From Mustelus asterias (taxonomy: Eukaryota): a stretch of DNA of 64,000 nt. Below the pieces are notes generated by a model. The model ran no database searches, was not told the DNA's origin, and saw nothing but the letters and a program-made list of their open reading frames with translations. The stretch is from contig NW_027590137.1 in the NCBI RefSeq assembly GCF_964213995.1, positions 1,116,001 through 1,180,000 on the forward strand, given 5' to 3'. Of the stretch, positions 1-64,000 are shown one piece after another. Made by a program: the position numbers and the translations under genes. Position 1 is the first letter of the stretch; the number at the start of each line of letters is the position of its first letter.

Positions 1-120
1 AAATGTTTGAGGCTATGGGGATAGGCTGGGCAAGAGGGCCTGGGTAAAGTACTCTGTCAGTGAGTTGGTGTAGACCCGATGGGTCGAATGGCCTCCTTCT
101 GAACTGTAGGGATTCTGTGA

Positions 121-1695
121 TGATAGATGTCATCCTCAAATTGAGGGACTGTTGACGATGACAAGCAAAGACCCTCCTGCGGTTCTTCTGGGACAATCGA
201 CTGCACTGGGTCCCTGCTGCGGTCCTGTATCTCCCGCTTGAGGAGGGCGGACAAGGTCTGGTGTGCCTCCGCACTCAGATAGCGACCTTCCGCCTCCAGG
301 CCCTGCAGAGGTAGCTTTACGTTGAGCCCCCTCCACAATGGTGTGCCATGGTGACGTATTTCTTCCGCCAGTGGCACGGCCTCAATTATGACGTGCAGCT
401 CCTGCATATCGAACTGGGGCGTGCTTCGACCGCCCTGCAGGAGTTGCCCGTCTTTTACCAGGACCTCCTCACCATCTGGAACACGGTCGCCTCGCGACGC
501 AGCTCCCCCCCGTCAGGAGTAGCGGCTCTCGTGCGAGAGCCGCTGCTCAGGAATCCGCTCCTCCAGCTGTATAACTTCAGATGGCTGGCGGAGAGGAGGG
601 CTGTGGACGCCGGGGTGACCAGAATCGGGGACGTGCTCGATGGCGGAGGGGCGGGCTGGATGAGTCCCCGCGTGCTGGCTGAGCGCGCGGGGACGACTGT
701 CCGGCACGCGGCCAAAGCCAACCTAGACCTTAGGACGGTCGTGCTCGGCCCGAAACTGCACGCAAACTCGAGGCGGCGCAGGCATGCGGTGGGATCCCGC
801 CTGAGCGTTCCCCTGTTCGGGCGGAATTCCACATTGGCCCAAAACCTCAACCCCCCTCCCTGGGTGAGGTGCCCCACAGCCTGAGCCGCCTCGCGGAAAT
901 GTCCTCCATGCCCTTTTCTACTGCGCTGAGGCGTTTCCTGTGCGGGCTGCTGCTGCACACCCTCCACTACCGCCTCCTCGCCTGTCGCCCGGATACACCT
1001 TGGCGGGCCTTGTTGCCGCCGGGCGGCGGAGGTCCCCGGTGGAGGTCCCTCCACGGAGGGATCTCCCCCAATTACATCGGGGACCTGGGGTGGAGGGTGA
1101 TGCATGCAGCAGTTCCGCACAACCGTAGGATTCACTAGTTCACGGGCTCCGAAGACTGCCCTTTCTGTGGCCTTGTGGAGTCCGTGGACCATGTCTATGT
1201 TGTGTGTCTTAGGCTGCACTCCCTTTATGTTTTCCTAAAGAACCTTTTGTTGATGTTTTGTTTGCACTTCAGTCCCACGCTCCTGATCTACGGACACCCG
1301 GTGCGGAGAGGGGCAGGGTCGGGATGGCGACTTCCTCGTGAACCTGCTCCTGGGCCTGGCGAAACGCGCCATTTACCGGTCCAGGCTGCGGGCGATCGAG
1401 GGGGCCGTCCATCCTGACTGTCTGCCCCTCTACCGCGGCTACGTTCGCGGCCAGGTGTCCCTGGAGAGGGAGCATGCGGTGTCCACGGGCGCGGTTGATG
1501 CCTTCTGCGCCCGTTGGGCACCGCAAGGGTTGGGGTGCGTTATCGACCCTAATAATCACATTTTAATTTGATGTCTTTAAGTTTCCTTTGTACTTTGATT
1601 TTTGTTCGGGCTGTTCCCCCTCCTTTTGGGGAGCTGCCCCTTTTACTTTGTCCTGATTTAACTTGAGTTTGTTTATTTGTTTTGACATAAAAGAG
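121..1695 (+). mobile_element. Tx1/L1-clade non-LTR retrotransposon, degenerate 3' part of ORF2 plus T-rich 3' UTR
   Basis: Frameshifted GC-rich ORF pieces (LPVFYQDLLTIW...REPLLRNP; LGWRVMHAAVPHN) and a C-terminal CPFC-x7-H-x4-C knuckle at ~1157-1208, as in Tx1 ORF2. Confidence 0.75.
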
Positions 1696-1861
1696 GCCAA
1701 CATCTGTGAGTAAAACACTTTCTTTTCTCCCCTTTTCCATTTCTTTTCTCATTCTGCGGGAAATTGGGGACTTGCAGAAACTGAAGGGAAAGGAAGTGAA
1801 TTTAGGGAGGGTACAGTCTCAGGAAAGATTGGCCCAGGTCTCTGTCTCTCTCTTAAAGACA

Positions 1862-2360
1862 TTGATATAGAAACAGAGATGATAGGAGCAGGAGGAGGCC
1901 CTTTGGCCCTTCGAGCCTGCTCCGCCATTCATTACGATCATGGCTGATCATCCAACTCAATAGCCTAAACCTGCTTTTTCCCCATAACCTGTGATCCCAT
2001 TCGCCCCGAGTGCTTTATCCAGCCGCCTCTTGAACACATTCAATGTTTTAGCACCAACTACTTCCTGTGGTAATAAATTCCACAGGCTCACCACTCTTTG
2101 GGTGAAGAAATGTCTCCTCACCTCCGTCCTAAATGGTCTACCCTGAATCCTCAGACTGTAACCCCCGGTTCTGGACTCCATCAGGAACATCCTCCCTGCA
2201 TCTATCCTGTCTCAACCTGTTAGAATTTTATAAGTCTCTATGAGATCTCCCCTCATTCATCTGAACTCCAACAAAAACAATTCTAACCTAGTCAGTCTCT
2301 CCTCCTACATCAGTCCCGCGATTCCCTGAATCAGCCTGGTGAACATCCTTTGCTCCCTCA
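1862..2360 (-). mobile_element. CR1 LINE 3' fragment
   Basis: ORF 1957..2190(-) contains RRHFFTQRVVSLWNLLP, the CR1 ORF2 C-terminus. Confidence 0.8.
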
Positions 2361-2704
2361 GCTTGACACATTTATTTGTCTGTCTAAAAGGATGGTCTTT
2401 TTCCTAATGTTCACATTAAAGGGCAGCTTTCCCCAGGAGATGGCTGACATTTAAGCGGACAGTAAATTAATATAGGACAGAGATATGTCTAGTGTTATTA
2501 TATGGTACCCAGATTAGATATATTATTTACGTTTCTGTAATAAAATACATTTATTATTATTTCTTGCATTGTAATATAATGCTGTAGCGATGTTATACAT
2601 TTCCAGTCATAAAGTCATTACAGCACAGAAGGAATCCATTCGGTAACTCGAGTCCATGCTGACTCTCTGTATAACATTCCAGTCCCATTCCCACTCTATA
2701 TCCC

Positions 2705-3475
2705 TGTGGTAAACCACTGTTAAGCTTATTGCGTGTGTGTGTGTGTGTGTGACATGCCTGGGCATGCCCCTGCCGGCCCTGCCTGAGACTCCTCAGGGCC
2801 TACAACTGCAAGGCTGTAACAGCCACCCAAAACACTGAGGACTTAATCAGAGATGTCTAAGTCACGGGTATCAGGTCAAACTATATCCGACAATGACTGC
2901 TGGAACAGGTTGGGCTGGATCTACAAAAGATTGTCGCGCTTGCCGACTCGTTAGAGGTGGCCTTCCGTAATCTCAAGGCCTACACCCCCGACCACGGGGG
3001 CGCATCGTGGACGCCGCAGTCGCCGCCTCCTCTATACTCGGGAGGGCCGCAGACCTACGCCACGCCATGTCCCACCAATGACCCGACCGCTGCGGCAGTC
3101 TCTGGAGGCCCGAAGTGCTACTTCTGCGGCCTGGGGAAGTACCCCCGACAACGTTGCCCGGCGAAGGATGCAATCTGCTCCGGGTGTGGAAAGAAGGGCC
3201 ATTACGCGAAGGTATGCAGGGTGAAATCGACCTCCAAGCCCAGTAGCGCCGTGGGGGCCGCCATCTTGGGTGCCGGTAGCCGCGTGTGAGCCGTGCGGGC
3301 CGCCATCTTGGATGTCTTCAGCCGCGTGTGAGCCATGCGGGCCGCCATTCTGGAGGCCCACCTGCCTCAGTCGCCGGACCAGTTAATCAGCATGGGTATG
3401 CTCCAAGTCTTTTGCGAATAAAAGCCGATTTGTTCTTGCATACAAACTAGTCTTTGCTTGATTGATGGTGCATCA
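2705..3475 (+). mobile_element. Internally deleted Gypsy-like LTR element with gag zinc-knuckle fragment
   Basis: TG...CA termini, 5-bp TSD ATCCC (2700-2704 and 3476-3480), gag-like CYFCGLGKYPRQRC / CSGCGKKGHYAKVC, AATAAA at ~3417. Confidence 0.75.
2750..2769 (+). promoter_or_regulatory. Candidate p53-family response element inside the LTR
   Basis: TGACATGCCT GGGCATGCCC: two RRRCWWGYYY half-sites, zero spacer, one mismatch. Confidence 0.6.
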
Positions 3476-4751
3476 ATCCCCATTCTCCTGAAAGTTTATG
3501 TCCTTCAAGTACCCATCCACTTTCATTTTTAAATAGAATCCATAGATACGGTTGGAGATTTACAACTTTTTGGGAATGAAATAGTAAAGAATGTTCCATA
3601 GAAACTAGAATTGTCTGCTCTGAATTTCTATCCTATACTAACTGTGATGACTTTTGCGAACTCATTTCACAGGATTTTGAACGAGGAATCACAGGCAAAA
3701 ATCTCAACTGTCACGTCTAGACAGAGTCATATTCCTTGGGATCTGAATATCTTGTAATATGGAACTGTAGCTACGTTATATATTTCCAGACATCTCTTCC
3801 CTCAGAGGGTTGTTCGTCTTTTGGATTTCTCTTCCCCAGGGACCAGTGGAGGCTGAGGATCATTGAATATATTCCAGTTCGGCAGATTTTTGACTGACAA
3901 GGGTGTCATGGGTTATAGGGAACAGACAAGAAGATGGTAAAGTTTTGGAATCTCAACCCCTGAGGACAGTGAAGCCTCAGTCATCAACTATTTTCAAGAG
4001 TTTGATTGATTGGTTTCTAGATATTGAAGATATCAAGGGATATGGGTTTAGTGTGGGGAGAATGATGCTGAGGTAGATGAACGAATTATCTCATTGAATA
4101 GTTTAAAAGGCTCGATGAGCCAAATGGTCGACTGCAGCTCCGATTTGTTATGGTCTCTGTGTCCAGGACAGGAAGCAGTGAGCATGGATCTGTCAATCAG
4201 CCTCAATCAGCACCTTCAGGAGAATTGGGAGGGTGAATATTAGATACAGCAGAGTGAGAATGGAGGGAGAGTGTGTGGGATGGAGATTTACAGCCTCTTG
4301 GGACTGAAATAGGAAAGAATGTTCCATAGAAACTAGAATTGTCTGTTCTGAATTTCTATCCTGTACTGACACTGATGACTTTTGTAAACTCGTTTTACAG
4401 GATATTGAAAGAGGAATCACAGGCCGAAATCTCAAATGTCACGTCTAGATCTGACAGAATCATATTCCTTGGGAGCTGAATATCATCGGACTTTGAATCT
4501 AGAAGGAGAAATGATTGTCCGGTCTGTCGATTTGAAAAGATTTCAAACATCAGTGTGACTGGAAAAGCACCAACACACTGCCACACTCGAGTGAGAGTGT
4601 TCTAGTGCTCGGACTAAAGAGCTTTAACCAGTTACACAGCCTGAATAAATATCACACCATTCACAGCAGGGACAGACTATACTCGTGTTCTGTGTGTGGA
4701 CGAGGCTTCAACTGATTGTCCACCCAAGACAGAGGCAAGGACACCTGCATC

Positions 4752-5393
4752 ATGGAGAAACCATGGAAATGTGTGGACTGTGGGAAGAGATACAGAGTCC
4801 CATCTCTGCTGGATGCTCATCGGCGCAGCCACACTGGGGAGAGGCCGTTCATCTGCTTTCAGTGTGGGAAGGGATTCACTCTGTCATCCAGCCTGCAGAC
4901 ACACCAGCGAGTTCACACTGGGGAGAGGCCATTCACCTGCTCTCAGTGTGGGAAGGGATTCACTCAGTCATCCAGCCTGCAGTCACACCAGCGAGTTCAC
5001 ACTGGGGAGAGGCCGTTCACCTGCCCTCAGTGTGGGAAGGGATTCACTCAGTCATCCGACCTGTTGGCACACAAGCGAATTCACACTGGGGAGAGACCGT
5101 TCACCTGCTCTCAGTGTGGGAAGGGATTCACTCATTTATCCAACCTGCGGACACATAAGCGCATTCACACTGGGGAGAGGCCATTCACCTGCCCTCAGTG
5201 TGGGAAGGGATTCACTCAGTTATCCAACCTGCGGGCACACCAGCGAGTTCACACTGGGGAGAGGCCCTTCACCTGCTCTCAATGTGGGGAGGGATTCACT
5301 CAGTCATCCAACCTGCAGATACATCAGCGAGTTCACACTAGCTCATCTGCTCTCAGTGTGGGAAGGGATTCTGTGATTCATCCAGCCTGCTGA
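4752..5393 (+). CDS. C2H2 zinc-finger protein A (7 intact fingers, frameshifted tail)
   Basis: MEKPWKC start, repeated C-x2-C...H-x3-H with TGERP linkers. Deletions near 5340 and 5395 destroy further fingers. Upstream exons end at ~1705 (donor GTGAGT) and 4232; last-exon acceptor at 4399-4400. Confidence 0.85.
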
Positions 5394-6521
5394 CCGGGAG
5401 AGACCGTTCTTCTGCTCTGTGTGTGAGAAGACATTCAGTGTTTAATCCCACCTGCTGAGACACCAGCGACTTCATGAGTGATTCCAGGGGTTGGATTCTG
5501 CTGTTATTGTTTCTGCTCTCAATTACATCCAGGACTGCATTTTGTTCATTCTCACAGTTGGTCAATGGGGAGGGTAGGGGGGTTTCTTTCTGCTGGACTG
5601 GCCGGTCTCATGACTTTGCCTCCAGTGGGCTGATGCTCTTTGAGTCTTGTTGCGAATACATGGTTTCAAATTTCACAAGGATCACAGAGTGACAGGGTGT
5701 GAGGAAGTTAAGAGTCACTATTTCTGTTTGAAACTCCCCCAAAAGCCCATCCAATTTCCTTTGTAATTGTTTATTGTCTCCACTTCCTCCACCCTCGTAG
5801 GCAGCGGGTTCCAGGTCATTACCATTCGCTGCATCAAAATATTCTTCCTCACATCCCCCCTGCATCTCTGATCCGAAACCTTAAATCTGTGACCCCCCTC
5901 ATCCTTGTCCCATCAGCGAATGGGAACAGCTTTTTTTTGTCCACCTTATCTAAACCTGTCAGAATCTTGCCCACCTCTATCAAATCTCCCCTCAACCTCC
6001 TTTGCTCCAAGAGGAACGACCCCAGCCTGACATTGACAATAAAGAACAAACTAACCGAATATGTTAATACCTGAAATCAAATTGGAATGTTTAATTTCTG
6101 TTTTAAAGATATTGTGAATATATTGTCCTGGACAATAAAGGAATTTGAATAACTCACCTTGGGTGTGGTTGAATGGAATATATCAATCTGATATCCACCT
6201 ACAGTCTTGTGAAAGTTTGGAATGCGTAGCTGGAAATCGCTCCCTAACAGCACTGTGGGTGTACTTACACCTCAGGCATTGTAGCAGTTCAGGAAGGCAG
6301 TGTTGGGGTTGACCACGGCCGAGGCAGCTACATACAGCCACATATTATGTTATAACTGAAGGACAGCAGATTGAATGTGAGGCATTATGGGACTGGACTA
6401 TCTTGACCACATTCCTGTGGCTGCTCAGTTTCTGCAATCACGGACCATTAAAGCTACTTAGCAGGGCCCTGACAGAGGACCTGGTGAAAATATTTACTCA
6501 GAATGAGTTAGAAGTAAACTG

Positions 6522-6835
6522 GGGCGGCACGGTGGTTAGCACTGCTGCCTCACAGATCCAGGGATCCGGGTTCGATTCCCAGCTTGGGTCACTGTCTGTG
6601 TGGAGTTTGCACATTCTCCCCGTGTCTGTGTAGGTTTCCTCCGGGTGCTCCGGTTTCCTCCCACAGTCCAAAGATGCGTGGGTTAGGTGGATTGGCCATG
6701 CTAAATTGCCCCTTCATGTCAGGGGGACTAGCCAGGGTAAATGCGTGGGGTTATGGGGATAGGGTCGGTGGGATTGTGATTGGTGCAGACTTGATGGGCT
6801 AAATGGCCTCCTTCTGCACTGTCGAGATTCTATGA
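6522..6835 (+). mobile_element. HE1-type tRNA-derived V-SINE
   Basis: GGGCGGCACGGTGGTTAGCACTGCTGCCTCAC head, B-box GGTTCGATTCC, V-domain TTCTCCCCGTGTCTG..., CR1-like tail. Absent from the paralogous site at ~58780. Confidence 0.85.
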
Positions 6836-7204
6836 GATTATTGCAGGACCGGCTGGTGTTCAGCAGCTGAGAAACCTGGATTCTGTGAAAAAGGGGTCTG
6901 ACTAATCAACAAACGGGGGTAGGTCGCTGACTAAGAAGTTAAGAAGCGTTCTCAGGCATGTTTAAATTATTGTATCATAAATTTGTGATAAGAACTGTGA
7001 GGGACTTGTGACCTGATAGTCGGTGAAGTGACGGTATACTCCAAGTAGCACTGGACTGAAAAGTAGATCTCTGAGAGTAGATTCTAATGGTTATAATCCT
7101 ACCCAAGCATGGCCAGTGAAAAATCAGAGCTCAAGTGGGGACTGGACAGGTTTCTTACCTGCCATTTGGAAACTAAGAACAAGAAACATATCGATTAAAA
7201 TGAT

Positions 7205-7385
7205 TAGAGAATAGAGCCAATCTTTCGAGTCTGGATGACACTTCTTAAGAGCTCTTATAAAGGGTCATCCAGACTTGAAACATTGGCTCTATTCTCTCTC
7301 CACAGATACTGTCAGACCTGCTGAGATCTTGCAGCATTTTCTGTTTTTCTTTCAGATTCCAGTATCCGCAGTATTTTACTTTTAT
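7205..7385. mobile_element. Penelope-like short terminal repeats (inverted pair); related copies at ~8455-8590, 15930-16105, 56500-56685, 59140-59310
   Basis: Recurrent GGGTCATCCAGACTCGAAACGTT...CAGATGCTGTCAGACCTGCTGAG motif in tail-to-tail arrangement. Confidence 0.55.
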
Positions 7386-10300
7386 GATAAAATGATTAGT
7401 TCTGATTGGAATCCCCACGACCCTCCCGCAAAACAGTGGGCGTGGTGGCAAAGGGAGAAAAAGGATAAGGATGATAAAGTCTTGGTTCTGATTCTCTGAG
7501 CCCATGTAGAATTAACAAAACGAGTGAATCAGTTTATAAAGAACAGAAGATACCATCCCTAACAAAAACTGATCAAATTAAATAGGTTGAGGAATATAAC
7601 AAAAAAATTAATAGATGAAGTTCAAAATCGTTTGTTTTGTTTTAAACTTGTGTAAAGTGATGTAATTGTGTGCCAAGTTTTTGCTGCTCACTCCCCACCC
7701 CTTTAGGTTCTGTAGAAAAGTTAACCCTTTCAGCAGACAGTTCATTTGTTTTTAAATCGCCTGAAAACTCGTGTCTATTTTAGTTCATAATTGAAGATTT
7801 ATGGGAATTGGCTAAGATGGGCTTTTGACATTTTTAAAGTATAAAAAAGTGGTCTTGAGAAGGCAATTTGGTAGAGAAAGGTGGAGGGAGATATGTTTAC
7901 AGAGAAATGTTGAGACCTGTTGGTTTTACAAGTTATCCATGTTTTCGGAGCCGTCACTTCATGTCCTGGTCTGAGAGGGATGGAGAGAAGTCTGTTCAAT
8001 TGTTAAAGTTAAACTTTCTCTATTAACTGTTAATCAACACTCTGTTTTTTATCTTTCTGACTTGTTACATTTTTAATGATTAATAAACTTTCTGAATTCA
8101 CCATTTAAAGTGTTCTTTCTTGCCATATGGTTAAGTCACTGGAACCTCGTGTGATTTACGATGAGGGAGGTTTTTGTAAATAAGAGAACCCCCATAAATC
8201 TTAGTTCAAATAAATCAAAGTTCTGACAAATGGAATGTTATCCTTTATTACGAGAGAAATTGAACATAGAAGTAAAGATGTTGTACTTCAGTTGATACAG
8301 GGCGTTGCTGAGACTGCATCTTGAACACTGGGTACAGCTTTGTCTCCGATTTAAGAAATGATACAAATGCATTGAAAGTCGTTCAGAGGAGATTTAATAG
8401 ATTGCTTCTCAATTCTGGACCCTCACAGGATAAATTTTGTCAGATTTTCCTTGTCTTCAGCTCTGACAAAGAGTAATCCTGACTCAAAATGTTGTCTCTA
8501 TTCTCTCTCTACAGATGCTGTCAGACTTGCTGAGATTGTCCAGCATTTTCTGTTTTTGTTTCAGATTCCAACAACAGCAGAATTTTGCCTTTATACCAGT
8601 TCTTGTTGGATAAGGACATCAAAAATATCGGGTGGAGAACGAGAATGTGGAACTTCACACAAGTAGATCAGCCATGATCTAAATAAATGGTGGAGCAGAC
8701 TCAAAGGGCCAAATGGCCGACTTCTGCTCCGATGTCGAATGTTGGTCACAGATTTCTGAGAATTGTGAAACAAGGCTGGAAGATTCGCCTTGCTTGTGTT
8801 AGTGGGAAAATGTCCAGGAGAACCATCACTGTGAAGGACAGCTCTGGCATTAAAGGTTGCCAGACTGGAAAAGGAAAACAATGGAAATAAACCCTTGGGG
8901 AGTGAAGAATCACTTTGGGCTGGTTTTTGGAGAAAGAGTGTCAACATTCCAAGTTAGGGTAAAATATGACCATTGAGTGGATATTTAATGGTGTTAAGAG
9001 TAAAAGGGCAAAGTTTAATTTTACAGTTTAAGGGCTATGTTCCCTATAAAAAAGTGTTTAATCATTGTTGCTTCCAGTTTGTTGGAATAAACATCAGAAA
9101 ACTTGAAGTTTTGTCGTGTGAATCTTTAATTTGTTTACTGGGTTTAGAATTCATTTTTTAAAAATTGTTGATCGTCAGAGATGTTAACAGTTCATTTACA
9201 GCCACACGTTTCGACTTCCCATTTGAGCCTGGGGCACCTTTCTGTCTCTCTGTTGCTCATGTCAATGACAGCCAGGCGACAGAGCTGAGGGCTGAATTTA
9301 GCTGAGAATAATGGGGCCTACGCCTCAGTTGGGAAACTGCCCTGGGCGTCGCACTAATAGAGAGACAGGGAGATGCTGGAGGACTGAGTGGGAAATGGGC
9401 CTCCAACCAATTGTTATATCAGTCACTGAGAACTAAAGAGGAACCCGTCTCTTTAAATACAGATACAGGGAAGAGGCTGTACTGAAATCTGCCCTTCTAA
9501 CCTGCACAAAAGCAGGAGGCTGAGATTGACAGGATGCAGGAGTCCATTCGGCCCACCATGCCCCTGCTATCTCTTTGAAAGGACTCTCTGATTCATCCTA
9601 CCACACTGATCTGTCCCCACAGTCCTGCAAATTCTTCCCTTTCAAGTTTTTGCCCTTTGGAAAGATTCTATTGTCTCTGCTTTCAGGCAGATCAGAACAA
9701 CTCGCTGTTTCAAAAATATAAAATAAAATCTCATCTCCCCCTCTGGCTCCTTTGCCAATTACCTTAGAGGGACTCACTTTCTGTTAAAGAGCCTGCCAAC
9801 CCCTCTCACCCACTTTCCCTAAAGTGCATCAATCTCATCAGGAAAAGTCCAGAAAAGTCAAATACTTTACTGATAAAAGTTTATTAATGAAACAGAACAT
9901 GGTTAAAACAATCAGAAAAGGACTTGAGCATCAAAGACAACCAGAGTAAAAGGATGTTCACAACGTTCTGGACACAAATGGTTTCTCTTTAATTCATCTG
10001 TAGCCTGTTCCCTGCCCTCTTTGTGGTAAAGGCAGAATTCTCTGGATAGGAAATTTAAAAAGAAGTTTACTGAATGAAAAAGTTTTACTGAACAACTTTA
10101 AGACATTGACTTTTACAACTTCATGCAGGTGATCGGTCCGTAGAAGCATAACCCTCTCTGGCTCCTTCTTTCACAGGAATTCTTGTGGAATTCAGCCTTG
10201 GGAGTCTGGCTCCTTCTCTGACAGTAATTTCCTTGGAACTCAGCCTCGGGAGTTTTCAGTATTTGGCTCCCAAGGAAGACCTTCAGAAGCTCTACTTTTA

Positions 10301-10699
10301 TCCACAAAGTGACGATTACTTCACGTCAGAGTTGGGCCTGTTGTATCATGACAATTGGTCAATTTGACCACTAGATTAATTTAACTGGATCCTCAATTAC
10401 TGACACCACCACCTCTTATTATCTTAGACAGGAATACAATAGAACTGGTTCATGCTGTCCCTTTAGCTGATTCTGTACAATCCCTTATTCTCACAGTTTC
10501 AAATGTTGAGGCTAATCAGAGCTTGAAGGTCTCTCTCGCCAGTACATTTATCCTCATTGCACATTCTTTACATACACAGCAATTAAACTCTTACAGCAAA
10601 TAAAACTCAATCTTTTACTATGACGACTGATTCATTGATTAACTATAACTCAATTAAGGCTCATGACTTTCTCATCTGTTAATGACTGGTAGCTAATAA

Positions 10700-11590
10700 A
10701 TAGCTACGAGATGGGGCAGATGTTTGAGGGCAAATCAACATCTGGCATGTGGGAGGCTTTCAAGTGTAAGTTGATAGGGATTCAGGACCGGCATATTCCT
10801 GTAAGGATGAAGGATAAGTATGGCAAGTTTTGGGAACCTTGGATAACGAGAGATATTGTGAGCCTAGTCAAAGAGAAAAAGGAAGCATTTGTCAAAGCTA
10901 GGAGGCTGGGAACACACGAAGCAAGTGTGGAATACAAGGAAAGTAGAAAGAAACTTAAGCAAGGAGTCAGGAGGGCGAAAAGGGGTCACGAAAAAGCATT
11001 GGCCAGCAGGATTAAGGAAAATCCCAAGGCTTTTTATACATATATAAAGAGCAAGAGGGTAGCCAGGGAGAGGGTTGGCCCACTCAAGGGCAGGGGAGGG
11101 AATCTATGTGTGGAGCCAGAGGAAATGGGCGAGGTATTAAATGAGTACTTTGCGTCAGTATTCACCAAAGAGAAGGACTTGGTGGATAATGAGTCTGGGA
11201 AAGGATGTGTAGATAGTTTGAGTCATGTTGAGATCAAAAAGGAAGAGTTATTGGGGTTCTTGAGAAACATTAAGGGAGACAAATCCCCAGGGCCTGATGG
11301 GATATACCCCAGAATACTGAGAGAGGCAAGGGAGGAAATTGCTGGGGTCTTGAGAGAAATCTTTGTATCCTCACTGGTGATGGGGAGGTCCCAGAGGATT
11401 GGAGAATAGCCAATGTTGTTCCTTTGTTTAAGAAGGGTAGCAAGAATAATCCAGGTAATTACAGGACGGTGAACCTTACATCAGTGGTAGGGAAATTATT
11501 GGAGAAGATTCTTCGAGACAGGATTTATTCCCACTTGGAAATAAGTGGACGTATTAGTGAGAGGCAACATGGTTTTGCGAAGGGGAGGTC
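10700..11590 (+). mobile_element. CR1 LINE ORF2 fragment
   Basis: IKENPKAFYTYIK, KSPGPDGIYPRIL, NPGNYR motifs. Confidence 0.85.
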
Positions 11591-12585
11591 TAATCTCTCC
11601 TTTTAAACTCTGTTCTTCAGTATCCAATTCCAGAATTTTCCTTTTCATTGTGTTAATTGTGTCAGGAATAAATCTTTGGACCTGACAGGAAGTTTAACCC
11701 AAGATCAATCCAACACAGGATTGGTCAGAGTCGTTTCATATGTACCAAATTTTAAATAACCATTACAAATTAAAACTCTCATTCTCACATGTGAGTTTTA
11801 TCCGGATTAAAATTCCTGCATGTTTAGTAAAATATCCTGGAAACATGTCTCTGTCCAGTAAATATGGCTCCAAGTTCATAACTTTTGAAAAAAACATTTT
11901 ATTAATTACACTTCCTTTTTTAAATGTTTGATTTAAATCACAGACAGAAAAACTCAAAGCCTGAAGCATTCAACCCACAAATATCATCCATACACAAACA
12001 GAGAAACTTAGCATGTGCTTTACAACAACAATAACCAAAATTAATTACTTAAGTGTTCTTGGGATCCTGTTTTTAAACTTCCAAAAATGCCTTTAATCAA
12101 AGACTCAAGGTAAGGTAAATTCTCCAGAAAGATAAAACTTAACAAATGTAGCCCAAAACAATGATAAAACACATCTACAAACATCCACAGAAAACAAATG
12201 AAACACACAGGTTCTCACAGCTCATAAATTTCAAACAATGAATCCTCAGCATTCTCTCTCGCAGCTATAGCTTATTAAAGCGACAGAGCACTACAAGCTC
12301 ACAACTACTTGATTAAAATAAGATACAAGATCCTTCATTCTCCTTCATTGTAACTTAACCTTTTTTAAGCCAACTTCCAAAGTCTTTGTTGATTTAAAAT
12401 CCCAAACGTTACCATTTGCAAAATCTTTGTTCTTTATCTTGGGTTGAGGTGACAACACAATAAAATTCTCAGAGTTATTCCAAATTCCTCCAGGCTATGC
12501 TTAAAATTTCCACATTTAATTGGCTCCAATAAATCCACAATTATAAACTAAAATAGACACGAGTTTCCGGGCGATTTAAAAACAA
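11590..12585 (-). repeat. Inverted paralog of 59690-60672 (tail of the ZNF duplication unit)
   Basis: Reverse complement matches, e.g. ATTAAAACTCTCATTCTCACATGTG vs CACATGTGAGAATGAGAGTTTTAAT. Confidence 0.75.
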
Positions 12586-12589
12586 TTTA

Positions 12590-15545
12590 AAAACAAGATG
12601 CCAGAGGAAAGATAGAACAGGAGGAAAGACAGGAGGGGAAGTTGCACTTTTGATTCAGGAAAACATCACGGCAGTACTGAAAGGGGATATATCCGAGGGT
12701 TCGCCCACTGAGTCGATATAAGAAGGGGGAAATCACTTTGATAGACTTGGACTATAGGCCCCCAAATAGTCAGTGGGAAATTGAGGAGCAAATATGTAAG
12801 GAGATTACAGATAGCTCCAAGAAAAATAGGGCGGTAATAGTCGGAGATTTTAACTTTCCAACATTGACTGGGACAGCCATAGTATTAGAGGCTTGGATGG
12901 GGAGAAATTTGTTGAGTGTATTCAGGAGGAATTTCTCATTCAGTATGTGGATGGCTCGACGAGAGAGGGGGCAAAACTTGACCTCCTCTTGGGAAATAAG
13001 AAAGGGCAGGTGACAGAAGTGTGAGTGAGGGATCACTTTGGGACCAGTGACCATAATTCCATTAGTTTTAAGATAGCTACGGAAAATGATTGGTCTGGTC
13101 CAAAAGTTAAAATTCTAAATTAGGGCAAGGCCAATGTTGATGGTATCAGGCAGGAACTTTCGACAGTTAACTGGGGGAGTCTGTGGGAAGGCAAAGGGAC
13201 GTCTGGTAAGTGGGAGGCTTTCAAAAGTGTTTTAACCAGGGTTCAGGGTAAGCACATTCCTCTTAGAGTGAAGGGCAAGGCTGAGAGAAGTAGGGAACCT
13301 TGAATGACTTGGGATATTGAGGCCCTGGTCAAGAAGAAGAAGGAGGCACATGACATGCATAGGCAGCTGGGATCAAGTGTATCCCTTGAAGAGTATAGGG
13401 GGTGTAGGAGTAGAGTTAAGAGAGAAATCAGGAGAGGAAAAAGAAGACACGAGATTGTTTTGGCAGATAAGGCAAAGGAGAATCCAAAGAGGTTCTACAA
13501 ATACATAAAGGGCAAAAGAGTAACTAGGGAGAGAGTAGGACCTCTTAAGGATCAACAAGGTCATCTATGTGCGGATCCACAAGAGATGGGTGAGATCCTA
13601 AATGAATATTTCTCATCAGTATTCACTGTTCAGAAAGGGATGGATGTTAAGGAACTTGGGGAAAAAAATAGTGATGTCTTGAGGAATGTACTTGTCACAG
13701 AGAAGGAGGTGCTGGAAGTCTTAAAGCACATCAAGGTAGATAAATCCCTGGGACCTGATGAAGTGTATCCCAGGACACTGTGGGAGGCTAGGGGGGAAAT
13801 TGCGAGTCCCCTAGCAGAGATATTTGAATCATCGATAGTCACAGGTGAGGTGCCTGAAGATTGGATGGTGGCAAATGTTGTGCCTTTGTTTAAAAAGGGC
13901 TGCAGGGAAAAGCCTGGGAACTACAGGCCGGTGAGCCTCACATCTATACTGGGTAAGTTGTCAGAAGGTACTTTGAGAGACAGGATCTACAGGCATTTAG
14001 AGACACAAGGACTGATTAGGGACAGTCAGCATGGCTTTGTGAGTGGAAAATCATGTCTCACAAATTTGGTTGAGTTTTTTGAAGGGGTAACCAAGAAGGT
14101 AGATGAGGGCAGTGCAGTTGATGTTGTCTACATGGACTTTAGCAAGACCTTTGACAAGGTACCACATGGTCGGTTGTTGCATAAGATTAAATCTCACGGG
14201 ATCCAGGTGAGGTAGCCAAATGCATACAAAATTGGCTTGATGACAGAAGACAGAGGGTGGTTGTCGAAGGTTTTTTCAAACTGGAGGCCTGTGACCAGCG
14301 GATAGCCTCAGGGATCGCTGCTGGGTCCACTGTTATTTGACATTTATAAGAATGATTTGGATGACAATGTAGGAGGCATGGATCGTAAGTTTTCAGATGG
14401 CACCAAGATTGGTGGCATAGTGGACAGTGAAGAAGGTTATCTAGGATTGCAACAGGATCTTGATCAATTGGGCCAATGGGCTGACGAATGGCAGATGGAG
14501 TTTAATTTAGATAAATGCGAGGTGATGCATTTTGGTCGATCGAACCTGGGCAGGTTAATGGTTGGGCGTTGGGGAGAGTTAAAGAACAAAGAGATCGAGG
14601 GGTACAGGTTCATAACTCCTTGAAAGTGGTGTCACAGGTGGACAGAGTGGTGAAGAAGGCATTCGGCATGCTTGGTTTCATCGGTCAGAACATTGAATAC
14701 AGGAGTTGGAACGTCTTGTTGAAGTTGTACAAGACATTGGGAAGACCACATGTGGAATACTGTGTACAGTTCTGGTCACCCTATTATAGAAAGGATATTA
14801 TTAAACTAGAAAGAGTGCAGAAATGATTTACAAGGATGCTACCAGGACTTGATGGTTTGAGTTATAAGGAGAGGCTGGATAGACTGAGACGTTTTTCCCT
14901 GGAGTGTCGGAGGCTTAGGGATGACCTTATAGAGGTTTATAAAATAATGAGGAGCATAGATCAGCTACATAGTCAACATCTTTTCCCAAAGGTAGGGGAG
15001 TCTAAAACTAGAGAGCATAGGTTTAAGAGAGGGGAGAGATACAAAAGGGTCCAGAGGGGCATTTCTTTCTAACAGAGGGTGATGAGTGTCTGGAAAAAGC
15101 TGCCAGAGGTAATAGAACATAAAACATTACAGCGCAGTACAGGCCCTTCGGCCCTCGATGTTGCGCCGACCAGTGGAACCAATCTAAAGCCCCTCTAATC
15201 TATACTATTCCAATATCATCCATATGTTTATCCAATAACCATTTGAATGCTTTTAATGTTGACGAGTCCACGACTGCTGCAGGCAGTCTACGCCCTTACT
15301 ACTCTCGAGTAAAGAACTCTCACCCCTCAATTTAAAGCTATGTCCCCTTGTGCTAGCAATAATAGTAGAGGTGGGTTCAATCTTAAAAAGTGTTTGGACC
15401 ATTACATGGGTAAGATGGGTATAGAGGGATATGGGCCAAACGCGGGCAATTGGGACTAACTTAGGGGTTAAAAAAGGGGCGGCATGGACAAGTTGGACCA
15501 AAGGGCCTGTTTCCATGCTGTAAACCTCTATGACTCTATGACGAA
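12590..15545 (+). mobile_element. Degenerate CR1 LINE (EN+RT, frameshifted) with nested antisense CR1 tail at ~15113-15360
   Basis: YRPPNS, GDFNFP, QHGF, DFSKTFDKVPH, RPHVEYCVQFWSP motifs; 3' (CTATGA)n tail. Confidence 0.85.
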
Positions 15546-16140
15546 ATCAACTGTCTGCTGAAAGGGTTAACTTTTCTACAGGACCTAAAGCGGGGAGTGA
15601 ACAGAAAACACTTGGTACACAGTTACATCACTTTACATAATTTTAAAAAACTTCTCTAACAGCAAAACAAAGTTGATTTTAAACTTCATCTATTAATTCT
15701 TTTATTCTCTTCCTCAACCTAATTATTTTAATTTGATCAGTTTTTGTTAGCGATGGGTAACTTCTGTTGTTTATAAACTGGTTCACTCGTTTTGTTAAAA
15801 CTACATGGGCTCGGAGAATCAGAACGCAGTCTTTATCATCCTTATCCTTTTTCTCCTTCTGCCACCACTCCCCCTGTCTTGCGGGAGGGTCGTGGGGATT
15901 CCAATCAGAACTAATCATTTTATCATAAAAGTAAAATACTGCGAATGCTGGAATCTGAAACAAAAACAGAAAATGCTGGAAAATCTCAGTGGGTCTGACA
16001 GCATCTGTGGAGAGAGAATATAGCTAATGTTTTGATACTGGATGACCCTTCATAACAGCTCATATGAAGTGTCATCCAGACTCGAAACGTTGGCTCTGTT
16101 CTCTAATCATTTTATCGATATGTTTCTTGTTCTTAGTTTT
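15545..16140 (-). repeat. Inverted paralog of 7170-7750 / 59105-59690
   Basis: ORFs 15805..16023(+) and 7245..7505(-) translate the same sequence on opposite strands. Confidence 0.8.
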
Positions 16141-16344
16141 AGGTTTAAAGTGAGAGGGGAGAGATACAAAAGGGTCCAGAGGGGCAGTTTTTCACTCAGG
16201 TCGTGGTGAGTGTCTGGAACGAGTTGCCAGAGGCAGTAGTAGAGGCGGGTACAATACTGTCTTTTCAAAAGCATTTAGACAGTTACATGGGTAAGATGGG
16301 TATAGAGGGATATGGGCAAAATACGGGCAATTAACCTAGAAACA

Positions 16345-16680
16345 TAGAAGCCCTACAGTACAGAAAGAGGCCATTCGGCCCATCGAGTCTGCACCGACCA
16401 CAATCCCACCCAGGCCCTACCCCTATATCCCTACATATTTACCCACTAATCCCTCTAACCTACGCATCTCAGGACACTAAGGGCAATTTTTAACCTGGCC
16501 AATCAACCTAACCCGCACATCTTTGGACTGTGGGAGGAAACCGGAGCACCCGAAGGAAACCCACGCAGACACGAGGAGAATGTGCAAACTCCACACAGAC
16601 AGTGACCCAAGCCGGGAATTGAACCCAGGTCCCTGGAGCTGTGAAGCAGCAGTGCTAACAACTGTGCCACCGTGCCGCCC
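16345..16680 (-). mobile_element. HE1-type SINE nested in a CR1 tail
   Basis: Reverse complement of the SINE consensus seen at 6522. Confidence 0.85.
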
Positions 16681-16774
16681 CTTTTGGGGCTAGCTTAGTG
16701 GTAAAAACTGAGCTGCATGGACAAGTTGGGCCGAAGGGCCTGTTTCCATGTTCTAAACCTCTATAACTTCCTAA

Positions 16775-17030
16775 CATCCTGTCACTCTGTGATCCTTGTG
16801 AAATCTGAAACCAGGTATTCGCAACAAGACTCAAAGAGAATCAGCCCACTGGAGGCAAAGTCGTGAGACCGGCCAGTCCAGCAGAAAGAAACCCTCCGAC
16901 CCTCCCCATTGACCAACTGTGAGAATGAACAAAATGCAGTCCTGGATGTAATTGAGAGCAGAAACAATAACAGCAGAATCCAACCTCTGGAATCACTCGT
17001 GAACTTGTTGGTGTCTCAGCACGGTTCAAA
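16775..17030 (-). pseudogene. ZNF gene relic (end of last finger and conserved 3' UTR)
   Basis: Reverse complement of 5455-5695 and 57735-57965. Confidence 0.8.
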
Positions 17031-17550
17031 CGGAGACCATCCCATCTATACAGGTCCCACCTGCCCAAATACTGGTGCCAATGCCACATGAATTCGAAAC
17101 CATTCCTTCCACTCCAATCCTTGAACAACGCATTCGTCTTCTTAATCCTATTAACCCTGCACCAATTCGCGCGTGGCTCAGGTAGTAATCCAGAGATTAC
17201 CACCTCGTTGGTTCTGCTTTTTAATTTATTCCCTAGCTCTTCGTACTCCCTCTGCAGATCCTTAGTTTCTGTTTTGTCTATGTCATTGGCACCTACATGG
17301 ACCACGACAACTGGTTTTTGACCCTCCCACTCCAGATTCCTCTGCAGCCCAGATGATACATCCTGGACCCGAGCACCAGGCAGGCAACACAACCTACGGT
17401 ATTCCTTATCCTGGTCACAGAGAACAGTGTCTATGCCCTTAACTACACTATCCCCAATTACTACTACGTTTCTCTTTGATTTCTCCATTGCAGCAGCTCC
17501 CTGCACCCTGGTACTGCTGACAGTTTGCTCGTCCTTCTCGCAGTCATATT
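17030..17550 (-). mobile_element. CR1 ORF1 (SGNH esterase-like) fragment
   Basis: VVIGDSVVK, CLPGARV, VHVGAND, DGLRLN motifs. Confidence 0.8.
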
Positions 17551-18364
17551 TCCCATCCTCTTTTGTTGAATTCTAAAAGGCTTCCAATCCTCAGACTTGC
17601 TAATTATTTTGCAATTTTATATATTTTCTATGTAAAATGGAAAGTTCCCGCTCCTGAAGGACATTAGTGAAAAGATTTGACGAAATGTTGGCACCTTTGT
17701 CATTCATATTAATTGCATAAGGATTTTTGTTTCAGCTTCTTCAATGAATTGAATTGAAATTCCCCAGCAACCCGGGTGGAATTTGAACTCCTGTCTCGAG
17801 AGCATTGTTTCAGGATTGTGGATTACGAATTAGTAATTATATACGATACTATATGCTATACTACCTCGAGGAATATCATCACATCTAAAATGGAACAACT
17901 GAAAATACCACTCTCCTTGAGCACAGGACTAAAGGTTGAATCATAAATTCAGGCATCTGTTATGGGAGTTGAACACATTACCATTTGGATGAGAAGCGAT
18001 GTTGATTCCACTAAAAAGAAGACTTTTAGCTGATCACAGTTAGCATTTTGACATTCTGACATTTAGCTCAGTGTGTCTAGAGTTTCGGACCTGTGTGCAG
18101 TATTACACGGATGCATACAGTTTTCAGAAGCTGGCCTTCTCTCTGTACCTCAGAATTTGTAATCTTTCACCGTTTAAATATTAAACGTATTTTATATTCA
18201 TCCTGCCAAATTGGACGTTTTCACAATTGACCACATTATACTCAACTTGGCGGGGCTTTGCCAATTAATTTACTCGATTTATGTCCCTTTATCTTCTTCT
18301 TACACGCACTTCACCATTTATTTAAGACATATCTTTTTCGTTTTCTATCTTTTTCTTTTTCTAA

Positions 18365-19370
18365 ATGGAGGTCGGTCACCAGTGGTGTGCCCCAGGGATC
18401 TGTTCTGGGGCCCTTGCTGTTTGTCATTTTCATAAATGACCTGGATGAGGAAGCGGAGGGATGGGTTGGTAAGTTTGCCGACGACACGGAGGTTGGTGGG
18501 GTTGTGGATAGTCTGGAGGGATGTCAGAAGTTACAGAGGGACATAGATAGGATGCAAGACTGGGCGGACAAGTGGCAGATGGACTTCAACCCGGATAAAT
18601 GCGTAGTGGTCCATTTTGGCAGGTCAAATGGGATGAAGGAGTACAATATAAAGGAAAAGACTCTTAGTACGGTAGAGGATCAGAAGGACCTTGGGGTCCG
18701 GGTCCATAGGACTCTGAAATCGGCCCCGCAGGTGGAGGAGGTGGTTAAGAAGACGTATGGTGTGCTGGCCTTTATCAATCGAGGGATTGAGTTTAGGTGT
18801 CCGGGGATAATGACGCAGCTATATAAGACCCTCGTCAGACCCCACTTGGAGTACTGTGCTCAGTTCTGGTGGCCTCACTATAGGAAGGATGTGGAAAAGA
18901 TTGAAAGGGTGCAGAGGAGATTTACAAGGATGTTGCCTGGATTGAGTGGCATGCCTTATGAGGATAGGCTGAGGGAGCTCGGTCTTTTCTCCTTGGAGAG
19001 ACGAAGGATGAGAGGAGACCTAATAGAGGTGTAGAAGATGTTGAGAGGCATAGATCGGGTGGACTCTCAGAGGCTTTTTCCCAGGGTGGAAATGTCTGCT
19101 ACGAGGGCACACAGGTTTAAGGTGCTGGGGTGTAGGTACAGGGGAGATGTTAGGGGTAAGTTTTTCACACAGAGGGTGGTGGGCGAGTGGAATCGGCTGC
19201 CGTCAGTGGTGGTGGAGGCGAACTCAATAGGGTCTTTTAAGAGACTCCTGGATGAGTACATGGAGCGTAATAGGATGGAGGGTTATAGGTAGGTCTAGAA
19301 GGTAGGGATGTGTTCGGCACAACTTGTGGGCCGAAGGGCCTGTTTGTGCTGTAGTTTTTCTATGTTTCTA
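18365..19370 (+). mobile_element. CR1 LINE 3' fragment (RT C-terminal half)
   Basis: [22 protein letters not shown]; TTTCTATG tail. Confidence 0.9.
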
Positions 19371-19414
19371 TCTTTGTGTGGTCTGCAAATTTATCATCCA
19401 TATCTGCTCAGTAA

Positions 19415-19695
19415 ATATTACAGTGTATTCTTACAATTAATCCAGTTCTCCTTGATTACTGCTCTGTAACATATCGGTCTGTAATCTAACAATTAATCCA
19501 ATTCTCCTGGACAACTGCTCTGTGACACATCATGTTTAATCCAGTTCTCCTAGATTTCTGCTCTGTAACATATCAGTGTGTATTCCAACAAGTAAAGCAG
19601 TTCTCCTACATTATTGCTCTCTATCACTGTGTAATTGAATAATTCATCCTGTTCTCTTGGATTATGGCTCCCTAACATATCAATTTGTTTTGCAA
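19415..19695 (+). repeat. Degenerate ~56-bp minisatellite (~5 units)
   Basis: Recurrent AATTAATCCAGTTCTCCT.GA..ACTGCTCTGTAACATATC. Confidence 0.7.
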
Positions 19696-20615
19696 CCCGC
19701 TCCTGAAACAGTGTACACAAAAACACGGCGAGGGATCGCCCTCTGGCGGCGATGTGAGATAAATGGCCTCTTCTGGGGAGATCAGTGAATTCTCAGATTA
19801 CTGAACGATCTTGTAACAGGATTATGCTGCTGTATTTTTTTCTTGTTCTCATGGTTCTTATTATAATATACTTACATTCAGGTGTAACCATGTACGGAAC
19901 TAACACAAACTTCAGTCTGAATCCGCATCAATTCATTGCTTTAGCTGTTTTGAATGTTCCAGGCATTTCTGTTAAACTATATTCCTGTTACAAAATTTGA
20001 AACCACGCAATACTGATAAGATTCGAACTCTTAATAAAGTTCTCTCCACACATTGAAAGGATATAAATTTGACTCCAACCTCACATTTATCTGACAGATT
20101 GTCGGATTTCAGGCACCTGCTTCAATTTTAAACTTTCCTCAGAGTTGTCATTATGATGTTTTGGCTAACACATCAGCTGTCCTCTAATGGGGCTTGGGGA
20201 ATTTATTGAAATGGGAGACTGGGAGAAATTGTATGTTCTAAATTCTGCACGCTCCTGGAAAACGGTTGAGGGAGAGAGGGGCTTTGAGACACAGAGACGA
20301 GACAGATACTAGCGGCCAAAATATTGAGAGTGCAGCATGGACACCGAGGTGAACAGAGAACGAGGCACAGAGATAGACAGGCAGGAGTAGACATAGAAAC
20401 AGTCAGATAAAGTCATTGAGCTACAATCAATGTTGTTCGATGGCCAATTCTTGACAACACTGAGCAACAAGCCAATCCTTTCATTGGGCAACGCCCCTTA
20501 GTTTCCCAATGAGTGAAGACTGCCCATGATATAAAATTACTTTTTTACATCAGAGTACAAGAGTTGACATAATTTTACAATTCTGCTGATTTTGTGGAAT
20601 TCTTAAGCAGGAAGC

Positions 20616-21047
20616 ATGTTCTCCCAATTTTCTTTCCTAATATTGGTTGGTTTTCCTGCCCGGTGAGTCTGTGTTTAAATAGTCCCTGCCTGTTTCCAGC
20701 GTTCTCCACCAGATATTTAAGAGATTCTGTAATTTGTTGCAGGCAAAGATGAAGTGTCCCAAGATCCCCCTAAATTAACGGTTCAGGAAGGACAGACCAT
20801 AACACTGCACTGCAGTTACTGCTCTGGTACATCCAGTCTCATGGGGAAGCTCCGATTTATTTATTGACGATTTTTAACACAGGAGACATCGCTGAAGATT
20901 CTCCGAATAGATTTTCTGCTGTTTGTACAAAAGAAACAAAGCGGTCCTTTTAAGTATCGCCGGAACGCTTCTCTCTGACAGCGCACTGTATTTCTGTGCC
21001 ATGGAGCCCACACTGGTGCAGAGATATAGCGAACCCCAGACTGGAAA
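20616..21047 (+). pseudogene. TCR alpha/delta-type V-segment pseudogene (leader 20616-20662, V exon from 20743, degenerate RSS)
   Basis: Leader MFSQFSFLILVGFPA then GTGAGT donor. V exon KDEVSQDPPKLTVQEGQTITLHCSY/LWYIQSHGEAPIYLL...NRFSA.../LSIAGTLLSDSALYFCAMEP with two frameshifts. Heptamer CACACTG at 21009-21015, nonamer degenerate. Confidence 0.8.
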
Positions 21048-21057
21048 TTCCAGTTAG

Positions 21058-21076
21058 TGGTCAGCAGAGGGCGCGC
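21058..21076 (+). promoter_or_regulatory. CTCF-like motif just 3' of the V-pseudogene RSS (similar motifs at 19737-19750(-) and 23867-23886)
   Basis: TGGTCAGCAGAGGGCGC resembles the CTCF core CCASYAGRKGGCRS. Confidence 0.6.
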
Positions 21077-21877
21077 CCGCACTGATAAACAGAAGCAATT
21101 ATTTAGCCTGTGAGAGTTCAAGGTCGTAACTAAAATAACACAACACAACATTCAACATGAACAGATGAGCAGCAACAGAGGGATTGTATTAGGTGCGTTG
21201 TAACTAACATTTATACTGCAAAATTATTTTGCAAATCAATTTATTATGCCCTCACTCACGTTTTGTATTTTCATGATCTTTTCCTGTCTATCTGATTTAA
21301 TGAGCAAAACATTCTCAATCTCTACTCTCTGTATCCCATTTATCAGAGCCGGTGCATAGTGTCTATATGATTAGACCGTGCTGTTGGTTTAGACAGTTTA
21401 TAGAAAATTAATGCGTTTCACAATGTACCGATTACACTCTTTAGTTAAATCAATGTTTATTTTCCTTTCGATTGAATGTTTTCTGACAGAATTGGCAGCC
21501 CAGTGTTTTGAGCTTAAAATAACCAGGCTTTAACCATAAGACCAAATGACAAAGGCCAGGGTTAGGCCTCTCGACCTCTTGAGCCTGCCCTGTCATTCAA
21601 TGGAATCATGGCTGTCCCAACATTCCTCACGTACACTTTACTGCCCTTTCCCCGTAACCTTCGATTCGCTTACTGATCAAAAATCTATCTACATCTGTCT
21701 TACATATACACAATGACTCTACCCGCGCAGCTCGCTGTAGACGTGAGCTCCAAACACTCACAACTCTCTGAAAAAAGATATTGCTCCTCTTCTCAGTTTT
21801 CAATTAGCGCTCGCTTACTCTGAGACGATGTCCCCTGTCCCCAGACGCTTCCACGAGGGGAAACATCCTCTCAGCAT

Positions 21878-22025
21878 TTTGTAAATTGAGTTTGTGTCTA
21901 TATATGCCCTGTTTGTGAACACAACACCCACTCACCTGATGAAGAGGCAGTGCTCCGAAAGCTTGTGGCTTGTGCTACCAAATAAATATGTTGGACTTTA
22001 ACCTGGTGTTGTGAGGCGTCTTACG
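21878..22025 (+). mobile_element. Penelope-like element 3' end with hammerhead-like core
   Basis: CAC-CTGATGA-...-GAAA-GCTT-GTG at 21933-21967; same family at 49780-50070(+) and 52980-53362(-). Confidence 0.6.
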
Positions 22026-22399
22026 TCGATTGATAAAGACCTTATGCCTTTTTCATCATCCTACTAACATGCCCTTCCGATTTCAGAGATCTGTGGCCAA
22101 AGCCGCCAAGGTTCCTTTGTTCCACAGAACACAAACTTCCAAACTTTATGGTCACGTTCTTAACGTGGTTGAACATGTTGATTATCAGCCTGTAAATCCT
22201 TTCAGTATTGCTGAAGACTGGTGATAGGGACGGAGCAGATTCCTGGTCAACAAAACTGCAGAAGTCAATGGCAAACCGCTGGAGTACTTTGAAATGAACA
22301 ATCACAGAATGATCTAATGGACGTCCATGTTCACCAATTCCCTCTTAGGGCATGGTAACTGGAAGAGGAGGAGGTGGATGTCACAAGAGGCTCAGAAAG

Positions 22400-22907
22400 T
22401 GGACACTAAAAATTGGCAAATCATGCTGCAGCTTTATAGAAGCTTAGTTAGGCCGCACTTGGAATATAGTGTTCAATTCTGGTCGCCACACTACCAGAAG
22501 GATGTGGAGCGACGGAGGTTGAGGAGAGACCTGGATAGAAGTCTACAAGATTATGAGAGGCATGGACAGAGTGGATAGTCAGAAGCTTTTTCCCAGGGTG
22601 GAAGAGTCAATTACTCGGGGGCATAGGTTTATGGTGTGAGGGGCAAGGTTTAAAAGAGATGTACGAGGCAGATTTGTTACACAGAGAGTGGTGGGTGCCT
22701 GGAGCTCGTTGCCAGGGGTGGTAGTGGAAGCGGATACGATAGTGACTTTTAAGGGGCGTCTTGACAAGTACATGAATGAGACGGGCATAGAGGGATATGG
22801 TCTCCAGAAGGGTAGGGGGTTTTAGTTAAGTCGGGCAGCATGGTCGGTGCAGGCTTGGAGGGCGAAGGGCCTGTTCCTGTGCTGTAAGTTTCTTTGTTCT
22901 TTGTTCT
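22400..22907 (+). mobile_element. CR1 LINE 3' fragment
   Basis: RPHLEYSVQFWSPHYQKD; (TTCTTTG)n tail. Confidence 0.85.
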
Positions 22908-23164
22908 AGTGTATTCCAATGTCACTGGGCAGTCTGGATAACAATGTTTGCACAACGGTTTTCATCAATAAAAAAATCTTATTAAAAATAATGGCAGTCG
23001 CAATTCCGTATTTGTTAACCAACAAAACAACAATCTTCCATCAGAAGTTAATGTATGCACTTGAAACTGAATATATTAATCCGTCAAGTCTGTTTCAACA
23101 GCACCTTGCGAACCCGGACTCTCTTCCATCTAGAAGGATAAGAGGAACAACTGCATGAGAACTT

Positions 23165-23485
23165 AGAAAGGAAACTAGAACTAGAGGGCACAGCCTCAAA
23201 ATAAAGGGGGGGTCAGTTTAGTACAGAGTTGAGGAGGAACTTCTTCTCTCAGAGGGTGGTGAATCTCTGGAATTCTCTGCCCACTGAAGTGGTGGAGGCT
23301 ACCTCGCTGAATATGTTTAAATCACGGATAGATGGATTCCTGATCGGTAAGGGAATTAGGGGTTATAGGGCTCAGGCGGGTAAGTGGAACTGATCCACTT
23401 CACATCAGCCATGATCTTATTGAATGGCGGGGCAGGCTCGAGGGGCTAGATGGCCTACTCCTGCTCCTATTTCTTATGTTCTTAG
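23165..23485 (+). mobile_element. CR1 LINE 3' tail (same subfamily tail at ~33010-33150)
   Basis: AGGAACTTCTTCTCTCAGAGGGTGGTGAATCTCTGGAA; TTCTTATG tail. Confidence 0.75.
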
Positions 23486-24032
23486 AACACCATATTTTGT
23501 GGGCACCCCTTCAAGCCGCACACCATCCTCATTTTGAACCATATCGCCGCTCCCTTGCGTCAAAATTCTGGAATTCATTTTCTGTGTATGAGTACGGGCA
23601 GAGGACAACAAATTAAAAAAGTATGGAAGGAGAATTGAAAGAAAGTGAGACATTACGGGTGCGAAATACACAACCAAATGATGCGAGAAGGACAGAAAGG
23701 AAGAGATTCAGAAACGACCCAGAATGCATTGTTCTTTCAAATTACTCATATTTCCCTAGCGTCTATTTATGTAGTTGAATTACTTGAAAACACGTCTCTC
23801 AATAAAAGACCGCCAACGACGGTCCATCGACAACCTTGCACTTGCGGACAGTGTCACGTACCCTGAGTCACCGTCAGAGGGCGTTGTCGTCACATGTTTC
23901 TCCCGACTTTAAATGATGGCGACAAAACCTATAGTACCATTCGCATACCGTTGCTATTGGCAGTAACATTCGCAGTCCCATTTTTCTGCTCCCTCTCTCT
24001 CTGGTCCACCTCACGTGCCCTCCATTACTAAA

Positions 24033-24334
24033 TGGCCGGCACGGTGGCACAGTGGTTAGCACTCCTGCCTCATTGCAAAGGGGGCCCAGTTTCAATTCCG
24101 TCCTTGGGCAACTGTGTGAAGTTTTCACGTTCTTCCCGTGTCTGCGTACGTTTCCTCCCACAGTCCAAAAATGTGCAAGTTAGTTGGATTAGTCATGCTA
24201 AATTATCCCTTAGTGTTAGGGGGATAAGGTGAGTAAATACGTGGGCTTATACGGGGATAGGGTCTTGGTGTGACTGTTGTCGGTGCAGGCTTAATGGGCC
24301 GAATGGCCTCCGTCAGCACGGTAGTGATTCTATG
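24033..24334 (+). mobile_element. Diverged HE1-type SINE
   Basis: GGCACGGTGGCACAGTGGTTAGCAC head and V-domain. Confidence 0.75.
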
Positions 24335-25094
24335 AAGAGAACTTCTGTCGATTTACTTGTTTGGTACTGGTTGTATCAGAAATGCGGGCGGAGCTATGGG
24401 CGTTGTGCGGGCGTGAGTCTGCAATTCCACTCCAGGAGAATATTTCCTGAACTGCAGCGTTGCTGATTCGGGAGAAGGAAGCAGAGGCACAGCAGTCAAT
24501 ATTTTTCACTTTTTCAATTCGCGTTTCCTTCCCAATGAAAAGTAAAGAACATGCTGTTATCCTGACTGTTGTAATTTAGGTATTGCTATTCGTCAAATGA
24601 TGACTACTCTTCTTTTAAAAATTATTAATTGGGCGTCAGTCACAAGACCAAGACTTTGTCGATCACTAATTGTCCTCGAAACGGCCTGGGCAATTTGAGA
24701 GTTAGTTATATGGTTGTTGATCTGTAGTCACACACAGACCAGGCCAGGCTAGGAAGGCAGATTTCCTTCCACAAAGTGCATTAGTGAACCAAGTGGATTT
24801 GCAGTGACTGCGTTCGCAACCATCAATGCGAGTAGCTTTCAATATCAATTAATCACATTTACATTGAACCAGCTGCTGGGGTAGAATTTTGACTGCTTTT
24901 ATCCAAAATCGAATTTAAGTGTAACCAGTTGATATGATGGGATTGAACTACTTTTCCCAAAGCATAATTCTGGGTCCCTGAACTGCTTGTCCAGTGACCC
25001 CATGTTGATAATGATTAAGAAGAAAAAGCGGAAGTTCTTGAAGTTGACTCTTCCCACGATATTATATGAAAATGGGGCCACAACTACAAAGTGC

Positions 25095-25335
25095 ATCTTG
25101 TTGTCCCTGAGTTGACCTTTGAAAAGGCAGTGTCATAATTAGCTGCACCATGACAATTTGATATCCTAACCCTACTGATTTCAGGCATGGTCAGGTTTCA
25201 GTACAGCATCCACAGTACGCGTTTTACATTAGCTCAGGAACAATAAACAGGCAACTAGAGTTCACTGATCGATTTCCCTGTTCCTTTAGTAAAACAACGA
25301 CGATTGCAAAGCCCATCCACCGATATCTGAACATT
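25095..25335 (+). pseudogene. Highly degenerate Ig-superfamily V-domain relic
   Basis: GSVIISCTMTI*...QHPQYAFYISSGTINRQLEFTDRF...TTIAK, with an out-of-frame GCATGG.CAGG (AW-R) at the expected Trp position. Truncated by a CR1 tail before the second Cys. Confidence 0.35.
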
Positions 25336-25817
25336 GGAACATAAAACTTAGGCTGCCTGCGAATCCGCTCGACCCTTCAGTCAGATTACAGTTCATCTGA
25401 TCTTCCTTTTAAATCCACTTTACTGCATTGATCCTCATGAACCGTGACATAAATTTTAGTTAAAATGTTTGTTTTACTCAGCTTTAAAATTTTTCTGTGG
25501 CCCTCAGCCTCCACCGTTCTCTGGACTCTCACTGGAGTCACAGGCACGAATGCTCGGATGCTAAAGCTAAGAGAATGTGCACAGAACATTGATTGGAAAT
25601 CCACCAAATCCATCAACACTCCTTGCCCTTCCGTTCCAATAACAAAATGAAGGTATTTTTCTTGATATCCCGTTTCCAAAGCGGAACAAATCGCCCAACA
25701 GGGACACCGAATGGAGGACAAGTTGGAGAGCTTCCATTCACTGACTGTCATCTTATCAACTACCAATCTCACGGTGGCACTGGTGAGACACGGAATTGAC
25801 GCGTGAGCATTCTGAGA

Positions 25818-25827
25818 CACGTCATCA
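25818..25827 (-). promoter_or_regulatory. CRE-like element upstream of the TCR V leader
   Basis: TGATGACGTG (reverse strand) ~75 nt before the ATG. CRE-like motifs are typical of TCR V promoters. Confidence 0.4.
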
Positions 25828-25900
25828 GATTAATAAGGGTGGGGATTAGAATGGGTGTCTTCAAATATCCGATTCCTCCTTTACAGAGCGGACAGAGACA

Positions 25901-26359
25901 ATGCGGGTACTCGGCATCTGGATTGTGTGGGGGGCATTTCTAACAGGTATTTCTGGACATCACGTATGTTTTCTCATTTCCAAAACTTGGGTTGAATCTT
26001 ACTGTTGAGTGCACGTGACTCTATTCTTTATCTATTTGAACATATTTTCCAGGTCTGACCCATGGAGATTCTGTCACTCAGTCGCTGTCCTCAGATGTTA
26101 AGACAGAAGGAGACGCGGTGACATTAAACTGCAACTATGATACTGCAGAAACCTACTATTATTTATACTGGTACCGACAGCATCCAGACTCCCAGCCCGA
26201 GTACATTCTGAGGAAGTATTCGGGGGGTTATGAAGATAAAGCAGATTTTGCTAAAATCCGTTTCTCGACTGATCTCCAGACCTCGAAGAAATCCATCAGT
26301 TTGACTATCTCGGATCTGCAGTTGTCTGACGCAGCCGCGTATTACTGCGCTTTCAGCAT
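25901..26359 (+). CDS. Intact TCR alpha/delta-type V gene segment (leader exon 25901-25946, V exon 26053-26359)
   Basis: Leader MRVLGIWIVWGAFLTG, phase-1 GT-AG intron. V exon LTHGDSVTQSLSSDVKTEGDAVTLNCNY...YLYWYRQHP...PEYIL...RFS...SISLTISDLQLSDAAAYYCAFS has both Cys, the Trp and DxAxYYC, with no stops. Confidence 0.9.
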
Positions 26360-26398
26360 CACAGTGATGGAAAGCAGTCTGACTCCTGTACAAAAACT
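26360..26398 (+). other. 23-bp-spacer recombination signal sequence
   Basis: CACAGTG (26360-26366), 23-nt spacer, ACAAAAACT (26390-26398). Confidence 0.92.
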
Positions 26399-26775
26399 GT
26401 CTCAGCAAGGCAAGTGAGAGCTCCTCTCTACTGTATAGAACCTCTGGCAGATGCAGCCACAATGAGCAGCGGCGCTGTCAGCCGCTCAAACATGCGCTGA
26501 CAGGAAACCATGTTAACCTCGGATCAACTGTCAGCCAACTGTTTCCAGGAGAGGCTGAGAAAACAAACTGCAGAATCAATTAGGCCGACAGGTCCATCAC
26601 ATAGTCAATGCGTCAATTAAATCGTCCCTTCTGCTACTAATCAGTTCTGTATTCCTCTATAATCAAATCTGGATTTTAAAATCAAGCCGAGAAATAGATT
26701 GCTAACACCAAATATTAGTCAAACCTCGCCGTCAATTGTCACACAGACAGCAGACATACAGCTTACCATGTTTGT

Positions 26776-26860
26776 GGCTCGTTGGTCTGGGGTATGATTC
26801 TCGCTTGGGACAATTGCATTTAGATGCGATAGAACTTGGGTTCGTATCCTGGCCGAGCCT
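26776..26860 (+). tRNA. tRNA-Pro-derived pseudogene with a 14-15 nt intron-like insertion in the anticodon loop
   Basis: GGCTCGTTGGTCT-GGGGTATGATTCTCGCTT matches eukaryotic tRNA-Pro. Insertion ACAATTGCATTTAGA; weakened T-stem; T6 Pol III terminator at 26868-26873. Confidence 0.7.
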
Positions 26861-27359
26861 AAAAAACTTTTTTATGAATAGGATGGGAATCCCGGAAGGG
26901 TCGGGGGTTTAAGTTCAGTCGGGCAGCATGGTTGGTGCAGGCTTGGAGGGCCGAAGGGCCTGTTCCTGTGCTGTAATTTTCTTTGATCTTTGTTCCTCTG
27001 ATTCCGAAGTCCCTATTAAATAGAAACATTCACAGTTTACAAATAAACAGAACAGAAACCTCCCTCGAAACACATCATGATATTCTCCAATAATAGGTAG
27101 CATGAAATTGTTCGAAAATGAACTGATACTGAAGAAAGATTGCCATATTTTCCCATACAGTCTGTACGACGAATGTAAGAAAGAACATGTATGAAAATAG
27201 TTGCAGAGATCGGTTACTGAGTGTCACGAACTCAATAGTAGATATATATGAAAATTCAATGAGAGAATGAATTAATAGCTTAGGAAGGAGAAAGGAGAAT
27301 ATGCAAAGTAACATTTAGATATGCTGGATAAATAAAACAATCTAATTATCTTTCCTCGG

Positions 27360-27644
27360 CTGTGACCCCCATGGATTCCACAGACCACATCTGGATTGAA
27401 GGCAATGAGGATGACAACAGCAACATCTGGACAACCGCTTCCACATTCATCGTCCTGTTCTTCCTGAGCATTTTCTACAGCATTTTCTGGTGAACGTGAG
27501 ATGATTCAATTCACCCACATTTCAAACTGGTAGAAGGGATTGGAAAAATCTCTAAATGTTTCAGAGATTAAAAACTCTAACATTAATGTCCCGCATCATA
27601 AACATCTGCTTCATTGTTGTACCTCTCTTTTACAGATCAAGTGA
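27360..27644 (+). pseudogene. Immunoglobulin heavy-chain transmembrane exons TM1 (27360-27495) and TM2 (coding 27636-27644), damaged
   Basis: VTPMDSTDHIWIEGNEDDNSNIWTTASTFIVLFFLSIFYS carries the IgH CART motif. A duplicated AGCATTTTCT frameshifts before LVN|GTGAG. TM2 reads TTTTACAG|ATC AAG TGA (IK*). TM1 acceptor is GG rather than AG. AATAAA at 28008 and 28045. Confidence 0.85.
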
Positions 27645-28834
27645 CGGGTTGAATTTTGGACGCTGTAGATTTCCCTCGGTGACTCAAACAGTATATTATC
27701 TCAGCTTATCATTCTGCACCTGTAACTAAGACAAGCGTGTTCGGTATTTCAGTTTTCAATATGAAATGTACGAGGGATTTCTTTTTGTTGTAATGCAAAC
27801 TATAGTTGATAGTTTCCCTGTAGTTTAAATTTCATGTACACATTTTTCTCGTTTCTTATTCACAATTGTTCATTTCCAGATATGTTTAGCTCCCTTTAAT
27901 CATTCTTGTGTCTGTAACAGCTGTACATATATTGGACAGCTCGGAGCAGATGTGTTCTATTCGAAATATGAAGCTAAATCTTTATGTGCACTTTTGTCAA
28001 CTTTAAAAATAAACTCTTCTATTCAACGTTCTCTGAAAATTTAAAATAAATCTTGAATGAAAAATCAACCAATTCTGACTTTTCTTAACTCCTTTCGCCA
28101 AAGCCCATCGACACAGCTCCATTTTCCGATTACACGGTTACCCCCTTTTCCCAGAAAGGTATTTTTCCCCAGTCCTGTCTGGGACGTGGCTGAACTCAAG
28201 GCTGTTCAGTGAACGAGTCACTGCGCCACCCAGTGAATCATCTGTGTAAGGACACTTCACGTCTGCCTTTTTGATGATAAACTCCAGAGACAGAACGATT
28301 GAACAGCGAGGAGAACCTCGGTGATTTGACACATGAACTGGTCGGTCACCTTCGAGTGTCAAGCAATTCTCAACAGCAAAGGCTCTGCTTCATCAGAGGC
28401 CGATACAGCGCAGTATATGGAAGAATAAATCTTCCTTTACACTGTCCCACCTAACACTGCAAAGATCGCTGCAATGTTGGGAAGCAGAGTAAAACTCTCT
28501 CCCGATTGTCCAATTAATTACTTCAAAGGCAGGGACGCCACCGGCTAGATGATAAAACTCGGGGAGAACAGTGGCGTATTAACCATGAGAGACTGGGATG
28601 TTTACCGCAAAGACATGTAATCGAGTACACATTTCCAAACGATTGCCAGCGTTTGGGGCCTATGAGATATACTCGGGGAAAACACGCAGAAATTCCCAGA
28701 TTCCGAGATCAATCTGAAACAACAAATATGCAGAAATTATGGGAAGTGATCCCAGAGAATACGGCTTGTTCTGATACCGACACTCCAGCTTCGCATTTTC
28801 TCTTAGTGACACAGATAGATATGTTGTCCCCATG

Positions 28835-30070
28835 TCCTGATAAATGCGAAGTGATGCATTTTGGTGGGAATAATGTAGGGAGGAGCTACACGATAAATGG
28901 AAGAACCATAAAGGGACCTGGGTGTGCAAGTCCACAGATCTTTGAAGGTGACGTCACAGGTGGAGAAGGTGGTGAAGAAGGCATATGGCATGCTTGCCTT
29001 TATAGGACGGGGCATAGACTATAAAAGTTGGGGTCTGATGTTGCAGATGTATAGAACGTTGGTTCGGCCGCATTTGGAATACTGCGTCCAGTTCTGGTCG
29101 CCACACTACCAGAAGGACGTGGAGGCTTTGGAGAGAGTACAGAGGAGGTTTACCAGGATGTTGCCTGGTATGGAGGAGCTTGGTTATGAGGAGAGATTGG
29201 GGAAACTGGGGTTGTTCTCCTTGGAAAGACGGAGGATGAGGGGAGACTTAATAGAGGTGTATAAAATTATGAATGGCAAAGATAGGGTGAACGGTGGGAA
29301 GCTTTTCCCCGGGTCGGTGGTGACGTTCACGAGGGGTCATAGGTTCAAGGTGAAGGGGGGGAGGTTTAACACAGATATCAGAAGGACATATTTTACACAG
29401 AGGGTCGTGGGGGCCTGGAATGTGTTGCCGGGCAAGGTGGTGGAGGCGGACACACTGGGAACGTTTAAGACTTATCGAGACAGCTATATGAACGGAGTGG
29501 GAATGGAGGGATACAAAAGAGTGGTCTAGTTTGGACCAGGGAGCGGCGCGGGCTAATTGTTCTTTGTTTCTCGTTTCAAGGCTTCATTCTATGATCATCT
29601 TGCTGGTGCCAGTACAGAGCGAGACTGCGGATAGTTGGGAACCTGTCTCGGGGGCAGGGAATTCAGATGGTGTTCGTAAAACAGAAGTGGAAATGAATAG
29701 GGTTGGGAAGCATTTTCTGATCAGGGCCAGTGTGATCTCCTGGACTCGTTTCGATCGCCACAGGGGGTCGGAGAGGAATTTCCCAGATTTTCTTTTCCCC
29801 ATATTGGCCCTGGGGTTTTCACTCTGGGTTTTCGCCTCTCCCTGGAGATCACATGGTCTGGACTGGGGGGGTGGGGGTGAGTTAATAGGTTGTGATGAAC
29901 AAAGCATCGTAGCTGTGAGGGACAGCTCGGTGGATAGGATATTAGGATGTAGATAGGCTGGAAAATTGGGCGGGGATCCTGGATTCAGGATTCAATCCTG
30001 GACCGGGGAGCGGCGCGGGCTTGGAGGGCCGAAGGGCCTGTTCCTGTGCTGTATTGTTCTTTGTTCTTTT
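28835..30070 (+). mobile_element. CR1 LINE 3' fragment with extended 3' UTR
   Basis: ORF 28924..29529 is the CR1 RT C-terminus; TTCTTTG tail at ~30060. Confidence 0.85.
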
Positions 30071-30296
30071 GGAAATGCACACGCTCCACTTTCTGGTGAA
30101 CACACAGTGACTGTCTGCTTCAAACTGTCACAGCATTGAGTAATTCCAATCCTATCCAAGTCTGTTAAATCCCCTGTTTACCGTCCACATTGAAAAAAGG
30201 GCTGAAAGCCCCTTCATATTCAACTGTGCGGTTGTCGCGGGTAGTGACATCAATTATCATGATAATAGTAACAAGTAATTGACAGAACTGACTGCG

Positions 30297-30410
30297 ACAC
30301 ACACAGAAACATACACAAACAGACACACACAAACACACACAGACACACAAACACACACAAACACACATGCACACACACAAACACTCACACACACACAAAC
30401 ACTCACGCAC
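30297..30410 (+). repeat. Imperfect (CA)n microsatellite abutting the gap
   Basis: ACACACAAACACAC runs. Confidence 0.9.
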
Positions 30411-30597
30411 NNNNNNNNNNNNNNNNNNNNNNNNNNNNNNNNNNNNNNNNNNNNNNNNNNNNNNNNNNNNNNNNNNNNNNNNNNNNNNNNNNNNNNNNNN
30501 NNNNNNNNNNNNNNNNNNNNNNNNNNNNNNNNNNNNNNNNNNNNNNNNNNNNNNNNNNNNNNNNNNNNNNNNNNNNNNNNNNNNNNNNNNNNNNNNN
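30411..30597. other. Assembly gap (187 N)
   Basis: Run of N. Confidence 1.
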
Positions 30598-31589
30598 GGC
30601 ATTGTCATTAGGAAAGTGGAGGCGACTCAAATCCTTGGCCGACACTGCCGCCTGCCGCGATCCACTGGATACTGAAAGGGGACATTCCAGACTGCAGGCA
30701 ATAATTGTGTTTGAGGATAATCAAACACGTACCTATTCTAGTCCCATTTCCCAGCACTTGGTCCATAGCCTTGCATGCTACGGCGTTTCAAGTGCTCATC
30801 TGAATGCAATGTGAGGGGTTGCCGGCTGTACCACCCTTTCACGCGGCCCGTTCCAGATTGCCACCACCCACTGGGTGGAAGTGTTTTGATCCCAAATCCC
30901 CTCTAAATCTGCTGCCCCGTATCTTCAATTCATGTCACCTTGTTATTAACTTCTCTACTTAAGGGGAAATGTCCCTTCCTATTCACAATATCTATATCCC
31001 TCATAATTCTGTACACCTCAATCAGGTCACCCCTCTCCTTATCTGCTTCAAGGAAAGCAACCCCAGCCTTACCCGGTTCTCTTCATAGCTGGAACGCTTT
31101 AGACTAGGCAACATCCTGGTGAACCTCCTCTGCACTTTATCTAGTGTAATTACATTCTTCATAGTCTCTCTTAATGTCTAAAAGTCTGTCAGAGCTGATC
31201 ACACTATGCCTTCCTACTGATCTGTCTGTTCATCATCTGTAAGTTAATTTCTGTCCATTGACCATGTATCCATTCTGCATGCTAGTCCAATAGTTGATGT
31301 GGCTATCAGTCTATCTAACTTTCTAATGTCCATATATCTTATTTGTGTGTTAGTCAAACTCTGTTTATGAAGCTACCCATTTAACTGTCGAGTGATCATA
31401 TATTTGTTTCCTGTTTATTCATCAGTTCCTGTGTCTAGAAATCTATCTATCTAGCTGTCTAGTGACCATATATCTGTTTTGTGTGTTACTGAATGTGTCT
31501 AAGAATCTACTTCACATCTGTCTGCCTGTCCATCCCTGTGTTCATGCTGGAATTCTACAACACCGACATTGGACAATGCGACGACATAG

Positions 31590-32915
31590 CACATAGAACA
31601 TTACAGTGCAGTACAGGCCCTTCGGCCCTCGATGTTGCGCCGACCAGTGAAACTAATCTAAAGCCCATCTAATCGACACTATTCCAATATCATCCATATG
31701 TTTATCCAATAACCATTTGGATGCTCTTACTGTTGACGAGTCCACTACTGCTGCAGGCAGGGCATTCCACGCCCTTACTACTCTCTGAGTAAAGAACCTA
31801 CCTCTAACATCTGTCCTATATCTCTCACCCCTCAATTTAAAGCTATGCCCCCTCGTGCTAGCGATCACCATCGGAGGAAAAAGGCTCTCACTATCCACCC
31901 TCTCTCATCCTCTGATCATCTTGTATGCCTCTATTAAGTCACCTCTAAAACTTCTTCTCTCTAACGAAAACAACCTCAAGTACCTCAGCCTTTCCTCATA
32001 CGATTTTCCCACCATACCAGGCAACATCCTGATAAATCTCCTCTGCACCCTTTCCAACACTTCCACATCTTTCCTATAATGTGGCGACCAGAACTGTACG
32101 CAATACTCCAAGTGCGGCCGCACCAGAGTTTTGTACAGTTGCAGCATGACCTCCTGGCTCTGAAACTCAATCCCTCTACCATTAAAAACTAACACACCGT
32201 ACGCCTTCTTAACAACCCTATCAACCTGGGTGCCAACTTTCAGGGATCTATGCACATGGACACCCAGATCCCTCTTTTCATCCACACTACCAAGTATCTT
32301 ACCATTAGCCCAGTACTCTGTATTCCTGTTACTCCTTCCAAAGTGAATCACCTCACACTTTTCCGCATTAAACTCCATTTGCCACCTCTCAGCCCAGCTC
32401 TGCAGCTTATCTATGTCCCTCGGTAACCTGCCACTTCCCGTCGCACTGTCTACAACTCCACCGACTTTAATGTCATCCACAAATTTACTAATCCATCCTT
32501 CTACGCCCTCATCCAGGTCATTAATAAAAATGACAAACAGCAGTGGCCCCAAAACACATCCTTGCGGTACACCACTAGTAACTGAACTCCAGGATGAATA
32601 TTTCCCATCAACCACCACCCTCTGTCTTCTTACAGCTAGCCAATTCCTGATCCAAACCACTGTATCACCCTCAATCCCATGTGTCCGTATTTTCTGCAAA
32701 AGCTTACCTAGGGAACCTTATCAAACGCTTTGCTGAAATCCATATACACCACACCAACCGCTTTACCCTCATCCACCTCTTTGATCACCTTCTCAAAGAA
32801 CTCAATAAGGTTTGTGAGGCACGACCTACCCTTCACAAAACCGTGCTGATTATCCCTAATCAAATTATTCCTTTCTAGGTGATTATAAATCCGATCTCTT
32901 ATAATCCCTTCCAAT
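31590..32915 (-). mobile_element. CR1 LINE 3' fragment (RT)
   Basis: QHGFVKGRSCLTNL, GVPQG, RPHLEYC in minus-strand ORFs. Confidence 0.9.
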
Positions 32916-34611
32916 CATGCCGAGAGTTTCCATTGCCTGGGAGAGGAACGTGCAGTTTAAGTAGAGACTGTTGCCCGGGATGCGCCAGTGTGTGTGTTTA
33001 AGACGCAAAAGTAGGGGAATTAAGGGTTATGGGAGCAGGCGGGTAAGTGGAACTGATTCACTTCAGATCAGCCATGATCTTATTGAATGGCGGGGCAGGC
33101 TCGAGGGGCTAGATGGCCTACTCCTGCTCCTATTTCTTATGTTCTTATGTAGAAGTATTTCCTGGAGTCCTCAGCTGTCACCGGTGCAACTGTCAGACTG
33201 ATGATTCTGTAAGTTTTGCTCAGGGAGGAGGAAAAGCGACGCCTGGAAAATGTGGCGCTGTCGCTGAAACCGTCAGTGCAGCGGATGAGAATATACTCGG
33301 GACTCCCACCCCCATGGCTGGGTGGAGAGGTTCCCGGCACCAGACCAAACAAGCCCTCTCCACCTCTGTGGAGGAGCAGGCGATGGTCATGGTGGCTCCC
33401 TGCTGGACCCTCACCTCTGCCTCTGGCTGGTGGATGACTGCGGATGCAGCCAGGCTACCTGAAGGATAGAGAAAATTAGAATTAAGTGGAGGTTCCAGCC
33501 ACTCTATCGATTTGAAGCTGGGGAGGTGCGAGGGAGGGGGAGGATAGGGTCGGCCCAATGGAGGGTGGCCCCAGCTTCCACTGTAGGCATCGTGCTGCCC
33601 TTGGAGGTAGCCAGCAGTCGCGGTTATGCCCTGTGAGTGCATCAGTACCATTGCACGAAGCTGAGCAGGAGGGTGGTGCTCCTTGGTGTGCCGCCTGGCC
33701 AGAGACTTGAAGGATTAAGGTCTGGCTAGATCAATATCTACAACATGTATCCAAAACCAAATGAGGTGTGGGATGGAATTTGAGTTGATACCCGACCATG
33801 TTTTTAATTCGATGGCAGCATTTCAAATTTGTTAACGCAGAAACAGGCCATTCGGCCCATGGGCTTTTGCTGGCGTTTATTCACCCCAACTCCACTTCTT
33901 CTCAAACTATCAGATTTGATGCCTATTACTCTTTCTCTCCACCTGAAAGCCTCCCTGTGATATATAAACACTGTTCATGTCACATAGTCCATGTTCTACA
34001 GTTCCACGTTCTCACCATTCACTTAAGGAATTAAAACATGCTTCGCCTAAATCCCACACTAATGGCTCTGTGATTTGTTCTGTCCTGGGATATGAGTCGC
34101 GAGACTGAGCCAGTATTTACTGCCCCTGCTTAATTGCCCCCCTTGAGAAGAGAGTGAGGAGCTGCCTTCCTGGAGTGCTGTGTGTCCAGGTGCACAAGGT
34201 ACACTCAACAGTACTTTTAGGGGGAAAGTGATGTCCCCCATGGTTTTGACCCAGCGACAGTCGCAGAAAGGTGATTTTAGCTTCATGGATGTGTGTGGAT
34301 TGGAGGGAATACTGCAGGCGATGCTTTTCGTGTCCATATGCATCAAATTTATTTCCAAGTGCTGGATGTTTTGGGTTCGGAAGGCAGTGTCGAAGGAGTG
34401 TTTGGTGAACTGTTCATATCTATGATAGGTTTGCCTTTTCTCACTACTGAAGTTTTTAAATAACTATTTGTAAAATTCCAATCATTAAGTAAACTCAGTC
34501 ACTAGTAATATTGCTGTGTACTTGTCTCGAAAGGTCAACATTAAATATAAGAGTATAAAATAATTTATTGAAACGAAATCAATGAGAATCACTAAATTAA
34601 CTTGATTTATC

Positions 34612-34900
34612 AGTGTCACAAGTAGGCTTACATTAACATTGCAATAAAGTTACTGTGAAAATCTGCCAGTCGCCACACTCCAGCGCCTGTTCGGTTACAC
34701 TGAGGGAGAGATTAGCACGGCCAGTGTACCTAATCAGTACATCTTTCGGACTGCAGGAGGAAACCAGAGCACCCAGAGCAAACTCACGCAGACATGAGAG
34801 AAACATGCAGACTCTGCACAGTGACCCAAGCCGGTAATCAAATCCGGGTCCCTGGCGCTGTGAGGCAGCAGTGCTAAACAATGTGCCAAAATGCCGCCCC
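34612..34900 (-). mobile_element. HE1-related SINE variant with a different tail (also 60764-61022+)
   Basis: Same tRNA-like head; tail TTTCACAGTAACTT.ATTGCA...AAGCCTACTTGTGACA. Confidence 0.7.
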
Positions 34901-35214
34901 TAATAATTAATTAAATCAACCACTGCGTATATTGCTCTACTTTTTCTCCAAAAAACAACATTCAGTGTGGAAGAATAAAATACTTTCTTGAGAGGTAATC
35001 AAGGAGAATCTGAAGTGTTACGCAACTGAGATGATTGCTGCTTAACCCTCGTGGGTGATCCATCTGCAAGTTGTATTTGCAATGCTTAGAATAGTGCAAT
35101 ATATCTTGACTCGCTTCTTCATAGTGAGGAACAGGCCTGAAGAGGAAGTGCAGTTTTTCGACTTCCACTGAAATAGGAACTATAAAGCCAGCTTGTTTGT
35201 AAATGATGTGTTAC

Positions 35215-35339
35215 CAAAATCTTGATAATAAGAGTGGAGTCAATGGAGAATGCGACGGTCATCGAAAAAGTTACTGAATGAACCAATTGAGAAGCTTGAA
35301 TTAGGAACAGCGTGTGAGACTGGGTTGTCACTATGTCCA
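35215..35339 (-). pseudogene. Possible orphan transmembrane exon resembling a TCR TM region
   Basis: CCATTACAG acceptor and GTAAC donor, phase 1 to 0. Encodes DIVTTQSHTLFLIQASQLVHSVTFSMTVAFSIDSTLIIKIL; next acceptor gives WKSKN. Confidence 0.3.
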
Positions 35340-35769
35340 CTGTAATGGAAGTGAGACCGAGCACATTGACAGATAAGAGCGTGATAGAGGACAGTGAAAC
35401 AGAGACACCAAGAGAGGGGGGGGGGGGGGGGGGGGGGTGAACATTTTGTTGGCTTTCCTGCCACCTGCTGGAAGAAATAAGAATTTCTCCATCAGCAATC
35501 TCCTGCTTTGCTTTGGAACACAGTAGTTACTTCTGAAATCTTTTCAGAAGGGCGTTGCAGAAACACGGCTGTGATCATTAAATAGCGGCACGGTGTAAAA
35601 GATTAATTGCAGCGAAAAGGCAAGACTCGCAAGAAGGCAGTCATACCCAAACACAAGCACACAGACACAGAAACACACAGAGTCTCTCACTTCCAGCAAT
35701 CTCCCTCTGTTGGACTCTCTTCTTATTTCACATATATACTCACACACACTATCTTGCATTTCAAGGTAT

Positions 35770-36720
35770 GGTACCTTAACAAATGCCCTCTGAAAATATA
35801 GATATACCATATCTACAGGATCCCCAGTGTCCACTTTGCTTGTTACATCTTCGAAGAACTCTAGCAAATTAATCAAAACGATTTGCCCTTCGTAAAACCA
35901 TGCTGACCCTAATGGATTGCATTTTGGCATTCTAATTGCCCCGTTACTACAATCTTAAAAATGGATTCTAATAACTTTAGAACGACAGGTGTCAAACTAG
36001 CTGGTGTCTGGTTTTATACCTTCTGTCTCCTTCCCGCTTTGAATATGGGCATGAAATTATCTTTTTTCCAACCCACTGGAACCGTTCCCACATCCAGGAA
36101 ATTTTGGAAGATTATAACCAATGTGCTGACTATCACTTTCTTTAAGACCATAAGCTGGAGGCGATTCGGCCCTGGGGACTTGACTGTCTTCAATCCCAAC
36201 TGTTTGCTTAACACTTTTTCACTATTGATCATGATTTTTCTCAGTTCCTTCCTTTCTATTACCTCTGCATTTCCTGTTGCTATTGTGATGGTGCTCGATT
36301 TGCCCAGCGTGATAACTGAGGCAAGCTAATGATTGAGAGTTTCCACCATTTCTATTTCCCCCACGATTAATTCCCTAGTCGAATCCTCCAAGGGTCCAAT
36401 TATCACATTCACTCCACTCTTCACTTTTAGGTATTTAAGATGCTTTTGCAGTACTTCTTTAAATGTTGTGCGTGTTTTCTTTCATAATTTACCTTTGATG
36501 TTTTTGTTACTTTTCAGTAACCCATTGTTGATCATTACAAGTTTCCCAATCCTCCCGTCTGCCACAGGCCTTTGCAATATGATATGCATTAGCTTTTCTT
36601 TTCATGCTATCTTTAGCTTCCTTGCTTAGCCATGGATATTTCTCCCCCTCTTACAGTCTGTATTCCTCATGGGAATGTATTTTAGTTGGGAGGAATTAAT
36701 TGTCCCCGTGAGCATTTGCC
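35770..36720 (-). mobile_element. Old CR1 fragment
   Basis: KSPGPN, LEFFEDVTSKVD remnants. Confidence 0.65.
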
Positions 36721-37780
36721 ACTGATCATCAGTATTGTTAATACTGTAACTAAATAGTTTATTTTCAGTAATCGGGTTATTATATCACACAAGGAGTCCA
36801 TTCAGCAACTCAAGTCCATGCTAACTCTCTGTAGAGCAATCCAGTCAGTCCCATTCCCCCTTAAGTTCATAAGATATAGGAGCATAATTAGGCTATTTGG
36901 CCCATCGAGTCCACTCCGCCATTCAATCATGGCTGATATGTTCCTCATCCCGTCTGTATCCCTGTTCCCCTGCCAGTCTATTTTGACTGCCCATCTAATT
37001 TCATTTTGAAATATTGAATGTATCAAAATGCACCGCCCTCATAGCCAAAAAATTGATATTCAAGAATGTTCACTGTCGAAATAATGTTCTATCTCATAGC
37101 CTTGCTGTACTTCTATTTATTAAACTGGTCCCCGATGTTACATACATTTTACTTCGCTAAGTATATTTAGGTATTTAGACTCGCAGCCTGCATGAAGATA
37201 TCTCAGTGCTGGAGAAGAAGCAGTGAGCATGGATTTGTTGATCAGCATGAATCAACACCTTCAGGAGAATTGGAAGGGTGTATTATACAGACAGCAGAGT
37301 GAGGATACAGGGATAGGGTGTGGGATGGAGATGTACAGATCCAGAGGAACGAGAAAGGAAGAAATGTTCCACAGAAACTAGAATTGTCTATTCTGAATTT
37401 CTGTTTGATACTGACAGTGATGACTTTTGTAAACTCATTTTACAGGAAGTTATAAGGGGAAGATTTGCTGCCAGCAATCTCAAAACATGTTAATGCTTAA
37501 TAGAGTCACTCAAATGATCAGAACCTGAATATCATCAGACCTTGAATCTAGAAGAAGAAATATTTATCTGTTTTTTCTGTCACATCAGTGTGACTGGAAA
37601 GGCACCAAGGAACACAGAGCTGAGTGAGAGTGTCCAGTACACTGACTGTCAAAAGACCAGTGACACAGACTGCAAAAATATCACATCATTTACAGCGGGG
37701 ACAGACAGTGCACATGCTCTATGTGTGGATGAGGATTTAACTGATTGTTAAACCTGGAAAGACACAAGGACATCCACACC

Positions 37781-38995
37781 ATGGAGAAACCGGGGAAAGA
37801 TGAGGATTGTGGTAAGGAATTCCATATCCCGTCTGCACTGCAAACTCATCAACATATTCACACTGGGGACAGACTGTTCCCCTGCATCAAGCGTGGGGAA
37901 GGAGACTGCTCCCCATCTGCCCTGAAGATTCATCAATGCAGCCACACTGGGGAGAGGCCCTTCATCTGCTCTGAGTGTGGGAAGGGTTTTCTCCAGGCAG
38001 CCGACCTGTGGAATCACCAAGCAGTTCACAGTAGGGAGAGGCTGTACACCTGCTCTGAGTGTGGGAAGGGATTCACTCAGTTATCCCACCTGCTGACACA
38101 CCAGCAAATTCACACTGGGGAAAAACCGTTCAACTGCTCTGAGTGTGGGAAGCAATTCAATCATTCATCTGAACTTTTGAATCACCAACAAATCCACACC
38201 GGAGAGCGACCATTCACCTGCTCCGACTGTGGAAAGGGTTTCACTCAGTCATCTCACCTGCAGATACACCAGCGAGCCCACACTAAGGAGAGGCCTTTCA
38301 ACTGCTCTGAGTGCGGGAAGTGTTTTATTCAATTATCACACCTAGTGACTCACCAGGGAGTCCACAGGAGGGAGAGGCCGTTCCCCTGCTCCGAGTGTGG
38401 GAAGCGTTTTATTCAGTTATCACACCTAGTGACACACAAAGGAACCCACACAAGGGAGAGGCCATTCAGCTGCCCCGAATGTGGGAAACGTTTTATCCAA
38501 TCGTCACACCTAATGTCACACCAGGGAGTTCACAGCAGGGAGAGGCCATTCGTCTGCTCCGAGTGTGGGAGGCGTTTTATTCAATCATCCCACCTAGTGT
38601 CACATCAGGAGGTTCACACCAGGGAGAGGCCATTTCCCTGTTCCGAGTGTGGCAGGGGATTCATTCAGTTATCCGACCTGCAGAATCACCAGCAAGTTCA
38701 CACCGGGGAGAGGCCGTTCACCTGCTCTGAGTGTGGGAAGGGATTCACTCGTTCAGCTAACCTGCAGGCACACCGACGTGTTCACACCAGGGAGAGACCA
38801 TTCACCTGCTCTGAGTGTGGGAAAGGATTCGCTCTTTCATCTTATCTGCAGAGTCACCAGCAAGTTCACACTGGAGAGAGGCCGTTTATCTGCTCTGAGT
38901 GTGGAAAGGGATTCATTCAGTCATCCCACCTGCAGACACACCAGCGAGTTCACAAGGATTCACAAAGGGATTCACTCGGTCATCCCACCTGCTGA
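37781..38995 (+). CDS. C2H2 zinc-finger protein B (12 intact plus 2 degenerate fingers)
   Basis: CACCATGGAGAAACCG start; tandem C-x2-C-x12-H-x3-H. Upstream exon ends at 37277, acceptor at 37444-37445. Confidence 0.88.
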   Translation: MEKPGKDEDCGKEFHIPSALQTHQHIHTGDRLFPCIKRGEGDCSPSALKIHQCSHTGERPFICSECGKGFLQAADLWNHQAVHSRERLYTCSECGKGFTQLSHLLTHQQIHTGEKPFNCSECGKQFNHSSELLNHQQIHTGERPFTCSDCGKGFTQSSHLQIHQRAHTKERPFNCSECGKCFIQLSHLVTHQGVHRRERPFPCSECGKRFIQLSHLVTHKGTHTRERPFSCPECGKRFIQSSHLMSHQGVHSRERPFVCSECGRRFIQSSHLVSHQEVHTRERPFPCSECGRGFIQLSDLQNHQQVHTGERPFTCSECGKGFTRSANLQAHRRVHTRERPFTCSECGKGFALSSYLQSHQQVHTGERPFICSECGKGFIQSSHLQTHQRVHKDSQRDSLGHPTC

Positions 38996-39324
38996 GACAC
39001 CAGTAAGTTCACAAGTGATGACAGGGGTTGGATTCTGCTGTTATTGCTGCTGTTAATCACATCCAGGACTGAACTATGTTCATTCTGACAGTTGGTGAAG
39101 TGGAATGTTGGAGGGTTTCTTTCTGCTGGACTGGCCGGTCTCACAACTTTATTTTCAGTGGACTGATGCTCTTTGAGTTTGGGAGAGCACACTTCCACTG
39201 AAATGATTCGCAAAAAAAAAAGCTGATGAATGTGCCAACTCGACACAGCCACCCAAGGCCGGAATCGAACCCGGTCCCTGGGGCTGTGAGCCAACTGGTC
39301 TAACCACTGCACCACCCATATCAT

Positions 39325-40104
39325 GGACCCCTAGCAAAACTGGAATCAATGGATATCAAGGGGTAAACTCTCTGCTGGTTGGACTTATACTGGCAATGAG
39401 GAAGATGGTTGTGGTTGTGGAGGGTCAGTCATCTCAGCTCCAGGACATCAATGCAGGGATCTCTCAGGGTCGTGTCCGAGGCCCAACCATCTTCAGCTGC
39501 TTCATCAATAACCTTCCCTCTGTCATAATATCAGAAGTGGGGATGTCCGCCAATGAATACACAATGTTCAGCACCATTTGTGATTCCTCAGATACTGAAG
39601 CAGTCCATGTCCAAATACAACAATATCCAGGCTTGGGCTGACAAGTGGCAAGTAACATTCATGCCACATAAGTCCGAGGCAATGACCATCTCCAACAGGA
39701 GAAGATCTAACCATCACCCCTTGACATTCAAGGGCATTACCATCACTGAATCCCCCTTCCATTATCAACATCCTGGGGGGTTACCATTGACCAGAAACCC
39801 ATAGATACTGTGGCTACCAGAGCAGGTCAGAGACTGGCAGCCCTGAGGAGAGTAACTCACTTTCTGACTCCCCCAGCCAAAGCCCGTCCACCATCTACAT
39901 GACACAAGTCAGGAATGAGATGGAATACTCTCCACTTGCCTGAATGAGTGCAGCTCCCAACAACACTCAAGAAGCTCAAAACCATCCAGGACAAAGCAGC
40001 CCCACTTGATCAACACACTAACCACAAACATTCACTCCCTCTACCACCGACGGACAATAGCAACAGTGTGTACCATCTACAAAATGCACTGCAGGAACTC
40101 ACCA
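39325..40104 (+). mobile_element. Older LINE fragment (host of nested insertions; continues at 43824-43939 and 45401-45590)
   Basis: SQG..GPTIFSCFINNLP RT remnant. Sequence resumes colinearly after each insertion. Confidence 0.6.
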
Positions 40105-43100
40105 TAGACACAAGCTTTAGGAATACAGTTACTCCGAGGATTGAAAACAGATGGGTGACGGTGAGAGGGGCTGGGAGGAAGCAGTCTGTGCAGGGATCCC
40201 CGGTGGTCGTTCCCCTTAGCAACAAGTATTCCGCTTTGGATACGGTTGAGGGGGATGACATACCAGTGGGGAGCCGCAGTGAGAGGATCTCCAGCACTGT
40301 GTCCGTCTCTGTGGCTCGGGAGGGAAAGGGGGAGAGCGGGAGGGCGATAGTTATTGGGGACTCGTTAGTTAGAGGGATAGATAGGAGGTTCTGTGGCAGC
40401 AAAAGAGACTCACGGATGGTATGTTGCCTACCGGATGCCAAGGTCCGTGATGTCTCAGACCGTGTTTTCCAGATTCTGAAGGGGGAGGGGAAACAGTCAC
40501 AAGTCGTGGTGCACATTGGTACCAATGACATAGGTAAGAGAAGGGACGGGGATTTAAAGCAGGAATTTCTGGAGCTGGGCTGGAAGCTGAGAGCCAAGAC
40601 GAAACATGGGGTCATCTCTGGTACGTTGCCGGTACCACGTGATAGCGAGTTGAGGAACAGGGAGAGAGTGCAGTTAAATATGTGGTTGCAGGGATGGTGT
40701 AGGAGGGAGGGTTTCAGATACGTGGATAATTGGAACACGTTCTGGGGAAGGTGGGACCTGTACAAACAGGACGGGGTGCACCTGAACCAGAGGGGCACCA
40801 ATATCCTCGGAGGGAAATTTGTTACGGCTCTTCAGGGGGGTTTAAACTAATTTGTCAGGGGAGTGGGAAAGGGAGTTGTAGTCCAGAAGTCAGTGAGGGT
40901 GGTGAGGTATTGGGGAAGGTATCAGGGTCAAGGGTGGGTACTGGTAGACAGGAAGGTGGGTTGAAGTGTGTCTACTTCAATGCAAGGAGCATCCAGAACA
41001 AGGTCGATGAACTTGGGGCGTGGATTGGTACTTGGGACTACGATGTTGTGGCCATTACGGAGACGTGGGTAGAACAAGGACAGGAATGGTTGTTGGACGT
41101 TCCGGGGTATAGATGTTTCACTAAGTGTAGGGAAGCTGGTAAAAGAGGTGGAGGAGTGGCATTGTTAATCAAGGATAGTTTAACGGCTGCGGAAAGGCAC
41201 TTCGTGGGGGATCTGCACACTGAGGTAATATGGGCTGAAGTTAGAAATAGGAAAGGAGCGGTCACGTTGCTAGGAGTTTACTATAGGCCCCCAAATAGTA
41301 ATAGAGATGTGGAGGAAGAAATTGCTAAGCAGATTATGGATATGTGTGGGGGTCACAGGGTAGTTGTCATGGGGGACTTTAACTTTCCAAATATTGATTG
41401 GAACCTTTGTAGGTCAAATAGTTTGGATGGGGCAGTTTTTGTACAGTGTGTGCGGGAGGGTTTCCTGACACAATATGTGGATGGGCCGACTAGAGGTGAG
41501 GCCACATTGGATTTGGTACTGGGAAATGAACCGGGCCAAGTGTTAGATTTGGTTGTGGGAGAGCAATTTGGAGATAGTGACCACAATTCGGTGTCTTTTG
41601 TTATTGCAATGGAGAGGGATAGGGCCGTACGGCAGGGCAAGGTTTACAATTGGGGGAGGGGTAATTATGATGCGATTAGGCAAGAATTAGGGGGCATAAG
41701 TTGGGAACAGAAACTGTCAGAGAAAGGAACTAATGAAAAGTGGAACTTTTTCAAGGAACAAATACTGGATGTCCTTGATAGGTATGTTCCTGTCAGGCAG
41801 GGAGGAAATGGCCGAGTGAGGGAATCATGGTTCACAAAAGAGGTGGAATGTCTTGTGAAAAGGAAGAGGGAAGCTTATGTAGGGATGAGGAAACAAGGTT
41901 CAGATGGCTCGATTGAGGGTTACAAGTTAGCAAGGAATGAGCTGAAAAAGGGGCTTAGGAGAGCTAGGAGGGGACATGAGAAGTCCTTGGCGGGTCGGAT
42001 CAAGGAAAACCCCAAGGCTTTTTACTCTTATGTGAGGAATAAAAGAATGACCAGGGTGAGGTTAGGGCCGGTCAAGGACAGTAGTGGGAACTTGTGTATG
42101 GAGTCAGTAGAGATAGGCGAGGTGATGAATGAATACTTTTCTTCAGTGTTCACCAAGGAGAGGGGCCATGTTTTTGAGGAAGAGAAGGTGTTACAGGCTA
42201 ATAGGCTGGAGGAAACAGATGTTCGGAGGGAGGATGTCCTGGCAGTTTTGAATAAACTGAAGGTCGATAAGTCCCCTGGGCCTGATGAAATGTATCCTAG
42301 GATTCTGTGGGAGGCAAGGGATGAGATTGCAGAGCCTTTGGCGTTGATCTTTGGGTCCTCGCTGTCCACGGGGATGGTGCCAGAGGACTGGAGAATGGCG
42401 AATGTTGTTCCTCTGTTTAAGAAAGGGAATAGAAATGACCCTGGTAATTATAGACCGGTTAGTCTTACTTCGGTGGTTGGTAAATTGATGGAAAGGGTCC
42501 TTAGGGATGGGATTTACGACCATTTAGAAAGATGCGGATTAATCCGAGATAGTCAGCACGGATTCGTGAAGGGCAAGTCGTGCCTCACAAATTTGATAGA
42601 ATTTTTTGAGGAGGTAACTAAGTGTGTTGATGAAGGTAGGGCAGTTGATGTCATATACATGGATTTTAGTAAGGCGTTTGATAAGGTCCCCCATGGTCGG
42701 CTTATGATGAAAGTGAGGAGGTGTGGGATAGAGGGAAAGTTGGCCGATTGGATAGGTAACTGGCTGTCTGACCGAAGACAGAGGGTGGTGGTCGATGGAA
42801 AATTTTCAGATTGGAGGCAGGTTGCTAGCGGTGTGCCGCAGGGATCAGTGCTTGGTCCTCTGCTCTTTGTGATTTTTATTAATGACTTAGAGGAGGGGGC
42901 TGAAGGGTGGATCAGTAAATTTGCTGATGACACCAAGATTGGTGGAGTAGTGGATGAGGTGGAGGGCTGTTGTAGGCTGCAAAGAGACATAGATAGGATG
43001 CAAAGCTGGGCTGAAAAATGGCAAACGGAGTTTAACCCTGATAAATGTGAGGTGATTCATTTTGGTAGGACAAATTTAAATGTGGATTACAGGGTCAAAG

Positions 43101-43823
43101 GTAGGGTTCTGAAGACTGTGGAGGAACAGAGAGATCTTGGGGTCCATATCCACAGATCTCTAAAGGTTGCCAGTCAAGTGGATAGAGCTGTGAAGAAGGC
43201 CTATAGTGTATTAGCTTTTATTAAGAGGGGGTTGGAGTTTAAGAGCCGTGGGGTTATGCTGCAACTGTACAGGACCTTGGTGAGACCACATTTGGAATAT
43301 TGTGTGCAGTTCTGGTCACCTCACTATAAGAAGGATGTGGAAGCGCTGGAAAGAGTGCAGAGGAGATTTACCAGGATGCTGCCTGGTTTGGAGGGTAGGT
43401 CATATGAGGAAAGGTTGAGGGAGCTAGGGCTGTTCTCTCTGGAGCGGAGGAGGCTGAGGGGAGACTTAATAGAGGTGTATAAAATGATGAAGGGGATAGA
43501 TAGAGTGAACGTTCAAAGACTATTTCCTCGGGTGGATGGAGCTATTACAAGGGGGCATAACTATAGGGTTCGTGGTGGGAGATACAGGACGGATATCAGA
43601 GGTAGGTTCTTTACGCAGAGAGTGGTTGGGGTGTGGAATGGACTGCCTGCAGTGATAGTGGAGTCAGACACTTTAGAAACATTTAAGCGGTTATTGGATA
43701 GGCACATGGAGCACACCAGGATGATAGGGAGTGGGATAGCTTGATCTTGGTTTCAGATAAAGCTCGGCACAACATCGTGGGCCGAAGGGCCTGTTCTGTG
43801 CTGTACTGTTCTATGTTCTATGT
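40105..43823 (+). mobile_element. Young, 5'-truncated CR1 LINE: partial ORF1 (SGNH esterase, stop at 40850) and uninterrupted ORF2 (APE endonuclease + RT, stop at 43744)
   Basis: ORF1 GDS/GTND/DGVHLN; ORF2 [29 protein letters not shown]; (TTCTATG)n tail; TSD TCACCA (40099-40104 and 43824-43829). Confidence 0.95.
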
Positions 43824-43939
43824 TCACCAAGACTCCTTAGGCAGCATCTTACAGACGCAGGACCATTACCATCTAGAAGGACAAGAGCAGCAGATCCATG
43901 AGAGTGTCACCACCTGGAAGTTCCTCTCTAAGTCACTCA

Positions 43940-45400
43940 TGTCAGGAAAACAGAGATAGTTTTAAGTGATCAATGTTTGTGTTGTTAAATATTAAAAATA
44001 GAGTATAGATTTAAGTAAGTTTGATTTAGTGTTTCTGTGTAGGAAGAGTAGAACTTTGGTTGGATTCATGTTGAACAAAGGTGTTTGCATGTGTAGGGGA
44101 TGGGTTTCAATTGAAACTGTATTCCTGTTGTGCTGAGAGAGTTTATGGCGTGAAAAATAAACATGAAGTTGGAGAAATCATGCATTGTTGCACAGCAACC
44201 AGGGACACCTTTAGGGTGAGAAGGTTTTTTGATTGTAGTATTAGTTGAATTTATAGTCTTTGGCAGTGACTTTTAAGGGGCGTCTTGACAAATGCATGAA
44301 GAGGATGGGAATAGAGGGATATGGTCCCCGGAAGGGGAGGGGGTTTTAGTTCAGTCAGGCAGCATGGCCGGTGCAGGTTTGGAGGGCTGAAGGGCCTGTT
44401 CCTGTGCTGTAATTTTCTTTGTTCTTTGTTCTATAGGAGTTTGGGTGAGAAAACGAGAGGGTGAGCAGCTCCCAGCTCTACTAGAAGCAGGAAAGCCATA
44501 CAATGGAGTAATGTGTGCGAAAGCAAGCTCCAGAGGAACCAAAGGACAGTTAGTTTGAGAAACCCGGGAATGGAAAAGAAGCTCCAGGAATATTGAAGAG
44601 AAAAAGAACAGCAGTGTCTTTGGAACAGGATACTATTCATGGAAGTTAAACTCAGACCTGGGAAGAAAAGAACTGATGAGGTTGGCGACAGACAAGCCGC
44701 ATATCTGAACAGTGGGAAGGTTTGAGGTCCTTAAATCCAGATTTTGAAGCAATTGTATTCTGTTACGGACTGATGATCTGAGTTTATGCAGAATTTTGGA
44801 AGGATGTTGCAATTCAAGGCAAAGGAATTCTGAGAGTTAAAAACCTGGAGGCAGCTTCTTGCTAAAAGAGTGGAGAGAAAGCCTTGTTTGAAAGGATAAT
44901 TGGAAGACCTGGAAGTGGATCTTTGTTGAAAGCAATGGAGAGAAACTTGGTTTGGAAGGAGATATTAACACGTGTCTTTCTGAGAGTGGAGTTTGGAAAC
45001 ACTCGTGACAATCATCTGGGGGGAAATTTGAGGAGAAATCCACAGAGGATCGATTGAGTTGCATCTGCCACTTGGTTTCAGAGAGGGGGTTGTCTGATCA
45101 CAGCCAACCTGTGGGTTTAAAGGAACCGTGTGTTTACTGAGAACATTATAGCATAAGGAATTTTAAATCTATGTTATCCTTGAAATCTGTATACATTTGT
45201 GAAGGTAAGTGTGAGTCAAGGAGTATTTTGTTAACGTCAAACTCTTCGTGTTTAATAAATATTTTGTTAAAAGCTAATTGGCAGTCCTGTGACTCTGTTC
45301 CTTTATGTTTTCTACAAAAAGTAAAAGTTGCGGTCTTTTGAGCCAGTGTTCCATCCTGGAATCATCCTGTCCAATTATAACATCAACTGGGATCGTAACA
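43940..45400 (+). mobile_element. Solo LTR containing a CR1 tail insertion (~44263-44432)
   Basis: TGT...ACA termini, 4-bp TSD CTCA (43936-43939 and 45401-45404), AATAAA at ~45254. Confidence 0.75.
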
Positions 45401-47194
45401 CTCACCATCTTGACTTCAAAATATATCGCTGTTCCTTCGCTGTCACTAGGTCAAAATCCTGGAGCTTCCTCCCAAACAAGTGTGGGTGTCCCTACACCAC
45501 AGGGATTGCTGTGGTTCTAGAAGGCAGCTCAACACCACCTTCTCAAGGCCATTTAGAAATGGGCAATAAATGCTGACCTAGCCAGTGAGGCCCACCTTTT
45601 ATTATTCAGGGCAGACTGTGGGTTTTGACCTCTGTAAACGAATAAAAAATAAGGTAATGCCTGTTTTTAGCCCATTGAATTGGTTTTCAATGACAGCATT
45701 GCCTTCTCCCTTGTTCTTATGTCCGGGGCCTATTACACGGTTATACTTGAAGGAATAGAGCCAGCCTGACTCCATTGTGTTATCTCTGACACTGTTATCA
45801 TTCCCCAAGCTGCTACAGACAAGTTCATTAGCTCAAACAAACACATCTTTCTCACAGTGTGAGGCCAGTTTCCTGCACAATTTAATTCATTTTGCAGACA
45901 TTGCTAATTCCAGCAAGGCTGCGACTTGACGACATTGACCAGCATGCTTTGCACATTGAACCCACAATGCAGTTCTTCAGATATCCTCGGTCTGGGTTCT
46001 TCTATCACCCTCGATATTCCATGTTACCACCACGAGAGACTCCACACACAGCGTTACACCACAACCCGTCTACACTGATTAATATAAAATAAATAAAGTT
46101 ACAAACTGACTGCACATTAAAAAGGTCCATAATACATTGGTTTCCAATAGAGCCATTGTATTAAAAGCCAGTTAAGTTATGCTGAAGCTTTATAAAGCAC
46201 TGTTTAAACCACAATGGAAATATTGTGTTTATATCCAGACAGCACGCTTTAGGAAGGATGGGATGGTCCTTGAGAAGGTGCGGAGGTTACCAGAATGGTT
46301 CCAGCAATGAAGGATTTTAACTCCAAGGTCAGGTTCGAGAAGTTGGAGTTATTCTCCCTGGAATGAAGGAGGCTAAGGGAAGATCTGATAGAGGTGAGCA
46401 CTATTATGACAGGTTTAGATCAAGTGGATACAGAAATTGGTCAGGATTGACAGGGACTGCTGGAGGCAAGGCTATTGGTTAATATAACTTTTTATTGCAC
46501 CTTCTTCTAAGTATGTACAGCACAAGGCTCAGCAGACAACCATCTCTCAGCAAACTCTTATCATCTGATCTTACATCACTGGGTAGAATATTTACAAATT
46601 TAACATTAACCCTTTACACTGCACCAAGTCTTCAGTCAGCCTCCTAACATCCCCTCAGTGCCAGTTGTCTGATTTATCAATTGATGTTTCTGAGATTCAC
46701 CTTGGGACACTCTCCTACATTGAAGGTCTGATGTAAACAAAAGTTATTTTTTAAATCTCATTGTAACAGACTGAGGAAGTCAGGATTAAAACAATATCTG
46801 GGTAAATGGAGTTAGGTCACAGATCAGCCATGACCTCAGTGAATGAGAGAACAGGCTTGAGGGGATAAATGACCTCCTCCTGTTCCTGGTAAACTTGGAC
46901 TCAGACACCAGCTGATGAATGGAAAGTGATGGGAGACCTGGGGAGAAGAGACTTCATCAGAAACCTGCACTGGAGCAGAGTTAGAGAGTGGGAGAATCCT
47001 GGGAGAAACTACACAGGAACTGGAGCAGGTCATTCAGCCCTTCCAGTCTGCTCTGTCATTCAGTTAGACTCTGGCTGATCAATTAGTTTATCATCAAGAT
47101 TTATTTGATTCTATTCTGTAGATTAAGCTGCAGCTCAGTTTTATGGGAAATTAACATCAGCAGAAACAAACTCCAACTATCACAATGGGAACAT

Positions 47195-48190
47195 GTGAAT
47201 TAGGAGCAGGAGAAGGCCACTCGGCCCCTCGAGCCTGCTCCACTATTCAATAGGATCCCGGCTGATGTGATTGTAGCTTCAACTCCACTTTCCTTCTTAC
47301 CCCTCACACCCTTTGACTCTCTTGTCAATCAAGAATCTATTAAATTCAGACTTCAGAATATTCAGTGAGCCAGCCTCCACCACTCTCTGTGGGAGAGAAT
47401 TCCACACTGTAACAACCCTCTGAGAGAAAAGGTTTCTCCTCATCCCAGTCTTAAATGGGAGACACCTCATTTTTAAACTGTGCCTCTAGTTCTCCTCTCT
47501 CTACAATCAACATCCACTCTGTCAAGTCCCCTCTGAATTTTATATGTTTCAATCAGATCCTCCCTCATTCTTCTAAACCCCAATAAATACAGGCCGAACA
47601 TGTCCAACTTTTCCTCGTATGATAACCCCCTCATCCAACGAATCAGTCAAGTAAACCTTCTCTGAACTACTTCTCACACAAGTCCTCTCTTAAGTAAGAA
47701 GACCAAAACTGTACACCTCGAGATGTGGTCTCACCAATACCCTGAACAAATGCAGCAAAACATCCCCGCAATAAACAACAATTCATTTACCTTTCTAATC
47801 ATTTGCTGTGTCCACACACTAACTTTTCCTCATTACAGTACTAGGACACCCAGATCCCTCTGTACCTCAAAGTTCTGCAATCTCTCGCTCTCTTTAAATA
47901 ATCAGCTGCTTTTGCACCCATCCTGCCAAAGTGGACAAGTTCACATTATCCAAAAATCTTGTTCCAGCTGCCAACTTTTTACCCACTCACTGACCCTATC
48001 TATGTCGCTTTGCAGGCTTGTTATGGTCATTCACATTTCACTTTCCTACCTACCCTTTGTGTTATCAACAAATTTTGATCCTGTCATCCATGTCATGAAA
48101 ATAGTTTGTCAATAGTTGAGGGCCCAGCACTGGTCCCTGTGGCACTCCACAGGCTACACTTTGCCATCCCAAAAATGACTTGTTTCTCCC
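47195..48190 (-). mobile_element. Old CR1 3' fragment
   Basis: GVPQGPVLGP remnant and CR1 tail. Confidence 0.65.
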
Positions 48191-48202
48191 TCCTCTCTGT
48201 TT

Positions 48203-48533
48203 CATAGAATCCCTACAGTGCAGAAGGAGGCCATTCGGCCCATCGAGTCTGCACCAATCACAATCCCACCCAGGCCCTACCCCCACATATTTACCCACTA
48301 ATCCCTCTAACCTACACATCTCAGGACTCAATGGGGCAATTTTTAACCTGGCCAATCAACCTAACCCGCACATCTTTGGACTGTGGGAGGAAACCGGAGC
48401 ACCTGGAGAAAACCCACGCAGACACGAGGAGAATGTGCAAACTCCCCACAGACAGTGACCCGAGCTGGGAATCGAACCCAGGACCCTGGAGCTGTGAAGC
48501 AGCAGTGCTAACCACTGTGCTACCGTGCCGCCC
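48203..48533 (-). mobile_element. HE1-type SINE at the truncated end of ZNF C
   Basis: Near-identical to 16345-16680. Confidence 0.88.
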
Positions 48534-48560
48534 ATGTGGGATAGGGCCTGGGTGGGATTG

Positions 48561-49283
48561 TTTACTTTTAAAGCTCTTCTCACAGTCAGAATACTGAAAT
48601 GGTCTCTTATCAGAGTGAACTCGCTGGTGTGTTTGCAGCTGGGATAAACATCCGAATCTCCTCTCACACACGGAGCAGGTGAATGGCTTCTCCCCAGTGT
48701 GAGTGCGCTGATGGACTTGTAAATCATTTTTACTTTTAAATCTCTTCTCACAGTCAGAACATTGAAATGGTCTCTGCTCAGTGTGAACAAGTTGGTGTGT
48801 CAGAAGGTGGGATGACTGAATGAATCCCTTCCCACACTCTGAGCAGGTGAACGGTCTCACCGCCATGTGAGTGCGCTGGTGTCTCAGGAGGTCCTTTGTG
48901 CTTTTAAAGCTTTTCTCACAATCAGAACACTGAAACAGTCTCTGATCGGAGTGAACTTGCCGGTGAATCAGGAGGCTTGATAAAGCATGACACCCCCTCC
49001 CACATTCGAGGCAGGTGAACGGCCTCTCACCAGTGTGAACACGTCGGTGTGTATAGAGGCTGGATGAGTAAGCAAATCCTTTCCCACACTCAGAGCAGGT
49101 GAACGGCCTCTCTCCAGTGTGAATGCGACGATGAATATCCAATTCGGACGGGTAATTGAATCTCCTCCCACAGTCCACACATTTCAATGGTTTCTCTGTG
49201 GTGTGGGTGTCCTCGTGTGACTCCAGGTTGGATGATGAGTTGATGCCTTGTTTACACAGAATATGTGTCGGGTCACTACTCAC
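48561..49283 (-). pseudogene. C2H2 zinc-finger gene C (7 fingers; family start codon absent; 3' end replaced by SINE)
   Basis: HTTEKP where paralogs have MEKP. The eighth finger is cut and reads into SINE sequence. Confidence 0.7.
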
Positions 49284-50169
49284 TGAGAATGATGTGATTA
49301 TTTTTCAGACTTTTTAAACCATTTTCCACATTCAGCACATTGGAAACTCACAGGTGTGTGTGTGTAGGTGCTTTTTCAGTCACACTGATGTTTGAAATCT
49401 TTGCCCGCAGACAGAATAAACATTTCTCCTTCTGGAGACAAAGGCTGACGATATTCAGTTTCTGATGAATCAAATTACTGAAACAGATCTTGATGTGAAG
49501 TTTGGTTTGAGTTTCACATCTGGAAATCCTGCTTCATAATACCTTGCAAAAACAGTTTACAAATACCATCACTGTCAGTGCAGGATAGAAATTCTGAACA
49601 GACAATTCATAGTTTCTCTGGAACATATTTTCCTCTCTTGTTCCCCCAAATCTATAAATCCCCGTCCCACACACTCTACCTCCTCCCCTGGACTGAAATC
49701 CAAACCCATCTCAACATCTCCACCATTTCTTCCCTCCACTCCCAGTTTTCCCCCTCCCTCTCCTCTGTCTGGGTTCAGTTCTTGATGTGGAAATCTCACT
49801 AACTGTCCTGGCTGGAGATAATACACACCTCTTTAACCTGTGCTTAACCCTCTCTCCACTCACATTGTCTGTACCTTTAAGACTTGATTACCTGTAAAGA
49901 CTCGCATTCCAACCATTATCTTGTAAATTGAGTTTGTGTCAATATATATGCCCCGTTTATGAACACAAGTCCTACTCACCTGACGAAGGAGCAGCGCTCC
50001 GAAAGCGAGTGGCTTTTGCTACCAAATAAACCTGTTGGACTTTAACCTGGTGTTGTGAGTCTTCTTATTGGGTTCAGTTCTCCAGCTCCTGTCTGCAGAC
50101 TGACAATAAAACCAATGGGTCTTATTGGGGGTGTTGGGGCCTCCAGCGGGTGTTTGTGAATCCTCCCCG

Positions 50170-50900
50170 CCCACCTCCCAGGGTTTCCTTCCTTCCCAGA
50201 GATCAGAGTCCTCATTGATTTGAGGCCAAAGTGTAACCTCTTATTTATTGTCCCCCTCCCCCATCCTCTGATGTGAACCATCCTCCAGTGGCTGAGCCAG
50301 GATGGGGCCGTTAACCTGGGCCTGTTCCCGGGAGGGAGGGAGGGAGGGAGAAGCCCCGCAGCTGCAAACCAGGGAGCTGACAATGATTCTGAAGGGTTTG
50401 CGGATCCACAAAGTGTTTCCAAATCCTCCCAGCCACCGCCTAACGCTGACTCCGCTTCTCCGGGACAAACAAGCGCCAAGGACAGCAATGACTCTGCGCA
50501 TGCTCCACATCACAATGCCCGGGGACTGATTGACGGCAGCTCCGGACCAATAGGAAGAGGGGGCGGTGCTGGAGGACCGAGCTGGAGCGGCTGGTCCTCC
50601 AACCAATCGGAGTGAATGAGGGGCGGGACCTGAAGCATGCGCAGTGCGGGTAATGGCGACGGACAGACGGTTTTAACTCGGAAGCGAGATCAATACGAGG
50701 TAGAGGGCGGTGCGCGGGGAGCGATGAATCCAGCGGGTGGAGAGGCTTTGTAAACATGTTGTTCAAACCCAAACCCCGGAAATGAACTTCCCGGTACCCC
50801 CCTTTGTACCAAATGGAGCGGCAGCTTGTAGTGTTGGACCCGGGCTGACTGCCGCCATTGAGGCTGCATGTGGGAGGCCGGCAGGGATTGTGATCGGAGA
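50170..50900. promoter_or_regulatory. CpG-rich, probably bidirectional promoter / first exon of ZNF C
   Basis: CpG density, CCAAT boxes (~50547, ~50603), GC boxes, NRF1-like TGCGCATGC/GCATGCGCA. Confidence 0.65.
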
Positions 50901-50909
50901 GTGAAGCCC

Positions 50910-51019
50910 TGACGTCACAATGGAATGGGTGAGGGTGTGACATCACAATGGAATGGGTGGGAGTGTGACGTCACAATGGAATGGGTGAGGGTGTGACGTC
51001 ACAATGGAATGGGTGAGGG
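50910..51019 (+). repeat. 28-bp tandem repeat TGACGTCACAATGGAATGGGTGAGGGTG (~4 units)
   Basis: Directly visible. Confidence 0.9.
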
Positions 51020-51319
51020 TTCCAGATGAGCTGAGACTGGGCTGGAGTCAGGAAATGGCACTGACATGTGGCCCAGTGGCACAGTGGTTAGTGCAGCTGC
51101 CTAACAGCGCCAGGGACCCGGGTTCAATTCCAGCCTCGGGTCGCTGTGAGGAGTTTGCACATTCTCCCTGTGTCTGTGTGGGTTTTCTCCAGGTGCTCCG
51201 GTTTCCCCCCACAGTCCAAAGATGTGCAGGTTAGACGGATTGGCCATGATAAACTAACCCTTGGCATCAGCAGGATTGCATTCTGTAACTTGATTTTAGA
51301 ACATATGGAATACATAGAC

Positions 51320-52094
51320 ATAGAACAGTACAGCACAGAACAGGCCCTTCGGCCCACGAGGTTGTGCCGAGCTTTATCTGAAACCAAGATCAAGCTATCC
51401 CACTCCCTATCATCCTGGTGTGCTCCATGTGTCTATCCAATAACCGCTTAAATGTTCCTAAAGTGTCTGACTCCACTATCACTGCAGGCAGTCCATTCCA
51501 CACCCCAACCACTCTCTGCGTAAAGAACCTACCTCTGATATCCTTCCTATATCTCCCACCATGAACCCTATAGTTATGCCCCCTTGTAATAGCTCCATCC
51601 ACCCGAGGAAATAGTCTTTGAACGTTCACTCTATCTATCCCCTTCATCATTTTATAAACCTCTATTAAGTCTCCCCTCAGCCTCCTCCACTCCAGAGAGA
51701 ACAGCCCCACCTCCCTCAACCTTTCCTCATAAGACCTACCCTCCAAACCAGGCAGCATCCTGGTAAATCTCCTCTGCACTCTTTCCAGCGCTTCCACATC
51801 CTTCTTATAGTGAGGTGACCAGAACTGCACACAATATTCCAAATGTGGTCTCACCAAGGTCCTGTACAGTTGCAGCATAACCCCACGGCTCTTAAACTCC
51901 AACCCCCTGTTAATAAAAGCTAACACACTATAGGCCTTCTTCACAGCTCTATCCACTTGAGTGGCAACCTTTAGAGATCTGTGGATATGAACCCCAAGAT
52001 CTCTCTGTTCCTCCACAGTCTTCAGAACCCTACCTTTGACCCTGTAATCCACATTTAAATTAGTCCTACTGAAATGAATCACCTGACATTTATC
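51320..52094 (-). mobile_element. Young CR1 3' fragment, same subfamily as 40105-43823
   Basis: Identical C-terminus ...HMEHTRMIGSGIA. Confidence 0.92.
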
Positions 52095-52222
52095 ATGGAA
52101 TGGGTGAGGGTGTGACGTCACAATGGAATGGGTGAGAGTGTGACGTCACAATGGAATGGGTGAGGGTGTGACGTCACAATGGAATGGGTGAGAGTGTGAC
52201 GTCACAATGGAATGGATGAGGG
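52095..52222 (+). repeat. Second array of the 28-bp CRE repeat (~4.5 units), followed by a SINE (52272-52562)
   Basis: Directly visible; duplicate of 50910-51265. Confidence 0.9.
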
Positions 52223-53489
52223 TTCCAGATGAGCTGAGACTGGGCTGGAGTCGGGCGATGGCACTGACATGCGGCCCGGTGGCACAGTGGTTAGTGCAGC
52301 TGCCTAACAGCGCCAGGGACCCGGGTTCAATTCCAGCCTCGGGTCGCTGTCTGCAGAGTTTCTACATTCTCCCCGTGTCTGTGTGGGTTTCCTCCGGGTG
52401 TTCCGGTTTCCTTCCACAGTCCAAAGATATGCCGGTTAGACGGATTGGCCATGATAAATTGCCACTTGGTATCAGGGGGATTAACAGGTAAATATGTGGA
52501 TAAGGCCTGAATGGGATTGTTGTCGGTGCAGGCTCGATGGGCTGAATGGCCTCCTTCTACACTACTTTATTATTCATTATTATAAATTAATTACTTTTTT
52601 GAATGAAGGTGGTCTTGATGGTGATGTGGACGTGGCTGGAAGCTCATCTTGGGATGAACTATTTCACGCTGGTTGTGAACAGCCTGGTTCAGCCTCAGAC
52701 AGTTGCCAGGAGGAGAGATAAAGTTGTTGGCGAGGGAGTGGAGTTTGTAGTGGGGACTGAACACAATGGGTTCAGTCTTCCCAGTATTTATATGAAATAA
52801 ATTTCTGTTCTTTCAGTACTGGATGTCAGACAAGTCAGGATGGTGTGTGGGTTGGAGAGGAACTTGGAGCTGATGGTGTTCACAGGGTTTGGAAATTCTG
52901 TCAAAGTTCCTGTTGAGTTGTTGATGTATAAAATCTCTCTCTTCACATCCGGCCTCCTACTTCCCTCTGTTTCCACTCAGAGTGTGGAGATGCCGGCGTT
53001 GAACTGGGTTAAGCACGGAAAGAAGTCTCACAACACCAGGTTAAAGTCCAACAGGTTTATTTGGTAGCACAAGCCTTTCGGAGTGCTGCTCCTTCATCAG
53101 GTGAGTGGGAGTTCTGTTCACAAACAGGGCACAAAGACACAAACTCAATTTACAGAATAATGGTTGGAATGCGAGTCTTTACAGGTAATCAAATCTTCAA
53201 GGTACAGACAATGTGAGTGGAGAGAGGATTAAGCACAGGTTAAATAGATGTGTATTGTCTCCAGCCAGGACAGTTAGTGAGATTTTGCAAGCCCAGGCAA
53301 GTCGCGGGGGTTACAGATAGTGTGACATGAACCCAAGATCCCGGTTGAGGCCGTCCTCATGTGTGATTGACAGATCCATGCTCACTGCTTCCTGCCCTGG
53401 ACGCAGAGAGCTGAAAATTTCCATGCAGGCTGCCAGACAGATAAATGTCTACATTAGTGGAGTAAAAATGTGTGGAATATACAGACCGA

Positions 53490-54180
53490 ACTCACTTCAT
53501 TCCCTTCAGTTGCTGCAAGTCCCCAATTTCCCCCAGAATGAGAAAAGAAATGGAAAGGGGGAAACATTGATTTCCTCCCAGATGTTGTCCAGAGGAGGAA
53601 GTTTCACTCTGAAGCTCATTGGACAACTTCCGCATTGTGACGTCACGATAGAGCCCTGCCTGAATCAGCCAATAGGAATCTCTCTGCTCCGCGGTGACGT
53701 CTCCGGGTTCCAGTGAGCAGGCCCGGGCGCGCGGACCCGGGAGCCCCGCCCCCACCCATTGTTCCCCTCCCCCTGCACCACATCGAGCCAAGGTTTCCAG
53801 GCAACCGGCTGACGGCTCCGGCCAGAGCGAGAAGCCGCTCGGTGATCGCACCCCCCGCCCCCCCCCTCCCCCCCCCGGCCCGGGACTGCAAATGTGCGAG
53901 GGAGAGGGGAAGCTGCGCATGTGTGGGGGAGAACCCACCCTCTGATCTTCATGCTGAGGTGTTGACCAATGGGAAGAGTTGGAGGACCGGGAGGACTCTG
54001 GTCTTCCAGCCAATCAGAGCGCGGGCTTTGTGTGAATGAAGATTGATCTTCAGACAGACTGAAACTTCCTCCTGTCGCTCATATCTGTGAGTAAAACACT
54101 TTCTTTTCTCCCCCTTTCCATTTCTTTTCTCATTCTGGGGGAAATTGGGGACTTGCAGCAACTGAAGGGAAAGGAAGTGA
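53490..54180. promoter_or_regulatory. CpG promoter of ZNF D bracketed by an inverted repeat; exon-1 donor at 54087
   Basis: CRE TGACGTCA at 53638-53645, CCAAT boxes (~53669, 53966, 54010). 53500-53561 is the reverse complement of 54110-54171. Confidence 0.7.
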
Positions 54181-54229
54181 ATCCAGGGAGGGTGCAGACT
54201 CTGGAAAGGTTGGCCCAGGTTTCTCTCTC

Positions 54230-56500
54230 TCTTCAACCAGAAAATGATCCATTTCTGCCCACTGTTTGCTGTTAGCCAATCTTCTATCCACGCCAATATG
54301 TCATCCCCGCAGCATGAATTTTTATTTGCTGCAATAACCTTTGATGCGGCACCTCATCAAATGTCTTCTGGAAATCTAAGTACAGCGCATCCACCGGTTT
54401 CCCTTTATCCAGTTCCCGATGAGGAATTATAGAAAATTGAACAACACACCAACTATCTCACTCTGTTAAGACCCGAGAATGAAGCCCAGCAGAACCCGAG
54501 GACTCATCAGCCCACAGCTCCAACAGTTTGCTGAGGACCACTTCCCTGGGAATTGTGCTTTTTCAGAGTTCATCCCACACTTCTGTTTTCTGATTTCCAG
54601 CTGTTTCTGAGTTTTAACTGTATCCTCTATTGTGAACACCGAGGCAAAATACTTGTTCAATTCATCTCCCAACTCCTTATTTTTCATTCTCAATTCCTGG
54701 ACTCACTTTCTATTAGACAGTTAAGAAATGAGGTGGAGCAAGTGACTGAAGTGTCAGTCAGGGAGCACTATTGGGAGCACCAATAGTTTCAAAATAGTTC
54801 TGGAAAAAGATAGGACAGGTCCACAGGTCAAGGCCCTAAACTGGAGCAGGGCCACTTTTGTGGGCATTAGGCAGGATCGAGGAGATGTCGATTAGGTGAG
54901 TTTGTTTGAAGGGAAAGGAATGACTGGCAAATGGGAGGTTTTAAAAGTGTGATATCAAGAGTCCAGGGGCAGTATATTCCTGTTAAGATGAAGGGAAAGA
55001 ATGGTAAATTTAGGGATCCCTGGCTGACAAGGGACATTAAGGCTCTGGTCAGGTAAAAGAAGGAAGTAGACATTGGGTTTAGACAATCGGGGACAAGTGA
55101 ATCACTCGATGACTCTTAAAAGTGTAAGAGAACACTTAAGAGGGTATGATATGGATCTGGCAGGTAAAGTTAAAGAAAATTTAACTTTAACACAGTCCAA
55201 AGATGTGCGGGTTAGGTTGATTGGCCATGCTAAAATTGCCCCTTAGTGTCCTGAGATGAGTAGGTTAGAGGGATTAGCGGGTAAATATGTCGGGATATGG
55301 GGGTAGGGCCTGGGTGGGATTGTGGTCGGTGCAGATTCAATGGGCCAAATGGCCTCTTTCTGCACTGTAGGGATTCTATGAAAATCCCAAGAGGTTCTAT
55401 CGCGATATTAAGAGTAAAATGGTGGCGAGAGAGAGAGAATAGGTCCCCTTAAAAATCAGCATGGCTATCTGAGCATGGAGTCACAGGAAATGGGTGCGAT
55501 TTTTAATGAATATTTCTCCTTGGTGTTTCCTGAGGAGAACATGATGGATGCTGAAGAAATAAGAGAAAGAAGCTGTGATGTCTTGGACCACATGCATATT
55601 ACTAGGGAGGAGGTATCTGCAGCCTTAAAGTGCATTAAGGTGGATAAATCCCCTGGGTCTGATCAAGTATATCTTCAGATCTTGTGGGAGGCTCAGGAAG
55701 GAATTACAGAGCCCCTTGCAGAGATATTTGTTTCATCTCTTTCTCCTGGTGAAGTTCTGGAAGAATAGAACACGCTAATGTTGTTCTGTTGTTTAAGAAG
55801 CGTAGCAAAGAGAAGCCTGGGAATTATAGGCCGGTAGTCTGACATCAGTGGTGGGTAAGTTACTGGAGGGGATTGTGAAGGACAGAATCTACCAACATTT
55901 GGATTCTGACGGTGTGATTAGGGATAGTCAGCACCGCTTTGTGCACGGGGAGTCATGTCGGACAAATCTTTTATTGTTTTCCGAAGAGGTAATCCAGAGG
56001 ATGGATGAGCAGGGCCACTTTTGTGGGCATTAGGCAGGATCGAGCAGATGTTGATTAGGTGAGTTTGTTTGAAGGGAAAGGAATGACTGGCAAATGGAAA
56101 GTTTTAAAAGTGTGATATCAAGAATCCAGGGGCAGTATATTCCTGTTAAGATGCAGGGAAAGAATGGTAAATTTAGGGATCTCTGGCAGACAAGGGACAT
56201 TGAGGCTCTGGTCGGGTAAAAGAAGGAAGCATACATTGGGTTTAAAGATTAAAGAAAATTCCAAGAGGTTCTATAGCTATATTAAGAGTAAAAGGGTGGC
56301 GAGAGAGAGAATAGATCCCCTTAAAAATCAGTATGGCCATCTGTGTGTGGAGCCACAGGAGATGGGTGAGATTTTTAATGAACACTTCTCCTCTGTGTTT
56401 ACTGCGGAGAGCACCATGGATGCTAACGAAATAAGGGAAACAAGTGGTGATGTCTTGGGCACACGCATGTTACTTGGGAGGAGGTATCTGCAGCCTTATA
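54230..56500. mobile_element. Mosaic of degenerate CR1 fragments and a partial SINE (55192-55380) in the ZNF D intron
   Basis: NEYFS, KSPG, QH.F remnants; internal duplication 54845-55080 / 56008-56240. Confidence 0.7.
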
Positions 56501-56684
56501 AAAGCAAATTACTGCGGATGCTAGAATCTGAAACCAAGAGAGAAAATGCTGGAAAATCTCAGCAGGTGTGGCAGCATCTGTAAGGAGAGAAAAGAGCTGA
56601 TGTTTCTTGTCCAGATGACCCTTTGTCAAAGCTCTGAAACATCAGTTCTTTTCTCTCCATACAGATGCTGCCAGACCTGCTGAG

Positions 56685-59600
56685 AATGGGGAGAGAGTGT
56701 GTGGGATGGAGATTTACAGCTTCTGGGGAATGAGAGAGGAAAGAATGTTCCATAGAAATTGTCTGTTCTGAATTTCTATCCTGTACTGACACTGATGACT
56801 TTTGGAAACTCATTTTACAGGATATTGAAAGAGGAATCACAGGCTGAAATCTCAAACGTCACGTCTAGATCTGACAGAGTCATATTCCTTGGGAGCTGAA
56901 TATCATCGGCTTTTGAATCTAGAAGAAGAAATGATTGTCCGGTCTGTTGATTTGAAAAGATTTCAAACATCAGTGTGACTGGAAAAGCGCCAACACACGG
57001 CCACACTCGAGTGAGAGTGTTCCAGTGCACTGACTAAAGAGCTTTAACCAGTTACACAGCCTGAATAAATATCACACCATTCACAGCGGGGAGAGACTGT
57101 ACCCGTGTTGTGTGTGTGGACGAAGTTTCAACTAATTGTCCACTCAAGAGAGCGGCAAGGACACCTGCGCCATGGAGAAACCATGGAAATGTGCGGACTG
57201 TGGGAAGAGATACGGATACCCATCTGAGCTCGAAGCGCATTGGCGCAGCCATACGGGGGAGAGACCATTCACCTGCTCTCAGTGTGGGGAGGGATTCAGT
57301 GATTCATCCGGCCAGCAAAGACACCAGCGAGTTCACACTGGGGAGAGACCGTTCACCTGCTCTCAGTGTGGGCAGGGATTCACTCAGTCATCCAACCTGC
57401 GGACTCACCAGCGAGTTCACACTGGGGACAGACCATTCACTTGTTCTCAGTGTGGGAAGGGATTCAGTAATTCATCAGGCCTGCAAAGACACCAGCGAGT
57501 TCACACTGGGGAGAGACCATTTACCTGCTCTCAGTGTGGGAATGGATTCACTCAGTTATCCAGTCTGTGGACACACGAGCGAGTTCACACTGGGGAGAAA
57601 CCATTTATGTGCTCTCAGTGTGGGAAGGGATTCACTGACCTCTCAAACCTCTGCACACACCAGCGAGTTCACACTGGGGAGAGGCCATTCACCTGCTCTG
57701 TGTGTGGGAAGAGATTCAGAGTTTCATCCCACCTGCTGAGACACCAACAAGTTCACGAGTGATTCCAGGGGTTGGATTCTGCTGTTATTGTTTCTGCTCT
57801 CAATTACATCCAGGACTGCATTTTGGTCAATGGGGAGGGTCGGAGGGTTTCTTGGTCAATGGGGAGGGTCGGAGGCCGGTCTCATGACTTTGCCTCCAGT
57901 TGGCTGATGCTCTTTGAGCCTTGTTGCGAATACCTGGTTTCAAATTTCACACGGATCACAGAGCGACCGGGTGTGAGGAAGTTCAGAGATATTTAGTCAG
58001 CATTTCTGTTTGAAACCCCCCAAACGCCCATCCAATTTCCTTTGTAATTGTTTATTGTCTCCACTTCCTCCACCCTCGTAGGCAGCGAGTTCCAGGTCAT
58101 TACCATTCGCTGCATCAAAATATTCTTCCTCACATCACCCCCCCCCCCTCAACTGCATCTCTGATCCAAAACCTTAAATCTGTCTCCCCCTCGTCCTTGT
58201 CCCATCAGCTAATGGGAACAGCTTTTCTTTGTCCACCTTATCTAAACCTGTCAGAATCTTGTCACCTCTATCAAATCTCCCCTCAACCTCCTTTGCTCCA
58301 AGGGGAACAACCCCAGCCTGACATTGACAATAAAGAACAAACTAACAGAATATGTTACTACCTGAAATCAAATGGGAATGTTTAATTTCTGTTTTAAAGA
58401 TATTGTGAATATATTGTCCTGGACAATAAAGAAATTGGAATAACGCATCTTGGGTGTGGTTGAATGGAATATATCAATCTGGTATCCACCTACATTCTCC
58501 CTCTCTAACAGCATTGTGGGTGTACTGACACCTGAGGCATTGTAGCAGTTCAAGAAGGCAGAGTTGGGTTGACCATGGCCGAGGCAGCTACATACAGCCA
58601 CATATTCTGTTATAATCGAAGGACTGCAGATTGAATGTGAGGCATTATGGGACTGGACTATCTTGACCACATTCCTGTAACTTCTCAGTTTCTGCAATCA
58701 TGAACCATTAAAGCTGCTTAGCAGGGTCCCAACAGAGGACCTGGTGAGAATATTGACTCAGAATGAGTTCAAATTAAACTTATTCCAGGACCGGCTGGTG
58801 TTCAGCGGCTGAGATTCCTGAATCTGTAAAAAAGGGGTCCGACCAATCAACAAACAGTGGTCGGTAGTTGGTTAAGAAGTTAAAAAGCGTTCTGAGGCAT
58901 TGCTTAACCTATCGTCAATTTGTCATAAGAACTGTGAGGGACTTGTGACCCGATATTTGGTGAAGTGATGGTATTCTCCAAGTAGCACTGGTCTGAAAAG
59001 CAGATCTCTGAGAGTGGATTCTAACAGTTATAATCCTATCCACGCATGGCCAGTGAAAAACCAGAGCTCGAGTGGGGACTGGACAGGTCTCTTACCTGCC
59101 ATTTGGAAACTAAGAACAAGAAGCTTATCGATAAAATGATTAGAGAATAGAAACAACGTTTCGATTCTGGATGACACTTTGTAAGAACCTCATCCAGACT
59201 CAAAACATTGACTCTATTCTCTCTCCAAAGATGCTGTCAGACCTGTTGAGATCTTCCAGCATTTTCTGTTTTCATTTCAGATTCCAGCATCCGCACTATT
59301 TTACTTTTATGATAATTTGATTCGGTCTGATTGGAATCCCCACGACCCTCCCGCAAAACAGAGGGAGTCGTGGCAAAGGGAGAAAAAATAAGGATGATAA
59401 AGTCTGGGTTCTGATTCTCCGAGCCCATGTAGAGTTAACAAAATGAGTGAACCAGTTTATAAAGAACAGAAGTTACCCATCCCTAACAAAAACTGATCAA
59501 ATGAAAATAATTAGGTTGAGGAAAATAATAAAAAATTAATAGATGAAGTTTAAAATCAAGTTTGTTTGGTTGATCGAGAAGTTTTTTAAACTTGTATATT

Positions 59601-60672
59601 GTGACGTAATTGTGTGCCAAGTTTTTCCCGCTCACTCCCCACCCCTTTAGGTTCTGTAGAAAAGTTAATCCTTTCAGCAGACATTTGATTTGTTTTTAAA
59701 TCACCCAGAAACGCATCTGTCTATTTTAGTTTATAATTGAGGATTTATAGGATCCAGTTAAATGTGGAAATTTACGCATAGCCTGGAGGACTTTGGAATA
59801 ACTGAGAATTTTATCGTGTTGTCACCTCAACCTCAGGTAAAGAACAAAGATTTTTCCGCTGGTAACTTGTTTGCGATTTTGCCTATAAATCAGATCTTGG
59901 AAGTTGGCTTGAAAAGGTTAAGTTAGAATGGAGGATCTTGTATCTTATTCAAGGAGTTGTGAGCTTGTAGTGCTCTGTCACTTTAAGAAGCTATAGCTGA
60001 GAGAGAGAGAACGCTGACGATTCATTGTTTGAAATTTATGAGCTGGGAGAACCTGTGTGTTTCATTTGTTTTATGTGGATGTTTGTAGATGCGTTTTATC
60101 ATTGTTTTGGGCTACATTTGTTAAGGTTTATCTTTCTGGGGAATTAACCTTATCTTGAGTCTTTAATTAAAGGCATTTTTGGAAGTTTAAAAGCAGAACC
60201 ACAAGAACGCTTAAGGAATTAAGTTTGGTTATTGTTGTTGTAAAGCACATGCTAAGTTTCTCTGCTTGTGCATGGATGATATTTGTGGGTTGAATGTTTC
60301 AAGCTTTCAGGTTTTCTGTCTGTGATTTAAATCAAACAGATTTTAAATAAGTAAGTGTAATTAATAAAGCTTTTTGTCATAAGTTATGAACCTGGAACCA
60401 TATTTACTGGCCAGAGATATGATTCCAGGATATTTTACTAAACATGCAGGAATTTCAATCCAGATACAATTCACATGTGAGAATGAGAGTTTTAATTTGT
60501 AATGGTTATTTAAAATTTGACACATGTGAAATGATTCTGATCAATCCTGTGTTGGATTGATCTTGAGTTAAACTTCCTGTCGGATCCAAAGATTTATCCC
60601 TGATGCAATTAACACAATGAAAAGGAAAATTCTGGAATTGGATACTGAAGGAAAGAGTTTAAAAGGAGAGAT
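56685..60672 (+). repeat. Segmental duplication copy 2 (ZNF last exon plus tail)
   Basis: Colinear with 4250-7800 and inverted-colinear with 11590-17030. Confidence 0.8.
57172..57762 (+). CDS. C2H2 zinc-finger protein D (7 fingers, clean stop)
   Basis: GCCATGGAGAAACCATGG start, TGERP linkers, acceptor at 56819-56820. Confidence 0.88.
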
Positions 60673-61162
60673 TATGAAATTGAAATGATTCCCAGACCAT
60701 GTGGTCATTTGATTAAAACAAAGAAAGGGCGCTGACATCCATGGTGGCACAGTGACAGTGACAGCACGGTGGCACAGTTTTTAGCACTGCTGCCTCACAG
60801 CGCCAGTGACCCGGGTTCGATTCCCGGCTTGGGTCTCTGTCTGTGTGGAGTTTGCATATTCTCCCCGTGTCTGCTTGGGTTTCCTTCGGGTGCTCTGCTT
60901 TCCTCTCTGTCTGAAAGACGTGCTGGTTAGGGTGCATTGACCTGAACAGGCATCGGAGTGTGGCGACTGGGGGAATTTCACAGTAACTTCATTGCAAGCC
61001 TTACTTGTGACAAATAAATAAACTTTTTAAAAAAACTAATTTTGAGAACTTTTAATCCACCCCTTTTCAAACGAAGGGAATCTCAGTACAAACAAAGCCC
61101 AAGGATGGTAGGTAAGGAGTTTTGAAAAGCACCGTGATGGGGGCAACTATCTGTTCATGAGA

Positions 61163-63840
61163 TAGAACATAGAACAGTACAGCACAGAACAGGCCCTTCA
61201 GCCCACGATGTTGTGCCGAACCTTTTCCAAAACCAAGATCAAGCTATCCCACTCCCTATCATTCTCGTGTGCTCCATGTGCCTATCCAATAACCGCTTGA
61301 AAGTTCCTAAAGTGTCTGACTCCACTATCACAGCAGGCAGTCCATTCCACACCCCAACCACTCTCTGAGTAAAGAACCTACCTCGTTCATCCCTCTGATA
61401 TCTTCCACCACGAACCTTATAGTTATGTCCCCGAGTAACAGCTACATCCACCCAAGGAAATAGTCTCTGAACGTCCACTCTATCTATCCCCCTCATCATC
61501 TTATAAACCCCTATTAAGTCACCTCTCAACCTCCTCCGCTCTAAAGAGAAAAGCCCTAGCTCCCTCAACCTTTCCTCATAAGACCTACCCTCCAAACCAG
61601 GCAGCATCCTGGTAAATCTCCTTTGCACTCTTTCCAGTGCTTCCACATCCTTCTTATAGTGAGGTGACCAGAACGGCACACAATATTCCAAATGTGGTCT
61701 CACCAAGGTCCTATACAGTTACAGCATAACCCCACGGCTCTTAAACTCAAACCCCCTGTTAATAAACGCTAACACACTATAGGACTTCTTCACGGCTCTA
61801 TCCACTTGAGTGGCAACCTTCAGAGATCTGTGGATATGAACCTCAAGATCTCTCTGTTCCTCGACATTCCTCAGAACCCGACCTTTGACCCTGTAATCCG
61901 CATTCAAATTTGTCCTACCAAAATGAATCACCTCGCACGTATCAGGGTTAAACTCCATCTGCCATTTTTCGGCCCACCTCTGCATCCTATCAATGTCTCT
62001 TTGCAGCCCACAACAGCCCTCCTACTCATCCACTACTCCACCAATCTTGGTGTCATCCGCAAATTTACTGATCCACCCTTCAGCCCCCTCCTCCAAGTCA
62101 TTTATAAAAATCACAAATAGTAGAAGACCCAGCACTGATCCTTGTGGTACACCGCTGGTAACTGGTCTCCAGTCTGAAAATTTTCCATCCACCACCACCC
62201 TCTGTCTTCTATGAGATAGCCAGTTACTTATCCAATCGGCCAAATTTCCCTCTATCCCACATCTCCTTACTTTCTTCATGAGCCGACCATGGGGGACCTT
62301 ATCAAATGCCTTACTAAAATCCATGTATATGACATCAACTGCCCTACCTTCATCGACACACTTAGTTCCTCCTCAAAAAATTCAATCAAATTTGTGAGGC
62401 AAGACTTGCCCTTCACAAATCCGGGTTGACTATCTCGGATTGAGCTGCACCTTTCTAAATGGTCGTAAATCCTATCCCTCAGGACCTTTTCCATTAATTT
62501 ACCAACCACCGAAGTAAGACTAACCGGCCTATAATTACCAAGATCATTCCTATTTCCTTTCTTGAACAGAGGAACAACATTCGCCACTCTCTAGTCCTCT
62601 GGCACTATCCCCGTGGACAGCGAGGACCCAAAGATCAAAGCCAAAGGCTCTGCAATCTCATCCCTTGCCTCCCAAAGAATCCTAGGATATATCTCATCTA
62701 GCCCAGGGGACTTATCAACCTTCAGGTTTTTTCAAAATTGCTAATACATATTCCCTCAGAACATCTGCCTTTATAGGACGGGGTATAGAGTATAAAAGCT
62801 GGAGTCTGATGATGCAGCTGTATAGAACGCTGGTTAGGCCACATTTGGAGTACTGCGTCCAGTTCTGGTCGCCGCACTACCAGAAGGACGTGGAGGCATT
62901 GGAGAGAGTGCAGAGAAGGTTTACCAGGATGTTGCCTGGTATGGAGGGTCTTAGCTATGAGGAGAGATTGGGTAGACTGGGGTATCAGCCTGTATCACAC
63001 TCTCATCCTCAAAAAGGCCCCTCTCCTTGGTGAACACTGAAGAAAAGTATTCATTCATCGCCTCTCCTATCTGTTCTGACTCCATGCACAAGTTCCTACC
63101 ACTGTCCTTGACCGGCCCTAACCTCACCCTTTTATTCCTCACATAAGAGTAAAAAGCCTTGGAGTTTTCCTTGATCCAACCCGCCAAGGACTTCTCATGC
63201 ACCCTCCTAGCTCTCCTAAGCCCTTTTTTCAGCTCATTCCTTGCTAACTTGTAACCCTCAATGGACCGAACTGAACCTTGTTTTCTCATCCGAACATATG
63301 CTTCCTTCTTCCTCTTGACAAGGCATTCAACCTCTTTTGCGAACCATGGTTCCCTCACTCAGCCATTTCTTCCCTGCCTGACAGGGACATACCTATCAAG
63401 GACACGCAGTATTTGTTCCTTGAACAAGTTCCACTTTTCATTTGTGCCTTTCCCTGACAGTTTCTGTTCCCATCTTATGCTCCCTAATCGCATCATAATT
63501 ACCCCTCCCCCAATTATAAACCTTGCCCTGCCATATGGCCCTATCCCTCTCCATTGCAATAACGAAAGACACCAAATTGTGGTCGCTATCTCCAAAGTGC
63601 TCTCCCACACCAAGTCTAAACACTTGGCCCGGTTCATTTCCCATTCCCAAATCCAATGTGGCCCCACCTCTTGTCGGCCTATCCACATATTGTGTCAGGA
63701 AACCCTCTTGCACACACTGTACAAAAACTGCCCCATCTGAACTATTCAACCTAAAAAGGTTCCAATCAATATTTGGAAAGTTAAAGTCACCCATGACAAC
63801 TACCCTGTGACCTCCACACCTAGCCATAATCTGTTTTGCA
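61163..63840 (-). mobile_element. Frameshifted CR1 LINE (same subfamily as 40105) with an opposite-strand CR1 piece at ~62765-62982
   Basis: Minus-strand ORFs match ORF2 of 40730..43744; ORF 62809..63033(+) is an RT piece on the other strand. Confidence 0.9.
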
Positions 63841-64000
63841 TGATCACAAAGCCCCGAATGCCCAGATACTAATTTCATTGGACACATATATCATATATGT
63901 AATCTATCACCATTCTGATTGGATTGCGTCCAGCCGGGATGGGTGGAGTAACTGTATAAGAATTGATGATATTCTTTGTTGGGTGGAGTTGCACATGGTC

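Follow-up and report, generated by a model that had tools for sequence, protein, structure and literature searches.

A germline mosaic of TCR V segments and a dead IgM tail in Mustelus asterias, and TCR-delta miniclusters, several of which probably bear inherited recombination scars

Results

The window analysed here is a 64,000-nucleotide stretch of C105, an unplaced contig of the Mustelus asterias assembly GCF_964213995.1 (C-numbers throughout are contigs of this assembly). It contains an island of V segments and IgM material with the following features, numbered from the first letter of the window:

4716..5393, + strand: C2H2 zinc-finger exon (Pfam)
17013..27087, + strand: duplicated TCR-V block, with a second, inverted copy at C71:14.0 Mb (95-97% identity)
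20616..21015, + strand: TCR alpha/delta V pseudogene (leader 20616-20662; exon frameshifted; heptamer 21009-21015; no nonamer left)
25126..25311, + strand: decayed V relic (15.3 bits; best of 200 shuffles 8.7)
25901..26359, + strand: intact TRAV/TRDV-type V (leader 25901-25946, intron 25947-26052, V exon 26053-26359)
26360..26398, + strand: 23-RSS of the intact V, CACAGTG-23-ACAAAAACT (consensus heptamer, nonamer with one mismatch)
26777..26993, + strand: SINE-like insertion in the 3' flank of the V (head degenerate and tRNA-like, tail a high-copy repeat)
27016..27017, + strand: breakpoint between V 3' flank and IgM intron (TT microhomology of 2 bp; joint without RSS)
27016..28847, + strand: orphan IgM 3' tail (intron, TM1 27375-27495, TM2 27636-27644, poly(A) signal 28008-28013)
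33147..36731, - strand: inverted piece of 5' flanking DNA from a TCR-delta minicluster (86-93% identity with 10 clusters)
33152-33480, - strand: V relic (pseudogene) within this inverted piece (30.2 bits)
37745..38995, + strand: C2H2 zinc-finger exon (Pfam)

A sequence-only reading of this DNA had described two or three V segments, all on the + strand. Three are indeed there, but it had overlooked the fourth, the relic on the - strand. The pseudogene that it placed at 20616 starts with an ATG at that position and has an exon spread over three frames (profile scores 16.8, 15.2 and 22.6 bits); compared with a relative, it has suffered a 22-nt deletion near CDR1 and a 9-nt deletion that removed the nonamer. 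The V-like relic suspected near 25100 is borne out by its profile score, and it accompanies the intact V in paralogues of that V. An RSS-like site with a 22-nt spacer at 25211 was rejected as the RSS of this relic because it lies inside the relic exon itself, and another at 8833 was rejected because there is no V behind it (0.5 bits). The intact V announced at 25901 is real, with a split leader, a GT-AG intron, an open V-set exon (Pfam E=6e-17) bearing two Cys and the Trp, and a 3' 23-RSS, as in a TRAV/TRDV segment. This RSS has 34 near-identical copies assembly-wide and none in a reversed control, and all 30 copies examined (of 34) remain behind their own V.

Single-domain PDB matches of the intact V are TRAV/TRDV. 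The V-gene phylogeny, which the sequence-only reading had proposed as a check, places it outside the IgH/TAILV clade (clade support 100/99) and among the TCR Vs of other sharks and rays, a group with support of only 89/88. A whale-shark V that an automated NCBI model joins with a J and a delta-type C is 66% identical to it. The island's Vs are thus supported as TCR alpha/delta V segments adjoining IgH material. The family of the intact V takes up 39 of 150 scored matches at ≥84% identity; the exon is open in 30/30 paralogues examined and both Cys are kept in 29/30. Selection signals in the family are weak (ratio 0.77 for framework, 1.53 for CDR), and the intact V differs at two CDR1 residues from its twin in a 99.7%-identical block on C104.

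The TM exons reported on the + strand are present and of IgM type, since in the donor clusters TM exons at the homologous position are preceded by C-mu exons and a secretory tail; they are, however, a dead fused fragment rather than a neighbouring IgH cluster. The tail is dead because the TM1 acceptor at 27373-27374 is GG instead of AG and TM1 carries a 7-nt frameshift; upstream C exons are lacking as well. Among the matches listed, no piece bridges the 27,016 breakpoint. Of 30 V paralogues, 6 carry the SINE-like insertion, 3 the full IgM tail and 3 a stub of it. The head of the insertion scored as tRNA-like by relaxed ARAGORN alone, and a tRNA or Rfam gene at 26776 was rejected, with no call at default settings. 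The alignment shows that the repeat was inserted behind the V, that a break with 2-bp microhomology then joined the V flank to the IgM intron, that the fusion was duplicated (C104, C122), and that a second break left only 72 bp of the IgM part, attached to a ZNF exon (C71:14.0, C89, C124). The IgM tail contributes nothing, and V plus IgM tail alone are ordinary debris of an accidental fusion.

Zinc-finger units do accompany the island, yet at 10-15 kb they do not flank it directly as had been stated. The reading saw no J or C in 64 kb, and searches agree that D, J and C are all absent from the window. Indeed, none was found in C105:1,066,001-1,504,370 (438 kb, up to the contig end), including 362 kb downstream with no D or J, and protein and DNA searches gave no C-delta match on C105. 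Paralogues of the V occur in either orientation on C71 between 6.5 and 17.4 Mb, and also on dozens of contigs bearing IgM and TCR-delta units. This distribution supports neither an orphon array nor the dispersed edge of the TCR alpha/delta locus, the two settings previously offered; it is that of the published shark antigen-receptor complex (AgRC). The position of the scaffold relative to TRAC/TRDC and IgH, also proposed as a check, is answered in part: C105 is unplaced, but the IgM clusters that it carries and the spread of the V family on C71 point to an island inside this complex.

C104 and C105 match over window positions 5,246-40,109 at 99.3-99.7%, but nine C104 stretches farther along have no match at ≥97%, so that C104 may be either an allele or a young duplicate of C105.

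Protein and DNA searches agree on 19 TCR-delta C exons, all open with AG/GT, and there are 19 open TM exons, against a single J-alpha/C-alpha array. Eleven of these 19 units are unrearranged, with an IgH-like V, a D, as many as four J and a C; another 7 are pre-joined, and a contig end truncates the remaining one. In the stretches read, each unit has D with 12- and 23-RSS and one to four J with 12-RSS, followed by TCR C and TM exons, unlike C-alpha at C71:18.37-18.43 Mb, which has 33 J ahead of it and no D; the 66 kb preceding the J-alpha array yielded no C-delta. Three C-delta copies on one 20-Mb scaffold are about 98% alike over 3.5 kb and differ at their 5' ends, and a third lineage is only 83-90% identical. 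The 18 C-delta exons of 312 nt encode 13 distinct proteins with no frameshift, and their selection ratio is near neutral (0.97). The assembly contains near-identical contig pairs (C71/C850, 99.97%), and 19 therefore overstates the number of loci; at 99% identity the exons fall into only 9 groups, some of 4-5 copies. If both haplotypes are assembled, there are at least 10 C-delta loci. The count rests on this one assembly, from which the close protein matches also appear to derive. Protein searches of two other sharks, too insensitive for copy counts, gave one C-delta-like match each (50-53%), and no TCR C exon was among the best 150 matches of a C1-set family search.

The seven pre-joined units carry five distinct junctions, all V-D or D-D joins. 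One junction is common to three diverged copies (C119, C96, C436) and is therefore not somatic. In the C138 unit an intact IgM VH is joined via a fused D to J-delta and C-delta, in the order IgM promoter-leader-VH-23RSS-12RSS, fused IgM-D1/D-delta, four J-delta and C-delta. C850 is pre-joined although its 99.97% twin on C71 (C71:12.27) is not; a plain duplicate of that twin was rejected, as C850 is joined to a different supporting V. The C401 join lies within 1 kb of the contig start.

Two orphan signal joints, against none in the control, record reactions of outside Vs with D-delta. At C71:14,376,803 a D-delta 12-RSS is fused exactly to a TCR V 23-RSS, and the 808-bp flank on the V side is 100% identical to that of a V on C471. 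The pre-joined V at C71:11.02 Mb was rejected as the partner; the V families give no alignment, so the join and the signal joint are separate events. A second-sample contig spans one of the signal joints, with a short side of 29 letters, under the 31-letter threshold. As expected of RAG, the signal joints are heptamer to heptamer and obey the 12/23 rule, and the coding joins lie at RSS borders. Several TCR-delta units thus likely bear inherited recombination scars, and the traces left by joining partners come from the D-delta segments of duplicated TCR-delta miniclusters. The earlier suggestion that the island's 23-RSS could be a RAG substrate is half sustained: scattered 23-RSS Vs are joined over long range, but the intact-V family appears in none of the seven joins (five coding, two signal).

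Discussion

We favour, with a probability of roughly 0.7, the reading that the island is a germline mosaic of a TCR V block and a dead IgM tail, whose V is likely joined by RAG over long range to the D-J-C of a TCR-delta minicluster or to the lone J-alpha/C-alpha array. RAG acting in germ cells would have made the inherited joins, several TCR-delta units would be expressed, and the window's V copy would have to be within reach of a partner and used. Elsewhere, the distance between a family member and a free D-delta is 200 kb on C106, 495 kb on C110 and about 1.0 Mb on C115, in each case arranged for inversion; the member at C71:16.06 Mb is arranged for deletion, with J-alpha 2.3 Mb downstream of it. 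The window's own copy may be out of reach, on an unplaced contig that has no C-delta and, downstream, no D or J for 362 kb.

It is conceivable, if doubtful, that this V is a stranded passenger in a ZNF duplication unit, or serves TCR-alpha only, and that C-delta amplification is irrelevant to it. The 438 kb of C105 that are empty of D, J and C, the 0/7 joining events with its family and the two dead Vs beside it would fit. Yet leader, splice sites, exon and RSS are all intact, the C104 twin differs in CDR1 within an otherwise 99.7%-identical block, and other members of the family sit on contigs with free D-delta.

Improbable, in our judgement, is that C-delta multiplicity and the pre-joined forms are artefacts of uncollapsed haplotypes, false duplications or T-cell rearrangements of the sequenced tissue. 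Near-identical contig pairs, the terminal C401 join, the joined C850 beside its unjoined twin and the second-sample bridge, two letters below threshold, are what such artefacts would produce. However, the three same-scaffold copies differ by about 2% and in architecture, the third lineage is far more diverged, 13 distinct proteins persist free of frameshifts, groups of 4-5 copies exceed two alleles, and a somatic event cannot yield one junction in the diverged C119, C96 and C436.

Very unlikely is the earlier proposal that the Vs of an orphon array trans-rearrange to IgH D and give TCR-V/IgM hybrids. The segments are 12/23-compatible; C104 has, 164 kb downstream of the twin V and on the same strand, an IgM cluster whose 5' 12-RSS is intact, and C138 carries a fixed product of the reverse traffic, in which IgM segments move onto D-delta. 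Against this, the V does not look like an orphon, C105 has no same-strand downstream IgM cluster of the C104 kind, and no V-to-IgH-D join occurs in the few IgM clusters read, of many. That V and TM exons form one chimeric gene with a V domain on an IgM anchor can hardly be entertained: they are separated by 1 kb on one strand and have a poly(A) signal, an arrangement retained in three copies, but the unrearranged V has no splice donor, which normally comes from J, the TM1 acceptor is mutated and TM1 frameshifted, and three other copies have lost the TM.

Beyond the mosaic itself, we lean cautiously towards at least 10 working, antibody-style TCR-delta minicluster loci, remodelled by germ-line RAG (NARTCR supporting-V-D joins, deleted or flipped units, a heritable IgM-VH/TCR-delta gene) and fed by those scattered Vs that are in reach. 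Excerpts of reviews describe shark TCR loci as translocons, with clustering confined to Ig genes; many TCR-delta miniclusters in one shark contradict a translocon-only rule and are an intermediate of the kind proposed for TCR-mu. If germ-line RAG did remodel them, they would be a living parallel to the origin of TCR-mu and of IgH/TCR-delta hybrids. PMC12227049 (Flajnik et al. 2025) proposes that linked Ig and TCR loci can recombine into new receptor genes. Direct evidence for this at the DNA level comes from the IgM-VH/TCR-delta unit in the assembly, together with the signal joints. How one receptor is singled out in a T cell that has at least 10 delta loci, and when RAG is active in germ cells, thereby become testable questions.

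Comparison with known systems

The comparisons that follow draw on portions of the cited papers. PMC12227049 describes an elasmobranch AgRC with IgM clusters, NARTCR, TAILV and TCR alpha/delta Vs on one chromosome and TCR-type V exons between IgH clusters; its Table S1 lists TCR-type Vs in both orientations together with IgM pseudogenes and fragments. TCR Vs amid IgM material, as in the island, are this published arrangement; what is new is the delta minicluster system, the island being ordinary. The difference lies in the constant genes. In the same paper TCR alpha/delta is a translocon, and Table S1 has a single delta-constant row each in stingray and catshark, just before TCR-alpha, and none in the other two species, whereas Mustelus asterias has 19 C-delta units, with none located in the 66 kb ahead of J-alpha.

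Shark IgH miniclusters (PMC6795676) are likewise many self-contained V-D-J-C units, some partly germline-joined; here, in contrast, the repeat consists of a TCR-delta gene that has as many as four J and that outside Vs join as well. TCR-mu of marsupials and monotremes (PMC7615758) is also TCR-delta-derived and clustered, with an IgH-like V and a germline-joined supporting V, and in marsupials ZNF genes flank it. TCR-mu, however, occupies a locus of its own, where C-mu has diverged and a second V is fully joined, whereas the shark units are young C-delta copies (83-99.9%) within the AgRC whose joins are V-D and not complete V-J, so that the resemblance is one of layout only. A further parallel is the nurse shark (PMC12227049, PMC6795676, PMC5931798), in which somatic IgM/IgW-TCR-delta trans-rearrangement places IgH V with TCR-delta D-J-C, TAILV sets an IgH-like V directly ahead of D-delta, and NARTCR combines a NAR V with a supporting V. 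There the trans-rearrangement is somatic; here the IgM-VH/TCR-delta chimera at C138 stands in the assembled genome.

V segments of the window and their surroundings

Four V segments are recognised in the window (contig C105, positions 1,116,001-1,180,000, of the 3.68-Gb assembly):

20616 (ATG), + strand: V pseudogene, exon in three frames, nonamer lost
25126-25311, + strand: V relic, 15.3 bits against 8.7 for the best of 200 shuffles
26360 (23-RSS; V from 25901), + strand: intact V, with split leader and V-set exon
33152-33480, - strand: fourth V relic

The sequence-only reading had already placed the pseudogene at 20616, the relic near 25100, the intact V at 25901 and IgH TM exons on the + strand; all are confirmed, the TM exons being those of an IgM tail. 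It had also seen no J or C within the 64 kb. This holds, and can be extended: neither D, J nor C was found in 438 kb of C105 read to the contig end. About 340 kb of this contig (C105:1,160,000-1,504,370) carries no antigen-receptor segment. In the PDB, the single-domain entries matching the intact V were TRAV/TRDV, and a 23-row tree excluded it from the IgH/TAILV clade (support 100/99), grouping it with TCR Vs from other cartilaginous fish (89/88, not starred). The names C-mu, secretory tail, NARTCR and TAILV are putative labels, given by position and protein similarity.

The island of V segments and IgM TM exons is composite. Window 17,013-27,087 matches a TCR-V block at 14.0 Mb of contig C71 (95-97% identity), and 27,016-28,847 aligns with IgM clusters at their 3' end (75-88%); these clusters carry C-mu exons and a secretory tail upstream of the shared end. 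Window 33,147-36,731 corresponds to part of a TCR-delta unit's 5' flank, in inverted orientation. These separate matches indicate that the island is pieced together from a V block, an IgM tail, a delta-unit flank and zinc-finger (ZNF) units. Where V flank meets IgM intron, the two share only two bases (TT, 27016-27017) and no RSS is present at the joint, so RAG did not make this break. A 217-bp SINE-like insertion immediately before the joint is missing in 24 of 30 paralogues; three of the 30 (C105, C104 and C122) hold the full IgM tail, and three others a 72-bp IgM stub followed by a ZNF exon. TM1 has GG for its acceptor AG and a 7-nt deletion. At C122:410-415 kb, the insertion, breakpoint and tail recur at 99% beside a different V (same family, 92% aa; the same protein as at C229:4.7 kb), suggesting exchange between paralogues. 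The island is ordinary debris surrounding an intact, multi-copy V.

The window also holds two other features on the - strand. An RSS-like site at 8795-8833 has a consensus heptamer, with no accompanying V, and recurs in ZNF-rich sequence at C71:14.427 Mb and C105:1,223,744; an apparently young LINE-type open frame of 1,004 codons occupies 40730-43744.

A dispersed V family

Among 150 scored matches (1,985 candidates), 39 were at least 84% identical to the intact V. The wider family runs through C71 (6.5-17.4 Mb, both strands) and many contigs of 0.05-2.6 Mb, with IgM exons on the same contigs, and the RSS of the intact V occurs 34 times in the assembly versus 0 in the control. The V exon was open in all 30 loci read, both cysteines were kept in 29 and a leader pattern matched at 17. 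An orphon, as first proposed, is therefore not borne out, whereas assignment to the TCR alpha/delta V class stands. TCR-type Vs scattered among IgH clusters are not new: the available part of PMC12227049 already reports such exons in four elasmobranchs.

Amplified TCR-delta units and a single TCR-alpha

A protein search with the constant part of a shark V-J-C protein (P0087) gave 19 each of C-delta and TM exons, free of stops; a DNA search returned the identical set of 19 C-delta exons. All 19 are open, 312 or 315 nt long, with AG/GT borders. The units are 83-99.97% alike over 3.47 kb and form nine groups at 99%, two having four and five members; if the assembly contains two haplotypes, there would be at least ten loci. 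Three lie on C71 (7.14, 11.04 and 12.27 Mb). A D flanked by 12- and 23-RSS lies upstream, together with as many as four J, and this identifies the units as TCR-delta. Close protein matches of C-delta apparently come from the same assembly and are not independent. Selection on C-delta appears near neutral (0.97), so the function of individual copies is putative.

A different C at C71:18.42 Mb, preceded by 33 J in a motif scan and by no D, is the single TCR-alpha; its TM exon has one more copy, on C546. The 66 kb ahead of the J-alpha array yielded no C-delta. Short tandem repeats fill about 12 kb (C71:18,419,700-18,431,700) between the C-alpha exon and its TM exon.

Probable germline joins in the delta units

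In eleven of the 19 units the D is free and follows an IgH-like V, which position and tree assign to the TAILV type; in C115, C123 and C154 this V is broken or apparently truncated. Three of these eleven (C106, C181, C71:12.2) carry, further upstream, a NARTCR supporting V with three or four stacked 23-RSS at 61-bp spacing. A V is pre-joined to D-delta in six units: C119, C96 and C436 share one junction, and the junctions of C401, C850 and C71:11.02 are each unique. C3311 stops before D. The remaining unit, C138, is an assembled Ig/TCR-delta chimera. At two loci the heptamer of a D-delta 12-RSS is fused precisely to that of a foreign RSS. The positions of these features and of the stacked 23-RSS are:

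C106:637,685-637,906: stacked 23-RSS
C181:336,739-336,579: stacked 23-RSS
C71:12,229,725-12,229,885: stacked 23-RSS
C138:218,469-204,751, - strand: Ig/TCR-delta chimera
C71:14,376,777-14,376,842, joint at 14,376,803: signal joint, D-delta 12-RSS and TCR V 23-RSS
C110:113,670-113,735, joint at 113,697: signal joint, D-delta 12-RSS and NARTCR-type RSS

In the chimera, promoter region, leader and 23-RSS accompany an open IgM VH; an IgM D1 12-RSS then leads into a fused D, the D-delta 23-RSS, four J-delta and C-delta; its left side resembles IgM clusters (85-91%) and its right side delta units (96%). For the foreign RSS at C71:14,376,803, the flank of its V family equals C471 at 100% over 808 bp. 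A contig of the S2 sample crosses this joint, its short side of 29 letters falling under the 31-letter rule. No D-J-C follows either signal joint in the stretch read. Both sit behind an open TAILV-type V. In total there are five coding joins and two signal joints.

C850 (36,291) and C71:12.23-12.25 Mb are 99.97% alike in C-delta, yet in C850 the D is already joined to a different supporting V, whereas its twin has undergone no rearrangement; this may be a germline join that is polymorphic.

Use of the scattered Vs

In the delta units, D-delta has reacted with scattered TCR Vs. RAG acting in germ cells would have made these joins, as described for shark Ig clusters in the available part of PMC6795676. 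Family members of the intact V lie 0.2-1.0 Mb from a free D-delta or, in relation to J-alpha, 2.3 Mb upstream; the intact V itself would be used in somatic joining to J-alpha or to one of the delta units. The window's own copy could instead be stranded: C105 is unplaced, and none of the seven events involves this V family. Joining to an IgH D, the route of the sequence-only reading, is geometrically possible only for the near-identical twin block on C104, where the twin V is followed 164 kb downstream by an IgM cluster; the IgM clusters read offered no example of such a join. The twin block's match ends near window 40-48 kb and an IgM cluster follows; in the cluster at C104:1,170,859, 164 kb downstream, the D seems to be extended or fused and its 3' signal is degenerate.

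Comparison with known shark TCR loci

What stands out is not the island itself but the TCR-delta miniclusters, an amplified, self-remodelling system to which the island belongs. Multiple shark C-delta units are unreported in the partly covered literature, including PMC5931798 and PMC3964593, so a prior description is possible. As far as the available parts of PMC6795676 and PMC12227049 go, shark TCR genes are translocons. Table S1 of PMC12227049, which derives from gene models and may miss copies, lists no more than one delta-constant row for each elasmobranch species, whereas the Mustelus asterias assembly holds 19 C-delta units.

What the first reader, a model, noticed from the sequence alone, without database searches (positions are those of the whole stretch)
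25901..28050. Intact TCR V segment ~1 kb upstream of IgH transmembrane exons, with a phase-compatible splice path to a non-rearranged single-V membrane receptor
Seen: leader + V + 23-RSS, followed on the same strand by IgH TM1/TM2 and poly(A) signals, with no D, J or C exon between them. The V frame stays open through the RSS (CAFSITVMESSLTPVQKLSQQ) to AAG|GCAAGT at 26409/26410, a consensus GC-type donor in phase 1. TM1 has lost its native acceptor (GG at 27358-27359), but an internal TTCCACAG| at 27383 is also phase 1. Joining them would give L-V-stalk-DHIWIEGNEDDNSNIWTTASTFIVLFFLSIFYSIFW*, still carrying a ~22-aa hydrophobic anchor. Known: sharks mix Ig and TCR parts (NAR-TCR, IgH-V/TCR-delta rearrangements), but those place Ig-type V on TCR constant regions; this is the opposite polarity. 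Inference: either a germline-encoded TCR-V/Ig-TM chimeric receptor or a chance juxtaposition of duplicated debris.
Basis: partly seen in the sequence, partly recalled or inferred. Interest (0 to 1): 0.85.

Follow-up and report, generated by a model that had tools for sequence, protein, structure and literature searches.

The report
Antibody membrane-exon relic beside TCR V
A normal-looking shark T-cell-receptor V gene segment lies 1 kb upstream of a broken leftover of an antibody heavy-chain membrane anchor, which is most likely duplicated genomic debris and not a new kind of receptor.

Summary
The sequence features are real. There is a leader, intron, V exon and canonical 23-RSS at 25901-26398 (TCR alpha/delta-type V). 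An IgM-type TM1/TM2 pair with poly(A) signals lies at 27374-28050. No D, J or C exon lies between them, and no Cmu exon is anywhere in the window.

The functional reading is not supported:
- TM1 has no AG at its native start. Protein alignment puts that start at 27374, not at 27358-59.
- TM1 is 7 nt short, which gives a premature stop.
- The "phase-compatible path" carries no weight, because AG sites for all three phases lie ahead of the hydrophobic core.
- A canonical GT donor (26413|26414, phase 2) overlaps the proposed GC donor.
- Four poly(A) hexamers lie between V and TM1.
- The unrearranged V lacks a J-encoded last strand.

No RNA run exists for this organism here, so splicing was not tested. 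I read it as the 3' end of a decayed IgM cluster next to an ordinary rearranging V. Published work places TCR alpha/delta-type V exons between elasmobranch IgH clusters.

The scan has noted the same thing on other DNA of this genome: s1-891416 (V ~1 kb upstream of orphan TM exons) and s1-890432 and s1-891853 (orphan TM exons in TCR V / NAR-TCR arrays). I could not check these notes. Interest is low to moderate.

The parts
25901..25946 (+). Leader exon of the V gene segment (46 nt, ends in phase 1; donor CAG|GTATTT)
   Evidence: Sequence read; leader resembles that of the expressed TCR chain P0001
25947..26052 (+). Leader intron (106 nt, GT..AG)
26053..26359 (+). V exon, TCR alpha/delta type, with Cys23, WYRQ and YYC intact
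   Evidence: Pfam V-set E 1.2e-16. Best single-domain PDB matches are TCR alpha and V delta 1. It is the only ORF in the window that fits the strict V motif
26360..26398 (+). 23-RSS: heptamer CACAGTG, 23-nt spacer, nonamer ACAAAAACT (8 of 9)
   Evidence: the only such match in the window, both strands
26360..26417 (+). Read-through of the V frame across the RSS to TGA at 26415.
26776..26860 (+). tRNA-like stretch (Pro-like, with 16 extra nt in the anticodon loop); not a called tRNA gene
   Evidence: Rfam tRNA 21.2 bits, below the gathering score of 29, E 0.066; ARAGORN 0 genes
26892..26995 (+). Very high-copy interspersed repeat tail (SINE/LINE 3' end)
   Evidence: Summed contig depth in the millions over 26838-27004. 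It is 92% identical to 22804-22906. The tail motif has 3 copies in the window
27374..27495 (+). IgM-type TM1 pseudo-exon. It keeps the acidic spacer and the hydrophobic core. It has no AG at its native start, is 7 nt shorter than the 43-codon TM1 of bamboo-shark IgM, and stops at TGA 27491. The donor AAC|GTGAGA is kept
27496..27635 (+). TM1-TM2 intron (140 nt) retained, so the relic is a DNA-level copy and not a processed pseudogene
27636..27644 (+). TM2 relic (ATC AAG TGA) behind a good acceptor, TCTCTTTTACAG|
   Evidence: compare VK-stop in P0008 and P0014
27645..28050 (+). 3' untranslated region of the relic, with AATAAA at 28008 and 28045
20617..21010 (+). Upstream V pseudogene (leader, intron, frame-shifted V, degenerate RSS)
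   Evidence: Sequence; weak tblastn FR3 hits at 20929-21003
33146..33457 (-). V relic on the opposite strand, frame-shifted and cut off in FR3 by a repeat insertion

Best explanation
This is an island of antigen-receptor gene debris in a zinc-finger and retroelement-rich stretch of an elasmobranch genome. It holds four receptor-related pieces:
- One apparently functional, ordinary rearranging TCR alpha/delta-type V gene segment: leader, V exon and canonical 23-RSS.
- The orphaned 3' end of a decayed IgM heavy-chain cluster, 1 kb downstream on the same strand. It runs from the end of the Cmu4-TM1 intron through TM1, the TM1-TM2 intron, TM2 and the 3' UTR with its poly(A) signals.
- Two further decayed V segments nearby.

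The TM piece is a pseudo-exon pair. TM1 has no AG at its native start, and a net 7-nt loss shifts the frame and ends it early.

Shown: the identity and state of each element.

Inferred: the adjacency arose by a DNA-level deletion or unequal exchange. This removed VH, D, J and Cmu1-4 of an IgM cluster that lay next to a TCR-type V. The exchange may have happened at the interspersed repeat now at 26776-26995. The V itself works, if at all, by ordinary V(D)J joining to distant segments. No V-TM protein is made.
For: V segment:
- It is intact, with a canonical 23-RSS.
- Its closest named-type relative is an expressed V-J-C TCR chain, P0001, at 54% identity.

TM relic:
- It is IgM-type: 83% identity to bamboo-shark IgM over 36 residues, E 1.45e-12.
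- It also matches the Heterodontus IgH TM peptide and the human membrane mu chain, E 1.5e-6.
- The native TM1 start is at 27374 by alignment, and no AG precedes it.
- TM1 here is 121 nt (27375-27495, if the first base of the Asp codon comes from the upstream exon as in the phase-1 reading). The 43-codon TM1 of P0008 implies 128 nt. The result is a frame shift and a TGA at 27491. The LVN|GTGAGA end is still visible in another frame.
- The TM1-TM2 intron is retained.
- There is no Cmu match in the window.

Surroundings:
- A high-copy repeat lies between V and TM.
- Two other broken V segments lie in the island.
- C2H2 zinc-finger arrays and reverse-transcriptase fragments lie around it.

Reads:
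- Contigs at least 95% alike pile up about 10-20 fold over the V block and about 4-36 fold over TM1-TM2.
- The stretch 26671-26837 between them stays at the single-contig level.
- This fits two separately duplicated blocks. The tool warns that depth is not copy number.

Print: PMC12227049, section 6 (read in full), states that TCR alpha/delta-type V exons lie between IgH clusters in four elasmobranch genomes.
Against: - No RNA data could be laid, so transcription and splicing across the pair are untested.
- Other first-stage notes, which I could not check, report the same V-1 kb-TM arrangement on another piece of this genome (s1-891416). They also report open, splice-intact orphan TM1+TM2 pairs in a TCR V array and behind a NAR-TCR cassette (s1-890432, s1-891853). 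A recurrent association could mean more than debris.
- The relic is still 83% identical in protein to a functional IgM TM of another species and keeps a 22-residue hydrophobic stretch.
- The proposed deletion mechanism is inference.
- No target-site duplication of 7 nt or more flanks the repeat, which does not decide the matter either way.
Confidence: 0.8

Rival explanations
1. The unrearranged V is spliced from the GC site at 26409|26410 to the AG at 27383, making a germline-encoded, C-less, single-V membrane receptor on an IgM anchor.
For: - Both sites exist and are both phase 1.
- The joined frame would keep a 22-residue hydrophobic stretch.
- Poly(A) signals follow.
- A same-sized cassette is noted on another piece of the genome (s1-891416, not checked).
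Against: - Phase fit is uninformative. Of the 6 AG sites between 27300 and 27440, 4 lie between the upstream in-frame stop and the hydrophobic core. They cover all three phases: 27384 and 27402 are phase 1, 27410 is phase 0, and 27421 is phase 2. Each of the 11 GT/GC sites in the V tail therefore has a partner.
- A canonical GT donor 4 nt downstream (CAA|GTGAGA, phase 2) would compete with the GC site.
- Four poly(A) hexamers (26616, 27015, 27042, 27331) precede TM1.
- The read-through tail has no FGXG motif. By established knowledge of V domains, the domain would therefore lack its J-encoded last strand.
- TM1 carries two lesions, and the charged VK end is lost.
- In the one other copy seen, the ORF P0003, the 15 residues across the RSS are identical. 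The 5 codons at the proposed donor hold 2 changes and a frame change.
- None of the 12 proteins matching the TM peptide is a V-TM protein without a C domain.
Confidence: 0.03
2. The pair is transcribed as a sterile (germline) V transcript that runs or splices into the relic and uses its poly(A) signals. This would be a non-coding by-product of locus opening, or a decay-targeted one, with no receptor function.
For: - Germline V transcripts start at the V promoter, splice the leader intron, read through the RSS with an open frame, and are polyadenylated some hundred bases downstream. This is described for human VH5 (PMC2190842, abstract read).
- Sterile transcripts of unrearranged shark Ig genes are mentioned in PMC5192425 (passage in section 14 read).
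- The V here has intact splice sites and downstream poly(A) hexamers.
Against: - No RNA data.
- Earlier poly(A) hexamers at 26616, 27015, 27042 and 27331 would probably end such a transcript before TM1.
Confidence: 0.1
3. The adjacency is an assembly misjoin at the very high-copy repeat (26838-27004).
For: No listed contig of the four runs bridges 26932-27058. The contigs that fit without a mismatch end inside the repeat at 26932, and the next listed piece starts at 27058 (table 8).
Against: - The repeat piece is only about 100-170 nt long, which long reads cross easily.
- The contigs are short-read unitigs and break at any repeat, so their failure to bridge says little.
- A first-stage note reports the same arrangement on another piece (s1-891416, not checked).
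Confidence: 0.04

Closest known systems
Membrane exons (TM1/TM2) of elasmobranch IgM heavy-chain clusters (bamboo shark GCC19654.1 = P0008; Heterodontus TM peptide AAB20992.1 = P0014)
   Same: Both have an acidic spacer, the WTTASTF...LFFLSIFYS core, a short intron, a two-codon TM2 with stop, and a 3' UTR with AATAAA.
   Different: Here there are no Cmu exons upstream and no AG at the native exon start. A net 7-nt loss gives a premature stop, and the AAVTLVK-VK end is lost.
TCR alpha/delta V gene segments
   Same: Split leader in phase 1, V-set domain with the canonical Cys/Trp/Cys, a 23-RSS, and best similarity to TCR alpha and delta V domains.
   Different: Nothing differs in the segment itself. 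Its surroundings are zinc-finger genes and repeats, not a dense V array. No J or C lies in the window.
TCR alpha/delta-type V exons lying between IgH clusters in the elasmobranch antigen-receptor complex (PMC12227049, section 6 read)
   Same: A TCR-type V lies next to IgH-cluster material on one chromosome stretch.
   Different: The paper describes whole clusters. It does not mention orphan TM exons in the passages I read. Its table S1 is a supplement that I could not open. Here only the 3' end of a cluster is left.
NAR-TCR, TAILV and IgH-V to TCR-delta trans-rearrangements in sharks
   Same: They mix Ig and TCR parts in the same linkage group (PMC12227049, section 15 passage read).
   Different: Those put an Ig-type or NAR V on a TCR constant region and are expressed. 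Here a TCR-type V lies before an Ig anchor, with no constant domain and no evidence of expression.
Germline (sterile) V transcripts (human VH5, PMC2190842, abstract read)
   Same: An open frame runs from the leader through the RSS, with poly(A) sites downstream of an unrearranged V.
   Different: In VH5 the frame ends in the nonamer. Here it ends 17 nt after the nonamer. Transcription is not shown here.

Membership tests
TCR alpha/delta V gene segment | Split leader with a phase-1 intron, followed by a V-set domain with Cys23, Trp41 and Cys104 | tested here: met
   (V-set E 1.2e-16)
TCR alpha/delta V gene segment | Recombination signal with a 23-nt spacer directly after the V coding end | tested here: met
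   CACAGTG, 23-nt spacer, ACAAAAACT
TCR alpha/delta V gene segment | Closer to TCR alpha/delta V than to Ig V | tested here: met
   the single-domain hits for TCR alpha (76.1 bits) and V delta 1 (75.2 bits) exceed the per-domain antibody scores (22-35 bits in the two alignments shown). No tree was built.
TCR alpha/delta V gene segment | Used in rearranged, expressed TCR chains | not testable with these tools
   No RNA run. A relative at 54% identity (P0001) is a V-J-C chain.
Functional IgH membrane exons (TM1/TM2) | Conserved TM core and acidic spacer | tested here: met
Functional IgH membrane exons (TM1/TM2) | AG acceptor at the native TM1 start | tested here: not met
   By alignment the native start is 27374. 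The preceding bases read TGG. This is inferred from protein alignment; no genomic IgM TM1 was available.
Functional IgH membrane exons (TM1/TM2) | Open frame through the ...AAVTLVK end into TM2 (VK-stop) | tested here: not met
   Net 7-nt loss and TGA at 27491
Functional IgH membrane exons (TM1/TM2) | Constant-domain exons upstream on the same strand | tested here: not met
   There is no match to P0008 residues 1-423 at E <= 0.01. At E <= 50 nothing is collinear.
   The tail after the Cys is AFSITVMESSLTPVQKLSQQGK, with no FGXG.
   none of the 4 listed runs is on record as RNA.: all four are contigs of DNA-like coverage.
   acceptors for all three phases are present, and a competing canonical GT donor overlaps the GC site.
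NAR-TCR / TAILV-type chimeric chains | Ig-type or NAR V joined to a TCR constant region | tested here: not met
   The V is TCR-type. No TCR C was found in the window, although only the first ~40 C residues of P0001 were available as a probe.
tRNA-Pro gene | Called by tRNA finders at their thresholds | tested here: not met
   ARAGORN 0 genes; Rfam 21.2 bits, below 29

The most novel reading that the evidence does not exclude
Orphan IgM-type TM1-TM2 exon pairs form a small family scattered through this shark's TCR V and NAR-TCR arrays. The copy studied here is a decayed member. First-stage notes describe open, splice-intact copies elsewhere.

The pairs would be footprints of an IgM cluster that once entered the TCR V region and was then co-amplified with it. 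The intact copies could still serve as alternative terminal exons, giving C-less membrane-anchored V products.

I rate the functional part as unlikely. The 'family of footprints' part is likely but less surprising.
Probability: 0.07. Interest if true: 0.65.

Novelty: new member of a known kind. Interest (0 to 1): 0.25.

Why it matters
If the relic reading holds, the locus is ordinary. It is one more piece of decayed IgH cluster next to a TCR-type V, which is expected where IgH clusters and TCR alpha/delta V exons are interleaved (PMC12227049).

It has some value as a marker. Orphan IgM membrane exons inside TCR V territory record DNA exchange of whole cluster pieces, not only of V exons. This bears on how Ig-like V segments and NAR domains moved between Ig and TCR loci.

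A genome-wide survey of these orphan TM pairs would be cheap and could date those exchanges. A true C-less V-TM receptor would be remarkable, but nothing found here supports it.

Tried and rejected
RNA test. The look-up of sequencing runs listed 4 runs, none on record as RNA. Read laying showed DNA-like contigs only. The joints listed all start inside the high-copy repeat (26925-26995), with short sides of 20-28 nt, and I treat them as repeat artefacts.

I could not see an intact IgM TM1 acceptor, the contig of P0003, or the gene behind P0011.

Metagenome scans.
- With the TM alignment, 590 pattern matches gave none confirmed.
- With the V read-through, 209 pattern matches gave 1 confirmed, L001. 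It is only 33% identical, and I neither read it further nor used it.

The missing G strand is argued from sequence and from general knowledge of V domains, not from a model.

Cmu remnants. tblastn at E <= 50 gave only scattered weak hits, the best at E 0.30 at 41231-41371. None was collinear upstream of TM1, so I rejected them.

Target-site duplication around the repeat. Nothing of 7 nt or more was found, which is uninformative.

Processed pseudogene. Rejected, because the 140-nt TM1-TM2 intron is retained.

RAG-mediated germline joining as the cause of the adjacency. Rejected, because the V keeps its whole RSS.

Literature.
- Searches found no paper describing orphan IgH TM exons in a shark TCR V array.
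- The search concerned germline V transcripts and led to PMC2190842.
- The library lacks most subscription journals, and supplements were closed. Table S1 of PMC12227049 may list such elements.

Spliced model. I did not build or search the joined L-V-TM model. The exons were searched apart, and the phases were worked out by arithmetic on coordinates.

Species. The species was not identified.
Full report
What is there.

The + strand between 25901 and 26398 carries a complete V gene segment.
- The leader is 46 nt and ends in phase 1 (donor CAG|GTATTT). A 106-nt intron follows, and the V exon starts at 26053.
- A recombination signal comes directly after the coding end: heptamer CACAGTG at 26360-26366, a 23-nt spacer, and nonamer ACAAAAACT at 26390-26398.
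- A scan of both strands of all 64 kb for heptamer, 12- or 23-type spacer, and nonamer (at least 7 of 9) found only this one.
- A strict V-domain motif found only this ORF.
- The V exon matches Pfam V-set at E 1.2e-16.
- Among solved structures, its best single-domain matches are a TCR alpha chain (76.1 bits) and V delta 1 (75.2 bits). The antibody constructs listed above them owe their totals to two to four V domains of 22-35 bits each, in the two alignments shown.
- The closest protein in the large collection, P0001 (54% identity), is a V-J-C chain with a similar leader and an FGDGTKLTV J motif.
- I therefore read this as an ordinary TCR alpha/delta-type V segment.

The membrane exons.

The translated stretch 27359-27490 matches the human membrane mu chain in the Protein Data Bank at E 1.5e-6 over the conserved core. 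The two higher rows are a designed repeat protein with 5-bit stretches and are spurious.

Against 1.84 billion representatives, 12 proteins reached E <= 0.001. The best is P0008 (E 5.3e-10, 81% identity).
- P0008 and P0009 are bamboo-shark (Chiloscyllium punctatum) IgM heavy-chain models.
- P0014 is the 43-residue Heterodontus IgH TM peptide.
- The other named hits are IgH-like genes of a caecilian, a toad, a sturgeon and a chimaera.

tblastn places P0008 residues 424-459 on 27374-27481 at 83% identity, E 1.45e-12.

Both P0008 and the Heterodontus peptide begin aligning at the Asp codon at 27374. The bases in front read TGG, so no AG acceptor exists for either a phase-0 or a phase-1 start.

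At the 3' end the copy is 121 nt long, against the 128 nt implied by the 43-codon TM1 of P0008.
- The frame shifts after ...SIFYS and stops at TGA 27491.
- The old end is still legible in another frame as ..LVN, followed by the donor GTGAGA.

The 140-nt intron, the TM2 acceptor, ATC AAG TGA (27636-27644) and two AATAAA sites (28008, 28045) follow. The retained intron rules out a processed pseudogene.

No part of Cmu1-4 is detectable anywhere in the window.

Between and around.

Between V and TM1 lie a tRNA-like stretch and a very high-copy repeat tail.
- The tRNA-like stretch (26776-26860) stays below threshold: Rfam 21.2 against 29 bits. ARAGORN calls no tRNA gene, and no Rfam family reaches its gathering score in the window.
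- The repeat tail (26892-26995) is 92% identical to 22804-22906. Summed read-contig depth over 26838-27004 is in the millions.

The island also holds two other V remains.
- A frame-shifted V pseudogene lies at 20617-21010 on the + strand.
- A V relic lies at 33146-33457 on the - strand. It is frame-shifted and cut off in FR3 by a repeat.

Around the island are C2H2 zinc-finger arrays and reverse-transcriptase fragments.

Is the splice path more than chance?

No. In the V tail, from 26340 to the stop at 26415, there are 11 GT or GC sites.

Between the in-frame stop upstream of TM1 (the frame is open back to 27332) and the hydrophobic core there are four AG sites. They cover all three phases: 27384 and 27402 are phase 1, 27410 is phase 0, and 27421 is phase 2. 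Any donor would therefore have found an in-phase acceptor that keeps the anchor.

Further points against the path:
That site would be expected to compete.
- Four poly(A) hexamers (26616, 27015, 27042, 27331) lie before TM1.
- An open frame through the RSS is not special. The abstract of PMC2190842 reports it for human germline VH5 transcripts.
- In alignment A1, 3 of the 7 homologues (P0003, P0005, P0006) run on for tens of residues past the conserved Cys without a J motif, as gene models that read through an RSS would (the reading-through is my inference).
- P0003 is an ORF from an unnamed 1220-nt contig, the one other close copy seen. Its 15 residues across the RSS are identical to the window's. 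The five codons at the proposed donor carry two changes and a frame change.

Would the product work?

From general knowledge of V domains, the last beta strand with its FGXG motif comes from J. The read-through tail AFSITVMESSLTPVQKLSQQGK has no such motif. The anchor would end at ...FYSIFW without the basic VK end.

None of the 12 proteins that match the TM peptide is a V-TM protein without a constant domain. The shortest with a V is P0011, a VH-D-J-Cmu1-TM model of 276 residues.

Reads.

Only four runs hold the stretch, all from one study, and none is on record as RNA. Laid on 24500-29500, they behave as DNA.
- Contigs that fit without a mismatch, of even depth (about 30-50 in X1), tile intergenic sequence.
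- Nextera adaptor ends appear as loose ends in X3 and X4.
- Summed depth of contigs at least 95% alike is about 10-20 times that level over the V block (25836-26503). It is about 4-36 times over TM1-TM2 (27339-27672) and about 2-3 times over 27005-27338.
- It stays at the single-contig level over 26671-27837's first part, 26671-26837.
- This fits a multi-copy V family and multi-copy IgM-type TM exons that were duplicated separately. It also fits a relic that is still very close to its relatives.
- The tool warns that such depth is not copy number, so I use it only as a hint.
- No listed contig bridges 26932-27058, so these data do not confirm contiguity across the repeat.

Context in print.

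[quoted passage not shown] It states that some V exons of TCR alpha/delta type lie between the IgH clusters.

A TCR-type V next to IgH-cluster material is thus a known arrangement. I found no mention of orphan TM exons there or in the searches.

Earlier notes of this scan (leads only, none checked except where said).
- s1-892951 describes the same island. I confirmed its extra V remains.
- s1-891416 reports an intact TCR V about 1 kb upstream of orphan IgH TM exons on another piece of this genome. It has the same span of 2150 letters, so it may be a paralogue or the other haplotype.
- s1-890432 and s1-891853 report open, splice-intact orphan TM1+TM2 pairs of 278 letters, in a TCR V array and behind a NAR-TCR cassette. 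Adding the missing 7 nt to the 270-nt unit here (27375-27644) gives 277, which fits those being intact paralogues.
- s1-891830 reports an L-VD-J-Cmu1-TM1-TM2 gene. The bamboo-shark model P0011 has that same architecture.

Verdict.

The elements are real and correctly identified, apart from the position of the lost acceptor and the 'tRNA'.

The best explanation (confidence 0.8) is a decayed 3' end of an IgM cluster left beside an ordinary rearranging TCR-type V. It probably arose by a deletion or unequal exchange, perhaps at the interspersed repeat; that last step is inference.

| Alternative reading | Confidence |
|---|---|
| Chimeric-receptor reading | about 0.03 |
| Sterile transcript running into the relic | about 0.1 |
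| Assembly misjoin | about 0.04 |

The recurring presence of orphan IgM TM exons in TCR V territory is the one aspect worth a genome-wide follow-up.

Noticed in passing
P0011 (bamboo shark GCC37862.1; not in the window): A 276-residue predicted protein with leader, VH, D-J, Cmu1 and then directly the IgM TM. It is a one-constant-domain membrane heavy chain, the same architecture that note s1-891830 reports in this genome. It could be a real short IgM form or a gene-model artefact.
   Followed up: partly
window 20617-21010 (+): A TCR-type V pseudogene: leader, intron, V exon with several frame shifts, a YFCAME end and a degenerate RSS.
   Followed up: partly
window 33146-33457 (-): A V relic on the opposite strand. 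It is frame-shifted and cut off after ...EDSRKYF by an interspersed repeat.
   Followed up: partly
window 25817-25824 (+): An ACACGTCA motif about 77 nt upstream of the V start codon. It resembles the cAMP-response-like core that I recall from TCR V promoters. The resemblance is recalled and was not tested.
   Followed up: no
window 4600-5400, 37745-38992, 57136-57759 (+) and about 48500-49250: C2H2 zinc-finger arrays with an 84-nt period (24 copies in family D1). Two ORFs were confirmed by Pfam, at E 4e-86 and E 1e-52. The V/TM island is embedded in a zinc-finger gene cluster.
   Followed up: partly
window 18231-19031 (+), 16844-17572 (-): Retroelement pieces. One is a reverse-transcriptase fragment (RVT_1, E 3.9e-13). 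The other is an ORF with a sub-threshold GDSL-esterase-like match (29.2 bits, below the 32.9 cut-off), as in some LINE ORF1 proteins (recalled).
   Followed up: no
window 42603-43821 / 61162-62380 and 43036-43816 / 51318-52098: Long inverted repeat pairs (1219 nt at 91% and 781 nt at 97%), probably copies of one retroelement in opposite orientation.
   Followed up: no
window 30411-30597: A run of 187 N, 2.4 kb downstream of the relic. It was left untouched. Contiguity beyond it is not assured.
   Followed up: no
P0003 (unnamed JGI contig of 1220 nt; not in the window): An ORF that is 87% identical to the second half of this V and reads on through the RSS and the 3' flank. It shows a close copy of this V and its flank in some public sample.
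   Followed up: partly

Follow-up and report, generated by a model that had tools for sequence, protein, structure and literature searches.

According to the available part of PMC13343379, CR1 is the dominant retrotransposon in most non-mammalian vertebrates; vertebrate canonical CR1 elements with an esterase-encoding ORF1, which that paper also treats, are classed in the available part of PMC4120745 as type IVB, CR1 subgroup 7. The same portion of PMC13343379 does not state how CR1 ORF2 is translated, and frameshifting goes unmentioned in the accessible text of PMC11303007 and PMC3905857. Programmed −1 frameshifting is itself a known mechanism. Its novelty in CR1 is provisional: we found no published account of CR1 frameshifting in a search that left most subscription journals and the 1997 CR1 papers outside. 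The ORFs of CR1 were reportedly described in Haas 1997 and Kajikawa 1997, which may already have noted the site discussed here.

Several described systems offer points of comparison. Among APE-type non-LTR elements, Dictyostelium TRE5-A and TRE3-A require a −1 frameshift for ORF2, as a figure legend in a review states (PMC5911963, available in part). In the arterivirus PRRSV, a linear CCCANCUCC motif ~11 nt downstream of the position of the shift is bound by nsp1beta and PCBP, and the heptamers U_UUA_AAC, G_GGA_AAC and A_AAA_AAC are among the most shift-prone on mammalian ribosomes (both from the accessible part of PMC5009743). The same 2016 review, in that part, anticipated natural use of G-quadruplexes in frameshifting and knew of none (PMC5009743). 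Here, we present comparative evidence that CR1 LINEs with an esterase ORF1 probably express ORF2 by programmed −1 frameshifting at the last codons of ORF1.

The CR1 copy in the window and its ORF1–ORF2 junction

The window is the whole 64,000-nt stretch of Mustelus asterias DNA that we analyzed. It contains a CR1 copy with the following features, listed with the evidence for each.

40099..40104, + strand: left-hand target-site duplication (TCACCA), from sequence; its final 3 nt match the element too
40102..43825, + strand: 5′-truncated CR1 LINE copy, delimited by blastn against L217, a sister copy with full ORF1
40104..40850, + strand: ORF1 remnant with the SGNH esterase domain intact, ending G-L-N-stop (Pfam, PDB 4c1b)
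40838..40844, + strand: overlapping heptamer G_GGU_UUA, not required (5/9 family representatives)
40841..40847, + strand: slippery heptamer U_UUA_AAC, at which the −1 shift probably takes place (genome junctions, 9/9 family representatives)
40841..40960, + strand: linker of 40 codons in the −1 frame, with no ATG and poorly conserved sequence (from sequence)
40848..40850, + strand: ORF1 stop TAA, adjoining the heptamer and read as Leu in the −1 frame (149/163 junctions)
40858..40868, + strand: G-rich motif GGGGnnnGGGA at +11..+21, candidate stimulator (from conservation)
40961..43744, + strand: main part of ORF2, with the APE endonuclease starting at LKCVYFN and the reverse transcriptase (RT) (Pfam Exo_endo_phos and RVT_1; L1 EN and ExoIII matches)
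about 42425-43144, + strand: reverse transcriptase part of ORF2 (Pfam RVT_1)
43809..43825, + strand: 3′ tail made up of short TTCTATG repeats and lacking poly(A) (from sequence)
43824..43829, + strand: right copy of the target-site duplication TCACCA (from sequence)

The window copy aligns with L217 over 3724 nt at 99.3% identity (blastn), and we assign it to a young, shark-type CR1 family. The encoded ORF1 matches Pfam Lipase_GDSL_2 (E=2e-11) and the ORF1-encoded esterase of PDB 4c1b (E=3.6e-26), and its nearest named relatives come from sharks and rays. About 60 ORF1 codons are missing, including the start codon and the Cys-rich N-terminus; in intact sister copies ORF1 is 308 aa long from Met and the Cys-rich motif is present. 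Because the window copy lacks an ORF1 start codon, the junction signal described below is a property of the family and no evidence for translation of this particular copy. With a Cys-rich/SGNH ORF1 (the Cys motif being seen in sisters), an APE-RT ORF2, a repeat tail and a target-site duplication, the element fits the canonical esterase-ORF1 CR1 group, and its junction, compared by eye, resembles consensus sequences named CR1 in the available part of PMC13343379. The host site of the insertion is an older repeat.

ORF1 ends, in frame, with CAG GGG GGT TTA AAC TAA. As an earlier note on this DNA had claimed, two overlapping X_XXY_YYZ heptamers, at 40838-40844 and 40841-40847, both lie in ORF1 phase ahead of the stop, and ORF2 occupies the −1 frame and is open across the site. 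From 40730 to 43744 that frame has no stop, giving 1004 aa between stops, and Pfam recognizes an APE endonuclease and an RT in it. The G-rich tract that the note placed ~10 nt downstream begins at 40858, 10 nt 3′ of the heptamer. The 5′ truncation of the copy goes unmentioned in the note. Phased X_XXY_YYZ heptamers have a chance rate of 16/4950 ORF1 codons, or ~4% per stretch of 14 codons. The lone TTTAAACTAR match in the window is within chance (24/100 shuffles); what carries weight is where it lies, its phase and its conservation.

The sole ATG of the −1 frame between 40730 and 41340 lies at position 41336, 165 codons past the shift-site Phe. By alignment with the L1 endonuclease, it falls ~125 residues into the endonuclease, beyond the first strand and the match to L1 Glu43, which we take to be a catalytic residue. 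Initiation at this first AUG would cost the ORF2 protein those ~125 endonuclease residues.

From these features we infer a ribosome shift, its efficiency and its fusion product. Translation would mostly end at UAA, yielding ORF1p (308 aa in intact sisters); a minority of ribosomes, their P site holding UUA and their A site AAC, would move one base back to UUU AAA. The shifted ribosomes would decode the stop as CUA (Leu) and pass through the 40-residue linker into ORF2, yielding a predicted esterase-EN-RT fusion of ~1270 aa that would resemble retroviral Gag-Pol. The G-run at +11..+20 would at that moment sit just outside the ribosome entry channel, where it could be bound by protein.

The junction compared across CR1 and L2 elements

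A first look at the genome yielded 1540 candidates for the junction DNA, in keeping with a young family. The best 30 copies among these 1540 candidates, the window's included, are identical over 40830-40879, a result biased towards identity by the choice of best matches. We called junctions using ORF1 proteins as queries together with an ORF1 model lacking the last six residues, which gave 169 junctions and, after removal of identical contexts, 163, with 57 of the 163 coming from the window's own young family. TTTAAAC is present in 156/163 junctions; it is in ORF1 phase as called in 151, and the stop adjoins it in 149. ORF2 lies in the −1 frame in 123 junctions, in +1 in 19 and in 0 in 16, and was not found in 5. 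The 163 junctions fall into 13 clusters at 85% identity, and all these counts are uncorrected for relatedness; among the nine clusters with at least three members, −1 is the most frequent frame in eight and is tied in one decayed cluster. The heptamer and the frame relationship, whose conservation the earlier note had marked for checking, are both kept in most junctions.

Representatives of nine clusters were picked for an open −1 linker, a choice that itself guarantees this openness. Linker length among them ranges over 111-186 nt, and the representatives are 58-84% identical in pairwise comparison. All nine carry T TTA AAC, although in the same ORF1s TTA supplies 13% of Leu codons and AAC 32% of Asn codons. 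The stop after the heptamer differs among families, being TAA, TAG or TGA. The earlier note had put forward both heptamers as candidates, and the comparison separates them: U_UUA_AAC occurs in 9/9 representatives, and G_GGU_UUA, present in just 5/9, was rejected as the shift site.

An endonuclease is readable in 158 junctions, in the −1 frame in 123 and in another frame in 35. We attribute the 35 to decay and to changes in G-run length; in the one family checked, G-run length accounts for the departures. The mutable G-run of that family, in 39 copies, comprises 10 G in 19 copies, 13 in 5, 11 in 4, 12 in 4, 9 in 2, 15 in 2 and 14 in 1, with 2 copies otherwise changed. A spreading in-frame fusion variant was also considered and rejected: it amounts to a single copy (L088/L227), and two 896-aa frames proved to be ordinary −1 copies. 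A 1472-nt contig, from a run guessed to be RNA, is colinear over the junction and gapless; such a contig can neither show expression nor exclude minor splicing.

More distant elements come from a scan of metagenome contigs with a mid-esterase pattern, blind to the junction, which returned 39 loci with 16 readable junctions. The other 23 loci were excluded before counting because they were truncated ahead of the junction, were broken or had matched by chance; among them, L150 ends T-L-N-stop without a heptamer and has an overlong ORF1 tail and an endonuclease in pieces, and the L136 sequence ends within the expected site. All six CR1-type junctions contain a phased heptamer within the last 15 codons: U_UUA_AAC in L128 and L159, G_GGA_AAC in L151 and L163, and A_AAA_AAC in L152 and L164. 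In 5/5 CR1-type elements with a visible endonuclease, ORF2 takes the −1 frame and is open starting at the site, and L152 and L164 have a stop in the −1 frame just upstream of the heptamer. The heptamer of L152, L159 and L164 lies 10-11 codons ahead of the ORF1 stop. These swaps among three canonical heptamers, with the −1 frame kept, are the strongest comparative evidence for the proposed shift.

L2-type esterase elements in the same scan are built differently. A heptamer is found in 1/10, versus 6/6 for the CR1 type (Fisher p=0.0009, with rows that are not independent), and UGA-C stands at the ORF1 end in 10/10, two pairs among these ten being near-copies. Their ORF2 is in frame and stop-free in 9/9 readable cases, six of them without a Met ahead of the catalytic Asn. 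The ORF1 of one such element, L140, matches PDB 4c1b with E=1.5e-35, and an endonuclease tree of 22 rows, with no named references, splits the CR1 type from the L2 type in 100/100. The L2 layout points to a second, putative route to the same ORF1–ORF2 fusion, by UGA-C readthrough.

A motif-directed search of a published consensus library (the available part of PMC13343379), covering the first 400 nt per row, gave 30 motif matches; 19 of them lie at an ORF1 end by eye, which speaks to presence and not to frequency. These 19 consensus sequences come from sharks, rays, chimaera, coelacanth, bowfin, halosaur, bullfrog, bearded dragon, alligator and crocodile. Viral contigs yielded nothing useful, and GTDB genomes gave no match in one search and 8 apparent chance matches in another.

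The earlier note had proposed an ORF1–ORF2 fusion made by a −1 shift at U_UUA_AAC, and every comparative test is consistent with it: conservation, phase, a −1 relationship that stays constant while the linkers vary, the lack of synonymous variants, and heptamer swaps in distant CR1s. Judged by these sequence comparisons, the CR1 junction is a real, conserved recoding junction.

The G-rich motif as candidate stimulator

The stimulator is the weakest step of the frameshift explanation. All nine representatives have invariant G at +11-14 and +18-20, forming a fixed-spacing GGGGnnnGGG at +11..+20; this pattern occurs elsewhere 4 times in 8060 nt of ORF2, and stands at the exact +11..+20 place in 124/156 heptamer junctions. 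The Gly codons that it forms in the −1 frame are fixed as GGG, a codon that accounts for 32% of ORF2 Gly codons. The alligator and crocodile consensus in the available part of the library shows equal G-motif spacing, and the G-run of L128, L151 and L163 ends at +16. The motif is not universal: L152, L159, L164 and some published shark families, for example SquAca_CR1-17a, lack it or have it displaced.

Folding of the downstream sequence, a check that the earlier note had named, gave no hairpin beyond shuffles in the window (z of -0.4 to +0.2 for the region 3′ of the heptamer, pseudoknots being outside the folding method). Among 14 heptamer sites folded in CR1-type elements, z fell below -2 in L159 alone (z=-2.3). 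We rejected a coronavirus-type stem 5-9 nt after the heptamer, with z near 0 in the window and most representatives. A two-tier G-quadruplex is predicted in 4/9 representatives, the window's family not among them, with z no lower than -1.75, and we did not adopt it as an explanation for the family. A search for long-range complements of the G motif in 8 elements found no common downstream partner, and the one best match clearly above shuffles is located upstream.

By judgement, we favor over the alternatives a linear G-run at fixed +11..+20 that would be bound by protein, as a working candidate in which our confidence is limited. A two-tier G-quadruplex is a lesser possibility, and pausing at the adjacent stop alone ranks below it.

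Alternative explanations and comparison with known systems

The alternative that survives best, though we consider it improbable, is that ribosomes terminate at the ORF1 stop and then reinitiate at a linker codon other than AUG (AUG in some lineages), which would produce a free ORF2p. Reinitiation or coupling is the described route in L1 and SART1 (PMC5972666; PMC5009743; both available in part), and the −1 linker of the window family holds four near-cognate codons. The earlier note's claim that no AUG precedes the endonuclease stands for the window family and 8/9 representatives, and fails for one genome family and two metagenome elements. An in-frame AUG ahead of the catalytic Asn is present in 9/9 open copies of that genome family, in some copies of three other families, and in L159 as well as L163; in all of these, reinitiation may occur. 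Three lineages carry an AUG close to where the endonuclease begins. SART1-type UAAUG coupling was rejected, with no overlapping stop and start and no ORF2-frame ATG before 41336. UGGGA, the calicivirus TURBS core, often lies inside the G motif; TURBS, however, works upstream of the stop (PMC5972666, available part), whereas the UGGGA here is downstream, on the wrong side, AGGG(A/G) replaces it in 2/9 representatives and no AUG adjoins the stop, and we rejected this form of reinitiation as well. More generally, reinitiation needs neither a fixed inter-ORF frame nor a stop-free linker from the heptamer on, and calls for neither fixed Leu-Asn codons nor swaps among three slippery heptamers; the placement of the heptamer 10-11 codons before the stop in L152, L159 and L164 likewise argues against it.

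It is very unlikely that the conserved bases instead serve the ORF1 C-terminal LN, or a DNA or RNA signal such as a promoter or splice site, with ORF2 expressed from a separate or spliced RNA. LN is indeed the commonest C-terminus, and the preceding helix is conserved. Close ORF1 homologs end in xLN in 33/56 cases, most others looking like fragments, and a profile search for distant relatives returned 201 proteins with 127 scorable tails, 120 of them distinct: 70 end in LN, 10 in GN (as QGN or AGN), and 5 have KN at the helix end. The endings of the remaining ~30% of ORF1 tails differ, and some of those tails are L2-type or broken. Named proteins ending in LN come from Erythrolamprus, Anolis, Zootoca, Varanus, Macrochelys, Chrysemys and Hirundo (a snake, lizards, turtles and a swallow). 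The residue ahead of LN takes 12 forms, and in 69/70 tails it can be encoded by a T-ending codon; K, E, Q, M and W make up 19% at the six preceding positions, against which 69/70 gives a binomial p=8e-6, uncorrected for kinship. A constraint on the protein would permit synonymous codons, yet none are present; L2-type esterases lack LN, and the GN and KN variants match heptamers in the DNA. A separate RNA would still require a start codon, which is absent in the window family.

Least probable of all is polymerase or reverse-transcriptase slippage in the G-run that puts some of the RNAs back in frame, a reading in line with the one family of mutable G-run length (39 copies) but opposed by the location of the run 3′ of the ORF1 stop, where a length change cannot bypass that stop, and by the occurrence of the heptamer without any run longer than 3-4 in most families.

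If programmed −1 frameshifting at the ORF1 end is correct, vertebrate genomes would have been using a slippery site of the coronavirus type for a very long time and in many copies, and the esterase would lie at the N-terminus of CR1 ORF2p, changing both annotation and the design of retrotransposition assays. The structure-free cassette would also provide a natural test of protein- or G-quadruplex-stimulated frameshifting. A broader picture, which we offer tentatively and hold to be doubtful as a whole, is that esterase-ORF1 LINEs use two recoding routes, the CR1 −1 shift and L2 UGA-C readthrough, and that the trigger of the vertebrate CR1 shift is a protein acting at the fixed +11 G-run, either a host factor that binds it or ORF1p itself, or else a G-quadruplex formed there. 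CR1 would then represent an ancient genomic counterpart of the arterivirus transactivated shift, present in thousands of copies per genome.

Compared with known systems, the element resembles canonical CR1 in its Cys-rich and SGNH esterase ORF1, APE-RT ORF2, non-poly(A) repeat tail and frequent 5′ truncation. It shares with mammalian L1 and silkworm SART1 a bicistronic LINE RNA and an expected low ORF2 output; those elements differ in using termination-reinitiation or UAAUG coupling to make a separate ORF2p (accessible parts of PMC5972666 and PMC5009743). Dictyostelium TRE5-A and TRE3-A provide a LINE precedent for a −1 shift, in a different host group and with a different ORF1. Zebrafish ZfL2-1 and L2-clade LINEs have the same esterase ORF1 (PDB 4c1b) and apparently also reach ORF2 via a fusion. 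Unlike CR1, they carry ORF2 in frame behind UGA-C. Stop-codon suppression is said to have been proposed for ZfL2-1 by Kajikawa et al. in 2012 (Gene 499:41).

Like the coronavirus U_UUA_AAC site and retroviral Gag-Pol, the CR1 junction combines a phased X_XXY_YYZ heptamer at the ORF1 end, a −1 overlap and an AUG-less polymerase ORF. It differs from canonical −1 shift systems in having no predicted hairpin 5-9 nt downstream and, in its place, a linear G-run at +11; since CR1 encodes no protease, the fusion may also stay uncut. The likeness to PRRSV, in which a short homopolymer-rich linear motif acts at a fixed ~11 nt with no RNA structure, is one of spacing only; the CR1 motif differs in being G-rich, and protein binding to it is a candidate mechanism by analogy with the arterivirus.

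Genomic surroundings of the element

The CR1 copy sits inside a decayed repeat of greater age that bears a reverse transcriptase (RT) and resumes beyond the target-site duplication. A zinc-finger frame on the same strand precedes the element by about 1.1 kb.
Window 39340-40100 and 43826-43940, on both sides of the CR1 copy: older decayed RT-bearing repeat
Window 37745-38995 (+): tandem C2H2 zinc-finger open frame, 416 aa

A CR1 family with a mutable G-run

In one young CR1 family of the Mustelus asterias genome (L082-L101, L225-L244), a pure G-run with a modal length of 10 closely follows the ORF1 stop, and an AUG lies 20 codons into the linker. The run varies from 9 to 15 among copies, and these length changes often break the -1 frame. 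One natural copy, L088/L227 (1 of 39 in its family), joins ORF1 and ORF2 in a single 1280-aa frame.
G000:C71:6614869-6615783 and onward (-): fused-frame copy L088/L227, stop lost, G-run 11 long

Candidate stimulators, candidate shift sites and annotated proteins

Distant CR1s may use different stimulators, since downstream of the heptamer the metagenome locus L164 carries a C-rich tract at about +16 in place of the G-run, and L159 a hairpin (z=-2.3). In five elements (L217, L219, L220, L222, L223), a pyrimidine-rich stretch of ORF1 that precedes the heptamer by about 650 nt repeatedly ranked as one of the better complements to the G motif; the energies of this pairing did not exceed those of shuffles.

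At the protein level, distant ORF1s end in FFR, GFL, KDF or FLQ/FFQ (P0127, P0149, P0150, P0156, P0144, P0165), tails that could be encoded by candidate shift sites U_UUU_UUN, G_GGU_UUU or G_GAU_UUU. Two database proteins, P0025 and P0050, span both the esterase and the endonuclease, with F-K-L between them; as gene models or mutated copies, they are annotation artefacts of the CR1 ORF1-ORF2 junction. Several others (P0006, P0027) are CR1 ORF1 mislabelled as host or bacterial genes.

In-frame junctions of L2-type elements

Ten L2-type esterase LINEs (L130, L132, L133, L134, L140, L144, L148, L153, L161, L162) end ORF1 with a single UGA-C, followed by ORF2 in the same frame (readable in nine). 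The stop reads UGA CAA in six loci and UGA CUAG in L161, both readthrough-prone contexts. Stop suppression has reportedly been proposed for the zebrafish L2-clade element ZfL2-1, and the UGA-C layout probably reflects the same mechanism.
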